Source: an uncultured bacterium (GTDB lineage: Bacteria; Babelota; Babeliae; Babelales; Babelaceae). Taken from it: a DNA stretch of 64,000 bases. This document shows, in pieces, positions 1 through 64,000 of this stretch. Every line of letters starts with the position of its first letter. Positions within the stretch are counted from its first letter, which is position 1. Where the stretch lies: contig CAWKFG010000004.1 of NCBI GenBank assembly GCA_963848965.1, forward strand, positions 512,001 to 576,000, read 5' to 3'. The translations under genes and the position numbers were made by a program. Below the pieces are notes generated by a model, which ran no database searches, was not told where the DNA came from, and saw only the letters and a program-made list of their open reading frames with translations.

Positions 1-100
1 TAATTACGCGTCCCGATATCGTTTTCGTTTTGTTAAAGCTGAACATAGCAATAAGCCCTATAGTACTTAAAGCGAAAAGAAAAATTATAATATTTTTCAT
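1..100 (-). CDS. 5' end of a gene running off the window (signal peptide-like N-terminus MKNIIIFLFALSTIGLIAMF)
   Basis: ATG at 100 preceded by AGAGGAG RBS; frame open to the window edge; hydrophobic N-terminus. Confidence 0.55.
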   Translation of the reverse strand, partial: MKNIIIFLFALSTIGLIAMFSFNKTKTISGRVI

Positions 101-172
101 AAGCTCCTCTATGTTTTACTTACTTTATGCTTATATTTAACTTTATACCTTTATTTAAAAAAATGTCAAAAA

Positions 173-722
173 TCAATTCCTATTGTTTAAGTTAGCCTTA
201 CAAGATAAAAATTGTTCTAACCGTGCTAATACCTCAGGCATATTTGCTCTACCAAATCCTATTCTAAAATGATTTGATGCAACATTATAGACAGAATCAG
301 GGAGCAAAAGAGTATCTACTTGTTTGGCAATTCGCTGACAAAAAGAATCAACTGATTCTGTACTCTTGTACTTTACAAAACCAGTACAACCTCCTTGTGG
401 ACGAACCCATCAAAAAAGATCTGCATAGTGTTCAAAAAACCTATCAAGTAACGTAAGATTGGTATGCACAATAGCATTATTGCGTTTTAATATGATATCT
501 TTGTTTTGAAGTGCAATTAAACTAAGAATCTCTGAAAGACCGCCATTACAGATGGTTATATAATAGCGATTTTGCACTATTTTTTGTAATATCTCTTCAT
601 TCTGAGATACAATCCATCCAATACGCAAACCAGGAAGACCAAAAGATTTACTCATAACATCTAACGATATTCCTTTAGCATAGAGGCAAGCTGCAGGTAG
701 AGCCCATCCTTTTTGAGGTAGC
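173..722 (-). pseudogene. Truncated duplicate of the C-terminal half of the class I/II aminotransferase at 1498-2658
   Basis: Near-identical peptide (MSKSFGLPGLRIGWI...WVRPQGGCTGFVKY...FGRANMPE); in-frame TGA at 410-412 where the intact copy has TTA; no N-terminal half. Confidence 0.85.
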
Positions 723-833
723 CTACAACACTTCTAAGAAAATAATCCTAATAAAAACTTTTTATATCTCTTGTTTTAAACATTTAAATTTATTTATACT
801 CTAGTATATAATTAATAACAAAAGGGGTCTCAT

Positions 834-1421
834 ATGAAAAATTTTTATTACTTTATTTATTTATCTCTTACTTTTACAGCAAGCCATGCTCTCTATAGCA
901 TGGAACCGACTCGACCTTCACTATCTATTGGGTCTGAGGAATGGCTTAAAGAGCAAGCAGAAATACTTCGTAAGAATGTAATAGAAAGGGGTATTATTAA
1001 TATGTATATAGACCCGGCGAAAGCACACTCTATACAAGCAGCTTCACCAAGCATAGGCATTGAAGATCTTTTTAGCAAACTTCAACCATCTATAGAACTT
1101 ACTAAAGCATTTACTCATATTACACCTTCTAAAGTATGGGTAATTGGTACTCGAGGACCGGATGCCCTATTACTACTCTATAATCAAATGGGTCAACTAG
1201 ATACAAGTTTTTTTAACCCTCAGAAAACAGATCATTATCTTATGCCAGGCGTTATGACTATTAACTCTGTAATGTTAGGTATAGATCCATCAACTATTAA
1301 ATCAATAACTATAACGAATATTGAGGAAGATTCTACGACAAAAACAGTAAACGGAACCCTTCAGATAACTCTTAATCCACCGCATAATCAAACCATAACA
1401 AGGTATTTTACGTTATCTTAA
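834..1421 (+). CDS. Secreted hypothetical protein
   Basis: 195-aa ORF, AGGGG RBS, signal peptide ending LYS-MEP. Confidence 0.75.
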   Translation: MKNFYYFIYLSLTFTASHALYSMEPTRPSLSIGSEEWLKEQAEILRKNVIERGIINMYIDPAKAHSIQAASPSIGIEDLFSKLQPSIELTKAFTHITPSKVWVIGTRGPDALLLLYNQMGQLDTSFFNPQKTDHYLMPGVMTINSVMLGIDPSTIKSITITNIEEDSTTKTVNGTLQITLNPPHNQTITRYFTLS

Positions 1422-1497
1422 TAGATTACCTTTCACAGCCAGATCTAAAAAGTAAAATGTGCGCAAAGTCAAAGAAGTGAAGCATAGGAAAGGCTCA

Positions 1498-2658
1498 TTA
1501 TATACTATGCTTCCTCACTGAGGTTATGCTAGACGAAAAAGATTCATTTAAAATGAATCGTTCTAACTGTGCTAATGCTTCGGGCATATTTGCTCTACCA
1601 AAACCTACTCTAAAATGATTTGATGCAATATTGTATACAGAACCAGGGAGCAAAAGAGTATCTACCTGTTTGGCAACTCGCTGACAGAAAGAATCAACCG
1701 ATTCAGTGCTCTGATATTTTACAAAACCTGTACAACCTCCTTGTGGACGAACCCATAAAAAGAAATCTGCATATTCTTCAAAAAACCTATCAAGTAACGT
1801 AAGATTGGAATTCACAATAGCATTATTGCGCTTTAATATAATCTCTTTATTTCGAAGTGCTATGAGGCTAAGAATTTCTGAAGGTCCACTATTGCAAATG
1901 GTTGTGTAATAGCGATTTTGAACTATTTTTTGTAATATCTCTTCATTTTGGCACGCAATCCATCCAATACGTAAACCAGGCAAGCCAAAGGATTTACTCA
2001 TAACACCTAATGATATTCCTTTTGCGTAAAGAGATGCTACAGAAGCAGCCCAGCCCTCTTGAGGAGCACCAAGCAGGCGATACACTTCATCAGAAAATAA
2101 CCAAATACCATGATCTTCAAGTAATGTTACCAGCTGAGTCAATTCAGCAGGCGTCATTACCTGTCCAGTAGGATTGTGTGGAAAATTAATAATAACGCAT
2201 TTAGTGTTTGGCTTAATAGCCTCTTTAAGAGCATGTATATCAATGCGCCAGTTATTTTCTTCCTTAAGCTCAATCGTCGTAAGCTCGGAACCCACAAACC
2301 TTGGTATTTCCATGAGAGACTGATAGCACGGTGTAAAAACAATAACATGATCTTGTGGTGTACAGAGAGTAAGGAGGCTGCAAAAAATTCCTTCTTCTGC
2401 GCCTGCAAAACATAAAATATTACGTGCATTTAAACCTGGATATAACTGTTGTGCTATGGTTTCACGTAATAAGGGGAGTCCTCTTGTCTCTGTGTAACCT
2501 AACCGTTGAGTATCCCACAATAACTTCTCTTCTGAAGTTGCCATCTCTAATAATTCTTTAAGAGACCAACTTTCTGCGTCTGAACTACTAAGCATATATT
2601 TTGTTGTAAACTCGTATTTTGCATAATAATCTTCTAGTTTAAAAGTCTTAAATTGCAT
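1498..2658 (-). CDS. PLP-dependent aminotransferase class I/II
   Basis: NFPHNPTG, SDEVY and SKSFGLPGLRIGW motifs. Confidence 0.92.
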   Translation of the reverse strand: MQFKTFKLEDYYAKYEFTTKYMLSSSDAESWSLKELLEMATSEEKLLWDTQRLGYTETRGLPLLRETIAQQLYPGLNARNILCFAGAEEGIFCSLLTLCTPQDHVIVFTPCYQSLMEIPRFVGSELTTIELKEENNWRIDIHALKEAIKPNTKCVIINFPHNPTGQVMTPAELTQLVTLLEDHGIWLFSDEVYRLLGAPQEGWAASVASLYAKGISLGVMSKSFGLPGLRIGWIACQNEEILQKIVQNRYYTTICNSGPSEILSLIALRNKEIILKRNNAIVNSNLTLLDRFFEEYADFFLWVRPQGGCTGFVKYQSTESVDSFCQRVAKQVDTLLLPGSVYNIASNHFRVGFGRANMPEALAQLERFILNESFSSSITSVRKHSI

Positions 2659-2687
2659 GATTATCCTTTTTAAAGTCTCGTAAATAA

Positions 2688-3980
2688 GTGAACTATCTCC
2701 ACCTAAGAGGTGGAGGCTGCCTAAGAACTCCTGAGCAACCTCAGGATATTGATTAGGCTATCCCCGTGATCCCCACGGTTCTAATATTTCTAGCAGCATT
2801 GATATCTCTCTCTTGAGAGTACCCACAATGCTGACAATCATACCATCTTTCTGATAGTTCTAGACTTTCTTTTATACTACCGCATGAAGAACACATCTTT
2901 GATGAAGGAAACCATTTGTCTATCTTTATAAGCTGTTTGCCTCTCTCTGCCAATTTATAGCCAAGCATAAAAACAAATTTGCCCCATCCGTTATCATGAA
3001 CAGATTTGCCAAAGTTTAAGGCCTGGCTCATTGCTTGCATATTAAGGTCTTCTAGTATAATGGCATCATATAACTCTACTAATGTATAGCTCAGTTTATG
3101 AAGAAAGTCATTACGTAGACACGTTATGTGCTCATAAAACCGTGCAAGTTTAAGTCGAGCCTTATGCCAGTTTTTACTTCCTTTTACTTTACGAGAAAGA
3201 GATTGGCACAACTTTACGAGTTTCTCTTCTGCTTTACGGTAGTATCTTGGATAATTGGCTTTCTTACCCTCACTACTTACGTATAAAGAAGTCATTGAAT
3301 AATCTAATCCTAGTACTTTATCTAAAGCTATTGGTACTTGCTCTTGGTATGATATACCTTCAACAACAATGCTTATGTAATAATTATCAGATGCTGTTTG
3401 TGTTACCGTACATCTTTTTATCTTTTCATGAGTCTTTATCTGCCTATGCATAACCATCTTAACAAAACCAATTTTAGGCAACCGAATGTAATTACTTTCA
3501 ATACGAATAGCGTCTGATGCCTCTTGGTTATTCGTTGTATAACTCTTCTTAGCATACTTTTTATTCTTGAAATGAGGAAACTGCGCTAACCCATTAGAAT
3601 AACGTTTAACAGCTTGTTTAAGAAAAAGCTGAACATTAGCAAGAGCAAGGCTATCTACTTCTTTAAGAAAAGAGAATATATTTTTAAATTGAGCAGGAGT
3701 AAGAATAAAGCCATGCTGGATAAGGCAAGCAAGGAGCTTATTCCAGATAAAGCGAGTACAACCAAAAGTCTTGGCAAAGAGTATGCGCTGCCCTTTAGTA
3801 GGCAAAAGCCTAAATTTGTATGCTTTATTATACTTTTTCATTATTTACCATTCTTGCAAATAATTAAGCATATACTAGTAGTTTATAGCAGTAATATGAA
3901 AGAAGCAATAGGGGTTCTAGTGCACATTTTTGCGATTCATCCCCTACTTACAGAAGATAGGGGACTGCTCGCTTCCCCTT
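2688..3980 (-). mobile_element. IS200/IS605-family element (IS1341-like, tnpB only)
   Basis: tnpB flanked by subterminal hairpins: left TCCCCTATCTTCTGTAAGTAGGGGA preceded further upstream by TTAAC; right CTCCACCTCTTAGGTGGGAG ending in GTTCAC at 2688; no tnpA seen. Confidence 0.8.
2753..3841 (-). CDS. tnpB: RNA-guided endonuclease TnpB
   Basis: N-terminal AYKFRLLPT...FGCTRFIWN; RuvC residues in LGLDY, ILEDLN and ERDINAARNI; zinc finger CSSC/CQHC. Confidence 0.95.
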   Translation of the reverse strand: MKKYNKAYKFRLLPTKGQRILFAKTFGCTRFIWNKLLACLIQHGFILTPAQFKNIFSFLKEVDSLALANVQLFLKQAVKRYSNGLAQFPHFKNKKYAKKSYTTNNQEASDAIRIESNYIRLPKIGFVKMVMHRQIKTHEKIKRCTVTQTASDNYYISIVVEGISYQEQVPIALDKVLGLDYSMTSLYVSSEGKKANYPRYYRKAEEKLVKLCQSLSRKVKGSKNWHKARLKLARFYEHITCLRNDFLHKLSYTLVELYDAIILEDLNMQAMSQALNFGKSVHDNGWGKFVFMLGYKLAERGKQLIKIDKWFPSSKMCSSCGSIKESLELSERWYDCQHCGYSQERDINAARNIRTVGITGIA

Positions 3981-4023
3981 GTTAAAAAACCTTAAAGTTT
4001 CCTTGTAAGAATGTAACAAAATA

Positions 4024-4045
4024 TGTATACTTATTTGTATACAAA
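4024..4045. promoter_or_regulatory. Probable TA autoregulatory operator (tandem TGTATAC boxes)
   Basis: TGTATAC at 4024-4030 and perfect palindrome TTTGTATACAAA at 4034-4045, just upstream of the antitoxin gene. Confidence 0.55.
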
Positions 4046-4066
4046 ATCCAACTAAAAGAGGCTTTT

Positions 4067-4315
4067 ATGTCAAAAATGGTAAGATTATCCCATAATGCAG
4101 CTGAAGATCTTGAAAACATATCAAATCTAACAGGTAAATCCAAACAATCAATTATTGAAAAAGCTCTCAGTAAATTATATAGAGAAGAATTTTTAAAAAA
4201 AACAAATGAAGAATTCGAAATCTTAATAGCTGACCCTCAACTATGGGGAGAAGAATTAAAAGAGCGTGAATTATGGGATGCCACATTAAATGATGGGTTA
4301 GACCCTTATGAATAA
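4067..4315 (+). CDS. Type II antitoxin, ribbon-helix-helix
   Basis: 82 aa; beta-strand/helix-helix N-terminus, acidic C-terminus (EERELWDATLNDGL-like); overlaps the toxin start. Confidence 0.8.
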   Translation: MSKMVRLSHNAAEDLENISNLTGKSKQSIIEKALSKLYREEFLKKTNEEFEILIADPQLWGEELKERELWDATLNDGLDPYE

Positions 4316-4658
4316 TAAAATAATAGTACGAGGAGATGTGTGGCTTGTAGATTTAGATCCTACAGTAGGCCATGAGCAGGCAAAAAAAAGACCGTGTATT
4401 GTTATTTCTGCAGATTTATTTAATAAAGGCAAGCACGGATTAGCTGCAATAATGCCCTTAACATCAAAATATAAGCCTTTATCTTGGTTGGTAAAAATTG
4501 AACCACCCGAGGGTGGTTTAAAAGTAGTCTCTTACGCTATAGGCTACCAAATAAGGGTAGTCTCAATTGATAGGTTCCTTGGTAAAAGCCTTGGGCGTTT
4601 ACAACCTAGAACTATACAAGAAATCGAGCAAAAGCTCCGTATCTTATTAGCTCTTTAA
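4308..4658 (+). CDS. mazF: PemK/MazF family toxin (mRNA interferase)
   Basis: RGDVWLVDLDPTVGHEQAKKRPCIVIS signature. Confidence 0.92.
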   Translation: MNNKIIVRGDVWLVDLDPTVGHEQAKKRPCIVISADLFNKGKHGLAAIMPLTSKYKPLSWLVKIEPPEGGLKVVSYAIGYQIRVVSIDRFLGKSLGRLQPRTIQEIEQKLRILLAL

Positions 4659-4659
4659 A

Positions 4660-4795
4660 AAAGAAAAAGCTCAAATTGCAGAGCGTCTGTCAAAAATAAA
4701 AACTGACGATTATTTCGGTGACCATAAAGATGTTGCTGAGTATATTTGAGAGTTAAGATGGAAAAATGGTCGAAGGCTTTATTATGCATACAAGA
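4660..4795 (+). pseudogene. Internal fragment of a RelE/ParE-type (addiction module killer) toxin
   Basis: Frame reads KEKAQIAERLSKIKTDDYFGDHKDVAEYI*ELRWKNGRRLYYAY; FGDxK and WELR-like motifs; TGA at 4747; no start. Confidence 0.6.
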
Positions 4796-5301
4796 AAGAT
4801 AAGAAATGTAGTTTACCGGATTATGCTACCCATGTTATTGGGGTTGCAGGCTTAGTAATTGATAAAAACAGTAATGTTTTAGTTGTGAAAGAAAAGTATA
4901 AACCTGAATTAGGGTACAAACTACCTGGAGGTGGCGTTGAAAGAGGAGAAGATCTCTGGGCTGCTGCACTAAGAGAAGTAGAAGAAACAGGAATTAAGAC
5001 AAAATTTTTGGGCGTAATAGCTTGGCGCCAAAGCCACCCTTTCGCTAATGATCATGTAACTGACCTTTATTTTGCCTGTTTACTAGAGCCTACTACCGAT
5101 AAAATTATCATACAAGAAAGCGAAATAATAGAGGCTTTATAGATGCCTTATAATCAATTCAAAGCGTTAGCTAAAAATTCCTGCGCTCAATTTTTAGCTG
5201 CTTACGAGGCTACTCAGCACCCTCAAATACTCTTTAAAGTTACACTAGATGGTTCACGATCCCAGATAGAGCTTTATGCTCACCCTGAAACTAAGATATA
5301 A
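4796..5301 (+). pseudogene. Nudix hydrolase remnant (NUDT6-like)
   Basis: LPDYATHVIGVAGLVI, KLPGGGVERGEDLWAAALREVEETGI (Nudix box one residue short); in-frame TAG at 5140-5142 where Trp is expected; N-terminus missing. Confidence 0.75.
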
Positions 5302-5304
5302 GTA

Positions 5305-6198
5305 TTACGCACCAAGCTGACATATATTTGCTTGCGTTACATTTTGCGGCAACTTTGACAATGATTCTTTTACTTCGTCTTCACTTAACCACTTTTCGTG
5401 CTTGACTAAGTAATCCAACTGAAATTTTGCTATATCATAATCTAATGTATTTGCTATAGTGTCAGCCCGTGTGTAATGGAAACCCTGAAACGAGATCTTA
5501 CGCGTTATGGCTTCATCTCTTACTGATAGCACGTTTTCCAGCCTATCATCAAAAAAGATTATAGTGCCCGGTTTATAGTTTAGCTCATCAAGGAGAGCTC
5601 CTAAGACTATCCCTTTATCTTCTTCATTTGAAAGTAATATACCGTTATAAAAAGTAGGATAAGCATTAAAACGCCAAGGAAACTGCTTGAAAGTCAAATT
5701 TTGACTAAAGCTTGAATGAAAATTTAAGCCTAATCTTTCAAGTTGAGCGAAACGATATTCTGCCAAACTCTCAATCTTGCCATAAGGCCCTGCCTGCATT
5801 TTCGTTAATGCGATAACTTTAACGTTTTTATCCTGCAACATTTTTATTGCAGTAACAATATGCGGCTCTATAATCTCTCGCTTTGCTTGCAATAAGACAT
5901 TGCTCCAAATATGTTCAACTCTGTCACCAACAGCTTTTTCAAATTCTTGCTTAAGATCTCTCCCTTTACCCTCTAAAAAGAATTTGGGTAAATGTATCCT
6001 ATCAGTAGGTATAATTAATGTCTCATCTACATCAAAAATAACAAGGGTTTGGCTATCTACTTTCTCTAAGATATGTTTTACTTCCTCTATTGAATTTATC
6101 TGGCTAATAGTATGATCATGAGCTACTAACATACAAAAGAACATCAATACGGTAAGCAAAACCAGAGTCTTTAGTTTATACAGAGAGAGCGTCTCCAT
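5305..6198 (-). CDS. DUF2608-like HAD-superfamily protein, secreted
   Basis: LVIFDVDETL motif I, IALT motif II, K-G, IFFDD motif IV; signal peptide. Confidence 0.8.
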   Translation of the reverse strand: METLSLYKLKTLVLLTVLMFFCMLVAHDHTISQINSIEEVKHILEKVDSQTLVIFDVDETLIIPTDRIHLPKFFLEGKGRDLKQEFEKAVGDRVEHIWSNVLLQAKREIIEPHIVTAIKMLQDKNVKVIALTKMQAGPYGKIESLAEYRFAQLERLGLNFHSSFSQNLTFKQFPWRFNAYPTFYNGILLSNEEDKGIVLGALLDELNYKPGTIIFFDDRLENVLSVRDEAITRKISFQGFHYTRADTIANTLDYDIAKFQLDYLVKHEKWLSEDEVKESLSKLPQNVTQANICQLGA

Positions 6199-6809
6199 TT
6201 AGATCCTTTCAATAGAATTTGCATATAGTTTATTAAGTGGCTCTGAAGTTAAACTTTCAGCCTTGAAGCTTTATTGCCTTTACCAAAAAATCCTTCTTTC
6301 GGATTAGCTTTAGCATCACTGAAAACTTTAAACCGATAATCAAGCTTCGGCCTTGCTCAAATACACTATTGTTAGGTTGTATTGTAAGGCGATTCAACAC
6401 TTCCTGGTCAAAATCGTACTTACATTACTTAAAAAAAGCAAGGCTCATCTATTATGCGTTTTATGATGCTAGCTTTGAGATAATCTATATCTTGCAAACG
6501 GTAACGCTTAGAAATAATACCATTTCTTAAAGCATAGGCATTTTTTAATGAGTGTGAAAAAGTCGCGCAAGCCGCGCGATAATCATATGGCCTATCTATT
6601 TTTACTATTACTCTGGGCCAAATTTACAATATCCCTCAAGTGACTAATTCACCTAAAAAATCAGCATATCCTAATGAGATAGCAAAGATCTGCGTTAATT
6701 TCTGCAACCAGCGGTTGCAGTTTTATTTGTTTAGTAAAGCACTAGTGATTTACAGCCAAAAGCTATGAAAGTATTTTTGCAAATAAATTGATTCCTCTTT
6801 CTGCGCTCT

Positions 6810-6942
6810 TTAGGGCTTCCCTCCTACGCCTATTGGGCTACGGCGGTTAACCTTCGCTTGGGTTATCCATATTATTCACTACTTTAAACCAATCACTTAA
6901 AGAAACTGGCCTGCCAACTGAAGCTTTAGCGAAGGTTGGCGT
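6810..6942 (-). repeat. Two-hairpin structured element copy 1 (no GIY-YIG gene attached)
   Basis: Homologous to 9488-9614 and 11839-11971 (GCCTGCCAACTGAAGC..GCGAAGGTTGGCGT; CCTACGC..GCTACGG). Confidence 0.8.
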
Positions 6943-6964
6943 TACTTAGTTAATATGTTTAGAA

Positions 6965-7150
6965 ACAACCAATTTAATGGATGCCGCTTTCTTTAACCGG
7001 CCAGGTGTAGTAAAACCGTTACTTGAACATGATGCTGATATTACTATTAAAAATGACGAAGGTAAAACAGCGTTAGATATAGCTCTAGAAAAGGGTAATA
7101 AAGAAATTGTTAAGCTTTTAGAGGATGTAATGGCTAAACAACAAAAGTAA
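6965..7150 (+). pseudogene. C-terminal fragment of an ankyrin-repeat protein
   Basis: LMDAAFFNRPGVVKPLLEHDADITIKNDEGKTALDIALEKGNKEIVKLLEDVMAKQQK*; no N-terminus. Confidence 0.7.
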
Positions 7151-7445
7151 GATAGAGGCTAGAGCTATAGCCCTTTTTTTATGCATGGTAAGTACCAGGA
7201 TCCTGTGGTTAGGAAGATTACTTGATTAGCCGAGGGGCCACAGGTATCTTAATGTAAAATCCAGAGTCCGATTTCGAATTTTACGAGAGGATATAGCAAG
7301 CGTTCCCCCTAGAGCTCCTATGTCCCTTGTGCTTTGTCTTGAATATTAAATTGGTAAAATGGTATAATAAGAGCTGAAGGTAAGAATTTTTCTTACCTTC
7401 AGCTTCCAAATTGGTAAAAGTTAAAAATTAAGTGTAGAAGTAATA

Positions 7446-7658
7446 GGATCTACAGCTTTAATGGTTGTATCAAGAAGCAATTATCCTCAAAGAGTACTAC
7501 AAATAGCAAAACTGTTACTTGATCATGGTGCTGACTCTAACATCAAAAACCGAGAAGGCTTAACAGTGTTAGATAGTGTCCAACAAAAAGGTAATCAAGA
7601 AATTATTAAACTTTTAAAAGAGGCGATAGCTAAATGGCAAAAAAGTAAAACAGGCTAG
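7446..7658 (+). pseudogene. Second ankyrin-repeat C-terminal fragment
   Basis: GSTALMVV...LLLDHGADSNIKNREGLTVLD...EIIKLLKEAIAKWQKSK. Confidence 0.65.
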
Positions 7659-7836
7659 GATTATAAACCTTATTACCTTGATTATATTCTGATTATTATG
7701 CCCGGCAAGTGATGCTGATAAAAAGGTGGTGATTACCGTAATTTATGATATTAATTATCAGAATTTGCACATCATTAAAGGATAGGAAGTTTTTGCTTCT
7801 CCTTGGGATCTTAGTAGGAAGAATCCTTGAGGATAT

Positions 7837-8745
7837 TTAGCTCTTGCTTTGTTGCTGTTTAACCATTGCATCTTGCAGTATTTCGATCATTTCCTCATTA
7901 TGATTGTCTTGAGCTTTGCGTAATGCAGTTGTGCCAAACTTGTTTTTGATATTAGGATTAGCTCCATGCTCAAGAAGTAACTTTACTATATCAGTATGAT
8001 TATATAGTGCTGCATTTATTAAGGCAGTCCATCCTTCACTACTTTGAGCATTGACGTCAGCTCCATGCTCAAGCAAAAGTCTTACAATTTCTAAATTTCC
8101 CTGTAGTGCGGCCTCCATTAAAGCAGTCGTGCCATACATATTTTGAGCATTAACATTAGCTCCATGTTCAAGTAAATATTGAGCTGCCTCTAAGGAAGAT
8201 CCTAAAGTTGCTTTTATAAGAGGAGTGTTTAAGTAAACCCCTCTAATATTAGGGTTAACATGTTGAGCTATAAGTTGTTTTATTGCATTCATATTTCCTT
8301 CACGTACAGCCTCCAAAAGTTGTAACTGTTGAGGCCACACTTCCTTAAGCCAACGTTCTGCACCTTCAACGCTCTCCTTTTTAAGAGCTTCAGCAATCTC
8401 ATTTGGAGCTACCTTGAACTTTATGGCTAAAGCGTAAATAATCGGTTCAAGAGATTTTAAATCTTTAAAGTAACGGGCATGAATTTTTGGATCAGCAAGC
8501 ACCTTTAGCTTTTTAATTGCTTCTTTAAGGTCCTTAGATGATTCTATTGCTTGACGTATTCCAATAAAATGCTGTAGTTCATTGATAAGTTCTCTTGGTA
8601 AAGTACTTAGATAAGAGCTTTGCTCTTTCCTTAACTGTTCAAGTACATACTCTTGTTCTTCCTGCATTGGTTCAATGATTTGCTTCATTCCAAAGCTAAG
8701 GCTAGGTAGAACTAAAAGTATTAATATCAGATATTTCCAAATCAT
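7837..8745 (-). CDS. Secreted ankyrin-repeat protein with F-box-like motif
   Basis: Signal peptide; YLSTLPRELINEL; several GxTAL..A...G...IV.LLLEHGA repeats. Confidence 0.88.
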   Translation of the reverse strand: MIWKYLILILLVLPSLSFGMKQIIEPMQEEQEYVLEQLRKEQSSYLSTLPRELINELQHFIGIRQAIESSKDLKEAIKKLKVLADPKIHARYFKDLKSLEPIIYALAIKFKVAPNEIAEALKKESVEGAERWLKEVWPQQLQLLEAVREGNMNAIKQLIAQHVNPNIRGVYLNTPLIKATLGSSLEAAQYLLEHGANVNAQNMYGTTALMEAALQGNLEIVRLLLEHGADVNAQSSEGWTALINAALYNHTDIVKLLLEHGANPNIKNKFGTTALRKAQDNHNEEMIEILQDAMVKQQQSKS

Positions 8746-8937
8746 ACTATCTTCCTATACAATAAATTTTACTTATTAATTACCCTTAGTATAATCAATA
8801 AAGGTAAAATAAATCAATAAGTAATAAATTAGAATCAGGATAATGGCATTAAAAATTTTGCCTTTAAGCATTTTTGTTGGCTTAGCCAAAAAATAGATAA
8901 AAGAAATTTGGCGAAGCTTTTAAAAAAAGCATGCTAC

Positions 8938-9177
8938 TTAAAAAGCAATTCGCTTTAATAATTCTTCTGCTATTTTTATATCTTGAACATTCCTTTGATA
9001 ACCTACATGTCGCTTATCTCTTTCCATTTCTTGTCGCATATAAGAGATCTTAAATAGCATAATCTCAAAAAGATAGGCAGAATCCCAATCTTCATCTTTC
9101 CATAACACTGGAAACCAGGCAATAAATCTTTTTATTCTTCTATATCCATTGCGAAAGTAGTATGATGGAAATCCCAT
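8938..9177 (-). CDS. Small hypothetical, possibly phage-derived and truncated
   Basis: 79 aa, GGAG RBS; WFPVLWKDEDWD motif reminiscent of phage hypotheticals (inference). Confidence 0.55.
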   Translation of the reverse strand: MGFPSYYFRNGYRRIKRFIAWFPVLWKDEDWDSAYLFEIMLFKISYMRQEMERDKRHVGYQRNVQDIKIAEELLKRIAF

Positions 9178-9230
9178 GAATTTTAATCTCCATTTTTATA
9201 GCGTTTAATAAGACAAAAGAAACGTTTAAG

Positions 9231-9473
9231 TTACCATAAACGTTTCTTTGCAAATGCTCTACCTGAATGTGACTTTAAGTATTTTTCAAATTCTAAAGCC
9301 TTTTGTTGATCCCTAAACGCAATGTAGAATATTAACTCCCACGGTCTATCATCACTTGTATAAACGGATCCACCGGAATTATGAGTTTCTAATCTTTGTT
9401 TCAAATTAATGGTATAACCAATGTAAATTTTATCACTAGACTTTTTTGATTGGATTAAATAGACGTAGTACAT
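9231..9473 (-). CDS. Minimal GIY-YIG nuclease
   Basis: YYVYLI...IYIGYT...RLETHNSG...EKYLKS. Confidence 0.92.
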   Translation of the reverse strand: MYYVYLIQSKKSSDKIYIGYTINLKQRLETHNSGGSVYTSDDRPWELIFYIAFRDQQKALEFEKYLKSHSGRAFAKKRLW

Positions 9474-9487
9474 TATAGTATATTTGA

Positions 9488-9614
9488 TTAGGGCCGGTCC
9501 GTCTACGCTTATAGCTTCGCCGGACAGTCTTCGCTTTCGCTCTCAATATCAAATTATTATAATTTCCTTTTACTGGCCTGCCAGGCGTAGCTCCGAAGGA
9601 GCGAAGACTGGCGT
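9488..9614 (-). repeat. Two-hairpin structured element copy 2, directly upstream of a GIY-YIG gene
   Basis: GTCCG..CGGAC and GCCAG..CTGGC hairpins; compensatory changes relative to copies 1 and 3. Confidence 0.8.
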
Positions 9615-9859
9615 TACTTAGTTGATATGTTTAGGAACGATCGAGTAGAGATTGAAATTAGTCTTCAAAGTATCCAGACAGCTTTTTCAATGTTGAAAAT
9701 TCAGCTTAGTTAAAAAAACTTACGCTTAAACAAGGACTACTCCCTTCGCTTTTAATAAAACGCGTAAGTGTAACCATCTTGGTAATTATATCTTTAATTT
9801 AGCAGTATCTTAGTATCGGCAAACTAAGTACCATTTCTAAGAAGTTTTACCATAACCTG

Positions 9860-10021
9860 AACCCCGAAAACAACCCCGAAATTCTACTCTCTAAAAATTT
9901 CGGGGTTAATTTTAAGTGTAGATCATAATATTCAATCAAACTCCCGATGAATCGATTATAGGCTAATTTTAAGAGGGTACTTTTGAAATAAATATAGAAA
10001 AAAATATTTAGAACCCCGAAA
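9860..10021. repeat. Four copies of AACCCCGAAA (three direct, one inverted)
   Basis: 9860-9869, 9872-9881, inverted 9898-9907, 10012-10021. Confidence 0.75.
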
Positions 10022-10036
10022 AATTTCCCTTAATAT

Positions 10037-11413
10037 TTAGTTATTTTTGATTAAGGTAAGTAAAGATTGGGGTAGTTTAAAAGTTTTATAAGGATCAAAA
10101 GCAGATGTTGCTAATTCAACCAATAATCCTTCATCTACCATTTGCTTTAAGCGTTTTGTTGCAGTTCTATCACTTACTTCCCATAAATCTTGAGCCTGCT
10201 TTGGTGAGATTTCAACATGCTCTTTCAAAAACTCAATAATAGGTAACTGCCAGCTTTCTCTCGGTAATAATTGACGTGGAGCATTATAAAGAGTTGCTCT
10301 AAAAAAAGTGCCTCTTTCCTCGAATTTTGGAGGTTGCACGCCTTGTTGCTTAGATATCTGTATCATTCTTCCCAACCCAGATCCCCAACGCTCAATAAGA
10401 TCAAGTTCTCTAAATACGTTACCGATAACTTTATTTCTAAGTAAGGATATACCATTAAGCGCATCATCTAAAGTTAGCCCCAGTGGCAACGCCCCAGGAT
10501 TAGTAACTTCAATTCTATCATCAAATATAGCAACGGTAATCGAAGCTCCTTGAATTGAATAATCTGTATGAAGGAGAGCATTAATTATTGCTTCTCGAAC
10601 CACTTGTGTATTGTATTCAGGGATATCTATTCTTCTCATTTCACCAAATTTGGCAGCGGTAGAAGTATGCCTTTTTATAAAATCAACTATAGGATCCAGT
10701 GCTATAGAAATAGGGATTTCTAAGTCTTTATGGTCAAGGATTTCAGCTTTGGTTAGACCAATAAATCTACCCAACCGAATCATTGCGTCAGGAAAAAATT
10801 CTTTAGGGTTTCGTCCAAAGAGTAGAACTGCAGCGTTTGAAGGAAAAGGCTTGCCTTGATACTTCACGATCAAATCTAATGATTGGGCTGTTTGCTCTGA
10901 AAAACTTTTATGGACTTTTTCAAATAATTGTTTTGCTAAATCGAATTGAATACGATCAAGTGGGCATTCAGCATTGGGCTGTCCATCAAAAAATCTACGC
11001 TGCTTTGATTGTCTAATTTCTTCAATCATATGCAAATCTGCAGGTCTGTTGGTTGAACCTAACCGCATAAAAGTACTATGTTCAATTCCCTTCGCTTTTA
11101 GATAATAAGGACCAAAACTGTGATCTACAACAATAATAAGAACATCACGCTTTCGCCATGTATATCTATGGAAAGTAGGAATCAATAAAGGCTCTATAGA
11201 TTCTGCGACTGCATTTGCAATTTTTTCTTCATCTTTTTGTATATCTTGCAAACCTATTACTTCTTTGGTTTTATCTTGAACGCCTACAATAAGTGTCCCA
11301 CCTGCAGTATTTGCAAAGGCTATTATAGTTTGAATAATCTTTTGAAGCGATAAGGTATTTTCTTTAAACTCAAGAGTTTTGCCTTCGTCTCTGACTAATA
11401 ATTCTTCAAGCAT
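10037..11413 (-). CDS. AlbA_2 (Schlafen-like) + HATPase_c_4 + wHTH protein (often annotated RecG C-terminal domain or transcriptional regulator)
   Basis: EGKTLEFKE, AFANTAGGTLIVGV, REAIINALLHTDY, IEVTNPG, IERWGSG; start at MLEELL after AGGAAGG. Confidence 0.88.
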   Translation of the reverse strand: MLEELLVRDEGKTLEFKENTLSLQKIIQTIIAFANTAGGTLIVGVQDKTKEVIGLQDIQKDEEKIANAVAESIEPLLIPTFHRYTWRKRDVLIIVVDHSFGPYYLKAKGIEHSTFMRLGSTNRPADLHMIEEIRQSKQRRFFDGQPNAECPLDRIQFDLAKQLFEKVHKSFSEQTAQSLDLIVKYQGKPFPSNAAVLLFGRNPKEFFPDAMIRLGRFIGLTKAEILDHKDLEIPISIALDPIVDFIKRHTSTAAKFGEMRRIDIPEYNTQVVREAIINALLHTDYSIQGASITVAIFDDRIEVTNPGALPLGLTLDDALNGISLLRNKVIGNVFRELDLIERWGSGLGRMIQISKQQGVQPPKFEERGTFFRATLYNAPRQLLPRESWQLPIIEFLKEHVEISPKQAQDLWEVSDRTATKRLKQMVDEGLLVELATSAFDPYKTFKLPQSLLTLIKNN

Positions 11414-11570
11414 TGTAACCTTCCTAATGTTTTTAAAAAAATAACTTAGAAAGCTAAGAACGTCAAAGACTTGCAATACCATAAGTGGTGGTTTCGATTT
11501 CTTTTAATTTCTGCCACCGCTGGTGGCAGTTTTTCTTTACCCTTTGAAAATCGCATATTCCCAGCAAAAA

Positions 11571-11813
11571 CTACCATAATCGTTTCTTTGCGAATGCTCT
11601 ACCTGAGCCAGACTTTAAATATTTTTCAAAGCTAATTGCAGCAGCTCTCTCTTTAAAAGCAATACATGTTATTAGTTCCCAAGGCTTGAATGATGAAGTA
11701 TGCACTGAACCACCAGAATTATGCGTTTGAAGTCGCTCATTGACATTATCTGTGTAGCCTATGTATGTTTGATCTGGATTATTTATTGATTTGATAAGGT
11801 ATACGTAATACAT
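11571..11813 (-). CDS. Minimal GIY-YIG nuclease (paralog of 9231-9473)
   Basis: YYVYLI...TYIGYT...RLQTHNSG...EKYLKSGSGRAFAKKRLW. Confidence 0.92.
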   Translation of the reverse strand: MYYVYLIKSINNPDQTYIGYTDNVNERLQTHNSGGSVHTSSFKPWELITCIAFKERAAAISFEKYLKSGSGRAFAKKRLW

Positions 11814-11838
11814 AATACCTCACTATTGATTAACATTC

Positions 11839-11971
11839 TAGGGACGGTCCTCCTTCGCTCTTTAGGGCTACGGCGGACAACCTTCGCTTAGGCTATAAAT
11901 ATCACCCCTTATTTTAAATCAATCCTTTAAAGAAATGGTCTGCCAACCGAAGCTTCAGCAAAGGTTGGCGT
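11839..11971 (-). repeat. Two-hairpin structured element copy 3, overlapping the tRNA-Glu 3' end
   Basis: First hairpin begins with the tRNA's GCCA; lies between the tRNA and the GIY-YIG gene. Confidence 0.82.
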
Positions 11972-12043
11972 CCCTAAGGGGATTCGAACCCCTGTTTTCG
12001 CCGTGAAAGGGCGATGTCCTAGACCAGGCTAGACGATAGGGAC
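11966..12043 (-). tRNA. tRNA-Glu (TTC)
   Basis: Cloverleaf GTCCCTA...TCGCC-CTTTCAC-GGCGA...GGTTCGAATCC...TAGGGACGCCA. Confidence 0.96.
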
Positions 12044-12079
12044 ATACTGTATACCAGTTATAGCTCAAAGAGCAAAAAC

Positions 12080-12155
12080 TGGTGAGCCGCGTTGGATTCG
12101 AACCAACGACCCACAGCTTAAAAGGCTGTTGCTCTACCACCTGAGCTAGCGGCTC
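12080..12155 (-). tRNA. tRNA-Lys (TTT)
   Basis: GAGCCGC...CAGC-CTTTTAA-GCTG...GGTTCGAATCC...GCGGCTCACCA. Confidence 0.96.
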
Positions 12156-12555
12156 ATTATGGTAAGCATACTGTATTTCAAGTATAGTACCATTATAGAT
12201 TATAATTATGCTTTTAGCAAGCTTATTTTTCAACAATAATGAGCTAGAAGCGAGCTTTTTGGCTCACTTTAGTGCTTACCATTATTTTTAGTATAACATA
12301 GAATAAGAGCTTTTTGAAGCCTCTTAGTAACCTTTCTTCTCTTGCATTGCTCCACCTCAAGCACTCTAAGTTCTTGACTAATCTGTCTTATGAAAGATTT
12401 TTTACTTTTTATGATAAAAACTCAGGTAAGAGACTCCGCGAGGTAAATACTATACTTCTGTTTACTATAATAAAGTTCTTATGAATCTATTGCAATTTTA
12501 TTATCTCAATTAGTATTATTAAAATAATAAATTCAATTACACCCAGGGAGTCCTT

Positions 12556-13314
12556 ATGAAAACCTTATATTCTCTCTTTATCGGAGTTTCCTTCTTTAGT
12601 ACTAGCTTTGCTATGCAACCTTCTTATTTACAGCTTTTACCTACAGATATAGCAACTGAACAACTTACTCGTCTTATAACTGCTGCACCGACACGTGAGG
12701 AAGCAATAAATCAAATAAACACATTAAGTAAAGTTCCAAAGTTTAGCGCAAGTCCCTTGTTTAATGATGCAAAAGGTACTGCTCTGCTTCTTGATGTTCT
12801 CTATACACGGTTTCACCTACCTCAAGGGCCGATAATAAGGCCAGAAGAACTAGCTGCAAGAATTACTACTCCAGGAGCTCAAGAATGGTTAACAAAGATA
12901 CGGCCTCAAGAAGAAGAACTTTTCAAAGCAGTTCAAGCAGAAGATTTATCTAAAGTAAAGAAGCTTCTTGCACAAGGGGTTAATCCAAGTGCTCGACAAG
13001 ATGTCCTGTATAGAACTGCTCTTATGAATGCTATCAACAGGAACTATTTAGATATAGCCCAAGAACTACTCAATAAAGGAGCAGACGTTAATGCTCAAGA
13101 TATTAAAGGAGAAACTGCATTAATGCGTGCTATTAATAGCGGTAATGCTTCAGCAACAAAATTACTTCTTGACAAAGGAGCTAACCCACATATACGGGAT
13201 TACAACAAGAAAACTGCACTTGACCACATTCAAAATATTCTGCCTGTAATTCCTGATTATAATCCTGAAGTAATTAAAGCAATTCAAGAAGCAGAAAAAC
13301 GTACATCAAAATAA
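12556..13314 (+). CDS. Secreted ankyrin-repeat protein (same family as 7837-8745)
   Basis: Signal peptide ending SFA-MQP; YLQLLPTDI; ankyrin repeats RTALMNA, ETALMRA. Confidence 0.88.
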   Translation: MKTLYSLFIGVSFFSTSFAMQPSYLQLLPTDIATEQLTRLITAAPTREEAINQINTLSKVPKFSASPLFNDAKGTALLLDVLYTRFHLPQGPIIRPEELAARITTPGAQEWLTKIRPQEEELFKAVQAEDLSKVKKLLAQGVNPSARQDVLYRTALMNAINRNYLDIAQELLNKGADVNAQDIKGETALMRAINSGNASATKLLLDKGANPHIRDYNKKTALDHIQNILPVIPDYNPEVIKAIQEAEKRTSK

Positions 13315-13329
13315 GTACTTTTATAGGAT

Positions 13330-14691
13330 TTAATAACCAAGAATCAGCTGACTAATAGTACAATAAATGAGAAGACCTAGAATATCCATAATAGTAGCAA
13401 GGAATGGACCTGCAGAAAGAGCAGGATCTAGATTAAATCTTTTAAGAACGAGAGGAATAAGGCTTCCAAGCATAACAGAAACAAGAACTATAACACCAAG
13501 AGAAAAGCTTACAGCCACGTTACCCCATACATTACCAGTATGAGTAACATACACACGGGCAAACGAAACAAGCCCGAGACTTATACCAATAGCAAGAGCC
13601 ATAAAAAATTCGCGCCGTAAAAATTTAATCATATTATTATCACTAATCTCTCCAGAAGAAAGGCCTTGAATCACTAATGCAGAAGTTTGACTACTGCTAT
13701 TACCTCCTGTGCTTGTAAGCATAGCATTAAACTTGATAAGAAAGCCCTCAAGGAGTTTTTCATAACGAGTAATAATGATAATAGAAAACGTTTGCATTAA
13801 TAAAAGAATAACCAGAATGGATGCACGCTGGTAAAAGAGACTCGTAAATGGTGTCTCAAAATACGTATTTTTAATAGGCGTTAATGCAGAGATCTTATAG
13901 ACGTCCTCAGCTGCTTCTTGCTCAATAATATCTACCAACGTATCGCTTGGAATCACTCCCAAGAATACCGATCCGTCACCTACTACAGGCACTGTCATTA
14001 ACTTATAACGAACCATCTTTTGTGCTACTGTTTCTCTATCTTCTTCAGATTGTACTACAAGCTCGTTTTTACGAAGTATTGATGATAATCGTGTTTTTGG
14101 ATTTTTAAGCAACAGGTCTTCTAAGTTTACGTGCCCTACTAACTCATTGTCTTGATTGGTAACATAAATTTGCTGATGAAGCTCTCTACGTGGCTGTAAG
14201 CGCTGAAGGATTTGAATCCCCTTTTCAACAGTAAAATCTTGCATAAGCGTAAGAACATCAGTATGCATTAACCCTCCAGCAGATTCTGGATTAAAACGCA
14301 TTAAAGAAAGCACCTGCTCTCTATCTTTTTTGTGTAAAAGCTTAAGGTATTTTTTAAGCTCTTCATCAGAAAGTTCATCAAAAAAATCGGTAAGCTCATC
14401 AAGAGGAAGACTGCTTAACAAGTATCCTCTATCATAATCACTTAAAAATGAAAGACAAAACACCTGCATAGAAGATGAGAGGTACGAAAATACTTGTAAT
14501 TTTAAAGAGAGAGGGAGTTTTGAAAAAAGTGCTTGTGCGCTAGTTCTTTCTTGGTCGCTAATAAATTGTGCAATATCAGCGGGGTGTAATGAGATAAACT
14601 CTTGCCAAATATGCACCGCCTTAGGTTCATTTTGCGCTATAACTGCATCCAGGTTCTCAGAAACTTCTTCTAAAACTTTTCTTGTGTCCAT
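13330..14691 (-). CDS. mgtE: Magnesium transporter MgtE
   Basis: HPADIA, PESAGGLM CBS pair, GGNSSSQ, LDPALSAGPFLATIMDI. Confidence 0.93.
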   Translation of the reverse strand: MDTRKVLEEVSENLDAVIAQNEPKAVHIWQEFISLHPADIAQFISDQERTSAQALFSKLPLSLKLQVFSYLSSSMQVFCLSFLSDYDRGYLLSSLPLDELTDFFDELSDEELKKYLKLLHKKDREQVLSLMRFNPESAGGLMHTDVLTLMQDFTVEKGIQILQRLQPRRELHQQIYVTNQDNELVGHVNLEDLLLKNPKTRLSSILRKNELVVQSEEDRETVAQKMVRYKLMTVPVVGDGSVFLGVIPSDTLVDIIEQEAAEDVYKISALTPIKNTYFETPFTSLFYQRASILVILLLMQTFSIIIITRYEKLLEGFLIKFNAMLTSTGGNSSSQTSALVIQGLSSGEISDNNMIKFLRREFFMALAIGISLGLVSFARVYVTHTGNVWGNVAVSFSLGVIVLVSVMLGSLIPLVLKRFNLDPALSAGPFLATIMDILGLLIYCTISQLILGY

Positions 14692-14881
14692 AGTGCAACT
14701 CCCACCGATGACTATTTTACTTTCCTTTTACCAGCATCTTCTTTATTAGAGTACCTCATTAATTGCAAATTGTCCATTTGACTTTGCCTCAAGAATGTTT
14801 ATCTTATTAGCAAAGAGCCCTCTCTCTTACTATAATTTTTCTTAATTGAAAATCAAAGGAAAGTGTAAGAAAGTTTAAAAA

Positions 14882-15823
14882 ATGGAGAAGCCACAGCTTA
14901 TTGCGCCAGAGACCACTATTATCGTACAAGTAGAGTCTCCTGAACCGCAGCGTATTGACCTCTTTTTAACAAAAAAGTTTCTCCCTTACTCACGGAGTTA
15001 CTTTCAAAATCTTATTGAACAATCACTTATAAAGCTTAATGGAACAGTTGTAAAAAAGCCAAGTACTTTAGTAAAACTACCTGATAGCATAGAAGTTTTC
15101 TTTCCTCTAGAACGTCCTTTAGAAGGGCTACCCATTACACAAGATCTTGGAGTTAGAGTTGTTTATGAACATCCAGACTTTTTAATTGTGTATAAACCAC
15201 CCTCTCTTATAGTACATGCTCCTACTCATAAAAGCACTATTGTCACACTTGTCGATTGGCTTATTCATCACTTTAAAGAGCTTAAAAAAGTAGGTCATGT
15301 AGATCGTCCTGCTATTGTTCACCGATTAGATAAAGATACATCAGGAATTCTTATTGTACCTCGCAATAATTATGCGCACACTATTTTTGCCTCACTTTTT
15401 AAAAATCGTTGTATCGACAAAACATATCTTGCTGTTGTACAAGGTCATCCGCCACAAGAAGGTGCTATTGAATTTGCTATCTCACGCCATCCTGTACATA
15501 AACATAAAATGACTCATACATCAGGTTGTGGCAGAGAAGCGCTTACGCATTACAAAGTTCTTGAATACTTTGCAGATAGCGCATTAGTTGAAGTACATCC
15601 TGTCACAGGAAGAACACATCAAATTCGCGTTCATTTTGCTGCCTTAGGACATCCACTCATTGGTGATACAACATATGGTTCATCATCAAAGCTCATTAAC
15701 AGACAAGCGCTCCATGCTTACAAGCTCTCATTTATGTACGAAGAAAAGCTTTATACTTTCTGGTACGAAATGCCTGCAGACATGCGAGCGCTTATCTCTA
15801 CGTTACAAAAACAATCTTCTTAG
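14882..15823 (+). CDS. rluD: RluA/RluD family 23S rRNA pseudouridine synthase
   Basis: S4 domain; IVHRLDKDTSG; TGRTHQIRVH. Confidence 0.92.
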   Translation: MEKPQLIAPETTIIVQVESPEPQRIDLFLTKKFLPYSRSYFQNLIEQSLIKLNGTVVKKPSTLVKLPDSIEVFFPLERPLEGLPITQDLGVRVVYEHPDFLIVYKPPSLIVHAPTHKSTIVTLVDWLIHHFKELKKVGHVDRPAIVHRLDKDTSGILIVPRNNYAHTIFASLFKNRCIDKTYLAVVQGHPPQEGAIEFAISRHPVHKHKMTHTSGCGREALTHYKVLEYFADSALVEVHPVTGRTHQIRVHFAALGHPLIGDTTYGSSSKLINRQALHAYKLSFMYEEKLYTFWYEMPADMRALISTLQKQSS

Positions 15824-17106
15824 TGTGTAGTGTAAACTGGCTTTTGACGAGCACGTGCCTGTACTTGCTTAAGCCATTTATAGAACACTATTCCTGCAAA
15901 GCCAACTCCTAACGCAGCTCCAACCCGCTTAGACCAAAAATTAAGATTGCTAGATCCTTGAGATGCTTCGCGTGTTGACGTTCTATGAGGCTCTTGCACT
16001 CCTGCAGATGACTCATCTTTATGATGGATCTGTGGTTCCTGAGAGTCTAACACTGGTTCTTGCTGTACCGAAACAGGTTCTGATTGTATTGAACTAGGTT
16101 TCTGTGGTTCAACTTGAGGGACTTCAGGTAATGGAGCATTTTGTACTGGCACAACTTGTGGAGCTACTGCTGGAGCTACAGGATCTGCTGCATGCGCACC
16201 TTGCTCTGCTTGTTGTCTAATAATGCTTGCTACTATAGCAGGTGGAATAATACCTTCTGGACTTGGATTAGGATGAGCATTAATCAGCGACTCAACTGCA
16301 GGATGTACAGAGATAGGTGCAGAAACTTCTATTGATTCTAGCCCACTATGTCTTTGCACAGGAATTGCCACATGCTTTATACCCTGCGCAACTTCTCCAG
16401 CACCACTAGGTCTAGCTGCTGGAACAATATTCTGAGCTAGTTGCATCTCATAAGAAGCCTGTACTTCTGGAGCAGGAGCTTGCGGACGCTCAGGTACATC
16501 TAAATTGTGTGTACTATCTGTAGGCTCTGCTGGTACTATAGGCTGTAAATCAAAAATTGTAGATACTCGCTTTTGAATAGGGTCAGTAACTGATTGTCGT
16601 GTCGCAGTCTCAAAAATCTTTTTTACCTGCTCGTATCCGTTTCTCGTAAAAAGATGGGCTATCGAAAGGTAATTTTTTTGAGGGGGATATAAAGTAACAT
16701 CTGCACCTGATTGTACTAAAAATTTAAAGAGATGTTCATAATTTGAAATATTACATTGCTCTTTTTGACTTTGAAGCGCCCAATAAAGTCCCTTTATAGC
16801 ACAACATATAAGCGTTCCTTTCTCTGGATCAATTGTATTTATTGCATTCGGATCTGGGTTATTTCTAAGAAGCTCTCTTATACAAGCTATATCTCCATTT
16901 TTAGCAGCCTCAAATATAGATACCTTTTTCTTTTCTTTACGAGGTCTATCGCTCCGTACTTGTTGACTGCTTTGCTGTTTTGGGGGTAAGGAATTTTGGG
17001 AAATGCGCGCGCTTCTTCCTGTAGACCTTCCTTCGTTCTCCATCCCAATTACATAACCTTGTATACAGCTTGATAAAGCACCAATAATAAATATTTTTCT
17101 AACCAT
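15820..17106 (-). CDS. Secreted protein: short ankyrin module, Pro/Gln-rich region, C-terminal TM anchor
   Basis: Signal ending VIG-MEN; IFEAAKNGD; C-terminal ALGVGFAGIVFYKWLK. Confidence 0.8.
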   Translation of the reverse strand: MVRKIFIIGALSSCIQGYVIGMENEGRSTGRSARISQNSLPPKQQSSQQVRSDRPRKEKKKVSIFEAAKNGDIACIRELLRNNPDPNAINTIDPEKGTLICCAIKGLYWALQSQKEQCNISNYEHLFKFLVQSGADVTLYPPQKNYLSIAHLFTRNGYEQVKKIFETATRQSVTDPIQKRVSTIFDLQPIVPAEPTDSTHNLDVPERPQAPAPEVQASYEMQLAQNIVPAARPSGAGEVAQGIKHVAIPVQRHSGLESIEVSAPISVHPAVESLINAHPNPSPEGIIPPAIVASIIRQQAEQGAHAADPVAPAVAPQVVPVQNAPLPEVPQVEPQKPSSIQSEPVSVQQEPVLDSQEPQIHHKDESSAGVQEPHRTSTREASQGSSNLNFWSKRVGAALGVGFAGIVFYKWLKQVQARARQKPVYTTH

Positions 17107-17373
17107 TAGTTCCCCATGTGTGTATGTTTTTACTTTATCATTAGCTTATAATAGCTTCTGAATTTCTCATTAAGATCAATAAGTTGCTAAAATTGACTTA
17201 AATCATACCATTTTCCCCCAAGTAGTACAATAACTCTTGCCTACAATGCACTCTCCTTCATTTCTTTATGGTTTGTTGCATCAGCACAGTGTAGATTAAG
17301 AGAGAGTACACGAGCACATATTTTTACTGTTAAAGTAGAGCACCTTGATAGCTTGTACTCTCTAGCACAAAAT

Positions 17374-17399
17374 GCGCCCGCATACTTCTACGCGGGCGC
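17374..17399 (-). terminator. Probable intrinsic terminator
   Basis: GCGCCCGC..GCGGGCGC stem followed by T-tract on the minus strand, after gene 17428. Confidence 0.6.
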
Positions 17400-17427
17400 T
17401 TGTCGATACATTACAAAAGCAAAAGTC

Positions 17428-19335
17428 TTATACTCCACCATGAATTGGCTTCTGACGAGCACGTGCTTGTACTTGCTTAAGCCATTTATAGAACACTATT
17501 CCTGCAAAACCAACTCCTAATACGACTCCAATCCGGTTAGACCAAAGGTTTAGATTTCTAGATCCTTGAGAAGCTTCTTGCATTGGCGTTGGACGAGGCT
17601 CTTCAACTCCTGCCGATGCTTCATCCTTATCATGAATATGTGAAGTTTGCATATCAACCACTGGTTCTTGTTGCACAGAAACTGTTGGTAATACATGAGG
17701 TCTTTGTGGTGCCCCCTGTGGCATCTCAGGTAATGGTTCACTATGTACCATTTGTGGAACTACCGGTGGCACTATTGGCTGTACAGCATGTGCACCCTGC
17801 TCTGCCTGTTGTCTTATAATACTTACTACAATAGCAGGAGGAAGAGCACTTTCTGAAACCGCAGATGGACGAGCATCCACTAACTTTGAAACCATCGGAT
17901 GAAGCGATATAGATGCAAAAACTTCTACAGGTTCATTCGGCCTTTGTATAGGAACAATTGGTCTTACAACTTCAAAAGCATTACTTTGAACAATCAGAGC
18001 CTGCTCTTCAAGTACTGGTCTATGTAAGCGCTCAGGTATATCTAAGTTACGCACGCCATTTTCAGGTTGAGTAAATTTTGCCCTTCTTGCAGCCTCAAAG
18101 TCCTCAAAATAAACAGCTTTGCTAACATCTACATGTGACAGATCTACAGAAGCAGAAATATCATTCTGAATAACCGGCATACGATGAGGAGCTTGTATTT
18201 CTGGCACTGAAGTATCTTGATGTATTTGTCTATCTACAGGTAGTAGAAGTTCTGCCGCTGGTAGAGGTACACCCAATGCTCGTTCGGCATCAACACGGTC
18301 CTTAAAATAGAGATTCGTTCTAGCATCGATTTGTCCTGGAAGTATATCTGCAACTATAGGGATGTCTTCCTGCTCTATTAGAGGAAATACCATACTTTGA
18401 GCAAGCAGATGAGGATTATTAACTGCTACAGGCCGTTCCTTTTCAACAAACGGTTTTTTCAGAGTCGATGGTACAGGATCTTGAAATAAACGTTGACAAA
18501 CGGAAGCTCTTCGTTTACTTATTGTAGATTCTGAAGGAGAAAGGATTATACTGTGAGCAGGAGAAGCACAATCATTCTTGCTAGATGATGCCGAAAGATC
18601 TTGGTCTCCTAAAAATTGTGATCGTGCAAGATCTGTTTTTTGTTCTGCTTTATTCTCTTTATTATTACCATTTTCAAGCTTTTGTTCTACCCATGAACTC
18701 TTTGAAGCTGAATTTTGTGCTTGTGCCTTATCATCATCTAGTAGTACAAACTCCTCTACATCTTTTTCTACGCTTAATGTTTTGCAAAACAATTCTTTTA
18801 TTTCTCGATAATGACCTGGCCACTGAAGGAGTTGGAGCACGCTTACTGGTGGTGGCTTATGAGGTCTGGTCTTCTTAGATACTAATTTTATATCTGCTTT
18901 TCGCTCAATTAATAATTGAAAGAGGGCTTTATATCTTTCTAGAGGAATAGGCCTATTATTAACTTTAGCTAAAACAGCGCCATGAATAGCGCAATGCAAA
19001 AGTGTATTACCATGGCTGTTAAATTTATTTATTGCATCTGGATGTTCATCTAAATATTTTTTCACTTTTTCTACTTCACCTTGAGCTGCTAGTTGAAATG
19101 AAGAAAGCTCTTTATCTACCTGTGGAGAAGAAGGAGATTCTACAGGAGACTGAACTTCGGCAGAAAAGGAGGCTTTTTTTCTTTTTTTCTTTTTAGGATG
19201 AGGGGTATCTACTCTTGGCTGCACTAAACTTTGATGGGGAGAAAGTTGCTCACCGTTACCTGCTGGTTGCATACCAAACAGTGCTTGAGAGAGCCCGCTT
19301 AGTAAACAAATAAAAAGTACCCTTTTATATGCCAT
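17428..19335 (-). CDS. Tandem paralog of 15820-17106 (ankyrin + Pro-rich + C-terminal TM)
   Basis: Start MAYKRV after GGAGGGG; GNTLLHCAI; C-terminus nearly identical to the neighbour. Confidence 0.8.
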   Translation of the reverse strand: MAYKRVLFICLLSGLSQALFGMQPAGNGEQLSPHQSLVQPRVDTPHPKKKKRKKASFSAEVQSPVESPSSPQVDKELSSFQLAAQGEVEKVKKYLDEHPDAINKFNSHGNTLLHCAIHGAVLAKVNNRPIPLERYKALFQLLIERKADIKLVSKKTRPHKPPPVSVLQLLQWPGHYREIKELFCKTLSVEKDVEEFVLLDDDKAQAQNSASKSSWVEQKLENGNNKENKAEQKTDLARSQFLGDQDLSASSSKNDCASPAHSIILSPSESTISKRRASVCQRLFQDPVPSTLKKPFVEKERPVAVNNPHLLAQSMVFPLIEQEDIPIVADILPGQIDARTNLYFKDRVDAERALGVPLPAAELLLPVDRQIHQDTSVPEIQAPHRMPVIQNDISASVDLSHVDVSKAVYFEDFEAARRAKFTQPENGVRNLDIPERLHRPVLEEQALIVQSNAFEVVRPIVPIQRPNEPVEVFASISLHPMVSKLVDARPSAVSESALPPAIVVSIIRQQAEQGAHAVQPIVPPVVPQMVHSEPLPEMPQGAPQRPHVLPTVSVQQEPVVDMQTSHIHDKDEASAGVEEPRPTPMQEASQGSRNLNLWSNRIGVVLGVGFAGIVFYKWLKQVQARARQKPIHGGV

Positions 19336-19759
19336 ATGCCCCTCCGGAAATAAGAAAGATAAGAATTTTTTTCTCAACTTTCCTTAGTATGCCATAGGAT
19401 CGTAAACTTTACTACTGTTACCGAAAGAATGTTTTTTTAGCAGTATTGCCTAATTAAGAAAAATCTTTATACTATGTCAATAGCTATAACTCGGCACAAA
19501 AGAGTTAGCTACATCCTTTTGCTAGGATTTTAAAAAAATTTATAGTAATCCCTTGATTTTTTTCTCAAGAAACAATAGCATAGTCCTAGCTAGGAAGGAA
19601 TTGTAGTAATGAAGCCCTTGCAGTTTCTTCTTATGCTCTCTTATAAAAACACCTTTCCAGAAGGCATTTTATCACTTTCATTATGGAAAAAATTAAATTT
19701 TAGAAAGTGCTGAAACCTACAAAAAGTGTATTTCCTTACCAGAGCTTTAAATTATTATT

Positions 19760-20473
19760 TTATATCGGAAGCCATCTTCTTAGCTCTCTCCACAAAGATT
19801 GTAGACCTTTTGTGTCAAGACCTCTGTTTACCGTCTCTGACCGATATGCTCCTTGGGGACCACTTATTAAAAGAGACCGAGTCTTAAGTACTTCAAACTG
19901 TTTAAGATATTGTTCTGCAATACGTTTATTATCAATAATAAGAACATTTTCTTGATTTCGTGTTGTAGCACGCACTGTAAAATTATATGATCCAGTCCAT
20001 ACAATAGTTTTGTTCATGATATTATCTTCAAAAACACAAAACTTATTGTGCATTAAAGAAGCTTCTCTATCAGCTCCTGTTTGATAGACCCACACAGGAA
20101 TCTTATCATTTGCAAGAAGCGACACTTTACTATATCTATCACCACCATAACCAGGATCTACTACACATTCAACACGTACACCCCGCTTGTGTGCACTTAC
20201 AAATGCTTGTGCTATATCTTTATAAGTAAGCGTATAAATAGCAACACAAATACGTTTCTTTTCTGCAGCAATAAGACTTATTAAAAGTGATTTAATATCA
20301 TCATCAGGCGCAAAAAATGCCTTTGCAATGTTTTGATTTTCATCAACAAGTGTTTTTATCAAATACTGTTCAGGATCTTGAGCTTTATGAATGATATAAG
20401 CAATAGTACCAAATCCTGCTAGTACAAGACAAAACACTCCTACAAGAATAAGTCTACGAAAAAGGGAAATCAT
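19760..20473 (-). CDS. Phospholipase D family protein (single HKD, Nuc/Zucchini-like)
   Basis: MHNKFCVFED...WTGSYNFT...NQEN; N-terminal membrane anchor. Confidence 0.88.
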   Translation of the reverse strand: MISLFRRLILVGVFCLVLAGFGTIAYIIHKAQDPEQYLIKTLVDENQNIAKAFFAPDDDIKSLLISLIAAEKKRICVAIYTLTYKDIAQAFVSAHKRGVRVECVVDPGYGGDRYSKVSLLANDKIPVWVYQTGADREASLMHNKFCVFEDNIMNKTIVWTGSYNFTVRATTRNQENVLIIDNKRIAEQYLKQFEVLKTRSLLISGPQGAYRSETVNRGLDTKGLQSLWRELRRWLPI

Positions 20474-20564
20474 AGTTTTTTCCTTACCAATACTTCCAAG
20501 CATAATATATAAAAGTAGTGTACCGTCTTTAAGACCTTGCAATCAACAATTGCTGCTACTCAAA

Positions 20565-23285
20565 TTAAAACTTCCAACGCATCTCTACTTCACCTGAAAG
20601 CGTTCCTTTATCATCCTTAGTAGCTTTTATGCTTACATCATCTGAGATGCTATACTCTACTTCAACTTGTGTATCATCTGAAAAATTAAGATTATTCTGT
20701 ACTTTTGCTCGTAATCGATCGTTAACGTCAATCTCTAAAGCTCCTTGGAACCCTTTACCCTCTGCAGTTTTGTCGCTCAACGTAGGAATAATACGCACGC
20801 TTTTAAGAGGTTTAAGCATACCTTTTAGATAACGCTGCACTTTTGATGAATTTTCATCTGATCCAAAGAGCAAGCTTTCCATATTTTGCATTATCATATT
20901 TGGCATCACAAGATACAGGCTTCCTTCTTCAGAGCCTGAAAGTAAAAGTGTGATAATCTGCTCTTCCTGCAAGCTTGGTGAAGAGTCAAACGTAATTTTT
21001 GGCTGCTGCAACGATCCTGAAGCATGTAAACTTACCGTATACTTTTTAATTTTATTTTTCGCATGTAATTCAATAGAAGGATCATCAAGCTGATGTGGCA
21101 TAAGATGAATCTTGCCACTTGTTATATACAGCGGTTTATAAGGAAATCCAAGCGATCCTTCAAAAAGCTCAATAACTCCTGAAAGTTCCGGATTAAAAAG
21201 AGTTCCTCTAAGCGCACTATGAACATGTGCTTTTGTTTCAAGAAACGGTGTTTTTACCTCAAGTGGATTACGTGTGTTGAGCTCTATATTAAGATGCACA
21301 TCTTTCTTATATGAAGTTAGTGAGCGTACAGTACCCCCTACAAAATTACGTTGCACTTGTGAAGAGAGAAGGTTACTTCTAAAAGTCGATTTTTCAAGTA
21401 GTATATGTCCCGTACATTCAGAGGCACCGTTCTTATTATAGGTACCAGTAACAGCTCCTGAAAGAAGTCCAAAAAAATCTTTCTGCCAACTTACAAAACA
21501 ATTAAAAAGAGTAAGCGGCACATGGGCATACACAAGCTCTCCATCCTGAGAAAAGGTAAGAGTACTACAAAGCGATCGAGCTCTTCCCTTGTGAAGATAT
21601 ACAATAAGATCTTTCATAAGCACTGTATTATGCAATAAATCGACTTTTATTTCAGTTTGCGCTCCTTTTACAATATTATAAGTATAAGGTACGCGAATAT
21701 TACTGTTTTTAAACGTTATATGACCTGTAAGAACTTTAGATTCATAGTCCCCTTTAACATCTACTTGCCCCTCTCCTGGTAATTCATAGCCATACAGAGC
21801 CTTGACAAAAGATTTTATAGCGCTGTATTCAAGAGTCCCTTCAAGCACCTCTTTTCTCTTAAGCTCTATGAGCGTTTTACCTGTAGTATCTTTATAGTGC
21901 AGTGCTGTAAGTTTTTGTTTCTCACTATCTCCACTAACAATATAGGTACCTGAAGCATGTTTTCCTTCAAGAGAAAAATGATTCCCTTTTAAGTGCCCTG
22001 TTCCTGAAAGCATATGCTTACCTAATTGTGGATGAGATAGCTCTACTGTATAGCGAGTAGAAAGATCAGTATCATGCATATCTATATACCACTGTGATCT
22101 TCTTTGCTCAACACGCACCGAGCATGGCAACTGAATCGGCTGTGTAAGCATAAACTCACCAGTAAAATGCTTTTCTGCAAACGTATAGTTCCATGACCCA
22201 TTACAAGAAACATTGTATGCTTCACCTAACTCTACACTTCCCTGCGCTTGTGCACTATCTCCTTGCGCTATAAGGGTACATTTTTTGATCGGTACTTCTT
22301 TGTAAAGTATATTTTCAGCAAAGCAGCTTCCTGAATACTGTAACTTCCCTGCTTGATATACTATATGGCTTGAAAAAGAGCTATCTCCTTGTGCCTGTTG
22401 TAATGCCGAATCTAAAGAAAAAAGCTGAGCAAACACAGGCAGAGCTCCTTGTGCTTGTATATCAAAATCCCATTTACCATTATGATACTCCATATGTATT
22501 ACCTTGGCGTGTATTAAACGATCGTTATGATAAAACTCTCCAGAACCACTACCATTCTTATACGTGCCAAAACAGATAATTCGTTTCTGAGTAAGATTAA
22601 GGTAAGGAATATCGGCTGCAAGATGAAATTTAACTCCTATATTTCGAGGTTGTGCATCTGGTATATCGAGCGTACAGGTACCTGAAATTTTTTGAGCATA
22701 TGCAACTCCTTTTTGCTTAATAAGACCATCTACACAAAAGAAGTTTGTAGAAACTGCTGCTTCACGATTTGAAGTTGTGCTTGAGAAAAGCAGAGTAAGC
22801 TCTCGTGCTGTCTCTTTTTCATAAGCCTTTAAAGAAGCTTTTTGCACAATACACTGCTTAAGCTTTAAAGGAACAGATGATGGCGCATTTATCAAAGCCA
22901 TAAAAGGCTCATTAATTGCAAGCGCAGAATCCTTTATCTCTGATTCAACTGCCGGCTGATAAAAGGTTATATTCGTAGAAAAGAGAGAGTGCATAAGAAA
23001 GCTAAACCAGGAAAAGTGGACACTCATAAGCGGACAGGTAAACGACCACCTTCCTTGTGGATCTTCTGCTTTAATATTCTCAAAAAAGACCTCTCCTGCC
23101 AAAAGATTAATCTTTTTAATAGTGCAGAGAAAGGGAGCACGAATAATTTCGCTAAAGCTATCTCTTAATGTATGCTCAAGCTTCGTTCTGAGCCATACAT
23201 CTTGCTCAAGGATAATAAAAGCACAGAATAACCCTAATAAAAGGGCTCCATGAACTCGCACAATAACTTTAAGATATCTTTTCAC
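20565..23285 (-). CDS. tamB: Translocation/assembly module TamB-like protein
   Basis: N-terminal TM, beta-rich body, C-terminal DUF490-like (SSPSLQEEQIITLLL...EYSISDD...EMRWKF). Confidence 0.75.
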   Translation of the reverse strand: MKRYLKVIVRVHGALLLGLFCAFIILEQDVWLRTKLEHTLRDSFSEIIRAPFLCTIKKINLLAGEVFFENIKAEDPQGRWSFTCPLMSVHFSWFSFLMHSLFSTNITFYQPAVESEIKDSALAINEPFMALINAPSSVPLKLKQCIVQKASLKAYEKETARELTLLFSSTTSNREAAVSTNFFCVDGLIKQKGVAYAQKISGTCTLDIPDAQPRNIGVKFHLAADIPYLNLTQKRIICFGTYKNGSGSGEFYHNDRLIHAKVIHMEYHNGKWDFDIQAQGALPVFAQLFSLDSALQQAQGDSSFSSHIVYQAGKLQYSGSCFAENILYKEVPIKKCTLIAQGDSAQAQGSVELGEAYNVSCNGSWNYTFAEKHFTGEFMLTQPIQLPCSVRVEQRRSQWYIDMHDTDLSTRYTVELSHPQLGKHMLSGTGHLKGNHFSLEGKHASGTYIVSGDSEKQKLTALHYKDTTGKTLIELKRKEVLEGTLEYSAIKSFVKALYGYELPGEGQVDVKGDYESKVLTGHITFKNSNIRVPYTYNIVKGAQTEIKVDLLHNTVLMKDLIVYLHKGRARSLCSTLTFSQDGELVYAHVPLTLFNCFVSWQKDFFGLLSGAVTGTYNKNGASECTGHILLEKSTFRSNLLSSQVQRNFVGGTVRSLTSYKKDVHLNIELNTRNPLEVKTPFLETKAHVHSALRGTLFNPELSGVIELFEGSLGFPYKPLYITSGKIHLMPHQLDDPSIELHAKNKIKKYTVSLHASGSLQQPKITFDSSPSLQEEQIITLLLSGSEEGSLYLVMPNMIMQNMESLLFGSDENSSKVQRYLKGMLKPLKSVRIIPTLSDKTAEGKGFQGALEIDVNDRLRAKVQNNLNFSDDTQVEVEYSISDDVSIKATKDDKGTLSGEVEMRWKF

Positions 23286-23593
23286 ATTTGTAACCGATCT
23301 ATAAAAAACACCTACTATTCTAGTGTAAAGGAAAGGGGAAAATTGAGCAAAAGCAATAAAAATGAGGAGGATGTACTTACTCCTGATTCAACAAAAACTT
23401 AAAACTAATAATTATGTGCTTATGATTGTTATCTCCTTGATTTGTTCACGTCCAAGATAGTACGAAGCACCCATAAAAGTTATAATTACACTATCTATTG
23501 TGCATGTTCAACAGGATTCTTTTTTGACTAAATTAACAAATTTAACTACAATAAACAATAAATTATTTCATGTTAGTAAAAATTGGGTATGCT

Positions 23594-25723
23594 ATGTATT
23601 TTTTTAACAAACAAAACGTTCTCTTATCTATCTTATCTCTTTGCGCATTATGGAACATACGTGCAATGGAAGTAGAAAAAACTCGTGACGAACCTATGAC
23701 CTTAGTTGAGGCTCTGAAAAGCCGTAATCTTAGCAAGGCACAATTTTTCTTACAGCAAAGTGCTGATATTAATACGCCAGACGAGCAAGGTCAAACTCCT
23801 TTAATGCTTGCTGCTCAATGGGGAGAAGATTCCTTAGTAAAAAGTCTTATAGCACAAGGGGCACATGTAAACGATAAAGATATGTGTAAGGCCTCCGCCT
23901 TGCTAAAAGCAGCAGAACAAGGTCATAAAGATATAGTAGAGGTACTTATAGCTCATGATGCTGAAATTAATACTCAAGATATGTGGGGTAATACAGCACT
24001 ATTATTGGCTACAAAAAATGACTGTGAAAGTGTAGTAACTACCCTTTTACAAGCAGGAGCAAATAGCACCATAAAAAATGCACTTGGACACACTGCCCTT
24101 TTAGAAGCAATAATAAGAAAGCGGAACAATATTAGAAGAAGAATTAAAGGAGGTACATTAGGAGAACTACTTATCGCTCATGGCGCAAATGTTAATGCTC
24201 AAGATAACAAGGGCCGCTCTGCTCTCATGGTCTCCAGTCAAGATAATGATGTAAAGCTCGTTATTAAGCTACTCAATGCAGGAGCATCCCTCTCTTTACA
24301 AGACAACGAACAACGAGATGTTTTCTTTTATGCTTGTCATAATGCCCTTATTACACGTTTATTAACTTCTTGGGTACATAAAGAGCATCCAGAAAAAGTG
24401 CTTATGCATATAGCACAAGAGGGAAACTACCAACAAGTACTTCAGCTCATACAAGCAGGAGTAAGCATACGAGAACTTATACACTCAGAAGAAGGATTAA
24501 AAGCCCTTTTTGCAGCAACTACTTATAACAATCGCTTCCACTTAGGACAACTTCTCATTAATGCAGGATTTAGTGCAGAAGACCTCTATGAATTTGCTCG
24601 AATACACAACTATACTGAGATACTACCGTCCGTTACACCACCCTTTTCGCATGAAAAATGGGGCTACCTTACACGGTTACCACAAGAGCTACGATATGAA
24701 CTTTCTTATTACTTACAACCGCCTTCTTACCGTATTACACAGATCAATCAAAAATATTTGCAAGCAGCTCTTGATGTCATTTCTTTAGTGATTCATTCAA
24801 AACAGTATGCTCTTTTTAATGCTATTCTAGCTGGAAATCAAGAAGCCTTAAATACCAGTGCTCAATTTTTTGAACTTTTGACATATGCAGCTCTTTTAGG
24901 AAATCACGATGCAGTTAAGTTACTTTTAAAGCGTACTAACAACCTTGATGCAGCCACTAACTCCATACTCACACCACTTATTGCTGCAAGCGCTGAAGGA
25001 CACTCAGATATAGTAAAGACGCTCATAGATGCAGGAGCTGATGTTAATGTAGGAAATTACCAAGGTAATACAGCTTTCACCTATGCAACAGAATTTGGCC
25101 ATACTACTTGTATAAATCTTCTTAAGGCGCATATCATTGACAATAATCATCATACTACCTCTGCTCTACCTCCTTTACTTTCTATTTCAGAACTTATAAA
25201 AACCCCTGGATTTTTACAGTATGTAGAGCACCTTGAAATTTATCTAAACATTGATAAATCTTTTGAGAGAACCAAGCGTACTGCCGAGGGTGCACAGAAA
25301 GGGGTAAACACTCTACTTAAAAGAGAAGCCATAAGCAAACAGACAGTGCTTATGTGGGCCTGTATGTTTGGTCATACACAAATAGTACAATCGCTGCTTA
25401 AGCGAGGGGTTCCTCAATGGTATATTAATGCCCAGGATAAATATGGTCGTACAGCACTTATGTATGCTATACTCTTTGGAAGAGCTGATATTGTGAAAGA
25501 ACTTTTACCTTATTGTGGAAATGGCGCTAACCTTAAGGACTTTACTTATAACAGCGCTCTTATTTATGCAATAAGAACAGAAAACATGCGTATAATAGAG
25601 GAACTTTTAAGGGGACGAGTAAAAGTCTCTGTACAAGCACTTAAGCTTGCAGCCCAGATGGAAAATAATATCGCTACTATTTTAGTTTTCCGTCATTTAG
25701 GATTACCACGCATATTTTTCTAA
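23594..25723 (+). CDS. Secreted ankyrin-repeat protein with internal F-box-like motif
   Basis: Signal ending IRA-MEV; many ankyrin repeats; GYLTRLPQELRYEL. Confidence 0.88.
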   Translation: MYFFNKQNVLLSILSLCALWNIRAMEVEKTRDEPMTLVEALKSRNLSKAQFFLQQSADINTPDEQGQTPLMLAAQWGEDSLVKSLIAQGAHVNDKDMCKASALLKAAEQGHKDIVEVLIAHDAEINTQDMWGNTALLLATKNDCESVVTTLLQAGANSTIKNALGHTALLEAIIRKRNNIRRRIKGGTLGELLIAHGANVNAQDNKGRSALMVSSQDNDVKLVIKLLNAGASLSLQDNEQRDVFFYACHNALITRLLTSWVHKEHPEKVLMHIAQEGNYQQVLQLIQAGVSIRELIHSEEGLKALFAATTYNNRFHLGQLLINAGFSAEDLYEFARIHNYTEILPSVTPPFSHEKWGYLTRLPQELRYELSYYLQPPSYRITQINQKYLQAALDVISLVIHSKQYALFNAILAGNQEALNTSAQFFELLTYAALLGNHDAVKLLLKRTNNLDAATNSILTPLIAASAEGHSDIVKTLIDAGADVNVGNYQGNTAFTYATEFGHTTCINLLKAHIIDNNHHTTSALPPLLSISELIKTPGFLQYVEHLEIYLNIDKSFERTKRTAEGAQKGVNTLLKREAISKQTVLMWACMFGHTQIVQSLLKRGVPQWYINAQDKYGRTALMYAILFGRADIVKELLPYCGNGANLKDFTYNSALIYAIRTENMRIIEELLRGRVKVSVQALKLAAQMENNIATILVFRHLGLPRIFF

Positions 25724-25851
25724 TGTGCTTTGCTCAGTAGACTATTCTTTTGAGAAAGATTCTTACTAGCGCCAAGAACAGTAAATTTTGCTGTTCTTGT
25801 AGTTATTCCTGTATTATAAACCTGCCTTGTAAGAGCTCATCACAACAAGTG

Positions 25852-26346
25852 CTACTCAAGCAGTATCCATCTATTTTTATAGGTATAGCGGCGAAGGTAA
25901 GGAACCTGAGAAATACCTGATGTAAGTGCATACAAACAAGAATGTTTATGATCTGTTAAATACACTGCACCAGAGCTTATAGTACCATCAGGATAGAAAA
26001 TAGCTTTATGTTCTACAAATGTTATAGAATCTTTAAGAGTATATACAGCATCTGAAGGTGGTCCTTTGACATCCTTTCGAATACCAAAGCGTACAGCTGG
26101 AGTAAGCTTAGTGCATTGTGTATCAGCAGTATAGCTATGCTCTTTAAGATTGAACGTGAGAACTTTTTGTTTCTGCTCACTACAAGCTCGTGCCTGCACG
26201 TAAAGCATGCAAGCACGTAATTTTTCTAGCTCTGCTCGTACATAAGCAGTATCTGTTACCCTTATAAATGAGAGTGAAAAAGCAGTGATAATACTAAACA
26301 GCATTATTACTACAAGAACTTCAAAAAGAGCAAATCCCCATCTCAC
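25852..26346 (-). CDS. Pseudopilin/minor pilin (GspH/FimT-like)
   Basis: Prepilin motif GFALFEVLVV; FYPDGTISSG. Confidence 0.8.
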   Translation of the reverse strand: MRWGFALFEVLVVIMLFSIITAFSLSFIRVTDTAYVRAELEKLRACMLYVQARACSEQKQKVLTFNLKEHSYTADTQCTKLTPAVRFGIRKDVKGPPSDAVYTLKDSITFVEHKAIFYPDGTISSGAVYLTDHKHSCLYALTSGISQVPYLRRYTYKNRWILLE

Positions 26347-28052
26347 GCATCTACTCTATCTTGTGAAGATGCAACAGAAAGCACTTCTTCAATAGTAGTA
26401 ACACCCTGCTTAATTCTGCGAATACCATCATCAATCAAAAGAGACATACCATCTTTTACAGCTTGTGCTTGAATAAGCGCTGTATCTGAACGTTCTAATG
26501 TAAGACGTGCGATCGGTTGTGTCATTACCATTATCTCAAAGATAGCCATTCGTCCTTTATATCCCGTTTGTGAACATTCTTCACAGCCTACTGGCTCATA
26601 GAACGTAATATTCTTAATCTCTTTTGGATTAATAGGAAGTCGCTTAAGAGCTTCTGGTGTTGGCTTATACTGTCGTTTACAGTTTTCACAGAGTCTACGC
26701 ACAAGACGCTGTGCTACTACTGCAATAATCGTAGAAGCTATAAGAAACGGCTCTATACCCATATCTATTAAACGAGTTATAGTCGCTGCAGCACTATTAG
26801 TATGTAAGGTACTTAATACAAGGTGACCAGTAAGTGCTGACTGAATAGCAATTTGGGCCGTTTCTTGGTCACGAGTTTCACCGATCATTATAATATCAGG
26901 GTCTTGTCGCAAAATAGAACGTAATGCGGCTGCAAAAGTAAGCCCTATACTCTCTTTTACCTGCACCTGGCCAATGCCTGCCATTTGATATTCAACAGGA
27001 TCTTCTACTGTTACAATATTTACTTCAAGAGAGTTAAGAGTACCTAAGATTGAGTAGAGAGTAGAGGTTTTACCAGAACCAGTAGGACCGGTGATTAAGA
27101 GAATTCCGTTTGGCTGCGAGATAGCATTTTTAATAACGCTATAATCGCGCTCACTAAAGCCTAGTCTATCCAGAGCTCCAAATGTTCTCGTTTTATCTAA
27201 AAGACGCATAACTACCCGCTCACCAAATGTTACTGGAAGAACGGATACACGAATATCAATAGCTTTATCTGCTATTTTAATTTGAATACGACCATCTTGA
27301 GGAATACGTTTCTCTGCAATATTAAGATTCGCCATAATTTTAATACGAGAAATTAAGGCTGCCTGTGCTCGCTTTGGTGGCGTAAACGCAGGATACATAA
27401 TACCATCAATACGATACCTTATACGCACCTCTTTTTCAAAAGGCTCTATATGGATATCAGAAGCACCGCGCTTTACTGCTTGATAAAAAATATGGTTTAC
27501 AAGCTTAATAATAGGAGCTTCGCTTGCCATACCAAGAATATCTTCTTCTTGAATAGTACCAAAATCAAGCTGATCAGCAATTTCTTTTTCCTCTTCAAGC
27601 TCTTCAATCATTTGCTTAGTGCCTTCAAGAGGATAATATCTATTAATTGCATCGATAATGATATTACGTGTAGATACTGCAGTGCGCACATCACCTTCTA
27701 GTAAAAGCGTAAGCTCGTCTATTGGCTGAAAATCAGTAGGATGTGCAGTAACAATAGTAATATGATCATTATAGAACACAGGTATAACACTATGCTCTCG
27801 CAAGAATCTCAGAGGTATCTTTGACAATAAGTCTGGATCAGCCATTTTTTCTGAAATACTTTCAATATAAAGAATACCAAACTGCTCAGCATAGGCTCGA
27901 GCAAGATCTTCATCTTTAACTAATGAATGAGCACGCAAATAATCTTCAAGCGACCGGTGCTCTGCATTACTTGCATTTTGATAATCTTCTATTTCTATAG
28001 GGGTAAAGAGTTTTTTATCAACAAGAATTTGTGCTAAACTTTTTCGTACCAT
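26343..28052 (-). CDS. gspE: Type II secretion/type IV pilus assembly ATPase GspE/PilB
   Basis: ASDIHIEP, GPTGSGKT, TVEDPVEY, LRQDPDIIMIGETRD, LSTLHTN, CxxC pairs. Confidence 0.93.
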   Translation of the reverse strand: MVRKSLAQILVDKKLFTPIEIEDYQNASNAEHRSLEDYLRAHSLVKDEDLARAYAEQFGILYIESISEKMADPDLLSKIPLRFLREHSVIPVFYNDHITIVTAHPTDFQPIDELTLLLEGDVRTAVSTRNIIIDAINRYYPLEGTKQMIEELEEEKEIADQLDFGTIQEEDILGMASEAPIIKLVNHIFYQAVKRGASDIHIEPFEKEVRIRYRIDGIMYPAFTPPKRAQAALISRIKIMANLNIAEKRIPQDGRIQIKIADKAIDIRVSVLPVTFGERVVMRLLDKTRTFGALDRLGFSERDYSVIKNAISQPNGILLITGPTGSGKTSTLYSILGTLNSLEVNIVTVEDPVEYQMAGIGQVQVKESIGLTFAAALRSILRQDPDIIMIGETRDQETAQIAIQSALTGHLVLSTLHTNSAAATITRLIDMGIEPFLIASTIIAVVAQRLVRRLCENCKRQYKPTPEALKRLPINPKEIKNITFYEPVGCEECSQTGYKGRMAIFEIMVMTQPIARLTLERSDTALIQAQAVKDGMSLLIDDGIRRIKQGVTTIEEVLSVASSQDRVDA

Positions 28053-28639
28053 ACATTACTCCATTGGTATGTTCTTGGTTAACCATACCATACTCTCTTG
28101 TTTGTTGATAGAGAGTATCTTACACTTTTATGGATCTTAGTATTATTAACCTTACTATTTTATAGACTATATGTTCATAAATAAGCAAAGCTTTTTCATA
28201 GCCTTCTCCTTCTTTTGTCTTCATACAAACCTATTCGTATATCTAAACAGTACTCCCTACATCACGCTTCTTATGAAAGCACAAAAGCAGATCTGCCTTA
28301 TATAAAAATCGACTTAACAGGTCACAAGCCGATTAATGATCAGCTCTCTTCTAAAGCCGAAATCTACAGAGCAAAAAAACATTTTTAGACGCTCGTCCTA
28401 CAGCTTCACGATTAGATCTTGTAGAAACTCATATACCTTCACCGCAAGAGCGTTTTACACACGAGAGAAAAGAGATAACAGAATGGAGCAAAAGAATAAA
28501 AGAACAAAGCTAAGCTTATATGTATAGTATACTATTTTTTTAAAAAAATGTCTATACTGAAGAGCTTTCTCCTCAAGTTGCTCACACTGAAAAAAGCAAA
28601 AAAGTCCCAGAATTATCTGAGGCTCTTAGCTCTATGTTT

Positions 28640-29761
28640 TCAATGAGCAGAAGACATGCTATGACTAAGGATTTCTTTGATCTTATTCACTTCTTGTATA
28701 ACGCTAAAAAAAGGATCGTATTTTACATACATTAAAGCGGTTAAACCTTTCTTATCTGTAATATGAGGATTTGCACCACGAGCTAATAACAGTTCTATGA
28801 CTTGCGTATTATTATTTTCTGCAGCAATCATAAGAGCTGTCTTACCCTTATTGTCTTGTGCATTAATACAACAATCTGCACCACGATCTAGTACTAATCT
28901 TACTATTTCTTCATTGCCTTGAGCTGCAGCAACCATTAAAACAGTTAAACCTTCATTAGTTTTAGCAGCAACATCAGCTTTATTATCTAAGAACATTTCT
29001 ACTATGTCTTTACGTCCACTTCCTACAGCATCCATTAAGGCACATCCAGCCTGACTTGTTCGTGCATTAACATGCGCCCCTTTCTTGAGAGCTAGTTCTA
29101 CTACTTTTTCATAGCCTTTTGCTGCAGCAACCATTAAAGGAGTAATGCCATCTTCGCTAAAAAAAGAATTTGATTTATACGTAATATTAACATCTGCACC
29201 GGCATCTATAAGCAGCAGTAATACCTCTTTATTATCTACATTTGCTTGTGCTGACAGTGCAAACGTCAAAGCTGTAAAGGTATCTTTTGCTCTATGATTA
29301 ACATCCGCTTTTGCTTGAAGAAGAAGTTTTACTATCTGCAGGTAATTTCGACCAGACGCTTCCATAAGAGCAGTATAGCCTCTAGAATCACATGCATTCA
29401 CATCAGCTCCTGCTTGCAAAAGCAATTCTACTATTTTTACATGACCTTCGTTACATAGCTTTCTTGAAGCAACTGCCACTAATAAAGGAAGCCTAGCTTG
29501 GTCATTGAGATCATGTGCAAATGCAGCATTAGGATTACCACCTTGCTTTAGGAATTGCTCTAGTATCTGGGGAAAACCTCCACTTATAGCGGTAAAAAGG
29601 TTTGAATGATAGGGAACTAGATCCTCTTTGCTTATCTTAGGCTTTTTACAAACGTCAGTGTACTTAAGTTCTCCTTTATCACTCGTTGTCTTGTCTTCTT
29701 CCATACCCCACATATACCAAGAAGCGAGAAAAGGAAGGACAAATAGTATTATTTTTATCAT
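28640..29761 (-). CDS. Secreted ankyrin-repeat protein
   Basis: Signal ending MWG-MEE; about 8 ankyrin repeats. Confidence 0.9.
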   Translation of the reverse strand: MIKIILFVLPFLASWYMWGMEEDKTTSDKGELKYTDVCKKPKISKEDLVPYHSNLFTAISGGFPQILEQFLKQGGNPNAAFAHDLNDQARLPLLVAVASRKLCNEGHVKIVELLLQAGADVNACDSRGYTALMEASGRNYLQIVKLLLQAKADVNHRAKDTFTALTFALSAQANVDNKEVLLLLIDAGADVNITYKSNSFFSEDGITPLMVAAAKGYEKVVELALKKGAHVNARTSQAGCALMDAVGSGRKDIVEMFLDNKADVAAKTNEGLTVLMVAAAQGNEEIVRLVLDRGADCCINAQDNKGKTALMIAAENNNTQVIELLLARGANPHITDKKGLTALMYVKYDPFFSVIQEVNKIKEILSHSMSSAH

Positions 29762-29958
29762 TATAGAGCCCTTTTTAATTATAAAGATCCGAAATAATCA
29801 TTTTTATCTATCATTCTATGCCATTTATCATATTTGTCAATAAATCCATGCGACTCTTTTTTAAGGAATTGAAGCTGAAAATCATTCCCTACTTGCTGCA
29901 AAGTTAATCATGTGGTACCTTAAAAGAAAGATAATTAACTCTCTAACTAGTGTAATTT

Positions 29959-30906
29959 ATGGATAAAAATCTACGTGCTTTACTTTGTATTACCCCTCTT
30001 ATTTTACTTACAAGTTGTACAACAAAACAGACAAAATTTTATCAAAGCAACTATACTCGCAGTCACCAGCCTGGTGGCAGTCAAGAAACTACCACAGAGC
30101 CAGCTCCAACACCACTAGCTCATGTGACACGGCGTACAAAGCAGAGTTCTTTTACCCCCATAGTTCACCACGATCCACACATAAAGGCTCCTTCCAAGTC
30201 CATTAAAGATATGAGCTTTAAAGAAGCTTTACAAGCAAAAGCATATCATCAAAAAATGCAAAATTCTGATATGATGATAAGATGTGCGCAACGGATGCTT
30301 GCAGTAGGTGGTGATCCTGAAGAGATGCGTAAAACACGCTTAGAACTCTCAGAGCTGTTTTTAGATAAAAATGATTATAAAGAAGCTGAAAAGTATGCAC
30401 TTGAATATCAAAAGCACTATCCTGGAAGTACTGAAGCTCTTGTTGCAGGATATACTGCTATTAAATCAAACTTTTTATCAAAGTTAAGTTCTGATAGAGA
30501 TCAAACAAAAACAGAAGCGACTATAAAGCTTTCTCAAGCATTTCTTGAAAAATATCCGCAGAATACTGAATATACGCAAAGCGTTAAAGATATGATGGAA
30601 GTATGCTATAAAGATCTCCTTGAAAGTGAAGTACATGTTATTAAGGCACAGCTTAATAAGTACAACATCACAAAAAGGGAAGCAGTACTCAGTGGTGCAC
30701 ATAAACGCATAGCGTATATCAAGGAAAAACTTCTTCCTCATGTACAAACTGAAACACCTCGTATTTTAGAGCTTGAGCTTACACTTGCACAAGTTACTGG
30801 CAAGCAAGAAATCATAAAGGCAAAAGAAGAAGAACTACGCGCTAAGTTTCCTGAACATAGCACTCTGCTTGCCCAAGCTTCTAAAAAATGGTGGCAGATA
30901 TTTTAA
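29959..30906 (+). CDS. bamD: Outer membrane assembly lipoprotein BamD-like
   Basis: Lipobox LTSC; TPR helices with YPGS, DRDQTKT, FLEKYP. Confidence 0.75.
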   Translation: MDKNLRALLCITPLILLTSCTTKQTKFYQSNYTRSHQPGGSQETTTEPAPTPLAHVTRRTKQSSFTPIVHHDPHIKAPSKSIKDMSFKEALQAKAYHQKMQNSDMMIRCAQRMLAVGGDPEEMRKTRLELSELFLDKNDYKEAEKYALEYQKHYPGSTEALVAGYTAIKSNFLSKLSSDRDQTKTEATIKLSQAFLEKYPQNTEYTQSVKDMMEVCYKDLLESEVHVIKAQLNKYNITKREAVLSGAHKRIAYIKEKLLPHVQTETPRILELELTLAQVTGKQEIIKAKEEELRAKFPEHSTLLAQASKKWWQIF

Positions 30907-32150
30907 AGCACAGTTTTAATATGCTCAACTGCTTGATTAAGTTGTACCATCTGTGCTTCAGTCTGGTTGCGAGCTTTAAGCTCAACACTGTTTTGCGCTA
31001 GTGTTTTTGAACTTATAATGACTCGCCATGGCATTCCTAAAAGATCTGCATCAGCAAACTTTTCACCTGCTTGCACATCTTTGCGGTCGTCATAAAGTAC
31101 CGTAATTCCTTGTTCCTGTAACTGCTTATAAAGCATTTCTGCTTTCTCTTGCTCTTCTGGACTTTTGACAAGTGAAATAAGGTGTACTTTAAAAGGAGCT
31201 ACTGAAGCAGGCCATATGATTCCTTTATCATCATGGAGTACTTCTACAATTGCACCTACCAAGCGTGAAGTGCCCATACCATAACAGCCCATCATTACTG
31301 GGCGTTGCTTACCTTCTTTATCGGTATAAGTAAGCTCAAATGCATCAGAAAAACGAGTCATAAGTTTAAAGATGTTACCAACTTCGATTGCTTTGCGCTC
31401 AATAAGCTCTGCTGTTTCACAGCCTGGACATGTCTTTTGGTCTTCAATTATCTCTTGGTTAATAGCAAGTTTGCATTTCTCACAGACAAAAATAATATCT
31501 TCACCATAAGGAGTAATCGTTTGAAATTCATGTGAGTATTTACTAAAAATACCGCCAGATGCATAGGTTAAATACGTAATATCTCCAAGACCGCAACGAG
31601 AGAAGATCTTTTTATACGCTTCTGTAACTCTTTCATAATAAGCATCAAGATCTTCAGCATTCGTATGAAATGAATAAAGATCTTTCATACGAAATTCACG
31701 ACCGCGTAAAAGACCAGATTTTGGTCGAGCTTCATTTCTAAATTTTGTTTGTACCTGATACACAGCTTGTGGTAAATCTTTATATGATTGTATATAAAGC
31801 TTTGCAAGCGGTGTTACTATTTCTTCATGCGTAGGACCTAAAGCAAGCTCTTTTTCTCGAACTTCAAGTTTGTAAAGCACATCTACTTTGTCCCAACGTC
31901 CGGTTTTTTCCCAATTCTCTTTAGGTTGCAATGCAGGCATAAGCAATTCTTGTCCACCTACAGCATTCATCTCTTCACGCACAATACGCTCAATGTTATT
32001 TAAAACTTTTAAGCCTAGTGGTAAAAAAGTATAGACTCCTGCCATAAGCTTAGAAACATAGCCTGCTTGCTCTAAAAGCCGTGCATTAATACTAGGCTCT
32101 TGTTGTGAAAGAAATTTTTTTGTTTTCGTAAAAAGGTGAGATTGTTTCAT
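30903..32150 (-). CDS. proS: Proline--tRNA ligase (short form without editing domain)
   Basis: LGPTHEE, FRNEARPKSGLLRGREF, GCYGMG, anticodon-binding domain. Confidence 0.95.
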   Translation of the reverse strand: MKQSHLFTKTKKFLSQQEPSINARLLEQAGYVSKLMAGVYTFLPLGLKVLNNIERIVREEMNAVGGQELLMPALQPKENWEKTGRWDKVDVLYKLEVREKELALGPTHEEIVTPLAKLYIQSYKDLPQAVYQVQTKFRNEARPKSGLLRGREFRMKDLYSFHTNAEDLDAYYERVTEAYKKIFSRCGLGDITYLTYASGGIFSKYSHEFQTITPYGEDIIFVCEKCKLAINQEIIEDQKTCPGCETAELIERKAIEVGNIFKLMTRFSDAFELTYTDKEGKQRPVMMGCYGMGTSRLVGAIVEVLHDDKGIIWPASVAPFKVHLISLVKSPEEQEKAEMLYKQLQEQGITVLYDDRKDVQAGEKFADADLLGMPWRVIISSKTLAQNSVELKARNQTEAQMVQLNQAVEHIKTVL

Positions 32151-32334
32151 TGTAAACTCCAGTAAGCGTGAAAATTGGGTCTACAAGCAAATGCCCTCTA
32201 AAGGCACATCAGCCTGCGACTACAGCCGACAGAGAAAAAGCGCTTGTTAATATTATTATTCTCTTAAAGATCGCCTTATGACAGCACTTAGTATATCACT
32301 TTTTATAAAGATGTAGAGTATGCAGTTATATGTA

Positions 32335-32853
32335 TCAGGCTCTATTTTCTGATAACCAGAGAAGAAACACTCCATAGCAGAAATACATCAAGCAGCTTGC
32401 TAGATACCCACTAGGGGTTACTATAAGCGTTTGTATTGCATTCATAGGCTTTGAATCTTTCTTATGAGGAAGCTCAAGCAACTTATAATTTTGATAGAAA
32501 AGAGCTGCGAGTATAAAAAAGTTTGCCATATGAACACTGGACTTTATCTCTTGAGTTTTAGCACCACTACCTACGAACGTAGGGAATGCTCTATGCAAGT
32601 TACTCTGTACAAATTCATGTACCGATTTATAACCAGCGGGACTGTTTATATCAATCAAATTCATTTTGCTGTTAATAAGTAATGTTTCAAGGGCAGTTAA
32701 ACTTATAAGAGATGCATATCTTACTGCTCTATTTTCTTCGTATTTTTTACAAAACTGCTGCCATAATCTCTGCATCTCTCCATGAGATGTTACAGAAGAG
32801 GAAAGACTAAGTACAAGCACCCATAAAAAGATCTTACTAAAGCTTCTGATCAT
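32335..32853 (-). CDS. Hypothetical membrane/secreted protein
   Basis: 172-aa ORF with AGGGGG RBS, signal peptide, hydrophobic segments. Confidence 0.65.
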   Translation of the reverse strand: MIRSFSKIFLWVLVLSLSSSVTSHGEMQRLWQQFCKKYEENRAVRYASLISLTALETLLINSKMNLIDINSPAGYKSVHEFVQSNLHRAFPTFVGSGAKTQEIKSSVHMANFFILAALFYQNYKLLELPHKKDSKPMNAIQTLIVTPSGYLASCLMYFCYGVFLLWLSENRA

Positions 32854-32954
32854 TATTTCCCCCTACATTTTAGCTATTTTCAAGAATATTATTATACAAT
32901 TGTATAATAAGCATCAATTTATTCAAGCAAGAGTAGATGGACTACTAGAATGAC

Positions 32955-33506
32955 TTAAGTTATTAGGAAGGTTCTTACAATACTTTGAGCTTCATCAAAA
33001 TTTTTATATGTTTTTAAAAAGAAAACTGGACATTCTTGCGCAGATATACCGCGTATCATCCAACTCATACGTTCAAGCACATGTTCATGCACAAGACAAA
33101 GAATAGGAGTAAGCGGAAGTCCTCTTTGGGGCTTTAAAAGAGCACGTTCAATTTCCATGCCAACACCGTGGCTTGGAGCATTAACAAGTGCAACAAAATG
33201 TGTAGCTTCATCAATCCAATTAATATCATTTGTTCTTACTGCAAACCAAGGTTCCGGATTTTCCCATAGTTCTTGTATGCTTTTTCCTGTTCTGCGAGCA
33301 AGAATAGCTCTCATCTCCTCTGGATTTCTCGCAGCTACATGCTCACTCAAAACCTCTGCACCCTCTTCAATCATATAAGAGACAAGATGCCACGCAAAAG
33401 CAGGATCAATCTCTGATGCTCCCTTAATTGAGCCAGAATAGTATACTTTTAATCCTGCAAATAAGTTGCCTTTTATGTGTCTTTCTTTATAGTGGTTTTG
33501 ATACAT
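32955..33506 (-). CDS. Nucleoside 2-deoxyribosyltransferase/DNPH1(RCL)-like N-glycosidase
   Basis: KVYYSGSIKG, VLSEHV, DINWI, PSHGVGMEIERA motifs. Confidence 0.75.
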   Translation of the reverse strand: MYQNHYKERHIKGNLFAGLKVYYSGSIKGASEIDPAFAWHLVSYMIEEGAEVLSEHVAARNPEEMRAILARRTGKSIQELWENPEPWFAVRTNDINWIDEATHFVALVNAPSHGVGMEIERALLKPQRGLPLTPILCLVHEHVLERMSWMIRGISAQECPVFFLKTYKNFDEAQSIVRTFLIT

Positions 33507-33724
33507 AGTATCCTTATAAATCAAAGATTGATGACAAAATTATACTATAAAATTGTGCCACGTACAATTTGAATACTACTTGACCAGCCAAGAGCTTTCT
33601 TAATTGTGAGCAGTAAAGTAAGCAGAATACGTGCGATAAACCAACAAAAATGTAAAAAGTATAGAATCTTAAAGATAAAGACTAATAGAGGTGACTGATG
33701 CAATTACTACATCGTTCGATAAGG

Positions 33725-34634
33725 ATGAACAAAAAATTTCTCTTGCTGTACATACTCTTTTTCTCTTCTTGTAATGCAATGAACTATATAACTACTCCTA
33801 TTGACAAAGCATGTTCTCTTCTTAATCAGTTAGGCGGCCATATTGGGCATACTTTTTACTCAAAAGGAAAAAAGCTCCGCCCATTAAATCAACAAGAGAT
33901 ACAAGAAGTTAGTGAGGTTATGAGATTATTAGATATCAATCAACCTATTTACTGTTTTGCGGATCTAAAGCCGGACAAAAAAACTAAAGATGGCTTTGGT
34001 TTAGGTGTTTTCAACCACATATACTTTCCAATAACCACCCTTCAACTGCTCTCAAATCCCAAAAAAGCTACTATTGGTCATGAGCTTATACATGTAAAAA
34101 GATACCATTCTCTTAAACGCTTTGCCAGAGGGATAAGTATTCCTAGTTTAGCAAGTACGTGCTTTTTCTGGTTACTTCATAGAAATAATGTTCCTCTAAA
34201 GATAAATATTCCTTTAAGCGCATTTGTATTTTTGCTCACTTTCCCTATACCCTTTCCTTTTGACAAAAGAATTAGACAAGGCAGAGGAAAAACAAGCAGA
34301 TAGAGAAGCTTTAAAAGTACTAGGTGTAGAAGTTGCCCGAAGTCTTATTGATATTCTTAATACGTATGCTAAAGGAGATAACAAAGAAGAAGACAAAAAG
34401 CCGTTTTTAGAAAGAATAGCATACATTAATGAGCTTTTTCCAAAAACAGTAGAAGAGTCCCCTCAAGAAGTTCCACAAGCAGAGGAAGATCAACCTTACG
34501 AAGAGCCAGAAATGATAGCTCCTGCTCCAAATCCAACACAACCCTTACCCGCTCCTTCAGCTAAAAACTCTTCTAAACCAAAAAAACGTGGTGGAAAACA
34601 TAGAGGAAAAAACAAACAAGTAACTAACAAATAG
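33725..34634 (+). CDS. Zinc metalloprotease-like (M48-like) protein, frameshifted near 34245-34260
   Basis: IGHELIH in the first ORF; E.QAD..A motif (EEKQADREAL) in the overlapping second frame. Confidence 0.65.
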
Positions 34635-34688
34635 TATGCTCATTTGTGTGCAATTAGAACCTAAGAACACTTACGATAAGGACTAAAC

Positions 34689-35060
34689 ATGAGTACACGA
34701 GAAATTATCCTCGGCAAAAAAGGTGAAGAGCTTGTAGCTTCTTACCTACAAAAGCAAGGGTTTATTATACAAGCTATGAATTATCGAATAAAAGCAGGTG
34801 AGATTGATATTATTGCAGCTAAACATGAGGTCATGGCTTTTGTAGAGGTAAAACTTCGCCAAAATCCGCAATTTCCTCTCTCTGAACTTATAGTGCCTGC
34901 TAAGCAAAAAAAGATAATAAAAGCTGCACTCTGGTACATTGCAAGTAAGCGCTTACAAGATATGGTATTCCGATTCGACGTAGCACTTTTAGAACCACAA
35001 GGAAGTGAGTATACTATTACTTATATTGAAAACGCTTTTACTGCTTTTGAGTATTCATGA
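34689..35060 (+). CDS. yraN: YraN family (UPF0102) endonuclease
   Basis: LGKKGEELVASYL, GEIDIIA, FVEVK, RFDVA. Confidence 0.92.
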   Translation: MSTREIILGKKGEELVASYLQKQGFIIQAMNYRIKAGEIDIIAAKHEVMAFVEVKLRQNPQFPLSELIVPAKQKKIIKAALWYIASKRLQDMVFRFDVALLEPQGSEYTITYIENAFTAFEYS

Positions 35061-35702
35061 ACGAACTCACAAAAAGAACGTTAACAGGTATAATTTTACT
35101 AGCTCTTCTTACGTATTCTATTCTCTATGCTCCTTCTTGGGTTTTTCCACTATTAGCAGCGCTTATTCTTGGCATTATACTTCTTACCGAGTGGCCACGC
35201 CTGTTTGATTATAAAAAGCCTCTCTTTTGGCTTATGCTACCTTATTTGCTCATTCCCTTTTCTCTTATGAGTATCCTACAATTAGAGGGTTATAGATTGC
35301 TCAACTTTCTTCTTATCTTAATGGTTGCAGCACATGATACTGGTTCTTATATTATAGGCAAGCGTTGGGGTAAGTATAAGATTGTTCCTACCATAAGCCC
35401 TGGTAAAACATGGGAAGGTTTTATTGGAGGGTGCGCAGTGACTTTTTTGGTAGCACTTCTCTTTTTTAGTTTTTATCAATTACCTTCTTTTACGTTTCTC
35501 TTTCTTTTTAGTTTAACAGTATCTACTCTTGCTTTTTTGGGAGATATTTTTGAATCCTATCTTAAAAGAAGAGCTCATCTTAAAGACTCTGGCACTATTT
35601 TGCCAGGACATGGAGGACTTTTAGATAGAGATAGATAGTATATTATTTGTTGCAGTCTTTATATATTTTATGCATAAAGTACTCTGGAGCTTATTATTAT
35701 AG
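35057..35702 (+). CDS. cdsA: Phosphatidate cytidylyltransferase (apparent +1 frameshift at ~35630)
   Basis: ISPGKTWEG, KDSGTILPGHGGLLDR; removing one G restores LDRIDSILF and a stop at 35700-35702. Confidence 0.88.
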
Positions 35703-35712
35703 AAGGAGAAGT

Positions 35713-36264
35713 ATGTTTGAAGGATGGTACGAGACTCTTAATTGGCTACTTGGCCTTGATCAACAATGGCTTGAATTAAGTCATATGATTTTGCGTGCTC
35801 TTATTGTATATGCTTTAGGTATAGTGCTTATTCGCTTTGATAAGCGCTTTATAGGAGAGCGTACTGCATTTGATACGATTTTACGCTTTTTAATAGGCTC
35901 TGCTTTAGCAAATGGTATTACTGGTAATTCTTCTTATTTTCCTACTGTAGGTATGGCATTATTTCTTGTTTTTTTAAATCGATTTATTGCATGGCTCAGC
36001 TTTTATAGTAAAGCTGCTGAAAAAATAGTTAAAGGATCTAATGATATACTTTATAAAAATAACGATATTCAATGGCCAGCAATGCAACGTAATCTTATCA
36101 CCGAAGACGATCTTTTAAGCGACGTACGCAAAAATGCTGGTTTATCTGAGCTTAAACAGGTAAAAGAAGTAATATTTGAAAACAGTGGTGATATAAGCAT
36201 TATACCAAAAGCATCTCAACGTACTTCCAACCATAGACGCAATCAAGAAGATGAAGGCGAATAA
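35713..36264 (+). CDS. DUF421/YetF family membrane protein
   Basis: AGGAG RBS; LRALIVY, TAFD..L..LIGS, ITEDDL, FENSGDISII. Confidence 0.85.
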   Translation: MFEGWYETLNWLLGLDQQWLELSHMILRALIVYALGIVLIRFDKRFIGERTAFDTILRFLIGSALANGITGNSSYFPTVGMALFLVFLNRFIAWLSFYSKAAEKIVKGSNDILYKNNDIQWPAMQRNLITEDDLLSDVRKNAGLSELKQVKEVIFENSGDISIIPKASQRTSNHRRNQEDEGE

Positions 36265-36401
36265 CCTTTTGACAATCTTATATTCAAGCAATTCCGCAAC
36301 AGGCAATCATAATTACTACATTTGTAGGATTAGCTATCTTAGTATGGTATTTTAATGCTTTACATAGAGTATAAAGTAAGCCCTGGAAACCCAGGACTTA
36401 T

Positions 36402-37652
36402 TTATTGCATAAGCTGTGTTACAAGTTCTTTTTGTGGTACTTTTTGTTCTGCGCCTGTTATCATATTTTTTACTGTAATAAGCTTTTGAGCTTGTTCTTC
36501 TGGTCCTATAAGAAGAGCATACTTAGCAGAAAGTTTGTTTGCTTTACGCATCATACTTTTAATTGACTCTCCTTCAAGAAGTATCTCTGTGCATAGTCCT
36601 CGTGCTTGCAGTTCATCTGCTATAAGTAATGCAAGTGATTGTTGTTCAGGAGTAAGCGGAATAATAACATGAAGTGCAGGTAATTGTGGCAGTATCAGTT
36701 TATCTTTTATTCTTTCAAGCATTAAAAGTAATCGTTCTATGCCCATAGCAGCACCAACTGAAGGTTGATCTTCTTTACTGCCAATAATCTTTGCAAGCTG
36801 ATTATATCTACCACCAGCACAGAAAGCATTTTGTGCTCCAAGTTCTGTGCTTACAAACTCAAATACTGTTTTTTCGTAGTAATCAAGGCCGCGCACAAGT
36901 GTTGGGCTATAGGAATAGGAAACTGAAAGGTGCTCTAAATTATTTTTGAGTTCTTGCCATTCTTTTTCGCATGCAGGACATAAATAGTCTGCTATCTTTG
37001 GAGCATCCTTGTATAATATTTTACACGTTTCATTTTTGCAATCAAAGATGCGCATGATATTTTTTTCTTTACGTATCTGGCAGGTAGGGCAAATTTGTGA
37101 TGCTTTATCGCCTAAGAAGGCATACAATTCTTTTTGATAAACGGCTCTGTCAGCTGCACAACCTAAAAAGTTAATAAGCAAACCATAGGTATCTAATTTA
37201 AGTACTTCAAAGAAAAATCTATCGAGCATCTTAAGAAGTTGTACATCCTGGTTAATGGAACTTGAGCCAATAACTTCTATGCTTGCTTGATGAAATTGCC
37301 TATATCTTCCTTTTTGTGGACGTTCGTGGCGAAACATAGGTCCCCAGAGGAATACTTTCCATGGAGTTTGCATTACTCCATTGTTTACAAAGGCTCGTAC
37401 AATTGCTGCAGTTGCTTCTGGGCGTAAGCATATTGATTCTTCATCAGAATCAGTTTTTACCACGTACATTTCTTTGGTAACAACATCAGTTTCTGTGCCT
37501 AAAGAGCGCTTGAAAAGCTCAAGTGGTTCTAAAAGAGGGGTTGCTATCTCTGTAAAATTGTATGTTGTAAGGTGCTTTTTAAGCTGCTCAATTAAAAAAT
37601 TAAATAAGGTAAGGTCAAGAAAATCTTGAGTTCCTTTGATGCGATTAAACAT
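36402..37652 (-). CDS. hisS: Histidine--tRNA ligase
   Basis: KGTQDF, LRPEATA, FRHERPQKGRYRQFHQ, LVRGLDYY, GGRY. Confidence 0.96.
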   Translation of the reverse strand: MFNRIKGTQDFLDLTLFNFLIEQLKKHLTTYNFTEIATPLLEPLELFKRSLGTETDVVTKEMYVVKTDSDEESICLRPEATAAIVRAFVNNGVMQTPWKVFLWGPMFRHERPQKGRYRQFHQASIEVIGSSSINQDVQLLKMLDRFFFEVLKLDTYGLLINFLGCAADRAVYQKELYAFLGDKASQICPTCQIRKEKNIMRIFDCKNETCKILYKDAPKIADYLCPACEKEWQELKNNLEHLSVSYSYSPTLVRGLDYYEKTVFEFVSTELGAQNAFCAGGRYNQLAKIIGSKEDQPSVGAAMGIERLLLMLERIKDKLILPQLPALHVIIPLTPEQQSLALLIADELQARGLCTEILLEGESIKSMMRKANKLSAKYALLIGPEEQAQKLITVKNMITGAEQKVPQKELVTQLMQ

Positions 37653-37779
37653 AGTTTTGCCATTTATAAAAATAGTTCGGTCTTTTTTCTTAATGTACCT
37701 ATTTTAGCAAGATAAGTCGAATTGCCAAAAGATAAAGGGGTGCTTAAAGGGAAAGACTTTCTCTTTCCCTATCAAATAC

Positions 37780-38529
37780 TTAGTGTCCTGCCTTAGGGAT
37801 GTGTTTAATTTGAACTTCTGGGTTAAATTGGATGTGTTTACCTTTACCTTGATCTTCGGCTTCCGCTATAAAAATAGCGCCATCGGGATCAATAGTAATA
37901 ATAAGAGTTGGTGTTCGACCACTTGGTTTGTAGCTAGCAGTATGTTCTCTCTTTTGAGAGTCTATAGTAATAATCGTAAGAGGTACTGTTCTTATTACAT
38001 CTAGATTAAGCTTTTTATCTTCACTAGGTTTAACTTGAAAAGTCTCTTTACCTACATGTAGTCTAACGTTAAACGGAGAAAGATTATTAACGCGCTTTAT
38101 TACCACTGATTCTTCTGGTTTTGCAAGAGGAGGTTGTATTCGTATAGCAGTTGCTAATTGATCTGCTGGTTGTATAGGCTCTATGTTAGGCAAATCAGTT
38201 TGATAAGCGCCTGTCCCTCTTGGACCGTTGACTATATAATCTATTGCGCCTGTTCTTCCACTAGGGGTATAGGAAGCTATGTTTTTTCCTCCTTGAAACA
38301 CTTTAAGAGTATATGAAGGAGTTAAAGGTAAATTAACAATCTTTCCTTTTTTCTCATCTACATTAACTGTGTCTAGTACTGTCTTATCTTTCGTAATGAG
38401 TATGCGTACTACTTCATCAGAAAGATTAATAATTTTATGGAGCTGCGTTTTATTTGGTTCTCTTTCCATGGCACAGATTCCAAAAGTTGTAACATAAACA
38501 CTTATTATAATAAAATATTTAATAAACAT
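37780..38529 (-). CDS. Secreted hypothetical protein with two internal beta-rich repeats
   Basis: Signal ending ICA-MER; IINLS...ASYTPSGRT and VNNLS...ASYKPSGRT. Confidence 0.75.
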   Translation of the reverse strand: MFIKYFIIISVYVTTFGICAMEREPNKTQLHKIINLSDEVVRILITKDKTVLDTVNVDEKKGKIVNLPLTPSYTLKVFQGGKNIASYTPSGRTGAIDYIVNGPRGTGAYQTDLPNIEPIQPADQLATAIRIQPPLAKPEESVVIKRVNNLSPFNVRLHVGKETFQVKPSEDKKLNLDVIRTVPLTIITIDSQKREHTASYKPSGRTPTLIITIDPDGAIFIAEAEDQGKGKHIQFNPEVQIKHIPKAGH

Positions 38530-38619
38530 GCGTTCCTCTCTTAATTTACTAATACAATTTTTACAAGTATAGCAAAAGATGGATGTAAAGTATAAGCCTC
38601 TTGTGTTCTATGTGCTAGT

Positions 38620-39348
38620 TCATCTTTTTGTAAGAAGTTTGAGTATCTCTGGCTGTTCTGTAAGTCTTATGGTTCTATAGCCATAGTCGTCTTGAGTATT
38701 GGGATTGGCACCCTTGTTTAGAAGAAATTCTACTATATTTTTATGTCCGCCTAGGGTAGCACTCATTAAGGGTGTAAATCCTCTATTGTCAGGCTTGTTA
38801 ACGTCTGCTCCGCGTTCTACTAGGTATTGAACTATAGGTAAATGTCCTGTATATGCTGCTCGCCCAAGTAGAGTAGATTGTCCAAAATTACGATTAGGAT
38901 TCCATTTTTGTTTTTCTATAAAATCTTTTACTTGGTCTACATTGCCTTTATTAATAGTAGAAAGAAGTTGTTCTTCTTGGTTATAGTTATTTTCCCATTT
39001 CATATGGCTAATGGCTGGTAGAGCAAGTCTTTGAGCTATGTATGGTTGTTTATTAACATTACGGAATTTTCTATCTAAGTAGTTGATGAAGGCTCTTATA
39101 AATTCGTCGTTATTAAATAAGGATGTATGTTCTCCTTGTGCATTTAACTTCGTTACAATGTTCATAGCTTCAGTTAAATCTTTTGCTTTATCTATAGATT
39201 GTAGTACTGCTTGTAGATCTGGTCCTGTTTTTAGTTCTTCTGGTAGGTATTTAAATGCATCTTCTTGTATTTGTTTATGTTCTGTTTTCATAGCAAAAGT
39301 GGTGCTAAAGAAGCTTCCTACAATCGTAATAATTATGTATTTTTTCAT
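38620..39348 (-). CDS. Secreted ankyrin-repeat protein (7837/12556 family)
   Basis: Signal ending TFA-MKT; FKYLPEELK; GFTPLMSA repeats. Confidence 0.88.
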   Translation of the reverse strand: MKKYIIITIVGSFFSTTFAMKTEHKQIQEDAFKYLPEELKTGPDLQAVLQSIDKAKDLTEAMNIVTKLNAQGEHTSLFNNDEFIRAFINYLDRKFRNVNKQPYIAQRLALPAISHMKWENNYNQEEQLLSTINKGNVDQVKDFIEKQKWNPNRNFGQSTLLGRAAYTGHLPIVQYLVERGADVNKPDNRGFTPLMSATLGGHKNIVEFLLNKGANPNTQDDYGYRTIRLTEQPEILKLLTKR

Positions 39349-39588
39349 TATATCTCCCTCTCTTTATATTATAACTTTTATTATTTTAATATAAAACATT
39401 CTATTTGAATTATTCAAGAATTGAGGGTTTCTGTTTTATACATAACAAAGATAAGTATAAATGGCTATTATTATAGTATATTGAGCATGCTTGATTAATG
39501 TAGGAGTGGCAATGGAGAGAAGCAGTTGCTTATAACATTCTATTTATTAGTATGGACTACTAGAGGATAAAACGTGAGTTGGTGACGG

Positions 39589-39755
39589 GCAACCAGGGGG
39601 TTCCCCTGGTTGCTTGACTTCGCGGAGCGACTGCTATTGCAAAAAATCGGTACGATTTTTTGCTTTAAAAGAACAAGCGAGGAGCTTTAGCTCTGAGCAA
39701 ATGCGGTGGAGTGCAGAGGTGAGCCTCTGCCGGGTTGCAAGGGCAGCGCCCTTGC
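39589..39755. other. GC-rich cluster of four hairpins
   Basis: Stems at 39589-39613, 39639-39663, 39713-39730 and 39737-39755. Confidence 0.7.
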
Positions 39756-39828
39756 CTGAAGAATTGACTTTAAGAGTAAGAAGGTGGTACAAAAGAACAA
39801 GGCTTAGTTTTCAAGGAAGGAGAAAATC

Positions 39829-41382
39829 ATGTCAAAGCTGCTTAAGATTTTGGGAGTAACTCTAAGTGTTTGTTCGGCGATACATCCGCGTAGTGTTGTA
39901 TCGAGTCATACATTCTTTTCGATAAGGCCATTTTTTCAGTCGGGTACGCCTTTGCGAGTTTCATTTTTTAGAAATGATTTGTTGGATGAAACGCAGGGTA
40001 TTGGTGGTGCATTTGAAACGGTGGTGTATGGTGGTCAAATTGATAATGTGGGTGTCGGTAAGATTGCACGGTTCTTTTTGCCTGGCGGATGTACTGCTTG
40101 TTGTTTGAATGTAAGGGAATTTAATCCTACGGTAGAGGCTAATCCTGCAAATACGGAAGATGGTAGTCTTACAAAAGATTTGGAAGCACGCCATTTTAAT
40201 ATTCATACGGTGAATGAGAATTTTGCAAGTCGTGTTTGTTTTAGGCCTGAGCATAAAGTGTTTGGTATTGGCTTTGCTTATAAGCAGGTTCTTACACGTC
40301 GTTGTGATGGTGGTGCTCGTTTTTGGTTTGAGCTTGGTTTTCCTGTAGAGCGTGTAGAAAATAGAGTGCGAGTGCGCGAGAGGATAGAAAATAATGGTGG
40401 TGGTGCTCGTAATGAAATTGGTTTAGATAATAGTCTGCGAGTAGGAACAATGCGTGAAGCATTACGACAGAAGAACTGGCTTTTTGGCAAAATCGATTCA
40501 AAGTGCCATGTAGAATGGGGAGTTGCTGATGTTGAACTGAAGATAGGCTACAATAGCATTACTTGTGAAACATGTACGTTGAGTTCTTATCTTGGAGTCG
40601 TCATTCCAACAGGTACAAAAGTACGTAGCCATGTGCTTTTTGAGCCTATTGTCGGCAACAACCATCATTTTGCATTTCTGCTTGGCAATACAATTGGATT
40701 TGAATTATGGAAAAAAAGCTGTTATAATTTATCAATGTATGTTGATGGGGTTACAAGATATCTGTTTAGAAACCATCAAATACGTACATTTGATTTAATA
40801 GGTAGACCGTGGAGTCGTTATATGGAAGTTTATAGAACTTCAGAAGACGCAGCTACTGCTGCAGCAACTAACAATCCTAACAGTGGCACGTCAGGTATTA
40901 ATGTATTTACGCAGTGTGTAGAAGTAAGTGCACATCTGTCAGCTAATTTTAATACAGGATTTGTATTCTCATGGCAAAGGGATTGTGCAAGTTGGATAGC
41001 AGAATTTGGTTATAACTTTTTTGCACGTCAGGCAGAAGTAGTTGAACTTGAGGGAGATACCTCTATAAGTACAGTAGCGTTGAAGGGGGTGAACGGAAAC
41101 GGTACTACCACTGCAGCACGCACCATTAAAAACAATTTCCAACAATCAGTATTTACGTTTGCAGAACGCTATCAAGCACTGACAAATTGTGATATAGATT
41201 TAGAATCTGCAGCTCATCCTGCTACACTTTCGTATACGTTGTATGCTTCATTAGGATATAAGTGGGAACGTGAATGTCCGCTTTTTGTAGCATTTGGTGG
41301 TTCATATGAGTTTGCAGTAAATGAGATTAATACAACCCCAGATAGATGGCTTGTATGGGGTAAATTTGGATTTACTTTTTAA
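39829..41382 (+). CDS. Probable outer-membrane beta-barrel protein, Cys-rich
   Basis: Signal peptide, alternating aromatic beta-strands, C-terminal WGKFGFTF. Confidence 0.7.
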   Translation: MSKLLKILGVTLSVCSAIHPRSVVSSHTFFSIRPFFQSGTPLRVSFFRNDLLDETQGIGGAFETVVYGGQIDNVGVGKIARFFLPGGCTACCLNVREFNPTVEANPANTEDGSLTKDLEARHFNIHTVNENFASRVCFRPEHKVFGIGFAYKQVLTRRCDGGARFWFELGFPVERVENRVRVRERIENNGGGARNEIGLDNSLRVGTMREALRQKNWLFGKIDSKCHVEWGVADVELKIGYNSITCETCTLSSYLGVVIPTGTKVRSHVLFEPIVGNNHHFAFLLGNTIGFELWKKSCYNLSMYVDGVTRYLFRNHQIRTFDLIGRPWSRYMEVYRTSEDAATAAATNNPNSGTSGINVFTQCVEVSAHLSANFNTGFVFSWQRDCASWIAEFGYNFFARQAEVVELEGDTSISTVALKGVNGNGTTTAARTIKNNFQQSVFTFAERYQALTNCDIDLESAAHPATLSYTLYASLGYKWERECPLFVAFGGSYEFAVNEINTTPDRWLVWGKFGFTF

Positions 41383-41400
41383 TATATAAAGGAAAACACT

Positions 41401-43692
41401 ATGCAAAATAAATTGTGGCTATTTTTAGGCTGTACAATACTCTCTACCAGCCTCTTTGGTGTGGTGGGTATTGACGACTTTAGAAAGTCGTATATCGCCC
41501 CCTCTGGTATGGTAAACAGAAGTGAGCTCATTGCTGAGTTTAATCGGCTTTCTCCGCTGAACCAGAGATTAGCAAATGCAATGCTTATAAACAGATTTAA
41601 GAAAAATATTACCCAATTACGGCAGGAAGAGCTTGCTGCAATAAGAGCTGGAAGAGCTCCTGTATTCTCAAGACGTGCTCCTCGAGTTGCACCTAAGCAG
41701 GTTTTACCTGTTCAACCTTCGGTAAAGGCTGAACGCCCAGATAAACAAGAGCGTAAGCAAAAACAAAAACATCATCAAGATAAGCATGACAAGCGTAAAG
41801 CGAGAATCGCTGCTTTACAAAAGGCTGCAGCACGCAAAGCAACACTTGCTAAAAAAAGAGCTGCTGCTCGAAAAAAAGCGCATGCTTATAAAGCAAAACA
41901 AAAAGCTCAATTAAGAAAAGCGAAAGCAACAGCTTGTAAAATAGCTCGTCAATTACGACAAGCACAAAAAGCACGTGAAGCTCAAGAAAAAGCAGCTAGA
42001 ATAAAAGCTGCTCAAGCACTTGCTGCTCAACAAGCTAAACAATTAGAAGCTGCACGTAAAGCACAAGAAGCACAGCAAGCACAATTACGTGCTGAACGAG
42101 AAGCTGCTAATCAAGCGGTAGTAATTAAATTACGTGAACAGGTAAAAGAAGCTTCTGTACACTTAGCTCAAGAAGTAAGCAAAAAAGATGCTATCAAAAA
42201 AGATCTTGAACAAAGTCTTCTTGACGTAAGAGCACGTCTTGCTGTTGGTCCTCAACCGGATGTTGTACATATTACTAACGACATTACTAATGCACAAGCT
42301 CGTTATGCTCAGTATCAACAAGCTGTTGCAGCGACTGAAAAAAGTGCTTCAGATTTTAACTTCTCAGCACAGCTTATAATTCAAAATCAGCATGTTCCTC
42401 GAAATGAAAAAGAACGTGCTGTTCAACAATCTGCACATGCTCTTAAGGGTGCTCAAGAATCGCGTCACGACAGAGATGCTAAAGCACAAGAACTTAAAAG
42501 AGTTCAAAAAGAGTTTGAGAAGGTAAAGACCCGTATAGGACAAGATGAAGCACTTCGTGCTGAAGTAGAAGGCCTTATGCATATGGCAGAAAATGTGCGT
42601 AAAGACGTGCAAACGGCTTTAGCTGGTATGAATGCTCTTTCTATTGCAGATTTAGACACTAGGCTCAAAAAACTTGATACAACGAAGAAGGAACTTGTAA
42701 GTGCTCTTGGCAAGGCTCTAGAAAACGTTGAAAAAGTAAAACCTGCTCAAGAAGTTAATCTAAGAAACGCTCTTGAAACTGCTCGCAAAGAGATTGCAGC
42801 TCTTGATCTTTCTCCTCTTGCTAAAAGAATTGACGTGCTTAAGGCTCAGCAAGCAGAGCTTGAGAAGAAAGCTGTAGAAGAAGCCAAGCAGGTTGTTGAA
42901 GCAGTAAGCAGAAAGGTAACTGATCTTGCTGAACGATATAACCAATTTAGAGAAGCAAAAGGTAAACTTATTGGCTTAATGAGCGGTGCTCATGTAACTC
43001 ATGATAAGCTAGAAGAAGCTATAACTGAATACAAGAAGCATGTAGGACCGATTACTGCTCGCCTTGAAGATCTCGATAAGGATAACGCTGTGATCAAGCT
43101 TCGTGCAATTGAACCACATAGCGAACTTTTAGATAAAATAGAACAAGTAAAACTTGCTATTCAACCTGGACAAACAGAGGCACTTATACATCGAGCAGAG
43201 CTACAAGCAAAGGCACAGTTATTGAAAGCTCAAGAAGTACCTCCTGTACCAAGTAGAAGTGCTGCACCTGCTGTTGCTCCTGCTTCTTCTCAGGGACCAG
43301 TACCACCTGCTCGAGTAACGCCCGTAACACAACCATCGCAGGTTGTTATTACACTCGATGCAGCAGCACAAAATACTCCTACTTTTAAAGCAGGTAACAT
43401 AACTCTAGATGCACATAAACCAGAAGAATTCATACAGCTTATAGAGAAACTTGATGAAGGTACTGTTGATGCTTTAGCTAAAGAGCTTATTACAGCTACT
43501 GATAAAGCAGACAAAGACGATACTCGCTTGAGCGCCCTTTATAAACTTATGGATATCTATGGTCTTGCCTTCCAAAACAAGCAAGAAAAGGTTAAGGAAA
43601 AAATGCGTCGTCTCATGACACCAGCGTTTAATGCTGTAACAAATACAGGAGATAGTCGTTATATTGGAATACAAGGTCAGATAATACTCTAG
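41401..43692 (+). CDS. Secreted Ala/Lys-rich coiled-coil protein
   Basis: Signal peptide; long AKK/AQE-rich heptad stretches. Confidence 0.8.
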   Translation: MQNKLWLFLGCTILSTSLFGVVGIDDFRKSYIAPSGMVNRSELIAEFNRLSPLNQRLANAMLINRFKKNITQLRQEELAAIRAGRAPVFSRRAPRVAPKQVLPVQPSVKAERPDKQERKQKQKHHQDKHDKRKARIAALQKAAARKATLAKKRAAARKKAHAYKAKQKAQLRKAKATACKIARQLRQAQKAREAQEKAARIKAAQALAAQQAKQLEAARKAQEAQQAQLRAEREAANQAVVIKLREQVKEASVHLAQEVSKKDAIKKDLEQSLLDVRARLAVGPQPDVVHITNDITNAQARYAQYQQAVAATEKSASDFNFSAQLIIQNQHVPRNEKERAVQQSAHALKGAQESRHDRDAKAQELKRVQKEFEKVKTRIGQDEALRAEVEGLMHMAENVRKDVQTALAGMNALSIADLDTRLKKLDTTKKELVSALGKALENVEKVKPAQEVNLRNALETARKEIAALDLSPLAKRIDVLKAQQAELEKKAVEEAKQVVEAVSRKVTDLAERYNQFREAKGKLIGLMSGAHVTHDKLEEAITEYKKHVGPITARLEDLDKDNAVIKLRAIEPHSELLDKIEQVKLAIQPGQTEALIHRAELQAKAQLLKAQEVPPVPSRSAAPAVAPASSQGPVPPARVTPVTQPSQVVITLDAAAQNTPTFKAGNITLDAHKPEEFIQLIEKLDEGTVDALAKELITATDKADKDDTRLSALYKLMDIYGLAFQNKQEKVKEKMRRLMTPAFNAVTNTGDSRYIGIQGQIIL

Positions 43693-43700
43693 GAACTACT

Positions 43701-44117
43701 ATGATAGGAAAAGCACTTTTATACTCTCTTATTTTCAGTATATGCTCTTTGGCATATGCTCTTGATGATCAATATTGGAATAGCATCGTTTGTACAATTG
43801 TACAAAAAGGCGACGCCAAAGGAGAGAAATCAGAGGTTGATAAAGACTTTGCTCTCCAAGCTTATCGTAATATAAGCTCAAAGAGCATCGGTCTTGCAGC
43901 GCTAGCAGGCGAGTTGATTAAACGAACCTTTAACATTGCTGAGTTACCTAAACGGTTTGACGAGCTTTCTCAAGAAGAAGTTGCAAACGAAACGCAAAAT
44001 CTTCTTGTAAAGCCAAAAAGCCACGGTGGCTTTAGAGACTTTCTTGAAGGTCAAAAGGTAACTATTGTTGAAGAGCAAAAAAACTCTCAACGAGCAGTAT
44101 CTGTTAAAGTCAGTTAA
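43701..44117 (+). CDS. Secreted hypothetical protein
   Basis: AGGA RBS, signal peptide ending AYA. Confidence 0.7.
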   Translation: MIGKALLYSLIFSICSLAYALDDQYWNSIVCTIVQKGDAKGEKSEVDKDFALQAYRNISSKSIGLAALAGELIKRTFNIAELPKRFDELSQEEVANETQNLLVKPKSHGGFRDFLEGQKVTIVEEQKNSQRAVSVKVS

Positions 44118-44131
44118 GTAACTACTTAAGA

Positions 44132-44159
44132 GCCGAGGGAAGTTCCCTCGGCCTTTTTT
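44132..44159 (+). terminator. Rho-independent terminator
   Basis: GCCGAGGGAA-G-TTCCCTCGGC followed by C and TTTTTT. Confidence 0.8.
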
Positions 44160-44207
44160 ATGCTATACTAGAGCCCGTTAGTTTCACTCTTTACCTGTGA
44201 GGGCTCT

Positions 44208-45392
44208 ATGAAAATACTTTTTCTCTTCTCTCTATTTCTTTGTACTTCACTCTGTGCATTAGAAGAACCGCCAGTACTTAATGGTATTGATGTGCTTGTA
44301 AAAGATCAGTATACACAACTTAAAGGCCATACTATAGGGCTTATTACCAATCATACAGGTCATAATTATCAAAGAACAAGTACCATTGATTTACTGTATA
44401 AAGCGCCTGGAGTAACACTCAAGGCACTTTTTAGTCCAGAACATGGTATACGTGGCCTCGTAGATACACAGGTAGATGATAGCAAAGATGAAAAAACTGG
44501 ACTGCCTATTTATAGTTTATATGGAGCTACACGTATTCCACAACCAGAACAGCTTAAGAGGCTTACTGCTCTTGTATTTGATATACAGGATATTGGATGT
44601 AGATTCTATACGTATATCTCTACTTTAGGCCTTTGTATGGAAGCTGCAGCAAAAGCAGGATTAAAATTTTTTGTGCTTGATAGAGTAAATCCTATTAATG
44701 GTGTTACTGTCGATGGGCCTGTGCTTGTCGATAAGCCAAGCTTTACAGCATATCATCCAATTGCAGTACAGCATGGTATGACAGTAGGAGAATTAGCATG
44801 CATGTTTAATAAGGAAAAAGAACTGAATCTCGACTTAGTGGTAATTCCTGTACAGGGATGGAAAAGAGAGCAGTGGTTTAGTGAGACAGGACAGCCATGG
44901 ACAAACCCTTCACCAAACATGCGTAGCCTCACACAAGCTACGTTATATCCTGGTATAGGACTCCTTGAAAGAATGGCCCTCTCAGTAGGACGAGGAACCG
45001 ATACACCATTTGAGGTAGTAGGAGCGCCTTATATTAATGAGTTACAGTTATACGCTGAGTTGCATAAAGCAGATCTTAAGGGTGTTACTTTTGTACCTGT
45101 ACAGTTTACTCCTAGAGGAAACATATTTAAGGATGAGCTCTGTAAGGGCGTCAACATTATTGTTCTTGATAGAACGCTTTTTTCTGCCATAGACGTTGGT
45201 ATTACACTTGCACAAGCATTATACACGTTATATCCAAATCAGCTTAATTTTTCACAATTTAATACATTACTGTGCCAATCAAAGACCTTGAAAGCTATTG
45301 AGAATAAAGAATCATCTAAAGAGATTCGGGCATTATGGGCTCTTAGCTTAGAAGAGTTTAAAAGAAGAAGAAGATGCTATTTACTCTACTAA
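44208..45392 (+). CDS. namZ: Exo-beta-N-acetylmuramidase NamZ (DUF1343/YbbC)
   Basis: GLITNHTG, LFSPEHG, FDIQDIGCRFYTY, HGMTVGELA, PSPNM, GRGTDTPF. Confidence 0.9.
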   Translation: MKILFLFSLFLCTSLCALEEPPVLNGIDVLVKDQYTQLKGHTIGLITNHTGHNYQRTSTIDLLYKAPGVTLKALFSPEHGIRGLVDTQVDDSKDEKTGLPIYSLYGATRIPQPEQLKRLTALVFDIQDIGCRFYTYISTLGLCMEAAAKAGLKFFVLDRVNPINGVTVDGPVLVDKPSFTAYHPIAVQHGMTVGELACMFNKEKELNLDLVVIPVQGWKREQWFSETGQPWTNPSPNMRSLTQATLYPGIGLLERMALSVGRGTDTPFEVVGAPYINELQLYAELHKADLKGVTFVPVQFTPRGNIFKDELCKGVNIIVLDRTLFSAIDVGITLAQALYTLYPNQLNFSQFNTLLCQSKTLKAIENKESSKEIRALWALSLEEFKRRRRCYLLY

Positions 45393-45432
45393 AGTAAACT
45401 ATTTTCGACATAGTCGGTGATTCTGTCAAAAT

Positions 45433-45460
45433 TAAGAGGGAAGCATAGCTTCCCTCTTCT
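45433..45460. terminator. Hairpin between convergent namZ and secA
   Basis: AAGAGGG(G)AAGC-ATA-GCTTCCCTCTT. Confidence 0.6.
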
Positions 45461-45461
45461 G

Positions 45462-48017
45462 TTATTTCTTACCGCAGCACTTTTTATATTTTTTACCGGA
45501 GCCGCAGGTACATTCATCATTACGACCAACTTTATCAGCAGTTCGCTGATGAGTTACTTGAATATCTGCCGTTGGATCTTCTGGTCCCATAAGATTAAGC
45601 TCTTCAAATTCGCGCTCACGTCTTCTTTCAAATTCATGGTAGTTGAAGTGCTCAATGTTAATATGGAATACATGATGTACAACTTCTGCCCGAATTTCGC
45701 GCATCATATCTTCAAACATAGCAAATGCTTCACGCTTATATTCAATAAGCGGATTCTTTTGACCCCAGCTACGTAAGCTAATACCTTCTTTTAAGTGATC
45801 AAGGTTAAGCATATGTTGCTTCCATGATTGATCAATTGTTTCAAGCATTACCCACTTATGAGCTTCGCGCATCATCTCTTCTTTCTGTTGTGCTCGAGCT
45901 TGTTCAAGAGTAGTATTGTAGCGTTGCAAGAGAAACTGGAGCAGTCTATCTTGAAGTGCATCTGGTGCAGTTATGCCATCAAATCCTTGGCTCGTAAACT
46001 CTTTTTCATCTATACCTGTCATATGAGCAATTGCTTTTACAACTTCTTGAGCTGCTTCTTGAGTAAGCGTACGTCCTTGTGCATGGGCTGTAACAACATC
46101 TAAAAGAGCACTTTCTATCATATCATGGACAAGCACTGCAATATGCTCTTCGCCTTCAAGCACTTCTCGACGAACCTTATAAATAACTGTTCTTTGTTGA
46201 TTTAATACATCATCATACTCAAGAAGGTTACGTCTAATATCAAAATTATGTTTTTCTACTTTCTCTTGTGCAGCCTCAATACGCTTAGAGATAAAGCCTG
46301 ATTCTATAGTTTCTTCTTCTGTCATACCAATACGCTGCATATTCTTTTTAATGGTATCTCCAGCAAAGATACGAATAAGGTCATCTTCTAAAGAGATATA
46401 GAAGCGCGATTCACCAGGATCTCCTTGACGACCAGAACGACCACGAAGCTGATTATCAATACGGCGACTTTCATGCCGTTCAGTACCAAGAATATAGAGC
46501 CCTCCTGCTTGTACTGATTCTGGAGCAAGCTTAATGTCAGTACCGCGACCTGCCATATTAGTAGCAATAGTCACGTGGCCTTGTTCACCTGCATGAGCTA
46601 CAATTTCTGCTTCCCGCGCGTGATTTTTAGCATTAAGAACATCATGAGGAATATTACTAGCAGTAAGAATCATACTCAGCAATTCAGAAGTCTCAATTGC
46701 AATAGTACCAATAAGTACCGGTTGTCCTTTTTCATGGCGCTGTCTTACATCTTCAGCAATTGCTTTGTATTTAGCATTCTTTGTTAAAAAGATAAGATCT
46801 GCTTGGTCAATTCTGATCATTGGTTGATTAGTTGGAATACTAACAACATCCAGTTTATAAATTTTATGAAACTCTTCTGCCTCAGTGCTTGCCGTACCGG
46901 TCATACCCGCAAGCTTTTTGTAAAGCCTAAAATAATTTTGAAGAGTTATAGAAGCAAGCGTTTGTGATTCACGTTCAATACGAACATTTTCTTTTGCTTC
47001 AATTGCCTGATGCAGTCCATCACTATACCGTCTACCTGGCAAAATACGCCCAGTAAATTCATCTACAATAAGCACTTGATCTTCTTTTACCACGTAATGT
47101 ACATCGCGCTTAAAGAGTGCGTGCGCTCGTAAAGCCTGTGTTACATGGTGCAAGAGCTTTAAATTTTCAAGAGCATAGAGATTTTCAATACCAAAGAATG
47201 TTTCAATCTTGTCATTACCTGACTCAGTTAACTGTACAGAACGAGTTTTTTCATCAACTTCGTAATCGGTTCCTTGCACAAGGTTAAACATCGCTCTATT
47301 TGCATCTACATAAAGCTTACTACTTTCATCAGATGATCCTGAAATAATAAGCGGTGTTCGTGCTTCGTCAATCAAGATAGAGTCAACTTCATCGACAATA
47401 CCATAACTGAGATCTCGTTGTACATAATCTGCTAGCCTGAACTTCATATTATCACGCAGATAATCAAAACCAAGCTCATTATTTGTAGCATACGTAATGT
47501 CAGCATTATATGCATTTTTACGATCTTGATCAGAAGATGAATTTTGAATAATACCAAGAGAAAGACCTAAGTGGTTATAAATAGGGCTCATCCATTCAGC
47601 ATCACGACGAGCCAAATAGTCGTTAACGGTAATTAAATGAACACCTTTTCCTGTAAGTGCATTAAGATACAAAGGCAACGTAGAAGTAAGGGTTTTACCT
47701 TCCCCTGTTTTCATCTCTGCTATTTTACCTTGATGTAATACCATCCCACCAATAAGCTGTACATCAAAGTGGCGTTGCCCTATCTTTCGTCGTGCAGTTT
47801 CTCGAACAACAGCAAATGCCTCAGGCAGAATATCATCAAGCGATCTTCCTCGTTCAAGGTGATCTTTAAACTCACCTGTTTTTGCAGTAAGCTGCTCATC
47901 TGATAATGTTTCAATTGTTCGTTCAAGTTCGTTAATTCTACTAACTAGTGGCTGCAACTTTTTAAGTTGCCGCGCGTTATTTGTTCCAAAAATCTTTGCA
48001 AGTATTGCTGCAATCAT
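45462..48017 (-). CDS. secA: Preprotein translocase ATPase SecA
   Basis: EMKTGEGKT, VDEVDSILIDEARTPLIISG, ATNMAGRGTDI, C-terminal SEC-C zinc motif. Confidence 0.97.
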   Translation of the reverse strand: MIAAILAKIFGTNNARQLKKLQPLVSRINELERTIETLSDEQLTAKTGEFKDHLERGRSLDDILPEAFAVVRETARRKIGQRHFDVQLIGGMVLHQGKIAEMKTGEGKTLTSTLPLYLNALTGKGVHLITVNDYLARRDAEWMSPIYNHLGLSLGIIQNSSSDQDRKNAYNADITYATNNELGFDYLRDNMKFRLADYVQRDLSYGIVDEVDSILIDEARTPLIISGSSDESSKLYVDANRAMFNLVQGTDYEVDEKTRSVQLTESGNDKIETFFGIENLYALENLKLLHHVTQALRAHALFKRDVHYVVKEDQVLIVDEFTGRILPGRRYSDGLHQAIEAKENVRIERESQTLASITLQNYFRLYKKLAGMTGTASTEAEEFHKIYKLDVVSIPTNQPMIRIDQADLIFLTKNAKYKAIAEDVRQRHEKGQPVLIGTIAIETSELLSMILTASNIPHDVLNAKNHAREAEIVAHAGEQGHVTIATNMAGRGTDIKLAPESVQAGGLYILGTERHESRRIDNQLRGRSGRQGDPGESRFYISLEDDLIRIFAGDTIKKNMQRIGMTEEETIESGFISKRIEAAQEKVEKHNFDIRRNLLEYDDVLNQQRTVIYKVRREVLEGEEHIAVLVHDMIESALLDVVTAHAQGRTLTQEAAQEVVKAIAHMTGIDEKEFTSQGFDGITAPDALQDRLLQFLLQRYNTTLEQARAQQKEEMMREAHKWVMLETIDQSWKQHMLNLDHLKEGISLRSWGQKNPLIEYKREAFAMFEDMMREIRAEVVHHVFHINIEHFNYHEFERRREREFEELNLMGPEDPTADIQVTHQRTADKVGRNDECTCGSGKKYKKCCGKK

Positions 48018-48107
48018 CTCTATCCTTAATTATAAATTTTTTATTCTCCAGAAGATAAATACACACTATTATATCATACTCTTACAAGCGAGTCACTACT
48101 CGAGCAG

Positions 48108-48836
48108 TTATTTAAGAGCTACAATAGTAAGCTGCCGTGCTGCTTGTGCTCCTTGGCGTCTATGTGAGCAAAAAGACTCATGACATATTGTACAAATATT
48201 ATAGTTACAATGGAAAGATTCTTTTTTTACTCCGTATGCTTCAAGCAATAGCTTATTAAAAAGAGGCAAATCAAAATAGAGGTCCTGTCTATGGTAAAAA
48301 AGTACCTGATCAGTAAGATCAAATCCTTTAAGATTATTTTCAAAATCAGGAGTCACTTTATAACAACAACCACGGGCTGAAGGACCAAAAAATATTCGTA
48401 TATGCTCAAGCTTTGTACCACATTCTTTTTCCATTGCCTGTACTGTCTTGATCGCTATGTTGCTTACTGATCCCACCCATCCTGCATGGCAAATACCAAT
48501 AGCATGTGAAAGACTATCATAAAAAACAATAGGAAGGCAATCAGCAGTATATACTCCTAAGCCTATATGTCCTAATTGTGTAACGAGGTAGTCACCCTCT
48601 TCCTTATGCTTGATAAGCGCTATTGCCTTATCTGGAGATACCACTATTCCTTTATCACTGTGTGTTTGCTTTAAGAACAGAAGCTTTTCGAGCTGCATAA
48701 GTTTTTTAATGCGATTTAAAGAGCTGTTTTTCCACAACTCTTCTTGTGCACAATCTTGTGTACATACATCACGTGCTAGCCCTGTACGAGCATCACCAAA
48801 ATAAATGGAAAGTAAAGGATCACTATGTAAAATCAT
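48108..48836 (-). CDS. pgeF: Peptidoglycan editing factor PgeF (YfiH)
   Basis: LKQTHS, TADCLPI, CHAGW, ICTIC..FCSHRR. Confidence 0.9.
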   Translation of the reverse strand: MILHSDPLLSIYFGDARTGLARDVCTQDCAQEELWKNSSLNRIKKLMQLEKLLFLKQTHSDKGIVVSPDKAIALIKHKEEGDYLVTQLGHIGLGVYTADCLPIVFYDSLSHAIGICHAGWVGSVSNIAIKTVQAMEKECGTKLEHIRIFFGPSARGCCYKVTPDFENNLKGFDLTDQVLFYHRQDLYFDLPLFNKLLLEAYGVKKESFHCNYNICTICHESFCSHRRQGAQAARQLTIVALK

Positions 48837-48924
48837 GATACAACTAAAATCAATTGCATAATAGTATTTTTATAAGTATACCACAGTTGTCTTACTTTAG
48901 CAAATTGGCTCTCGAAAGCAAGCA

Positions 48925-51900
48925 TCACTTTTTCTCTTCATCCTGTTTTTTGTAACGTTCTTCAAACTCTTTTATCCTTTCTTCGAAAAGAGCTTCACCT
49001 CCACCATCAAGATTAGCTTTTTTACAACATTCTTCTAACTCTTGCATTTCTTTTCTAGCAAGACTGCCAACGTCAAGGATCTGTCGTACTTCTGCAAGTT
49101 CTTTTTTGAGCTTTGGACCTTTTCTTTGTAGTTTCTTCATATGTTGTGTAAGAATCTTTTTAACTCCTATAGCACTAACTTTACCTGCTAAATCAATTGC
49201 ATCAAAGCCATCTTGATTTTTCAATTGCACATTAGCTCCCGCTTGTAAAAGAAGCTTTACTAGTTCTTCCTGCTTTTTTGTAGATTCTACCGTTAAACTA
49301 GAGCCTAGAGTTCTATTATCACATGCAAGTATAAGTGCTGTATTACCTATTTTATTCTGTATATTAATCGATGCCCCTTTTTCAATAAGATATCGCGCTA
49401 CATCTAGGCGTTGATTCATACAAGCAAATAGTAATGCAGTACATCCTTCTTTACTAACTATATCAAGCTTTGCTCCTTTTTCTACAAGAAGCTTTACTAT
49501 ATCATACGAGCCACGCTCAGCTGCGCCCATTAATGGTGTACCTCCTGCAAAGTTCTGAACGTTTGGACAAGCTCCTTTATTCAGTAAAAGCTGTACTATG
49601 TCTAAAGAGTTTACTTCTACTGCCGCTAACAAAGGATTGCCACCAAACTTATTTGATTTTTCTATGTTTGCTCCTCTTTCAAGCAATAAGGTCACAAGCT
49701 CTTTATTTTTCTTCTCACAGGCACCAATAAGTGGGGTACCTCCTAATTTATTTTGTTGGTCTATATCAGCACCTGCATCAAGAAGTAATTGCATAAGTTT
49801 TTCATCCTGTTTTTCACAAGCTACAAGCAGCAGAGTCCCACCTTGTGTGGTAAGTCTATTAACATTGGCACCATATTCAAGAAGAAGCTTAACAGTTTCA
49901 TAGGACCCCTGTGATAGTGCAAGAATTAAGGGACTATTACCATTATTATCACATCCTTCAACATCTATATGTGGAAGAGAAAGAAGCAGTTGTACTATTT
50001 CTTCATTACCTTTTATAAGCGCTTGCATTAAGGGAGTCATACCAGCAGTATTTCTGGCATGTGGATTTGCACCTGCTTCAATAAGGCACTTTACCACTTC
50101 CGGCACACTGCTATCACACGCACAATGAAGAACGGTATTGCCATTAGGTAAAACGTACTTTGGATCTGCTCCGTGGCAAAGCAGCATTTTTACAACGTCT
50201 CTATCTTTTGTTTTTGAGATACATGCTGCACTGAGAGCAATTGCTCCGCAAGGATCGCTTTCAGTTATACAAGCACCAGCACGTAAAAGAATTTCTACAA
50301 TTTCTCGTGACCCTTGAATACATGCAGCCATAAGGGGAGTCCATCCACGTTTATTAACATGATGGATATCTATAGAGGGTACTTTTAAAAGCATTTCAAC
50401 CACTTCTTTTGATTCTGCATCGCAAGCATAAGTTAAAGGAGTTGAGCCATCTTTGTCTTGGATGTTAATTGGTAGGCCTTGTTTTAAAAGAAATTCTAAA
50501 GCTGTTACTTTGTTCCTAATAATGAAATCTTTTAACTCTTCACTAAAATCTGATATCGTGGATATATCTAAATTTCCTTTTTGTACAAGCAGCTCAGCTA
50601 TATCCCAAGCATCCACTGCAAGAACAAGAAAGAGCATTTTATAAGTGGCAGGAAGCCCATAGTCTAAACAGAGCTTTATGAGATCATAGGTAACTCCATA
50701 AGAAAAAAGAAAGTTCTCCACTTCTTTACTTTTGACAAGATAACCATACTTCGCCTTATCAAAAAGAAGTCTAAGTGCTCCTGTTTTTTTCTCTTTAATC
50801 AAGTACTCTATAATTTCTAGTTTGTGTTTATCATTGAGCAATTCAAGAAAGCTATTCCTGTTAAGTGTCTCAAATTCTTCACCAACAGATTCTTGTGAGA
50901 GCTCAGTTAATTCTGAAAATGCAGCTAATTTTCTACAAAGTATTTCCATTTCACGCGTTTCAGCCTGTTTTACGAGCTCTTTGAGCGTTTGGGGAATCCC
51001 TTTAAAGTTAATAAGATCAGAAATAGTTTTGCCTGCCTTATTTCTACACAAAACTGAAGCTCCACTTTGAACTAACATACTACTTATCTCATACCTCTTT
51101 CCTAAAACTGCATAATGAAGAGCTGTACACCCTTGATTATCTTGTGTATTAAGCTCAAGATGTGGACATTCCAAAAGCGCTTGAACTGCTTCTGTATTGC
51201 CTTGTTGTACTGCAACTATTAAAGGGGTTATCCCGCGCTCATGTACATAGTTAAGATCACTAGTTATACCTTGCCTTAATGTTTGATGATCATTAAAATA
51301 GGCTGCTATCATTGCGTGGCAATAGCCTTGTGCTTTAAGTTCCTCAGTTACCCTCTGCCTTCGTTCATGTTCTTGTGCTTGCAACGCCTCTTCTTTTCTT
51401 TTTTGCTCAAACTCTTGCAAACAGGCAACAAGAGGAGTCTGCGATTGAGCATAATATAGAGCAGTATGTCCTGCTTTAGTTTTAGCATGTATATCAGCTC
51501 CCGATGAACACAACACAGTAACCATTTTTATATTATGAGATTTTACTGCTCGCATTACTATAGTTTCTCCGTGCTCATTAGCATAGTCAAGCGCACGAGG
51601 ATAATAAGTAAGAAATGCCTCGACTATTTCTACAGAACAGGTACTTACAAGCTCTAAAAGAGCTTCTCCTGCTTGCTGTACCCCAAACTTAACTATTTCC
51701 TGAGCAAGACATAGATTAAAGAGACTAATATCACCTTCACGAGCTATATTCAAAATCATTTTATATACTAACGTAGGAAGCTGAGAAGCTATAAAACGAA
51801 CGAGTTCAATATCTTTGTTATCTAACGCTCTTTTACAACACGTAAGTATACTTTCCTCTCTTATTATCCCATGTTCAATAAGAAGTTTCATACTAGCAGT

Positions 51901-53901
51901 ATCTCTATTGTCAAAAGCTATAACAAAGGCATCACGTTGTTTATCGTCAACCGAAGATGTGGAAGCACATTGTAGTTCAATTATTTGCTGCGCTAATTCA
52001 TACTTCTTCTCTCGGATTGCATATAAAAATGGCGTACAGCCATCTCTGCTTATCTTTTTATTCTTAAAAAGAAGCAATGCTGCTTTTCTCTCTTCAGTTA
52101 AAGAACCCTTACGAATATCTGATTGCAATACCTGATATTTCTGTTGCAGAGCTTCTTTCTCCTTTTGCTCTCTTTCACGCAAAGGTGCATTAAGCCCTTC
52201 TACAACGGTTAAAAGCGTTGAAGCAATGAGCTTGCTTTTATGTTTTTGAGCATAATCACAAATGCTTATGCCATAAGGAGATAGTATACGAGGATCTGCT
52301 CCCATTTGAAGAAGTATCTCTACAAGTTCCTGATGCTCATGTTCTACTGCATACATGAGAGCAGTTACATTATACTCATTATGCTCATTGACATTAACAC
52401 CTTGAGCAAGAAGTTTTTTTACTGCGCTTACATTCTTAGTGTGTACTGCATACATAAGTTCTGTTGCTTTGTTTTCTTCAAGCCATGCACGTTTTTTTTG
52501 CATAAACTGCTCAATGCTCTGTACAATGGCTTTACCGTTATACTTTTTAGCCAGCACTAAAGCTGTTTCTCCTTTTGCGTTTACCAGACTAACATCTGCA
52601 CCATAGTCTAACAAAAGGTTTACTAAGGACAATCTATCAAGCATAACTGCATGCATTAACGCAGTATTTCCTTCGCTATCCTGTGTATCTACGTCTGTAT
52701 TATGCTCGTGCAAGAGCTCAATAATAGCTTTGCATCTGTCATTATCGTCTTTCTCTTCTTGCAATGCTTGTACTGCTAACATTAAAGCGGTTCTTTTATA
52801 CTTATCCTGTATATGCGGGTTTGCACCAGAACGGAGTAATAATTCTACATTATCAATATGTTTATAGGTAGCTGCAAGCATAAGCGGTGTATGGCCGTCA
52901 TTATTTTGCTTATTAATCGTATCTAGATCACAAAGCATTAATACACAACGGAAACTCTCTCCCTGAGCTGCATAATGGAGTGGCGTAGCGCCTTTTTTAT
53001 TACTTGTAGCACATGAAGCTTCATGCATAAGAAGTAAAGAAACGAGTTCAGTATTACCTGAAAGTGCTGCTCGCATAAGAGGAGTAACTCCCTCAGAAGT
53101 AGTTACCTCAGGATCCGCTTCAATAGAAAGCATATTCAACACCTTTTGATAATCCTGTTGCTCTACTGCTTCTATAAGCTTAGGAACTTTTATATAACTT
53201 GCCACTTGTTGTTGCTGTGAAGGCACCTTCTTAGAGACATTATATGTTTTTTGCCGCTGCACAAGCTCACGTATATCTTGTTCAATATGTGGCAACTTTT
53301 TGTTTATAAGAGGAAAGAGCGTAAGAATGTGCATGCTTTTACTAATACGAGGGCATCCCTTTATTACCATCTGTACTGGTACATCTTCATTATTACCAGA
53401 AGCAGGTATAACAGTAACGATATAGGTTTTATACATGCTACAGCTTTCACGTTTCTCTTCCTGTATATGTACCGTTCCCTCTGTCATAAGACGATGTATA
53501 TAGGCAATGACATCTTTTTTTTGCCAACCAACTGGGAAAAATGTTTTTACGTCTGCTACCCCTTGATGTATAACATAGCCTTGATGAAATTTTCCGCTAT
53601 CTTCTACGGCTACAACTTGATGTAAAGGGGTAAATGTACCAAGCGTTACTCCTTCTTTTAATAAAGACTTATGGGGCGCTGGTGCATATACATGGAAACC
53701 TGAAATCGTATGTACGTCTTTTGATACACATATTTTCTGGCATCTTACAACGTGATTAAGAACATCTTTTAACGGTAAAATGTGATGATATCCATCAAGA
53801 ACAAGCTCTACTGAGCTTTCACTTTCTATAATGGGAGTTTGTTCTTTCTCCATTGCAAAAAGAGCACTGCTCACACTTAAAAAGATAATAAATTTATACA
53901 T
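48925..53901 (-). CDS. Giant secreted protein: EndoU-like nuclease domain + long ankyrin array (copy C)
   Basis: Signal ending LFA-MEK; H50, GFH70, K119-TFFPVGW, ILTLFP; then >20 ankyrin repeats. Confidence 0.85.
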   Translation of the reverse strand: MYKFIIFLSVSSALFAMEKEQTPIIESESSVELVLDGYHHILPLKDVLNHVVRCQKICVSKDVHTISGFHVYAPAPHKSLLKEGVTLGTFTPLHQVVAVEDSGKFHQGYVIHQGVADVKTFFPVGWQKKDVIAYIHRLMTEGTVHIQEEKRESCSMYKTYIVTVIPASGNNEDVPVQMVIKGCPRISKSMHILTLFPLINKKLPHIEQDIRELVQRQKTYNVSKKVPSQQQQVASYIKVPKLIEAVEQQDYQKVLNMLSIEADPEVTTSEGVTPLMRAALSGNTELVSLLLMHEASCATSNKKGATPLHYAAQGESFRCVLMLCDLDTINKQNNDGHTPLMLAATYKHIDNVELLLRSGANPHIQDKYKRTALMLAVQALQEEKDDNDRCKAIIELLHEHNTDVDTQDSEGNTALMHAVMLDRLSLVNLLLDYGADVSLVNAKGETALVLAKKYNGKAIVQSIEQFMQKKRAWLEENKATELMYAVHTKNVSAVKKLLAQGVNVNEHNEYNVTALMYAVEHEHQELVEILLQMGADPRILSPYGISICDYAQKHKSKLIASTLLTVVEGLNAPLREREQKEKEALQQKYQVLQSDIRKGSLTEERKAALLLFKNKKISRDGCTPFLYAIREKKYELAQQIIELQCASTSSVDDKQRDAFVIAFDNRDTASMKLLIEHGIIREESILTCCKRALDNKDIELVRFIASQLPTLVYKMILNIAREGDISLFNLCLAQEIVKFGVQQAGEALLELVSTCSVEIVEAFLTYYPRALDYANEHGETIVMRAVKSHNIKMVTVLCSSGADIHAKTKAGHTALYYAQSQTPLVACLQEFEQKRKEEALQAQEHERRQRVTEELKAQGYCHAMIAAYFNDHQTLRQGITSDLNYVHERGITPLIVAVQQGNTEAVQALLECPHLELNTQDNQGCTALHYAVLGKRYEISSMLVQSGASVLCRNKAGKTISDLINFKGIPQTLKELVKQAETREMEILCRKLAAFSELTELSQESVGEEFETLNRNSFLELLNDKHKLEIIEYLIKEKKTGALRLLFDKAKYGYLVKSKEVENFLFSYGVTYDLIKLCLDYGLPATYKMLFLVLAVDAWDIAELLVQKGNLDISTISDFSEELKDFIIRNKVTALEFLLKQGLPINIQDKDGSTPLTYACDAESKEVVEMLLKVPSIDIHHVNKRGWTPLMAACIQGSREIVEILLRAGACITESDPCGAIALSAACISKTKDRDVVKMLLCHGADPKYVLPNGNTVLHCACDSSVPEVVKCLIEAGANPHARNTAGMTPLMQALIKGNEEIVQLLLSLPHIDVEGCDNNGNSPLILALSQGSYETVKLLLEYGANVNRLTTQGGTLLLVACEKQDEKLMQLLLDAGADIDQQNKLGGTPLIGACEKKNKELVTLLLERGANIEKSNKFGGNPLLAAVEVNSLDIVQLLLNKGACPNVQNFAGGTPLMGAAERGSYDIVKLLVEKGAKLDIVSKEGCTALLFACMNQRLDVARYLIEKGASINIQNKIGNTALILACDNRTLGSSLTVESTKKQEELVKLLLQAGANVQLKNQDGFDAIDLAGKVSAIGVKKILTQHMKKLQRKGPKLKKELAEVRQILDVGSLARKEMQELEECCKKANLDGGGEALFEERIKEFEERYKKQDEEKK

Positions 53902-53913
53902 AGCTTATCTCAC

Positions 53914-56900
53914 TTATTTTTTCTTAGCACGTATATGTTCAAGTAAAAGAGCTTGAATTTCTTTATGTTTTAACTCAGACGCTAGAGTAAGCGCATCCTT
54001 CCTTTGGTTATTTTTTATAGAGCAATCAGCACCATGCTGCAAAAGCACCTGCACAACCTCTTTACGATTATTCATAGCCGCATGCATAAGTGCAGTATTG
54101 CCAGAAATTTCTTGTATATTTACATCTGCCTTATACTTTAACAAAGAATTGACTATTCTTAAAAATCCATGAGAAGATGCTGTAATTAAAGCAGTACAAC
54201 TTTGAACTCCCTGTATATTAACATGAGCGCCAGCTTTTAGTAAATGCTCTACTGTATCTGCACATCCACTTGCTGCAGCACACAACAGAGGGGTATTTTT
54301 ATCTATCCCTGCTTTATTAACATTTACACCATACTTAATCAGAAGCTCAACAACAGAAGCAGTATCTTTAAGAGTACATAATCTTATTAAAACAGGATTT
54401 CCCTGCTTATCAAGTGAGTTAGGTGAAACTTCTGCTTCCAATAAAAGCTTAATTATTGGGTAATTACCAAGGTGACAGGCAGCAACAAATGCCATAGCTT
54501 TATACGTGTCTTTTATTTCCTGGGATAAAAGATACCGCACAACTTCAACTTGGTCTGCCGCTACAGCCGATATAAGAGGATTAAAATTTTTATCAACAGT
54601 ATGTACATCAGCACCCTTTGCTATAAGGAATCGCGCTAACCGTTCATGCCCTTTAGTACATGCATAGGTAAGAGCACTGTAGTTGTCTTTCGTTACAGCG
54701 TTTATTAAAGCTCCACGAGCCAAAAGTAGTATCACAATATCTTCATGATTCTTATCACACGCAACTGTTAAAGGAGTTCGTCCATCTGGAAGTTTAACGT
54801 TAGCGGATGCTCCTCGATCTAAGAAATACCGCACCATATCAGGCCTATTTTCTAGCACAGGAGCAAAGAGGATATGTGAGGCCTTTTTTTCATCACAGCT
54901 ATCCATATCTAAGCCATGGCTCAATAAAAATTCTACTACTTCTTCATTACCTCTACAGCTTACATTCCAAAATATATTACGCCACATATGATCATTCTTA
55001 TCTACAGAAGGATAGTAAGAAAACAGTAAACGTGCTATTTCATTCGTTTTTCTATCAATAGCAATTCTAAAAGCATTTCCGCTCATGTTATTTTTTATAG
55101 AAACATCCGCACCTGCTTGCAAAAGAAGTTTCACAACTTCCGTATGTCCCATAAAACATGCAAGATGAAGAGCGGTATTTCCTTCATTGTTTGCACAATT
55201 AACCCGAGCACCTTTTTTAAGAAAGAACCTTACCAGTGGAACTCGTCCTGCCTGGCTTGCCACCATAAGCGGAGTACCATCATTCTTATCTGCCATATTA
55301 ACATCGGCTCCAGCATCAAGTAAAAAGGTAATAAGCTCATCCTGCTTTTCCATACAAGCAGCTAACAAAGGAGTAATGCCATCAGTCTCATCACAACAAT
55401 TGAGAGAGACACCTTTTTTTACAAGAAGTTCAATAAGCCCCTTAACGTTGTTTATATGAAGGAGTCTATGAAGTATCAAGCCAGGAAAATCATTTCTTAT
55501 GCGCCTACAGAGTTCAACCAAAACATTCGAAGCTAGCTGCCTGTTTTCAGATACAGATTCATGACAATATTCAATTAAGAACTTTATAGTATCTTCAGAA
55601 AAGTTTCTTTGTATAAGATTCAGAAGCATGCGCCATGTAACAGGAGCTCCATATCTAATAAGCAATTGAGCTTTTTCAAATGCACTTTCATCTTGCATTT
55701 CTATATTCCAGGTTTTTAGCATTGATAAATGATCTGTTTTTTTAAGAAGTATTTCAACACTATCAAGATGACCATTATTCAACAGAACCGCAATAATTGT
55801 TTCTTTAAACTTTGTTCTAAAAAAGTTAAAAGGCGTACGAGCATTAATCTCATCAAAGCGTTTTTCTTTTTCTACAGTTGAAACATCTTCTGACAAACTA
55901 TCAATAATTGCTTGAATTTCTCCTACTTCAGCTGCTAGAAGCAGTTCTTTTATATGAGTGGCTGTAGCTTTTAAACTTACTATATTCGATGCTACTTTAA
56001 ACAGCTCTTCCATCTGCACAGCAGATAGTTTTAAATTAAGCATGTCAAAAGCCGTTCTTTGGTTATTATCAACAATTAAAGCAGCTACTCCACTGCGCAC
56101 TAACTCTTCTGCAATAGTATGATGCTTATTAAGCACAGCATACATAAGAGCAGTTAAACCTTGGTTATCTTTTTGGTTTTTATTACATCCCTGTTTTTTC
56201 ACAAGCGCTCTTATTGCCTCTAGATGTCCTTTTTGAGCTGCTATCATTAAAGCCGTTGTACCATCTTTAGTAGCGCAATTAACATCACATGTTATATCAT
56301 TCTCAATAGCTTTATCATCATTATAATGAGCAGCTATCATTAAAGCTGAATATCCTTGGATTCTGAGCCCTTCAACTGTCTTTTGTATGTGTTCTCGCTC
56401 TTGTGCTTGAACAGTTGTTTTCACTTTCGCTTGCTCAATCTTTTGTAATAGCATAAAGACAGGACTTTTAGAATGTGTATAATCAAACACAGTACGCCCA
56501 CTGGTTGTTCTACTTTCTAAAGATGCACCTGCATTGTATAATCGAGTTATAACATCTTCTCTCTGAACTTTTGCAGCTATCATAAGCGCTGTTTCTCCGT
56601 ACCCATTAGCATACATCACAGTAGCAGGATAGCATGCAATAATAAGGTCAATAATAGCTGTAGTAGATCTTTGTACTGCAGCTACTAAAAGTTCACCTGC
56701 CTGCACCTCATCAAGTTGTAGACCACTATGCTCTAAAAGAAACTCAACGCATTCTTTATCTGGTTTAGAAAGAGCATTATATAACATCTTTATGAGTACA
56801 TAAGGAACAGTATGCGCAAATACCTCTAATAAAGCATTTTTTTGGGTAGTCATTGCTTTTTGAAAGCACTGTTCTATAGTACTTTCCTTTGGTATACCAT

Positions 56901-58929
56901 GGTTGAAAAGAAGCTTAATCATTATAAGATCTTCATTATCGCATGCAATAGAAAGAGCGTCTCTCTTATTATCATCCAAAGCATACGAGACAAACTGCTC
57001 TTTTATCATCTGTTCTACGAGGTTATATTTCTTCTCTCGTACCGCGTATAAAAATGGCGTACAGCCATCTTTAGATATCTTACGCTCTTGCAAAATAGAA
57101 AGCGCTTCTCTTCCTGCTTGAGTTAAACAGTCATGAGCAAGATCTGATTGCAAAGCTTTTAATTTCTCTTGTAATACTATTTTTTCTTTTTGCTCTTTCT
57201 CTTTGAAGGAAGCAGCATATTTTTCCATATGTCTTTCTACAAGAAGCTTTATCCTTTGGTCTATCTGTGTGCTTTCTTGTACATACTGATATAGCGGATA
57301 TTTATAAGGAGTTGTAAGCCGAGGATCGGCATCAGTCTCTAAAAGTTGTTGTAAAAGTTTTATGTTATTGGTTTCTACAGCAAAAAACAGTGCTGTATGA
57401 CCATAAGCCCCTTGCTCATTGCTATCTGCACCTGAGGCAAGCATCTTTTTTACCTTATTTTCATTACCAGTAAAAACAGCATACATAAGTTCCGTTGCTG
57501 CGCATTCTCGTAACCACTCATGCTTTTCTTGTATATGTTTTTCAATACAATGTGCAATAGCAGTATATGAACGCTTTTTTGCTAAACTTAAAGCAGATTC
57601 TCCCTTTTTATTTTTCATCTCTGTATCTGCATAAAATCTCAAAAGGAGTTCAACAAAAGATAAACGGTCAAGGTCCGTTGCATGCATTAAAGCCGTCATC
57701 TCGTCTGTATCATATGCATCTCTATCTGCTCCGTGCATAAGCAAGAGCTCTATAAGAGCTTTACACAACAAAAGATCTTCTTTCTTTCTATGCACTGCAG
57801 TTACTGCCATACTTAAAGGAGTTCGCTTATAGGTATCTCTGCAATTGGTATCTGCACCAAAACGTACTAAAAGCTCTGCAATATCAACAAGTTTCTGATC
57901 AATAGCAAGCATAAGTGGAGTTATACCTTCGTTATTAGGCCTATTAATAGTTTCTTTATCTAAAAGGCTTAATACACAGTGGAAATCTCCTGAGAGTACT
58001 GCATAATGCAATGGAGTATTGCCTTTATGATCTCAAGCTGTTTTAGATGCATTGTTAAGAAGCAACAGAGATACAAGTTCCCACTCTCCACTTCGTGCTG
58101 CTTTCATTAAAGGAGTTGTTCCTTCTTGAGTAGCTCCTTCAATATTAGCTCCTAATGAAATAAGATGTGTTACACGTTGAAAATCTTTTTGCTCTATAGC
58201 TGTAAATAATTTTGAAACTTTAACTCGTTTTTTCCTTTGTGCTTGCTGGCAGGGAAGCCTTTGCTCAAGCAAATATTTTTTTTGTTCTTGTATACAAGCA
58301 TGAACGCTCACTTCAAGAGAAGAAAGATTTCCTTTAATAAGAGGAAAAAGAGTAATAATGCGCATGAGTCTTTCTGCTTTTGGACATCCCTTAAGAACCA
58401 TATATAAAGGAGTATCTTCTGAGTGCGCTTGAGATGGCACTAAAGTAACTTGATATGTTTTAAAGCTGCTAGAGCTTTCTTGAGCCTCTTCTTTAATTTT
58501 TACAGTTCCTTCTGCCATAAGGCGATGTATATAGGCAATAATATCCTTTCTCTGCCATCCTACAGGAAAAAATGCCTTAGGGCATGCTACGCCAAAGTAG
58601 ACAACATATCCCTTATGAAACTTTGTTATATCTCCTAATGCTAGTACTTTATGAAGAGGACTAAACGCACTAATAGTCTCTTTACCATCACTTGTAGTCT
58701 TTATTGAAGGATATACATGAAAGCCAGAGATAGTAAGCTCTTCTCTTGATTTTGGCACTTGCTGGCAACCATAGAGGTGATTGAGGACATCTTTTAGTGG
58801 TAAAATATGATGTACTCCATCAAGAACAAGTTCTAGCGAACTTTCTGCTTCTATAATCTGCTCTTGCTCTTTTTCCATAGCCCAAAGAGTCGGCACTATG
58901 CTTAAAAAAAGCGCTAATAATATATACAT
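53914..58929 (-). CDS. Giant EndoU-like + ankyrin protein (copy B), interrupted by one in-frame TGA at 58033-58035
   Basis: ORFs 58033-58929 and 53914-58011 are in one frame: SKTA-TGA-DHKGNTPLHYAV aligns with SKTACDDKRNTVLHYAV of copy A. Confidence 0.82.
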
Positions 58930-58969
58930 TATGTGTCCTACAAATTTTAGGATTTATTTTTTAGAGTAA

Positions 58970-58996
58970 GGGCTGTTGCGATTTAAGCAACAGCCC
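58970..58996 (-). terminator. Hairpin downstream of copy A
   Basis: GGGCTGTTGC-7nt-GCAACAGCCC. Confidence 0.6.
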
Positions 58997-59003
58997 GCTT
59001 CCG

Positions 59004-62000
59004 TTAGTGTGGTGGTTGCTCGGCACTTGTTTGTTTTGCATATTCAAGAACGAGTTTTTTGATCTCTAATGCTCGAGCGTCCATGTCTCTTAACTGATGT
59101 TTTTTATATCTTTGAGCGTACGTCATATTTCCTGTACCTGTATTAAAAGTAAGTGCCATACCTCCATTATACTTACCAGGTCGCACGATATCAAACACAG
59201 TGCTACCCTCTTTATTTTTAAGCGAAAGATTTACTCTACGCGTAGAGAGTAATAACTGCACGATTTCCTTATGATTATTATAGCATGCGATTATTAAAGG
59301 AGTGTCCGCTTCTAAAATAACACAGACTGCCTGACTTGTAGGGTTCATAAAAATATACGCTGGCATCTGCGAAGAATATGTCTTAAGTCTTACTTGAGCA
59401 TTAACATCTGCACTTGCTTCAAGTAGAAGCTTTACAATATCTGCTCTTCCTATAGAACATGCTTTTGCTAAAGGAGTAAGGCCAGCTTCATCTAAAATAT
59501 TTGTACGTGCACCAGCTGCTAGTAAAAGCTGTACTATTTGAGCGTGGCCTCTATCACATGCACACCGTAAAGGAATCATTCCTGGACTGCCCTGAGCATT
59601 TACATCTATTCCTTTTTTAATAAGATAGTGCACTATTTCGGCTTCTCCTACTGCACATGCTAAGCAAAAGAAATTGATAACATCTTTCTTAGTTACATCT
59701 ACCTTAATAGCTTCAGAAAGTAAAAGCTCTCTAAATATTCTTCTACTTTGCAAATACTTTTCATCAAAAATATGCAGCTCAGAAATTCCTTCTTTATAAT
59801 GAGCATCTAATGAAGCACCAGCTTCAAATAAAACCTTTACTATCTCCTTATGTCCGCTTAAAGCAGCAAGCAAAAGAGCTGTATGAGCATGATCACACGT
59901 CTGATTAGGATTTGCGCCCAAATGTAGTAATAATTTTACTGCCTCTAGATTGCCTTGTTCTGCTGCAATAAGAAGAGCTGTATGACCATCAGCAATTTTA
60001 CCATCTACGGGTACACCAGCTTGTACAAGTTGATATACGATAGCAGAATGATTGTTAACAATTGCCGAATATAATGCCGTCAATCCTTTAACATCAGAAG
60101 TATTTACATGAGCGCCTGCTTTTATAAGCGCTGCTACTACATCTGCATATCCTTCTTCAGCCGCATGCATTAACGCAGTACACTTTTCCTCATCTTGAGC
60201 ATTCACATTCGCTCCACGCTTAAGAAGTAAAGAAACAATCTCAAGGTTTCCTTTATTTGCAGCATCTTGTAAAGCAGTCCATCCTTCACTATCAGCCTGA
60301 TCAATAGAGGCGCCTGCTTGCAATAAAAGTTTTCCTGCTTTTTTATTACCTACCCGGCAGGCAACACCTAGAAGATGAACACCACTATAGTTGTGATTTA
60401 CGTCTTTTATATAGCCTGTAATAAAGCGTGGTAGGACAACGCCTTCTTTGTCATGTTCACAAAGTGCTGAAAATATGCTAACACTCTCTTCATTACCACC
60501 CATTTCTACAGTACCTGTATTTAATAAAAGCTGTGCTAATGCAAGTTTACCTGCTTCTAAGGCAGACAGTACTATCTTAGCAGGAATACAAGTATAATAG
60601 TTTAGAAGAGTAATAACGATCGCAGAATCATTACATTGTACAGCATATTCTAAAGGATCAAGAAGCGCTTTTTCCTGCTTTTTTTGTGGATAAGGCATAA
60701 CATTAAGAAGCATCTTAAGCATATCTGCTCGACCTAATCCAACAACCTGATTAATAAGGTATATTTTATCATCATCATGCAACTTCCTTAAATGAAATTT
60801 AAATCTATCAAAATAAGTTGCAATTTCAGCAGGAACAGACATTTTTGCTCCTAAGCTTAGATATATAGATAACTCTTGCCGCAGTTTTCGTTTTGCAGAT
60901 TCTTTAACAAATGGAGGAACTTCTTGCATCTCAAGCAGTTGCATAATACTTTCACCAGCTTTATTTACAAAGCATACAACCGCCCCTGCAGCTATAAGAG
61001 CTTGTGCAATTTCATAGTGCTTGTATTTTACTGCATACATTAAAGCAGTATTGCTTATTACATCTGCCTGATTTACCTTGACACCTTGTTTTGCAAGAAG
61101 CATACGAACCATATCACTCGCTCCTTGACAAGCTGCAATCATAAGAGCAGTCTGCTTTGATTTGTCACATGCATTTACGTCATCATTACTACGTTGAACA
61201 GCTTCTTTTTCACCAAAATGAACAGCTATCATTAACGGAGTACACCCTTCTTCTTCGAGCTTCTTTTGTACAAGCTCTTTAGTTTGTAAGTGTTGTACTC
61301 TCAGAGCTTCTTCTTTTTTCCTTTTCTCAGGAGTTTCTAATAGATTGCATAAATGAGCATTATATTTTGCATGATCTAGAGCACTAGCACCATCTTTATC
61401 TTTCAGATGTATATTTGCACCAGCATTAGAAAGCAGTTCAACAATACTATAACGCTCTAACTTTACCGCTCTCATAAGCGGAGTTTCTCCTCTTTCATAA
61501 GCATAATCAATACCAAAAGCACAGTATTTAAGCATGATTTTAACTATACTTTCATCTAAGCTTTGAATAGCTTCAAACAGAAGTTGTCCTGCTTGCTCTG
61601 GTGTAAGTTCAATAATATGTTCTTGAAAGATAAGTTCCACTGTGCTTACTTCATGCTTTGTTATGGCTTTGCGGATAAAACTATAGACAGTGTACAGTGC
61701 TTTTTGGGCAAGAAGTCGTGCACGTGCGTACTTTTTATGTGTAAGCACAGCCGTAAAATTATGCTCTATACTAGATCCTCTCACTTTTCCGCTTGCAATA
61801 AGCAAAGATACCATTTCACTATCTTCATTATCAAGTGCAATACAAAGAGCATCTCTATTGTTACTATCTTCAGCTTGAGTAGATGCTCCTAAAGCAAGTA
61901 ATTGAGATACTGCATTATACTTGCGCTCTCGCACTGCATAGAGTAAAGGAGTACAGCCATCCTTACTCATAGCTTGATTATTAAATTGCGAAATGATCTC

Positions 62001-63794
62001 TAAAGGAACTTTGCTTACATCATTCTTCATAATATAATCATGCAAAAGAACAAACTTTCGTTGCCGCTCATTATTTTCTTTTGTCCTCTTTTCCTTAAGA
62101 AGAGCACGATACTCTTGTGCCGCTTGCTCTATTACCTCTCTTACTGAAGGAAGTATTTTTGAGTTCTGATGTACATAATGATCAATGCTCTGAGCATACT
62201 GCGTTTGAAAACAAGGATTCGCTCCTTTTTGAAGAAGTACTTGCACAAGTTCAAGATTATTATTATCTGCAGCAAAAAAGAGAGCTGTTCTTCCTACGTT
62301 ATCTTGCTCATCTATTTCATGTGATACTACAAGCTGTTTTACCTGTGCTGTATTATTGCTATACGCTGCATATAAAAATTCGCTTGCTGCATAGTCTTTC
62401 ATCCAAGTATTTTTACGCTCAATAACACGCTCTATACATTTTAAAAGAGTCTGATCTGCATTCTTTTTAGCAAGAGAAAGCGTCGATTCACCTCTGTTAT
62501 TCTTCAAAGTATAACCTGCATGAGCATTTAACAGAAGCTCGACAAGAGGTATTTTATTGTGAAATGCAGCATGAATAAGAGCACTGTCTCCTGCCTTATC
62601 TTGAGCGTCTATTTCCGCTCCATATTTTATAAGTAATTCTACTATAGCCTTATAGAACAGAGTTCCTTTAGGATCTACCTGAGTCACTGCATGCATAAGT
62701 GCAGTTCTTCCAAAAGCATCTTTTGCATTAAGTTCAACATGCCATTGAAGAAGTAAGCTTACTATATCAACATGTTTATTTATAACAGCAAGCATTAAGG
62801 GAGTTATTCCTTCATTATTCTGAGCATTTAAAGTTTCAGGACTTATAAGTCCTAAAACACAGTAAAAGTCTCCTGATTGTACTGCATAATGAAGCACTGT
62901 ATTACGTTTGTCATCACACGCTGTCTTTGAAGCACCATATTCAAGTAAAGTATTTACCAAACACCAGTCTCCAGCCTTTGCACACATCATAAGAGGAGTA
63001 ATGCCTCTTTCATTTGCTATAGTAGGATCTGCCCCTTTTTCTAGAAGCTCTATCACTTTTGATACATACCCTTCCTCTACAGCCTGTATAAGCTCTGGCT
63101 TTCTTTCTACTTTCTTTACCGTATTCAAGCCTTTTGCTTGCTGTACAGCAAATGATTCAAGGTTTGCCAAGGGATAGTCTTTGTGTTGTATTTCTGGATA
63201 TACCGTAAGTATATGCATACTCTCTTTGACACCAGGACATCCAAGCACAAAAAGTCGCAGTGGCGTTATCAATCTACTTACAGGCAAAGGAATCATCTTA
63301 ACACGATATACCTTATAGCTCTCACTTGTACGTTCCTTACGTTCTTTTACCTGCAATTCGCTTTCTTGGTGCATTCCCTTAATATAGTGAGCTATATCAT
63401 GGATGTTCCAATTACACGGAAAAAAAGTTTTTGGCGCTTTACAGACTTTTCCTCGATAGATAACATAGCCTGTATGAAATGAATAGATATCTCCTAATGC
63501 AACGATCCACAGTCCTGGCGTTAATTTGCATAACGTAGCACCGTTTCCAAGATCTATCTTTTCTGCAGTAGTACCATACCAGTGGAATCCTTTAACACAT
63601 ATCTCTTTGGTCAAAGGATCAGTGAGTATCTGATAATTGCAAATATGGGCAAGCACTTTCTGTAACGAGATAGTATACGGAACACTTTCTAACTTAAGAG
63701 TAACACTCATGCTATCTTCAGGAGCTTTTTCCATAGCACTTACAGAAGAAATGCAGAGAAAAAGACTCAAGACGAGCGTCAATAATTTCTTCAT
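59004..63794 (-). CDS. Giant secreted EndoU-like + ankyrin protein (copy A)
   Basis: Signal ending VSA-MEK; LAHI, KGFHWY, APKTFFPCNWNIHDIAHYI, ILTVYP; >20 ankyrin repeats. Confidence 0.85.
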   Translation of the reverse strand: MKKLLTLVLSLFLCISSVSAMEKAPEDSMSVTLKLESVPYTISLQKVLAHICNYQILTDPLTKEICVKGFHWYGTTAEKIDLGNGATLCKLTPGLWIVALGDIYSFHTGYVIYRGKVCKAPKTFFPCNWNIHDIAHYIKGMHQESELQVKERKERTSESYKVYRVKMIPLPVSRLITPLRLFVLGCPGVKESMHILTVYPEIQHKDYPLANLESFAVQQAKGLNTVKKVERKPELIQAVEEGYVSKVIELLEKGADPTIANERGITPLMMCAKAGDWCLVNTLLEYGASKTACDDKRNTVLHYAVQSGDFYCVLGLISPETLNAQNNEGITPLMLAVINKHVDIVSLLLQWHVELNAKDAFGRTALMHAVTQVDPKGTLFYKAIVELLIKYGAEIDAQDKAGDSALIHAAFHNKIPLVELLLNAHAGYTLKNNRGESTLSLAKKNADQTLLKCIERVIERKNTWMKDYAASEFLYAAYSNNTAQVKQLVVSHEIDEQDNVGRTALFFAADNNNLELVQVLLQKGANPCFQTQYAQSIDHYVHQNSKILPSVREVIEQAAQEYRALLKEKRTKENNERQRKFVLLHDYIMKNDVSKVPLEIISQFNNQAMSKDGCTPLLYAVRERKYNAVSQLLALGASTQAEDSNNRDALCIALDNEDSEMVSLLIASGKVRGSSIEHNFTAVLTHKKYARARLLAQKALYTVYSFIRKAITKHEVSTVELIFQEHIIELTPEQAGQLLFEAIQSLDESIVKIMLKYCAFGIDYAYERGETPLMRAVKLERYSIVELLSNAGANIHLKDKDGASALDHAKYNAHLCNLLETPEKRKKEEALRVQHLQTKELVQKKLEEEGCTPLMIAVHFGEKEAVQRSNDDVNACDKSKQTALMIAACQGASDMVRMLLAKQGVKVNQADVISNTALMYAVKYKHYEIAQALIAAGAVVCFVNKAGESIMQLLEMQEVPPFVKESAKRKLRQELSIYLSLGAKMSVPAEIATYFDRFKFHLRKLHDDDKIYLINQVVGLGRADMLKMLLNVMPYPQKKQEKALLDPLEYAVQCNDSAIVITLLNYYTCIPAKIVLSALEAGKLALAQLLLNTGTVEMGGNEESVSIFSALCEHDKEGVVLPRFITGYIKDVNHNYSGVHLLGVACRVGNKKAGKLLLQAGASIDQADSEGWTALQDAANKGNLEIVSLLLKRGANVNAQDEEKCTALMHAAEEGYADVVAALIKAGAHVNTSDVKGLTALYSAIVNNHSAIVYQLVQAGVPVDGKIADGHTALLIAAEQGNLEAVKLLLHLGANPNQTCDHAHTALLLAALSGHKEIVKVLFEAGASLDAHYKEGISELHIFDEKYLQSRRIFRELLLSEAIKVDVTKKDVINFFCLACAVGEAEIVHYLIKKGIDVNAQGSPGMIPLRCACDRGHAQIVQLLLAAGARTNILDEAGLTPLAKACSIGRADIVKLLLEASADVNAQVRLKTYSSQMPAYIFMNPTSQAVCVILEADTPLIIACYNNHKEIVQLLLSTRRVNLSLKNKEGSTVFDIVRPGKYNGGMALTFNTGTGNMTYAQRYKKHQLRDMDARALEIKKLVLEYAKQTSAEQPPH

Positions 63795-63961
63795 ACTTAT
63801 TCCAATAGAAAATTTGTTAACTTTACATTTATAATTTAGAGTAAGTATATAGTATTATTTAATTATTTATTTGTCAAATAGATAGGCGTGGGGTTGATAG
63901 TAAAATAGGTAAGAAGCCAGACTTTCTTTCTAGCATAAGAGAAGGGGCATACGCCCCCTCC

Positions 63962-64000
63962 TTATTTCTGAGGTATTACTACAGTTTCTAATTTTTTCCG
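63962..64000 (-). CDS. Possible 3' end of a gene entering from the right edge
   Basis: RKKLETVVIPQK* followed by a GGGGC-GTAT-GCCCC hairpin. Confidence 0.35.
   Translation of the reverse strand, partial: RKKLETVVIPQK

Follow-up and report, generated by a model that had tools for sequence, protein, structure and literature searches.

The window, a 64,000-nucleotide stretch of DNA from an uncultured bacterium (GCA_963848965.1 CAWKFG010000004.1:512001-576000), contains three copies of a small cassette built from a two-hairpin module and, in two of the copies, a gene for an 80-residue GIY-YIG nuclease. Relatives of this nuclease occur in many phyla, mostly just behind tRNA or tmRNA genes. With slightly better than even confidence, we read the cassette as selfish DNA in which a single-strand nuclease similar to the Ssn enzymes, aimed at the ends of tRNA genes, serves a hairpin doublet like that of REPINs. 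In the literature searched, we found no description of a hairpin-nuclease cassette behind tRNA genes.

Anatomy of the module and its copies

The three modules lie on the minus strand (6810-6942, 9488-9614 and 11839-11971; Table 1), and the sequence bears out the original prediction that they are copies of about 130 bp with oppositely oriented hairpins. Each module runs from hairpin A through a spacer and a 10-bp long-range inverted repeat to hairpin B. Hairpin A follows a regular plan of CCA, a variable triplet, TTYGC, the loop, GCTTC, the complement of the triplet, and TGG. The copies are linked by repeat families D3, D5, D7 and D8, and copy 1 matches copy 3 at 80.6% over 124 nt (BLASTN, E 2.8e-25). 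The long-range pairing is present, with both sides altered between copies (CAACCTTCGC/GCGAAGGTTG versus CAGTCTTCGC/GCGAAGACTG).

The more specific details of the prediction were also found in the sequence. In copy 3, the first bases of hairpin A (11943-11968) are the CCA belonging to tRNA-Glu, and the distal segment TAGGGACG (11839-11846) repeats CGTCCCTA (11969-11976) perfectly in inverted form. Distal segments are retained by copy 2 (TTAGGGCCG, 8/9) and by copy 1 (TTAGGG). Copies 2 and 3 are followed by homologous 80-aa GIY-YIG genes. Copy 1 lost its gene through deletion of most of the ORF; the decayed final ~30 nt of the ORF and a downstream hairpin (6702-6720, matching 11511-11529) remain. 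The left flank of copies 1 and 2 was also common to two cassettes on another contig. Promoter-like sites on the minus strand (12233-12205 and 12220-12192) lie upstream of tRNA-Lys. Co-transcription of the nuclease gene with the tRNA is a plausible prediction, because no terminator-like site was found between tRNA-Glu and the gene.

Table 1. Positions of the cassette features and neighbouring tRNA genes in the window
Feature	Position	Strand	Remarks
tRNA-Lys(ttt)	12080..12155	-	ARAGORN; Rfam tRNA 71 bits; first of the two tRNA genes preceding cassette 3
tRNA-Glu(ttc)	11966..12043	-	encoded CCA 11966-11968 = first three bases of hairpin A
Copy 3 hairpin A	11943..11968	-	model R1 match, 36.6 bits; sequence
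Copy 3 S3 (GCGAAGGTTG)	11878..11887	-	10-nt inverted repeat of the module's CA + triplet + TTYGC start
Copy 3 hairpin B	11847..11878	-	purine-loop mirror of hairpin A; R1 match 11849-11876, opposite strand
Copy 3 distal 8-mer	11839..11846	-	complement of the tRNA-Glu acceptor 3' strand; lineage-specific
Cassette 3 80-aa GIY-YIG gene	11571..11813	-	
Hairpin, right edge of cassette homology	11504..11533	.	repeated at 6695-6724 (D10); terminator score on plus strand only
Copy 2 module	9488..9611	-	hairpin A 9581-9611, S3 9525-9534, hairpin B 9497-9525, distal TTAGGGCCG 9488-9496
Cassette 2 80-aa GIY-YIG gene	9231..9473	-	stop codon overlapped by terminator-like hairpin 9249-9216
Copy 1 module	6810..6939	-	hairpin A 6914-6939, S3 6848-6857, hairpin B decayed, distal TTAGGG 6810-6815
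Cassette 1 remnant	6695..6809	-	decayed ORF 3' end + downstream hairpin; ~215 nt of ORF deleted (alignment; D10)
Conserved left flank, ~45 nt	9612..9700	.	ends ..AAGTAACG before CCA; copy 1 equivalent 6940-6995

The 80-residue nuclease

The ORFs at 9231-9473 and 11571-11813 encode GIY-YIG proteins (Pfam E 1.8e-18 and 1.1e-15), with PF01541 domain scores of 67.1 and 58.1 bits (curated cut-off 22.6), and are 68% identical to each other. The domain spans residues 1-72, so that the protein is the nuclease domain alone. Among 21 sequences, 26 of the 80 columns were invariant, which points to strong constraint on the protein. The invariant residues include Y3, Y5, Y17, G19, R27, H31, N32 and E63, and we take the Tyr pair, Arg, His/Asn and Glu to have the catalytic roles of the GIY-YIG family. 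The conserved core residues aligned with Slx1 chains (E 1.2e-6). Across phyla, the nucleases retained 52-69% identity, and their tree required at least 29 changes of the neighbouring RNA gene and at least 15 changes of phylum, which we read as signs of transfer. The search against defence families gave no convincing match, the best being a PADLOC hit with E 3.6e-4 over ~30 residues.

Association with tRNA and tmRNA 3' ends

In 62 of the 80 loci with nuclease relatives, from many phyla, a tRNA or tmRNA gene on the same strand ended less than 450 nt upstream. The tRNA neighbours comprised 13 isotypes, besides tmRNA. Wherever the anchors were readable, hairpin A started at the base after CCA. The remaining 18 loci showed ..CCA before hairpin A in 13 cases, two of which also had a TpsiC arm and GCCTCCACCA. 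The pairing of CCA with the TGG of hairpin A was the only near-universal one that involved the tRNA.

The comparison of empty and filled sites in relatives, which had been proposed as a check, gave a clear junction. Among 30 tRNA-Glu sites, 10 were filled and 17 were empty; the junction at the filled sites lay directly after CCA, while unrelated AT-rich sequence followed CCA at the empty ones. These sites and the 62 loci support the predicted small element, selfish or mobile, with a link to tRNA 3' ends. The element was patchy, with a strong nuclease match in 24 of 41 relatives, and broken copies also occurred. The order tRNA-Lys, tRNA-Glu, module and gene was widespread in Dependentiae.

The hairpins outnumbered the genes. 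Model R1 had 19 matches in the source genome, where 7 of the 34 tRNA and tmRNA genes carried one, gene-less; in relatives there were up to 40 hairpins per genome versus at most 7 GIY-YIG matches. When 40 hairpin matches were sampled, 23 stood exactly at tRNA 3' ends and 2 at tmRNA-type ends, and 15 lay away from both. As expected from the predicted association, hairpins and the gene went together, with hairpins in 23 of 24 nuclease-encoding genomes versus 4 of 17 that lacked the gene, a contrast that relatedness among the genomes overstates.

Covariation and pairing

The three bases after CCA vary, and they covary with two downstream segments. S2 contained the exact complement of the triplet in 45 of 52 loci, as did S3 in 33 of the 37 anchored loci. 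When labels were permuted in 1000 trials, the mean counts were 10.9 (S2) and 7.3 (S3) and the maxima 20 and 14. This agrees with the predicted covariation of the long-range pairing. Within hairpin A, 97.1% of the cells paired, and the covariation score of 0.263, compared with 0.083 for shuffled data, was reached by none of 500 shuffles. The pairs were overwhelmingly Watson-Crick, both for S1:S3 (354 of 370, with 4 G-T and 3 A-C) and for S1:S2 (302 of 312, with 1 G-T and 2 A-C).

The two hairpin forms also differed in location. The peak for pyrimidine-loop hairpins lay 100-200 nt before the gene (50 motif matches) and that for purine-loop hairpins in the last 0-100 nt (62 motif matches); few matches fell downstream of the nuclease gene. 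Folded as free RNA, copies 1 and 2 did not outperform shuffled sequences (z -0.8 and -0.95), whereas copy 3 did (z -2.7), owing to its outer helix of 8-9 bp. The module matched no Rfam family in the window or in 20 loci of other phyla, where only tRNA and tmRNA reached threshold.

Comparison with known systems

Nucleases of the Ssn family consist of a single GIY-YIG domain and cleave DNA beside their own hairpin repeats only when it is single-stranded, and the authors who described them remark on the IS-like look of the gene with its repeats (Chenal et al. 2025, PMC11893778). The cassette nuclease resembles them in its single domain and size (80-100 aa), and both genes adjoin short GC-rich hairpin repeats with many gene-less copies. 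In contrast to the Ssn repeats, the cassette stems carry GAA/GAA or TTC/TTC internal loops, and the hairpins stand upstream of the gene only, not on both sides. The published SRM pattern, which the resolved NTS consensus does match, was found within 400 nt of the gene in 1 of 80 loci, which is chance level (0-2 in 20 shuffled sets). Supplementary Data 4 of the Ssn paper gives Aquisalinus luteolus a cd10448 homologue by PSI-BLAST, in a row with negative entries for tBLASTN (SsnA as query) and for a CDD score above 100, possibly for a different assembly from the one analysed here (PMC11893778). The GIY-YIG domains that we found in this species were only those of the cassette family and a 661-residue open frame, taken as UvrC by its length. 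The word tRNA is absent from the main text of the Ssn paper (PMC11893778), and anchoring at a CCA end is therefore not described there.

The REP/BIME/REPIN elements that RAYT transposases mobilise, and the IS200/IS605 group, resemble the cassette: their imperfect palindromes form inverted doublets, gene-less copies are numerous, one or a few enzyme genes lie beside a doublet, and insertion takes place next to a short fixed sequence (PMC11893778). The enzymes are different: RAYT is an HUH Y1 tyrosine transposase, whereas the cassette gene encodes a GIY-YIG protein. The target of the cassette, the 3' end of tRNA and tmRNA genes, also sets it apart. Integrase-borne islands land at this same end and leave the gene intact, as the cassette does. 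However, there is no integrase in the homology region of the cassette, which measures only ~0.45 kb. A direct repeat of the tRNA end was likewise missing beyond the cassette, since in the 600 nt that follow the gene none of 59 loci reached 12/14 matches, and the window contained no second copy.

SegB of phage T4 has an added DNA-binding part, whereas the cassette protein, at 80 aa, has no separate DNA-binding domain. In both cases, a GIY-YIG gene sits among tRNA genes. SegB is a free-standing homing enzyme whose site includes a conserved TpsiC stem-loop motif, and its gene spreads together with its flanks (PMC2330249). It differs from the cassette nuclease as a phage protein that cuts double-stranded DNA and has no hairpin module (PMC2330249).

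Alternative readings

The original prediction also assigned a role to the distal 8-mer, which as an RNA or single-stranded DNA guide would pair with the acceptor 3' strand and would change with the adjacent tRNA. Its selfish element at tRNA ends, gene association and covariation held, but the 8-mer did not prove to be a recognition device as a general rule. The perfect 8-nt complement in copy 3, the better-than-shuffled folding of that copy with its outer helix, the 7/8 and 6/8 complements in six of 14 tRNA-Glu(ttc) loci of the 80-locus set, and the 8/9 complement in one relative (L095) would all fit a guide. However, the closest complement to the tRNA at the same locus averaged 5.2/8 over 62 loci, independent of tRNA identity, and reached 7/8 in only three of them, two with tRNA-Glu in Dependentiae and one with tRNA-Ser. 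For most non-Glu tRNAs and tmRNA, nearly all of them, unrelated tRNA ends matched equally well. The copies in the source genome all keep a tRNA-Glu-type 8-mer regardless of their current left neighbour, even where they no longer abut tRNA-Glu, and at many tRNA ends a gene-less hairpin A stands without any distal segment. Recurrence of the complement is confined to some tRNA-Glu copies within Dependentiae, with no adjustment to tRNA identity in other settings, and we regard a guide as highly improbable.

The module could instead work as RNA, being at once the 3' trailer of the tRNA and the 5' leader of the nuclease mRNA, and act as a switch or processing site that sets nuclease expression. Such a device would separate the tRNA from the mRNA, and its four-segment X X' X X' layout permits two mutually exclusive folds (S1:S2 with S2b:S3, or S1:S3 with S2:S2b). 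Its constant place between tRNA and gene in the transcribed orientation, hairpin B and GAGG just before the ATG, the promoter-like sites upstream of tRNA-Lys and the terminator-free interval from tRNA-Glu to the ORF are consistent with this. We nonetheless consider it unlikely. G-U pairs are not in excess over A-C pairs (5 vs 5 among 682), copies 1 and 2 do not surpass shuffled sequences in folding, no Rfam family was found in the loci searched, and the 15 sampled hairpins away from tRNA and tmRNA ends do not suit a trailer. Mirror hairpins on opposite strands are unneeded for a single-stranded RNA function; these, with Watson-Crick helices free of a G-T excess, are therefore read as DNA. The perfect stems could also reflect young copies, not selection at the DNA level, and the RNA and DNA readings are compatible, so that both can hold. 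A domesticated host function, such as has been proposed for Neisseria SsnA, seems still less probable, and quite doubtful overall, whether in modulating recombination or DNA uptake, protecting or terminating tRNA operons, or defence. SsnA does affect natural transformation (PMC11893778), the cassette protein is strongly constrained, and many genera within a genome-reduced lineage retain the copy linked to tRNA-Glu; the widespread Dependentiae order could stem from prolonged vertical inheritance of a cassette with a host function. Against this stand the patchy distribution, the broken copies, the empty majority of tRNA-Glu sites and the unconvincing defence matches.

Proposed mechanism

The data establish the anatomy of the cassette, its junction, the covariation, the association with the gene and with tRNA ends, the patchy distribution and the decay of copies; single-strand binding and cutting, the landmark and the copy-in step are inferred. 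The chance-level SRM matches and the one-sided position of the hairpins go against this reading. Homology among cassette copies also fades ~65 nt past the stop codon, with no defined right end, and given this and the missing copy of the tRNA end any transposition or homing mechanism is hypothetical. The ~130-bp doublet of two inverted imperfect hairpins would be served by the adjacent single-domain nuclease. By analogy with Ssn on NTS/SRM hairpins, the enzyme may bind, and cut beside, the purine-loop form (CCGAAGC..GCGAAGG) in single-stranded DNA. Hairpin A has this form on the bottom strand, hairpin B on the top strand. The likely landmark would be the 3' architecture shared by tRNA and tmRNA, namely the TpsiC arm, the 7-nt acceptor strand and NCCA, which could be exposed as a single strand in these heavily transcribed genes. 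The unit would land directly after CCA, where its TGG and triplet complement would pair with CCA and the first bases of the element, so that hairpin A has the CCA of the tRNA as its foot. After insertion, the nuclease gene would probably be read through from the tRNA promoter, and hairpins lacking a gene may go on to reach further tRNA ends in trans.

Organization of the cassettes

The coordinates and motifs of the original prediction were all confirmed in the sequence. All three modules (copies 1 to 3) lie on the minus strand, and copies 2 and 3 form cassettes, each a module with an 80-aa GIY-YIG gene. The first three bases of the copy 3 module are the CCA of tRNA-Glu itself. Within the module, hairpin A is directly followed by a CAGRCCA segment and then an AT-rich spacer. 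On the plus strand hairpin A has the layout CC-GAA-GC .. GC-RAA-GG, which hairpin B has on the minus strand; since the two share one layout on opposite strands, the module is a doublet of inverted palindromes. The proteins of cassettes 2 and 3 showed 68% identity. Copy 1 keeps the hairpin found after the gene in cassette 3 (6702-6720 matches 11511-11529), and this hairpin and the decayed ORF end beside the module indicate that it is a deletion derivative.

Positions of the tRNA genes, modules and nuclease genes in the window
Feature	Position	Strand	Description
tRNA-Lys(ttt)	12155-12080	minus	first of the tRNA pair upstream of cassette 3
tRNA-Glu(ttc)	12043-11966	minus	followed without a gap by the ~130-nt module
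Copy 3 hairpin A	11968-11943	minus	CCA, variable triplet, TTYGC, small loop, GCTTC, triplet complement, TGG
Copy 3 S3	11887-11878	minus	10-nt inverted repeat, perfect or near-perfect, of the CA + triplet + TTYGC start
Copy 3 hairpin B	11878-11847	minus	fourth part of the module
Cassette 3 GIY-YIG ORF	11813-11571	minus	80 aa; begins 33 nt beyond hairpin B
Copy 2 module	9611-9488	minus	same parts as copy 3
Cassette 2 GIY-YIG gene	9473-9231	minus	copy 2's own nuclease gene
Copy 1 module	6939-6810	minus	only the decayed last ~30 nt of the ORF

The gene directly downstream of cassette 3 (10037-11482, minus strand) encodes a 481-aa Schlafen/AlbA_2 and HATPase_c_4 protein, which PADLOC matched to pAgo-associated and Aga-type modules (E 2.7e-16 and 7.6e-14). 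It is possibly a defence-type gene parked behind the tRNA-end cassette. Between this gene and cassette 2, four copies of the AACCCCGAAA motif occur in both orientations at 9853-10030 (inverted repeats I15 and I25). A 79-aa ORF directly downstream of the cassette 2 nuclease gene (8938-9177, minus strand) had no match in Pfam, PADLOC or PHROGs. Two short ankyrin-repeat ORFs between copies 1 and 2 (6977-7150 and 7461-7658, plus strand; 71% alike over 171 nt, repeat D1) look like fragments of a broken ankyrin gene; the ankyrin genes at 7837-8745 and 12556-13314 are intact. The 5 kb that follow tRNA-Glu have the look of a hot spot for rearrangement.

The whole assembly comprises 1.73 Mb in 5 contigs with 37% G+C, and its closest named proteins and contigs are from Babeliales. 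It holds four GIY-YIG genes of the cassette type, all preceded by a full module; two of them are in the window and the remaining two lie on another contig. Three near-identical cassettes share their sequence from ACGCCA on the left to ~65 nt beyond the stop codon. Copies without a tRNA on their left still have a flank ending in ..ACGCCA, the tRNA-Glu end. A covariance model trained on 49 hairpin A sequences (R1) matched 19 places in the genome at E up to 10. Among these are a related hairpin directly after the tmRNA CCA and hairpins at the 3' ends of tRNA-Lys(ctt), Glu, Asp, Leu(taa), Ala(ggc) and Ser(gga). Overall, 7 of the 34 tRNA/tmRNA genes called by ARAGORN bear a hairpin, and these 34 are the only such sites in the 1.73 Mb. 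Solitary B-type hairpins (..CCTTCGC..GCTTCGGCGGACAC..) lie apart from nuclease genes, at 413401-413428 and 404106-404132 of contig C1 and 42126-42152 of contig C2; one of these lies 5 nt past the tmRNA CCA.

Directly left of ..ACGCCA, four cassettes carry a conserved sequence of ~45 nt (6940-6995 and 9612-9700 in the window). It also occurs once without any module, outside the window at 507894-507922 of contig C4, and recurs in another genus (loci L003 and L015). A decayed tRNA was ruled out as the left flank of copies 1 and 2, where ARAGORN called none and no convincing TpsiC arm was seen. The frames in the flank read as a divergent micro-ORF (MFRN..) or as a gene tail (..VPKHIN-stop); read as a gene C-terminus or as a divergent gene N-terminus, the flank gives open frames of only 13-40 codons. 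The flank is a separate 45-nt repeat.

Distribution and mobility

The 80-aa nuclease belongs to a large family: E values of up to 1e-5 were obtained for 1308 of 1310 candidates, and 594 of 601 stretches from one-genome-per-species contigs were confirmed as members. Conservation was tight, with 26 of the 80 columns invariant among 21 sequences. Profiles of defence systems and phage families gave marginal partial matches only. In 62 of the 80 best loci, the start codon lay <450 nt downstream of the end of a tRNA or tmRNA gene on the same strand. These genes comprised 14 tmRNA genes and tRNAs for Glu, Asp, Ser, Gln, Val, Arg, Ala, Thr, Pro, Leu, Met, Ile and Tyr. In 13 of the remaining 18 loci ..CCA directly precedes hairpin A, two of these 13 having a TpsiC arm and GCCTCCACCA that ARAGORN missed; three of the 18 are cut by contig ends. 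The carriers belong to Dependentiae, Pseudomonadota (several classes), Acidobacteriota, Myxococcota, Lentisphaerota, Verrucomicrobiota, Campylobacterota, Bdellovibrionota, Thermodesulfobacteriota, Omnitrophota and Patescibacteria, and include the culturable and harmless Aquisalinus luteolus, Sneathiella sp. and Bdellovibrio bacteriovorus Bd16.

Some loci had unusual arrangements. On a Geobacter sp. contig (L057), about five tandem nested purine-loop hairpin units fill the 338 nt from the tmRNA CCA to the GIY-YIG gene. At two loci, L074 and L058, the tRNA gene seemingly lacks an encoded CCA, and the CCA of the hairpin falls on the last acceptor-strand bases and the discriminator. These two cases fit the view that placement follows the DNA sequence and not the end of the mature tRNA.

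Presence was patchy among relatives of the genome. Among 30 tRNA-Lys/tRNA-Glu loci, 10 were filled, 17 were empty and 3 held remnants or rearranged copies. In the filled loci the gene lies directly behind tRNA-Glu and the module starts at the base after CCA. A strong nuclease match (E below 1e-15) was present in 24 of 41 relatives, with up to 7 matches per genome, several of them broken by stop codons. Hairpin A matches (E up to 0.01) were found in 23 of these 24 genomes versus 4 of the 17 others, reaching 40 per genome. Of 40 hairpin matches sampled from four relatives, 23 lay against the 3' end of a tRNA called by ARAGORN, with 11 isotypes in all, and a further 2 against tmRNA-type ends. The protein tree implied at least 29 changes of the neighbouring RNA gene and at least 15 of phylum; built from 80 columns without rows L066 and L073, whose translated frames are short, it is poorly resolved (47 of 77 inner branches open) and serves for minimum counts only.

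In none of 59 loci did the tRNA end recur as a direct repeat past the gene, so insertion is not of the integrase type, and no integrase-like target duplication was found in the window either. At L112, downstream of tRNA-Glu on contig C2 of genome G009, hairpin A preceded by part of a tRNA-Glu (from the anticodon arm to CCA, interrupted by an insert) forms a unit that occurs as tandem repeats; here the 3' parts of the tRNA are copied together with the hairpin. None of the public sequencing runs searched holds the window's locus, and the shares of at most 0.13 are consistent with shared conserved parts such as tRNA genes. The element is real, non-random and widespread, and the proposal of a mobile element whose nuclease targets tRNA ends stands, given the 62 of 80 loci and the filled versus empty sites.

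Pairing within the module

The module start S1 (CA, variable triplet, TTYGC) pairs with two downstream segments, S2 and S3, which we located by their fixed bases only, leaving the triplets out. The triplet after CCA took 13 different values. It was exactly complementary to the S2 triplet in 45 of 52 loci and to the S3 triplet in 33 of 37, against permuted means of 10.9 (maximum 20) and 7.3 (maximum 14) when triplets were shuffled among loci in 1000 trials. A further copy of it follows the CAGG loop in 13 of 46 loci (permuted mean 3.6, maximum 11). In alignment A4, pairing was seen in 97.1% of cells and was lost when the partners were slid, and the covariation score was 0.263 versus 0.083 in shuffles, reached by 0 of 500, although these figures overstate independence because the loci are related.

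The helices are almost purely Watson-Crick, with 354 of 370 S1:S3 pairs (G-T 4, A-C 3) and 302 of 312 S1:S2 pairs (G-T 1, A-C 2), so that G-T is not commoner than A-C. The outer stem of hairpin B gave 83 of 145 Watson-Crick pairs by a pattern that mis-registers, and no inference was drawn from it. Hairpins A and B are one motif on opposite strands with fixed polarity relative to the gene, and 15 of the 40 sampled hairpins lie away from tRNA genes. When copies 1 and 2 were folded as free RNA, neither strand did better than shuffled sequence; copy 3 alone did, with z of -2.7 and -2.6, because its outer helix pairs the tRNA acceptor strand with the distal 8-mer. The pure helices, mirrored hairpins, tRNA-free hairpins and unremarkable global folds point to a module that acts at the DNA level. 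The same features argue against a function as an RNA leader, yet the module may have such a secondary role in the transcript, as no terminator-like site lies between tRNA-Glu and the nuclease ORF and promoter-like sites lie upstream of tRNA-Lys. A known RNA family was excluded in the window, where neither the Rfam gathering threshold nor a cut-off of E up to 10 gave anything for the module; 20 other loci gave nothing for it at E up to 0.01. At L030 (975-1108), a sub-threshold match to the proteobacterial sRNA sX4 covers tRNA-Ser and hairpin A (35.6 bits, gathering score 70, E 6.7e-4). Some annotated sRNAs may be tRNA trailers of the hairpin-A type.

The distal 8-mer had been proposed to find tRNA ends by pairing with the acceptor strand. 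This did not hold across the family. When the best complement to each locus's own acceptor strand and discriminator was sought downstream of hairpin A, the mean was 5.2 of 8 over 62 loci. Only three loci reached 7 of 8: L019 and L032, both tRNA-Glu loci of Dependentiae, and the tRNA-Ser locus L051. With tmRNA and most of the other tRNAs, unrelated tRNA ends matched equally well. Every copy in the window's genome keeps the Glu-type 8-mer, whatever its left neighbour. In our reading, the lineage has specialised on tRNA-Glu and its 8-mer is the outer portion of a terminal inverted repeat. The same bases would then precede both hairpins 5' to 3' on their own strands, and an enzyme like the Ssn ssDNA nucleases would cut there.

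Comparison with known systems

The nearest published system is the Ssn family (PMC11893778), single-domain GIY-YIG proteins described as acting on single-stranded DNA only, which they bind and cut next to NTS/SRM hairpins. Such hairpins flank the ssn gene and litter the genome (PMC11893778), whereas the cassette hairpins lie on one side of the gene only, and the SRM pattern matches 1 of 80 cassette loci. The paper's table lists Aquisalinus luteolus as positive by PSI-BLAST to cd10448 and negative by tBLASTN with the Neisseria member SsnA and by CDD score (PMC11893778). The only GIY-YIG domains in this species are the cassette-type protein and a 661-residue open frame, which we take from its length to be UvrC. 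The main text of the paper nowhere mentions tRNA (PMC11893778). The tRNA-end nucleases seem at best peripheral to Ssn. A search of plasmids for a reference Ssn gave one weak match, a 100-aa GIY-YIG protein of Legionella lytica (40% identity) with no SRM adjoining, which was unsuitable as a reference.

T4 SegB is a GIY-YIG enzyme whose site includes the TpsiC motif of tRNA genes (PMC2330249), a precedent that makes the shared 3' architecture of tRNA/tmRNA genes a credible landmark. Closest in logic are REP/BIME-RAYT and IS200/IS605, yet these use HUH enzymes. Searches of the openly accessible literature found no description of GIY-YIG hairpin cassettes at tRNA/tmRNA ends.

Implications

It seems unlikely that the 80-residue GIY-YIG protein and the ~130-bp hairpin doublet are a complete, autonomous targeting-and-spreading unit guided by pairing in ssDNA. 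If they were, the element's TGG and self-complementary variable triplet would pair against the CCA end, and this pairing would be read beside the folded TpsiC/acceptor part of the gene by a structure- and pairing-guided nuclease needing neither a guide RNA nor an extra DNA-binding domain. A templated fold-back or strand-switch during insertion would have left the triplet in three or four places per element as its footprint. Such a cassette would be, to our knowledge, among the smallest mobile systems.

Integrase-borne islands classically land at tRNA and tmRNA genes. The cassette uses these sites with a unit of <0.5 kb and without an integrase, across many phyla. Its hairpins could be mistaken for terminators or small RNAs in annotation. 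Since culturable carriers exist, the mechanism is open to direct testing. If the 80-aa protein cuts ssDNA beside these hairpins, the Ssn enzymes would gain a second hairpin grammar, a defined genomic target and a plausible selfish origin. In some genomes the CCA end is buried in a hairpin at a large share of the tRNA genes, and this must affect tRNA 3' maturation.

Follow-up and report, generated by a model that had tools for sequence, protein, structure and literature searches.

A tandem array of three paralogous genes from a Dependentiae (Babeliales) bacterium encodes large proteins that begin with a signal-like segment, continue with a divergent homolog of EndoU endoribonucleases, and end with a long series of ankyrin repeats. 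This architecture suggests RNases sent into the host. The best explanation, with a probability of roughly 0.55, is a small Dependentiae family of "head-first" secreted RNases, whose ankyrin tail would place them on host partners. Dependentiae are obligate parasites of protists. The assignment of the organism to this group was made earlier, in a sequence-only reading, and agrees with its SecA, which is closest to Babeliales/TM6 MAGs (66–70% identity) and whose gene is located two genes downstream of the array.

Organization of the tandem array

The window analyzed here is the whole stretch of 64,000 nucleotides. Its ORF calls include three paralogous frames, all on the minus strand, designated as copies A, B, and C (Table 1). 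In alignment, their overall pairwise identity is 33–40%, and all three follow one order: a signal-like N-terminus, a domain of ~180 aa, and 21–24 ankyrin repeats. The sequence-only reading had described three paralogs of ~1600 aa in tandem, separated by 74 bp (A/B) and 12 bp (B/C). Both gaps are correct from the ORF coordinates, and copies A and C are intact, while copy B is broken by a TGA and the array is a subset of a larger set, as seven such N-terminal domains are found in the genome. The observation made in that reading thus holds largely, being partly confirmed, and its interpretation is partly supported.

Table 1. Features of the array and the classical EndoU toxin of the same genome.
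Feature	Position	Strand	Description	Basis
Copy A	59004..63794	−	intact gene, 1596 aa	ORF and translation
Copy A signal-like segment	63735..63794	−	aa 1–20, ends VSA/ME	sequence
Copy A EndoU-like domain	63165..63710	−	aa 29–210	alignments; PF14436 13.1–13.5 bits, below cut-off
Copy A key residues			H50, H71, H107, K122-T123, T197	
Copy A ankyrin region	59226..63095	−	aa 234–1523, 23 units in blocks	Pfam, repeat HMM
Copy B	53914..58929	−	1671 codons, one in-frame TGA	ORF and translation
Copy B EndoU-like domain	58312..58845	−	aa 29–206	alignments; PF14436 no match at E ≤ 10 alone
Copy B key residues			H51, H71, H105, K118-A119, T193	
Copy B in-frame TGA	58033..58035	−	codon 299	translation
Copy C	48925..53901	−	intact gene, 1658 aa	ORF and translation
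Copy C EndoU-like domain	53287..53820	−	aa 28–205	PF14436 E 0.013–0.017, 15.9–16.7 bits; model; hhalign
Copy C key residues			H50, H70, H106, K119-T120, T194	
Classical EndoU toxin	G000:C5:20873-25396	−	domain aa 1373–1492 of 1508-aa frame	

As assembled, copy B reads 298 + 1372 codons, not one protein of ~1600 aa. The TGA is located within the second detected ankyrin unit, flanked by aa 267–299 and 300–330. At this column the relatives are variable (C, S, Q, V, K, I, Q, Q, H), and tRNA-Sec is absent among the 33 tRNAs found in the genome. Copy B also has Ala119 instead of Thr beside the predicted catalytic Lys118. The stop, the Thr-to-Ala change, and the sub-threshold Pfam scores of the single window copies were overlooked in the sequence-only reading.

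EndoU homology and the predicted active site

The motifs LxH, GFH, K[T/A]FFPxxW, and I[L/I]T[L/V][F/Y]P, on which the earlier assignment to EndoU was based, are present in all three copies in the alignment. Against PF14436 (EndoU_bacteria), all window copies fall below the Pfam cut-off of 25.3 bits, and copy B shows no match. On the other hand, 40 of 48 family members match PF14436 at E ≤ 1 (best 2.8e-7), while the runner-up Pfam family is matched by 2 of 48. The cut-off is exceeded by five N-terminal-type genes of the genome G137 (30.1–39.2 bits) and by P0030 (27.8 bits). A canonical EndoU_bacteria profile was composed of 31 domains from the same phylum: the 30 top matches, from another 30 genomes, and the C-terminal domain of this genome. 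The family alignment A3 was aligned to it by hhalign over 140 columns with the probability 98.45% and the e-value 3.9e-15. When the family alone was used as a profile against PDB sequences, no match was obtained. Profile–profile comparison, family-wide Pfam matches, and the structural neighbors described below together support the head domain as a divergent EndoU homolog.

The AlphaFold2 model of the copy C domain has pLDDT 93.4 and pTM 0.87. Among 48,161 chains, its structural neighbors include MERS Nsp15 at rank 1 (Z 5.9, rmsd 4.3, 120 residues aligned), Ca-activated EndoU at rank 2 (Z 5.4, rmsd 3.8, 126 aligned), CdiA-CT 5hkq at rank 4 (Z 4.7, 118 of 143 residues aligned), and EAV nsp11 at rank 6 (Z 4.6, 100 aligned); Z of 5.4–5.9 is modest and, according to the tool, in a range that can reflect only a common arrangement. 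Unrelated chains at similar Z align over mere 46–70 residues. The second neighbor list starts with SARS-CoV-2 Nsp15, EndoU, and 229E Nsp15 at ranks 1–3, and the model gives Z 5.4–5.5 with EndoU 9ftw and 3.8–3.9 with XendoU. Foldseek gave no match against PDB and BFVD at E ≤ 0.001. The C-terminal half of the model consists of a helix and four strands, the last of which carries T194; this layout is described for EndoU-like proteins in a preprint (bioRxiv 10.64898/2026.08.28.747851). Nidovirus NendoU (Nsp15, nsp11) and eukaryotic EndoU/XendoU are the best structural neighbors, whereas sequence similarity to them is not detectable; their catalytic domain is C-terminal to other domains, and they act inside the producing cell or the replication complex.

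The canonical profile aligns end-to-end (e-value 0.0053) with 5hkq_A, the solved structure of the toxin CdiA-CT from E. coli STEC_O31. H187, H204, K261, T262, and H321 are the active site of this toxin in Table 1 of PMC9086364. The columns of H187, H204, K261-T262, and H321 correspond to H50, H70, K119-T120, and F196 of copy C, although Lys was placed by chaining two alignments and, with "s" in the canonical consensus at K261, the register is ambiguous by one residue. The His-His-Lys-Thr center and the aromatic-Pro last strand are thus aligned, in agreement with the catalytic role given earlier to H50/H70/K119 of copy C. Among 48 relatives with the mean column identity of 22%, the first His is conserved in 47, the second His in 48, Lys in 47, Thr/Ser beside the Lys in 42, and Thr/Ser on the last strand in 46. 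Unlike 5HKQ, the head family has a specific third His in FHxGY (47/48) and Tyr or Phe at the position of H321. The retained residues suggest that the heads may have catalytic RNase activity.

The head could instead be a catalytically dead EndoU relic that otherwise ordinary ankyrin effectors use as a module for folding or for binding RNA. This would fit the low scores that the window copies reach in sequence comparison, and also copy B with its stop codon and without the Thr beside Lys. However, dead enzymes rarely keep the His, His, Lys, and last-strand Thr/Ser, which are seen here in 46–48 of 48 relatives despite their divergence, and this explanation is the least probable of those considered.

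Predicted export and the absence of an immunity neighbor

The N-terminus of copies A, B, and C is a hydrophobic, signal-like segment that terminates in A-M-E, consistent with the signal peptide claimed earlier for all three, and in all seven paralogs of the genome a hydrophobic stretch at the N-terminus leads up to [A/S/T/G]-M-[E/Q]. A hydrophobic run with an [AGSTC]-M-[EQ] junction is found in 100 of 1186 genome ORFs, compared with 2–17 for each other residue at the M position. In these 100 ORFs, SD-like words precede the first ATG in 66 and the inner ATG in none. A Sec signal by itself gets a protein to the periplasm only, and the proteins needing passage through the outer and host membranes are 180 kDa in size. 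The genome (88.7% complete) contains three secretins and two T2SS-E ATPases, while VirB4 was not found in it. It is possible that the outer membrane is passed via these secretin/T2SS-type genes, and that the proteins enter the host.

In known EndoU toxins, the domain is the C-terminal tip, delivered by CDI or another dedicated system and paired with an immunity gene. In contrast, the homologous window heads are N-terminal behind a Sec-type signal and are followed by the ankyrin repeats. The classical EndoU toxin of this genome has a domain of the same family (PF14436 score 24.8 bits; E 8e-5 in hhalign against the family of N-terminal heads), but its domain is C-terminal and its end is overlapped by a 131-aa ORF, with a 42%-identical paralog of that ORF 0.9 kb further downstream. 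The 131-aa ORF is likely the immunity gene. No comparable immunity-like neighbor was found beside any of the seven N-terminal-type genes, and no ORF family recurs within 2.5 kb of the eight EndoU loci. Together with the short gaps, this agrees with the earlier claim that the array leaves no room for immunity genes.

An EndoU_bacteria domain typically forms the tip of a toxin. Within the phylum, 71 of 201 genomes contain such a domain above the Pfam cut-off, and the best 30 of these matches, one per genome, all lie 1–19 aa from the stop codon. The window proteins might accordingly be weapons against competitors sharing the host cell, such as other bacteria or giant viruses, like classical polymorphic toxin systems. 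The layout that defines such systems is not observed, as the domain is N-terminal and both an immunity neighbor and a cassette structure are absent, and the separate classical locus fills that role; this explanation is very improbable.

Slightly better, but still improbable, is that the ankyrin tail acts as a built-in inhibitor, or immunity in cis, which would play no part in targeting and would keep the RNase silent until its own removal or engagement. PMC3482391 lists ankyrin repeats among the immunity proteins (Imm-ank) of some polymorphic toxins, and the missing separate immunity gene fits. Imm-ank proteins are, however, small and separate, 21–24 repeats far exceed the need for covering one 180-aa domain, tail-less heads occur in relatives, and self-protection is already explained by Sec export. 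In the preferred explanation of secreted RNases placed on host partners, each protein would be made with an N-terminal Sec-type signal and cross the inner membrane unfolded. An immunity gene would not be needed because the RNase would fold only outside the cytoplasm.

Ankyrin tails and proposed host partners

With a repeat HMM derived from these same proteins, 23, 21, and 24 ankyrin units were detected in copies A, B, and C, matching the >20 repeats reported earlier. Pfam Ank_2 is matched with E 1e-133 (A) and 4e-153 (C), and copy A has a non-ankyrin gap at about aa 944–1140. B and C are 62% identical over the first 150 alignment columns but only 22–36% identical past column 1050, and thus the C-terminal ankyrin parts are indeed more divergent. 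The source names on record are ankyrin-only or uncharacterized; such annotation hides the head, as had been suspected. In relatives, the same head is found on ankyrin, Sel1, or TPR tails, or stand-alone without a tail, with short forms of 131–251 aa. The ankyrin tails may choose the targets.

Alternatively, the proteins could be digestive RNases that break down bulk host RNA for nucleotide scavenging by a biosynthesis-lacking parasite, the tail being only anchor or bulk. The active-site and export evidence is equal for both explanations, and degradation of host polymers by secreted nucleases and proteases was proposed for Chromulinavorax, with endoU listed among the nucleases (PMC6561590). A 1400-aa tail is superfluous for a bulk nuclease, however; the stand-alone forms would suit digestion better, and the fast tail divergence and the Sel1/TPR swaps fit partner choice better. 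Digestion is therefore considered unlikely, and placement on host partners is preferred.

Chromulinavorax destructans belongs to the same phylum and has 98 ankyrin proteins, 78% with signal peptides, which are presumed to be host-directed like the window proteins (PMC6561590). There they are described as ankyrin-only proteins without an assigned function, and endoU is listed only as a cytoplasmic endonuclease, whereas the window proteins have a predicted RNase head. Compared by its description in a Table of PMC3482391, the Mimivirus Ntox19-ankyrin fusion also joins a BECR-fold toxin-type RNase to ankyrin repeats in an amoeba-dwelling entity, but it is viral and of a different BECR family, and that entry describes no signal peptide.

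In the preferred explanation, the mature protein would start with a divergent endoribonuclease of the EndoU fold, which has a His-His-Lys(-Thr) center and Thr on the last strand. By analogy to other EndoU enzymes, its cleavage of RNA would be metal-independent and proceed via a 2′,3′-cyclic phosphate. The tail would be a protein-binding solenoid by which the RNase is brought to, or kept at, particular host partners, and tandem duplication with fast tail divergence would have diversified the targets.

Gene array and repeat tails

Three genes on the minus strand of the window, designated copies A, B and C, encode large proteins with the same order of parts from the N-terminus: a signal-like hydrophobic segment ending in A-M-E, a non-ankyrin domain of ~180 aa (the head), and ankyrin repeats. 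The genes are separated by 74 bp (A-B) and 12 bp (B-C), and a Cu-oxidase_4 family gene and secA follow downstream on the same strand. The head motifs LxH, GFH, FHxGY, K[T/A]FFPxxW and I[L/I]T[L/V][F/Y]P are present in all three copies. The copies are old duplicates, with an overall identity of 33-40%. B and C share 62% of residues over alignment columns 1-150 and 22-36% past column 1050; the head is better conserved than the tail. The SecA encoded in the window is closest to proteins from Candidatus Babeliales and TM6 MAGs (66-70% identity), which places the organism in the Dependentiae, as the sequence-only reading had guessed.

The array had been taken to encode three proteins of ~1600 aa. 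This is not the case for copy B, in which an in-frame TGA at codon 299 had been overlooked; 1372 more open codons follow it. Selenocysteine at this position was ruled out: no tRNA-Sec was present among the 33 tRNAs detected in the whole genome (G000, assembly 88.7% complete), and the corresponding column is variable in relatives (C, S, Q, V, K, I, Q, Q, H), not conserved as Cys. The TGA reflects either a recent nonsense mutation or an error in the assembly. Taken at face value, copy B would yield a signal-plus-head protein of 298 aa, similar to stand-alone forms found elsewhere.

The tails of copies A and C consist of tandem 33-residue ankyrin repeats (Pfam Ank_2, E 1e-133 and 3.7e-153, respectively). 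With an HMM of the repeat derived from these same proteins, 23, 21 and 24 ankyrin units were counted in A, B and C, grouped in blocks with a non-ankyrin gap around aa 950-1150. When eight relatives were scanned at full length with Pfam, the tail was clearly ankyrin in four (above the Ank_2 cut-off), two had Sel1 repeats (P0030 and P0039, from other assemblies), one (P0021, also from another assembly) gave weak TPR and ankyrin signals that were all below the Pfam cut-offs, and in one no repeat family was detected. Short stand-alone heads without a tail also occur. Ten relatives were looked up, and the three with a source name are annotated as "ankyrin repeat protein" (two) or "uncharacterized protein" (one).

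Other genes of the neighborhood include an ankyrin protein of 1408 aa with a RING finger (zf-RING_2, E 7.9e-14), an architecture like that of eukaryote-type E3 ligases. Between its gene and copy A are a HicA/HicB pair and ftsA/ftsZ. No Pfam family at E ≤ 0.001 was found for a 249-aa ORF or for two adjacent large ORFs of 517 and 763 aa.

Locations of the EndoU-like genes, their elements, and other genes of the window and of the genome G000. Positions without a contig name are those of the window; C4 and C5 are contigs of G000.
Feature	Location	Strand	Remarks
RING-ankyrin gene	L046:6220-10446 = G000:C4:581219-585445	minus	~5 kb past the window end
Copy A	59004-63794	minus	1596 aa, intact frame
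Copy A, N-terminal segment	63735-63794	minus	
Copy A, third His codon	63474-63476	minus	from the alignment of relatives (A3)
Copy B	53914-58929	minus	1671 codons, one in-frame TGA
Copy B, N-terminal segment	58879-58929	minus	
Copy B, third His codon	58615-58617	minus	from A3
Copy B, TGA	58033-58035		codon 299
Copy C	48925-53901	minus	1658 aa, intact frame
Copy C, N-terminal segment	53851-53901	minus	
Copy C, third His codon	53584-53586	minus	from A3
Cu-oxidase_4 family gene	48108-48836	minus	downstream of the array
secA	45462-48017	minus	downstream of the array
Two large adjacent ORFs	39829-43692	plus	517 and 763 aa
Ankyrin protein	38620-39348		242 aa
ORF	37780-38529	minus	249 aa
T2SS-E/PilB-type ATPase	26343-28052	minus	PF00437, E 8.5e-142
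Three clustered secretin genes	G000:C4:767-775 kb		
Classical EndoU toxin locus (L008)	G000:C5:19575-25396		
Classical EndoU toxin	G000:C5:20873-25396	minus	1508-aa frame; domain aa 1373-1492, 24.8 bits (near-threshold)
131-aa ORF	G000:C5:20488-20880		overlaps the end of the toxin frame
131-aa paralog	G000:C5:19575-19967		0.9 kb further on

Homology of the head to EndoU nucleases and its predicted active site

On their own, the window copies do not give a convincing EndoU assignment by sequence. Their single-sequence scores against the Pfam family EndoU_bacteria (PF14436) were 15.9-16.7 bits for copy C and 13.1-13.5 bits for copy A, where the cut-off is 25.3 bits, and copy B had no match to this family. 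Members of the same N-terminal subfamily do exceed the cut-off: five genes from G137, another sampled genome of the phylum, at 30.1-39.2 bits, and P0030 at 27.8 bits (residues 60-187). When a profile built from the heads of A, B and C was run against 1.84 billion representative proteins, no more than 50 relatives came up at E ≤ 0.001; most are 1200-2000 aa long and match at the N-terminus, and some are 131-251 aa long. The first ~240 residues of 48 of those relatives were aligned (alignment A3; column identity 22% on average). In individual Pfam scans, 40 of these 48 members match EndoU_bacteria at E ≤ 1 (best 2.8e-7), while the next family is matched by two.

For comparison at the profile level, alignment A4 was composed of 30 over-cut-off EndoU_bacteria domains, one each from 30 other genomes of the phylum, and the C-terminal EndoU domain of G000 itself. 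A3 and A4 aligned with hhalign over 140 columns with a probability of 98.45% and an E-value of 3.9e-15, and LxH, GFH, KTFFPxxW and TxYP were placed on the equivalent canonical motifs. The EndoU_bacteria match foreseen in the sequence-only reading is sub-threshold (A, C) or absent (B) for the window copies, but holds for the family profile. The head is almost certainly homologous to EndoU. Searches against PDB sequences gave nothing relevant with the A2 and A3 family profiles, and found nothing with the C-terminal EndoU domain of G000 alone. Weak matches to BREX_BrxC_wHTH and DnaD_N (E 0.03-0.15) were dismissed because only two of the 48 members show BREX_BrxC_wHTH. In a search for related loci with the copy C domain as a lone query, the only match, 34 residues long at 44% and from a Bacteroidia MAG, was taken as chance.

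A4 aligns end to end with 5hkq_A, the solved structure of a CdiA-CT EndoU toxin (E 0.0053). On this structure (5HKQ), the canonical invariant His, the His of GfH, (k)sTFFP and aYP fall on H187, H204, K261-T262 and H321. According to Table 1 of PMC9086364, H187, H204, K261, T262 and H321 are the active site of this toxin, which cleaves tRNA-Glu. Through the two chained alignments, these positions correspond to H50, H70, K119-T120 and F196 of copy C, with a one-residue register ambiguity of the canonical consensus at the Lys (K119/K261). The A3-A4 and A4-5hkq_A correspondences therefore indicate that H50, H70 and K119, which had been singled out from the sequence, were the right residues.

The N-proximal His pair is H50/H71 in copy A, H51/H71 in copy B and H50/H70 in copy C. 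The Lys is followed by a polar residue in copies C (K119-T120) and A (K122-T123). In copy B the Thr is lost (K118-A119), and Ala for this Thr is also observed in one dispersed paralog. The last-strand motif, with Thr and an aromatic residue before Pro, is T194-L-F-P in C, T197-V-Y-P in A and T193-L-F-P in B. Among the 48 relatives, the second His (H70 of copy C) and the Pro (P197) are conserved in all, the first His (H50) and the Lys (K119) in 47, the last-strand Thr/Ser (T194) in 46, and the Thr/Ser after the Lys (T120) in 42. The conserved residues agree with the Tox-EndoU signature H, H, [SNT], [SNT] given in PMC3482391. At the position of H321 of 5HKQ, the 48 members have Tyr (35), Phe (11) or His (2). 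A third His in the FHxGY motif (H106 of copy C) is found in 47 of the 48 members but is missing from the canonical EndoU consensus. This third His may be a relocated active-site residue. The heads are probably catalytically active. A head that is a dead enzyme is the least probable of the alternatives considered; the low scores of the window copies and, in copy B, the lost Thr and the TGA speak for it, and the conserved His pair, Lys and last-strand Thr/Ser speak against it.

The structure of the head was predicted with AlphaFold2. With only the three window copies as input the model was unusable (pLDDT 33.9), while the 48-row alignment gave a confident one (pLDDT 93.4, pTM 0.87). In the Foldseek comparison that had been suggested as a check, no match at E ≤ 0.001 was found with the model against PDB, where XendoU was at rank 17 with an E-value of 0.14, or against BFVD. 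In a Foldseek-independent structural alignment of the model against 48,161 representative chains, however, EndoU and Nsp15 proteins were the top neighbors. MERS Nsp15 was at rank 1 (Z 5.9, rmsd 4.3, 120 residues aligned), the calcium-activated EndoU 9ftw at rank 2 (Z 5.4, rmsd 3.8, 126 aligned), CdiA-CT 5hkq at rank 4 (Z 4.7, rmsd 4.1, 118 of 143 aligned), EAV nsp11 at rank 6 (Z 4.6, rmsd 4.3, 100 aligned) and XendoU at rank 25 (Z 3.9, rmsd 4.0, 118 aligned). Only two chains reached Z ≥ 5, and unrelated chains at Z 4-5 align over just 46-70 residues. When the top 1000 Foldseek chains were re-aligned, SARS-CoV-2 Nsp15, EndoU and HCoV-229E Nsp15 took ranks 1-3 (Z 5.5-5.9). By these neighbors the model has the EndoU fold of two alpha/beta units, at Z of only 4.6-5.9. 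The second half of the model comprises one helix and then four strands, the last of which (174-180 of the modelled segment) carries T194; two reports describe this layout for EndoU-like proteins (bioRxiv 10.64898/2026.08.28.747851; PMC7297114). The Z-scores of the model are modest and insufficient on their own, and are consistent with the sequence evidence.

Distribution, immunity genes and putative export segment

The genome G000 (1.73 Mb, 88.7% complete) has seven N-terminal-type genes, the three in the window and four dispersed paralogs (1227-1497 aa). The architecture for which a survey across Dependentiae had been suggested does occur elsewhere in the phylum, but full-length matches were found in only four of the 201 sampled genomes: seven in G000, 13 in G137, four in G133 and six in G197. 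In these genomes the genes are mostly in tandem arrays, with a spacing of about one ORF length. The canonical EndoU_bacteria domain is far commoner than the N-terminal type, being over the cut-off in 71 of the 201 genomes; the best 30 of these matches, each from a different genome, are all at the C-terminal tip, with 1-19 aa left before the stop codon. In a tree of the 48 N-terminal-type and 31 C-terminal-type domains, a single, weakly supported branch (SH-aLRT 79) divides the types. No origin was drawn from it because of this support and because the groups were defined by the retrieval route.

Behind a full-length canonical EndoU gene there are often short ORFs that are limited to the C-terminal half of the domain and in some cases have internal stops (e.g., G181:C7:145024-146750, G011:C1:265594-269104 and G036:C12:82907-85471, all from other sampled genomes). 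These runs resemble orphan toxin cassettes.

In copies A, B and C the domain is not a C-terminal tip of a polymorphic toxin; it occupies aa 28-210, directly after the signal-like segment. No adjacent immunity gene accompanies the N-terminal-type genes, and the gaps in the array are 12 and 74 bp. Besides the paralogs, no ORF family is common to the flanks of the eight EndoU loci of G000 (2.5 kb per side, blastp E ≤ 1e-3), which are the seven N-terminal-type genes and one classical C-terminal EndoU toxin. The classical toxin frame is followed by a 131-aa ORF, a SpoU-type methylase gene and a paralog of the 131-aa ORF (42% identity). No Pfam family matches the two 131-aa ORFs, candidate immunity proteins whose arrangement is typical of an immunity pair. 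Their homologues adjoin none of the seven N-terminal-type genes. Thus, the classical EndoU toxin has a C-terminal domain and a likely immunity ORF, whereas the seven N-terminal-type genes have neither. Two alternatives touch on this difference. The ankyrin tail could serve as a cis inhibitor of the RNase head; this is very unlikely, and the stand-alone heads of relatives speak against it. The use of the proteins against competitors is less probable still.

All seven paralogs begin with a hydrophobic run of ~12-16 residues ending in [A/S/T/G]-M-[E/Q]. Of the 1186 ATG-ORFs in G000 with a length of ≥150 aa, 100 show a hydrophobic run and then [AGSTC]-M-[EQ] among their first 45 residues, while any other residue replacing the Met gives 2-17 ORFs. 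In these 100 ORFs the Met (median position 21) is preceded mostly by A (30), S (28) or G (27) and followed by E (78) or Q (22), and 36 of them encode ankyrin-like proteins. The strict junction pattern is also present in 15 of the 51 proteins P0001-P0051, several of which are encoded by G000 itself. SD-like words were found upstream of the first ATG in 66 of the 100 ORFs and upstream of the inner ATG in none; the junction Met was therefore ruled out as an alternative start codon. The retention of the hydrophobic segment across the distant relatives in A3 also argues against an inner start. Judged by its sequence pattern, the junction may be a lineage-specific signal-peptide junction or a sorting motif, and the head-tail proteins would be exported by Sec. 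G000 encodes three secretins and two T2SS-E-type ATPases, one of the latter within the window; VirB4 was not found in this genome at its completeness of 88.7%.

Proposed role of the head-tail proteins

The genes combine a divergent EndoU homologue retaining the predicted catalytic residues, a signal-like segment and an ankyrin tail, without an immunity partner. The family grew by duplication, and its ankyrin tail diverges fast. In the proposed mechanism, Sec export ahead of folding would spare the producer, the protein would exit the cell, perhaps via the secretin pathway or vesicles, and the head would cut host RNA while the ankyrin tail binds host proteins. This full effector reading is given a probability of roughly 0.55. 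Bulk digestion of host RNA for nutrients, which likewise needs an exported and active head, is an unlikely alternative. The identification of the head is solid and testable, while the delivery and target biology of the effector reading is conjecture.

A broader reading is tentative. Protist-infecting Dependentiae would use "head-first" RNase effectors, in which the head needs no immunity protein because folding happens only after export, and interchangeable ankyrin, Sel1 or TPR tails would steer the RNA cutting to particular host complexes. These effectors would belong to a secretome of ~100 proteins of G000 marked by a lineage-specific [A/S/G]-Met-[Glu/Gln] junction where the signal ends, which could be dedicated to the sorting or processing of proteins meant for the host.

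The single elements have precedents, namely the EndoU domain family, ankyrin effectors, and toxins that depend on Sec and carry ankyrin repeats (PMC3482391), and a table in the same paper includes a BECR-type toxin domain joined to ankyrin repeats from mimivirus. What is new is the combination: the enzyme first behind a signal, interchangeable repeat tails, and no immunity gene. No description of a fusion of an EndoU head with a repeat tail was found in the titles, abstracts and passages of the literature that were covered. The N-terminal family is limited to a few Babeliales genomes, and the subfamily mostly escapes Pfam.

Dependentiae are widespread and almost uncultured protist parasites, in which ankyrin proteins of unknown action account for >10% of the genes. 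An ankyrin-only annotation conceals the EndoU-like head. A recognizable enzyme on a subset of the ankyrin proteins gives part of the effector repertoire a concrete and testable activity, RNA cleavage, with three named residues. The layout is inverted relative to the usual toxins, in that the enzyme leads, the repeats trail and an immunity gene is missing. This bears on how the producer avoids harming itself, and the classical EndoU toxin with its likely immunity gene in the same genome offers a built-in comparison.
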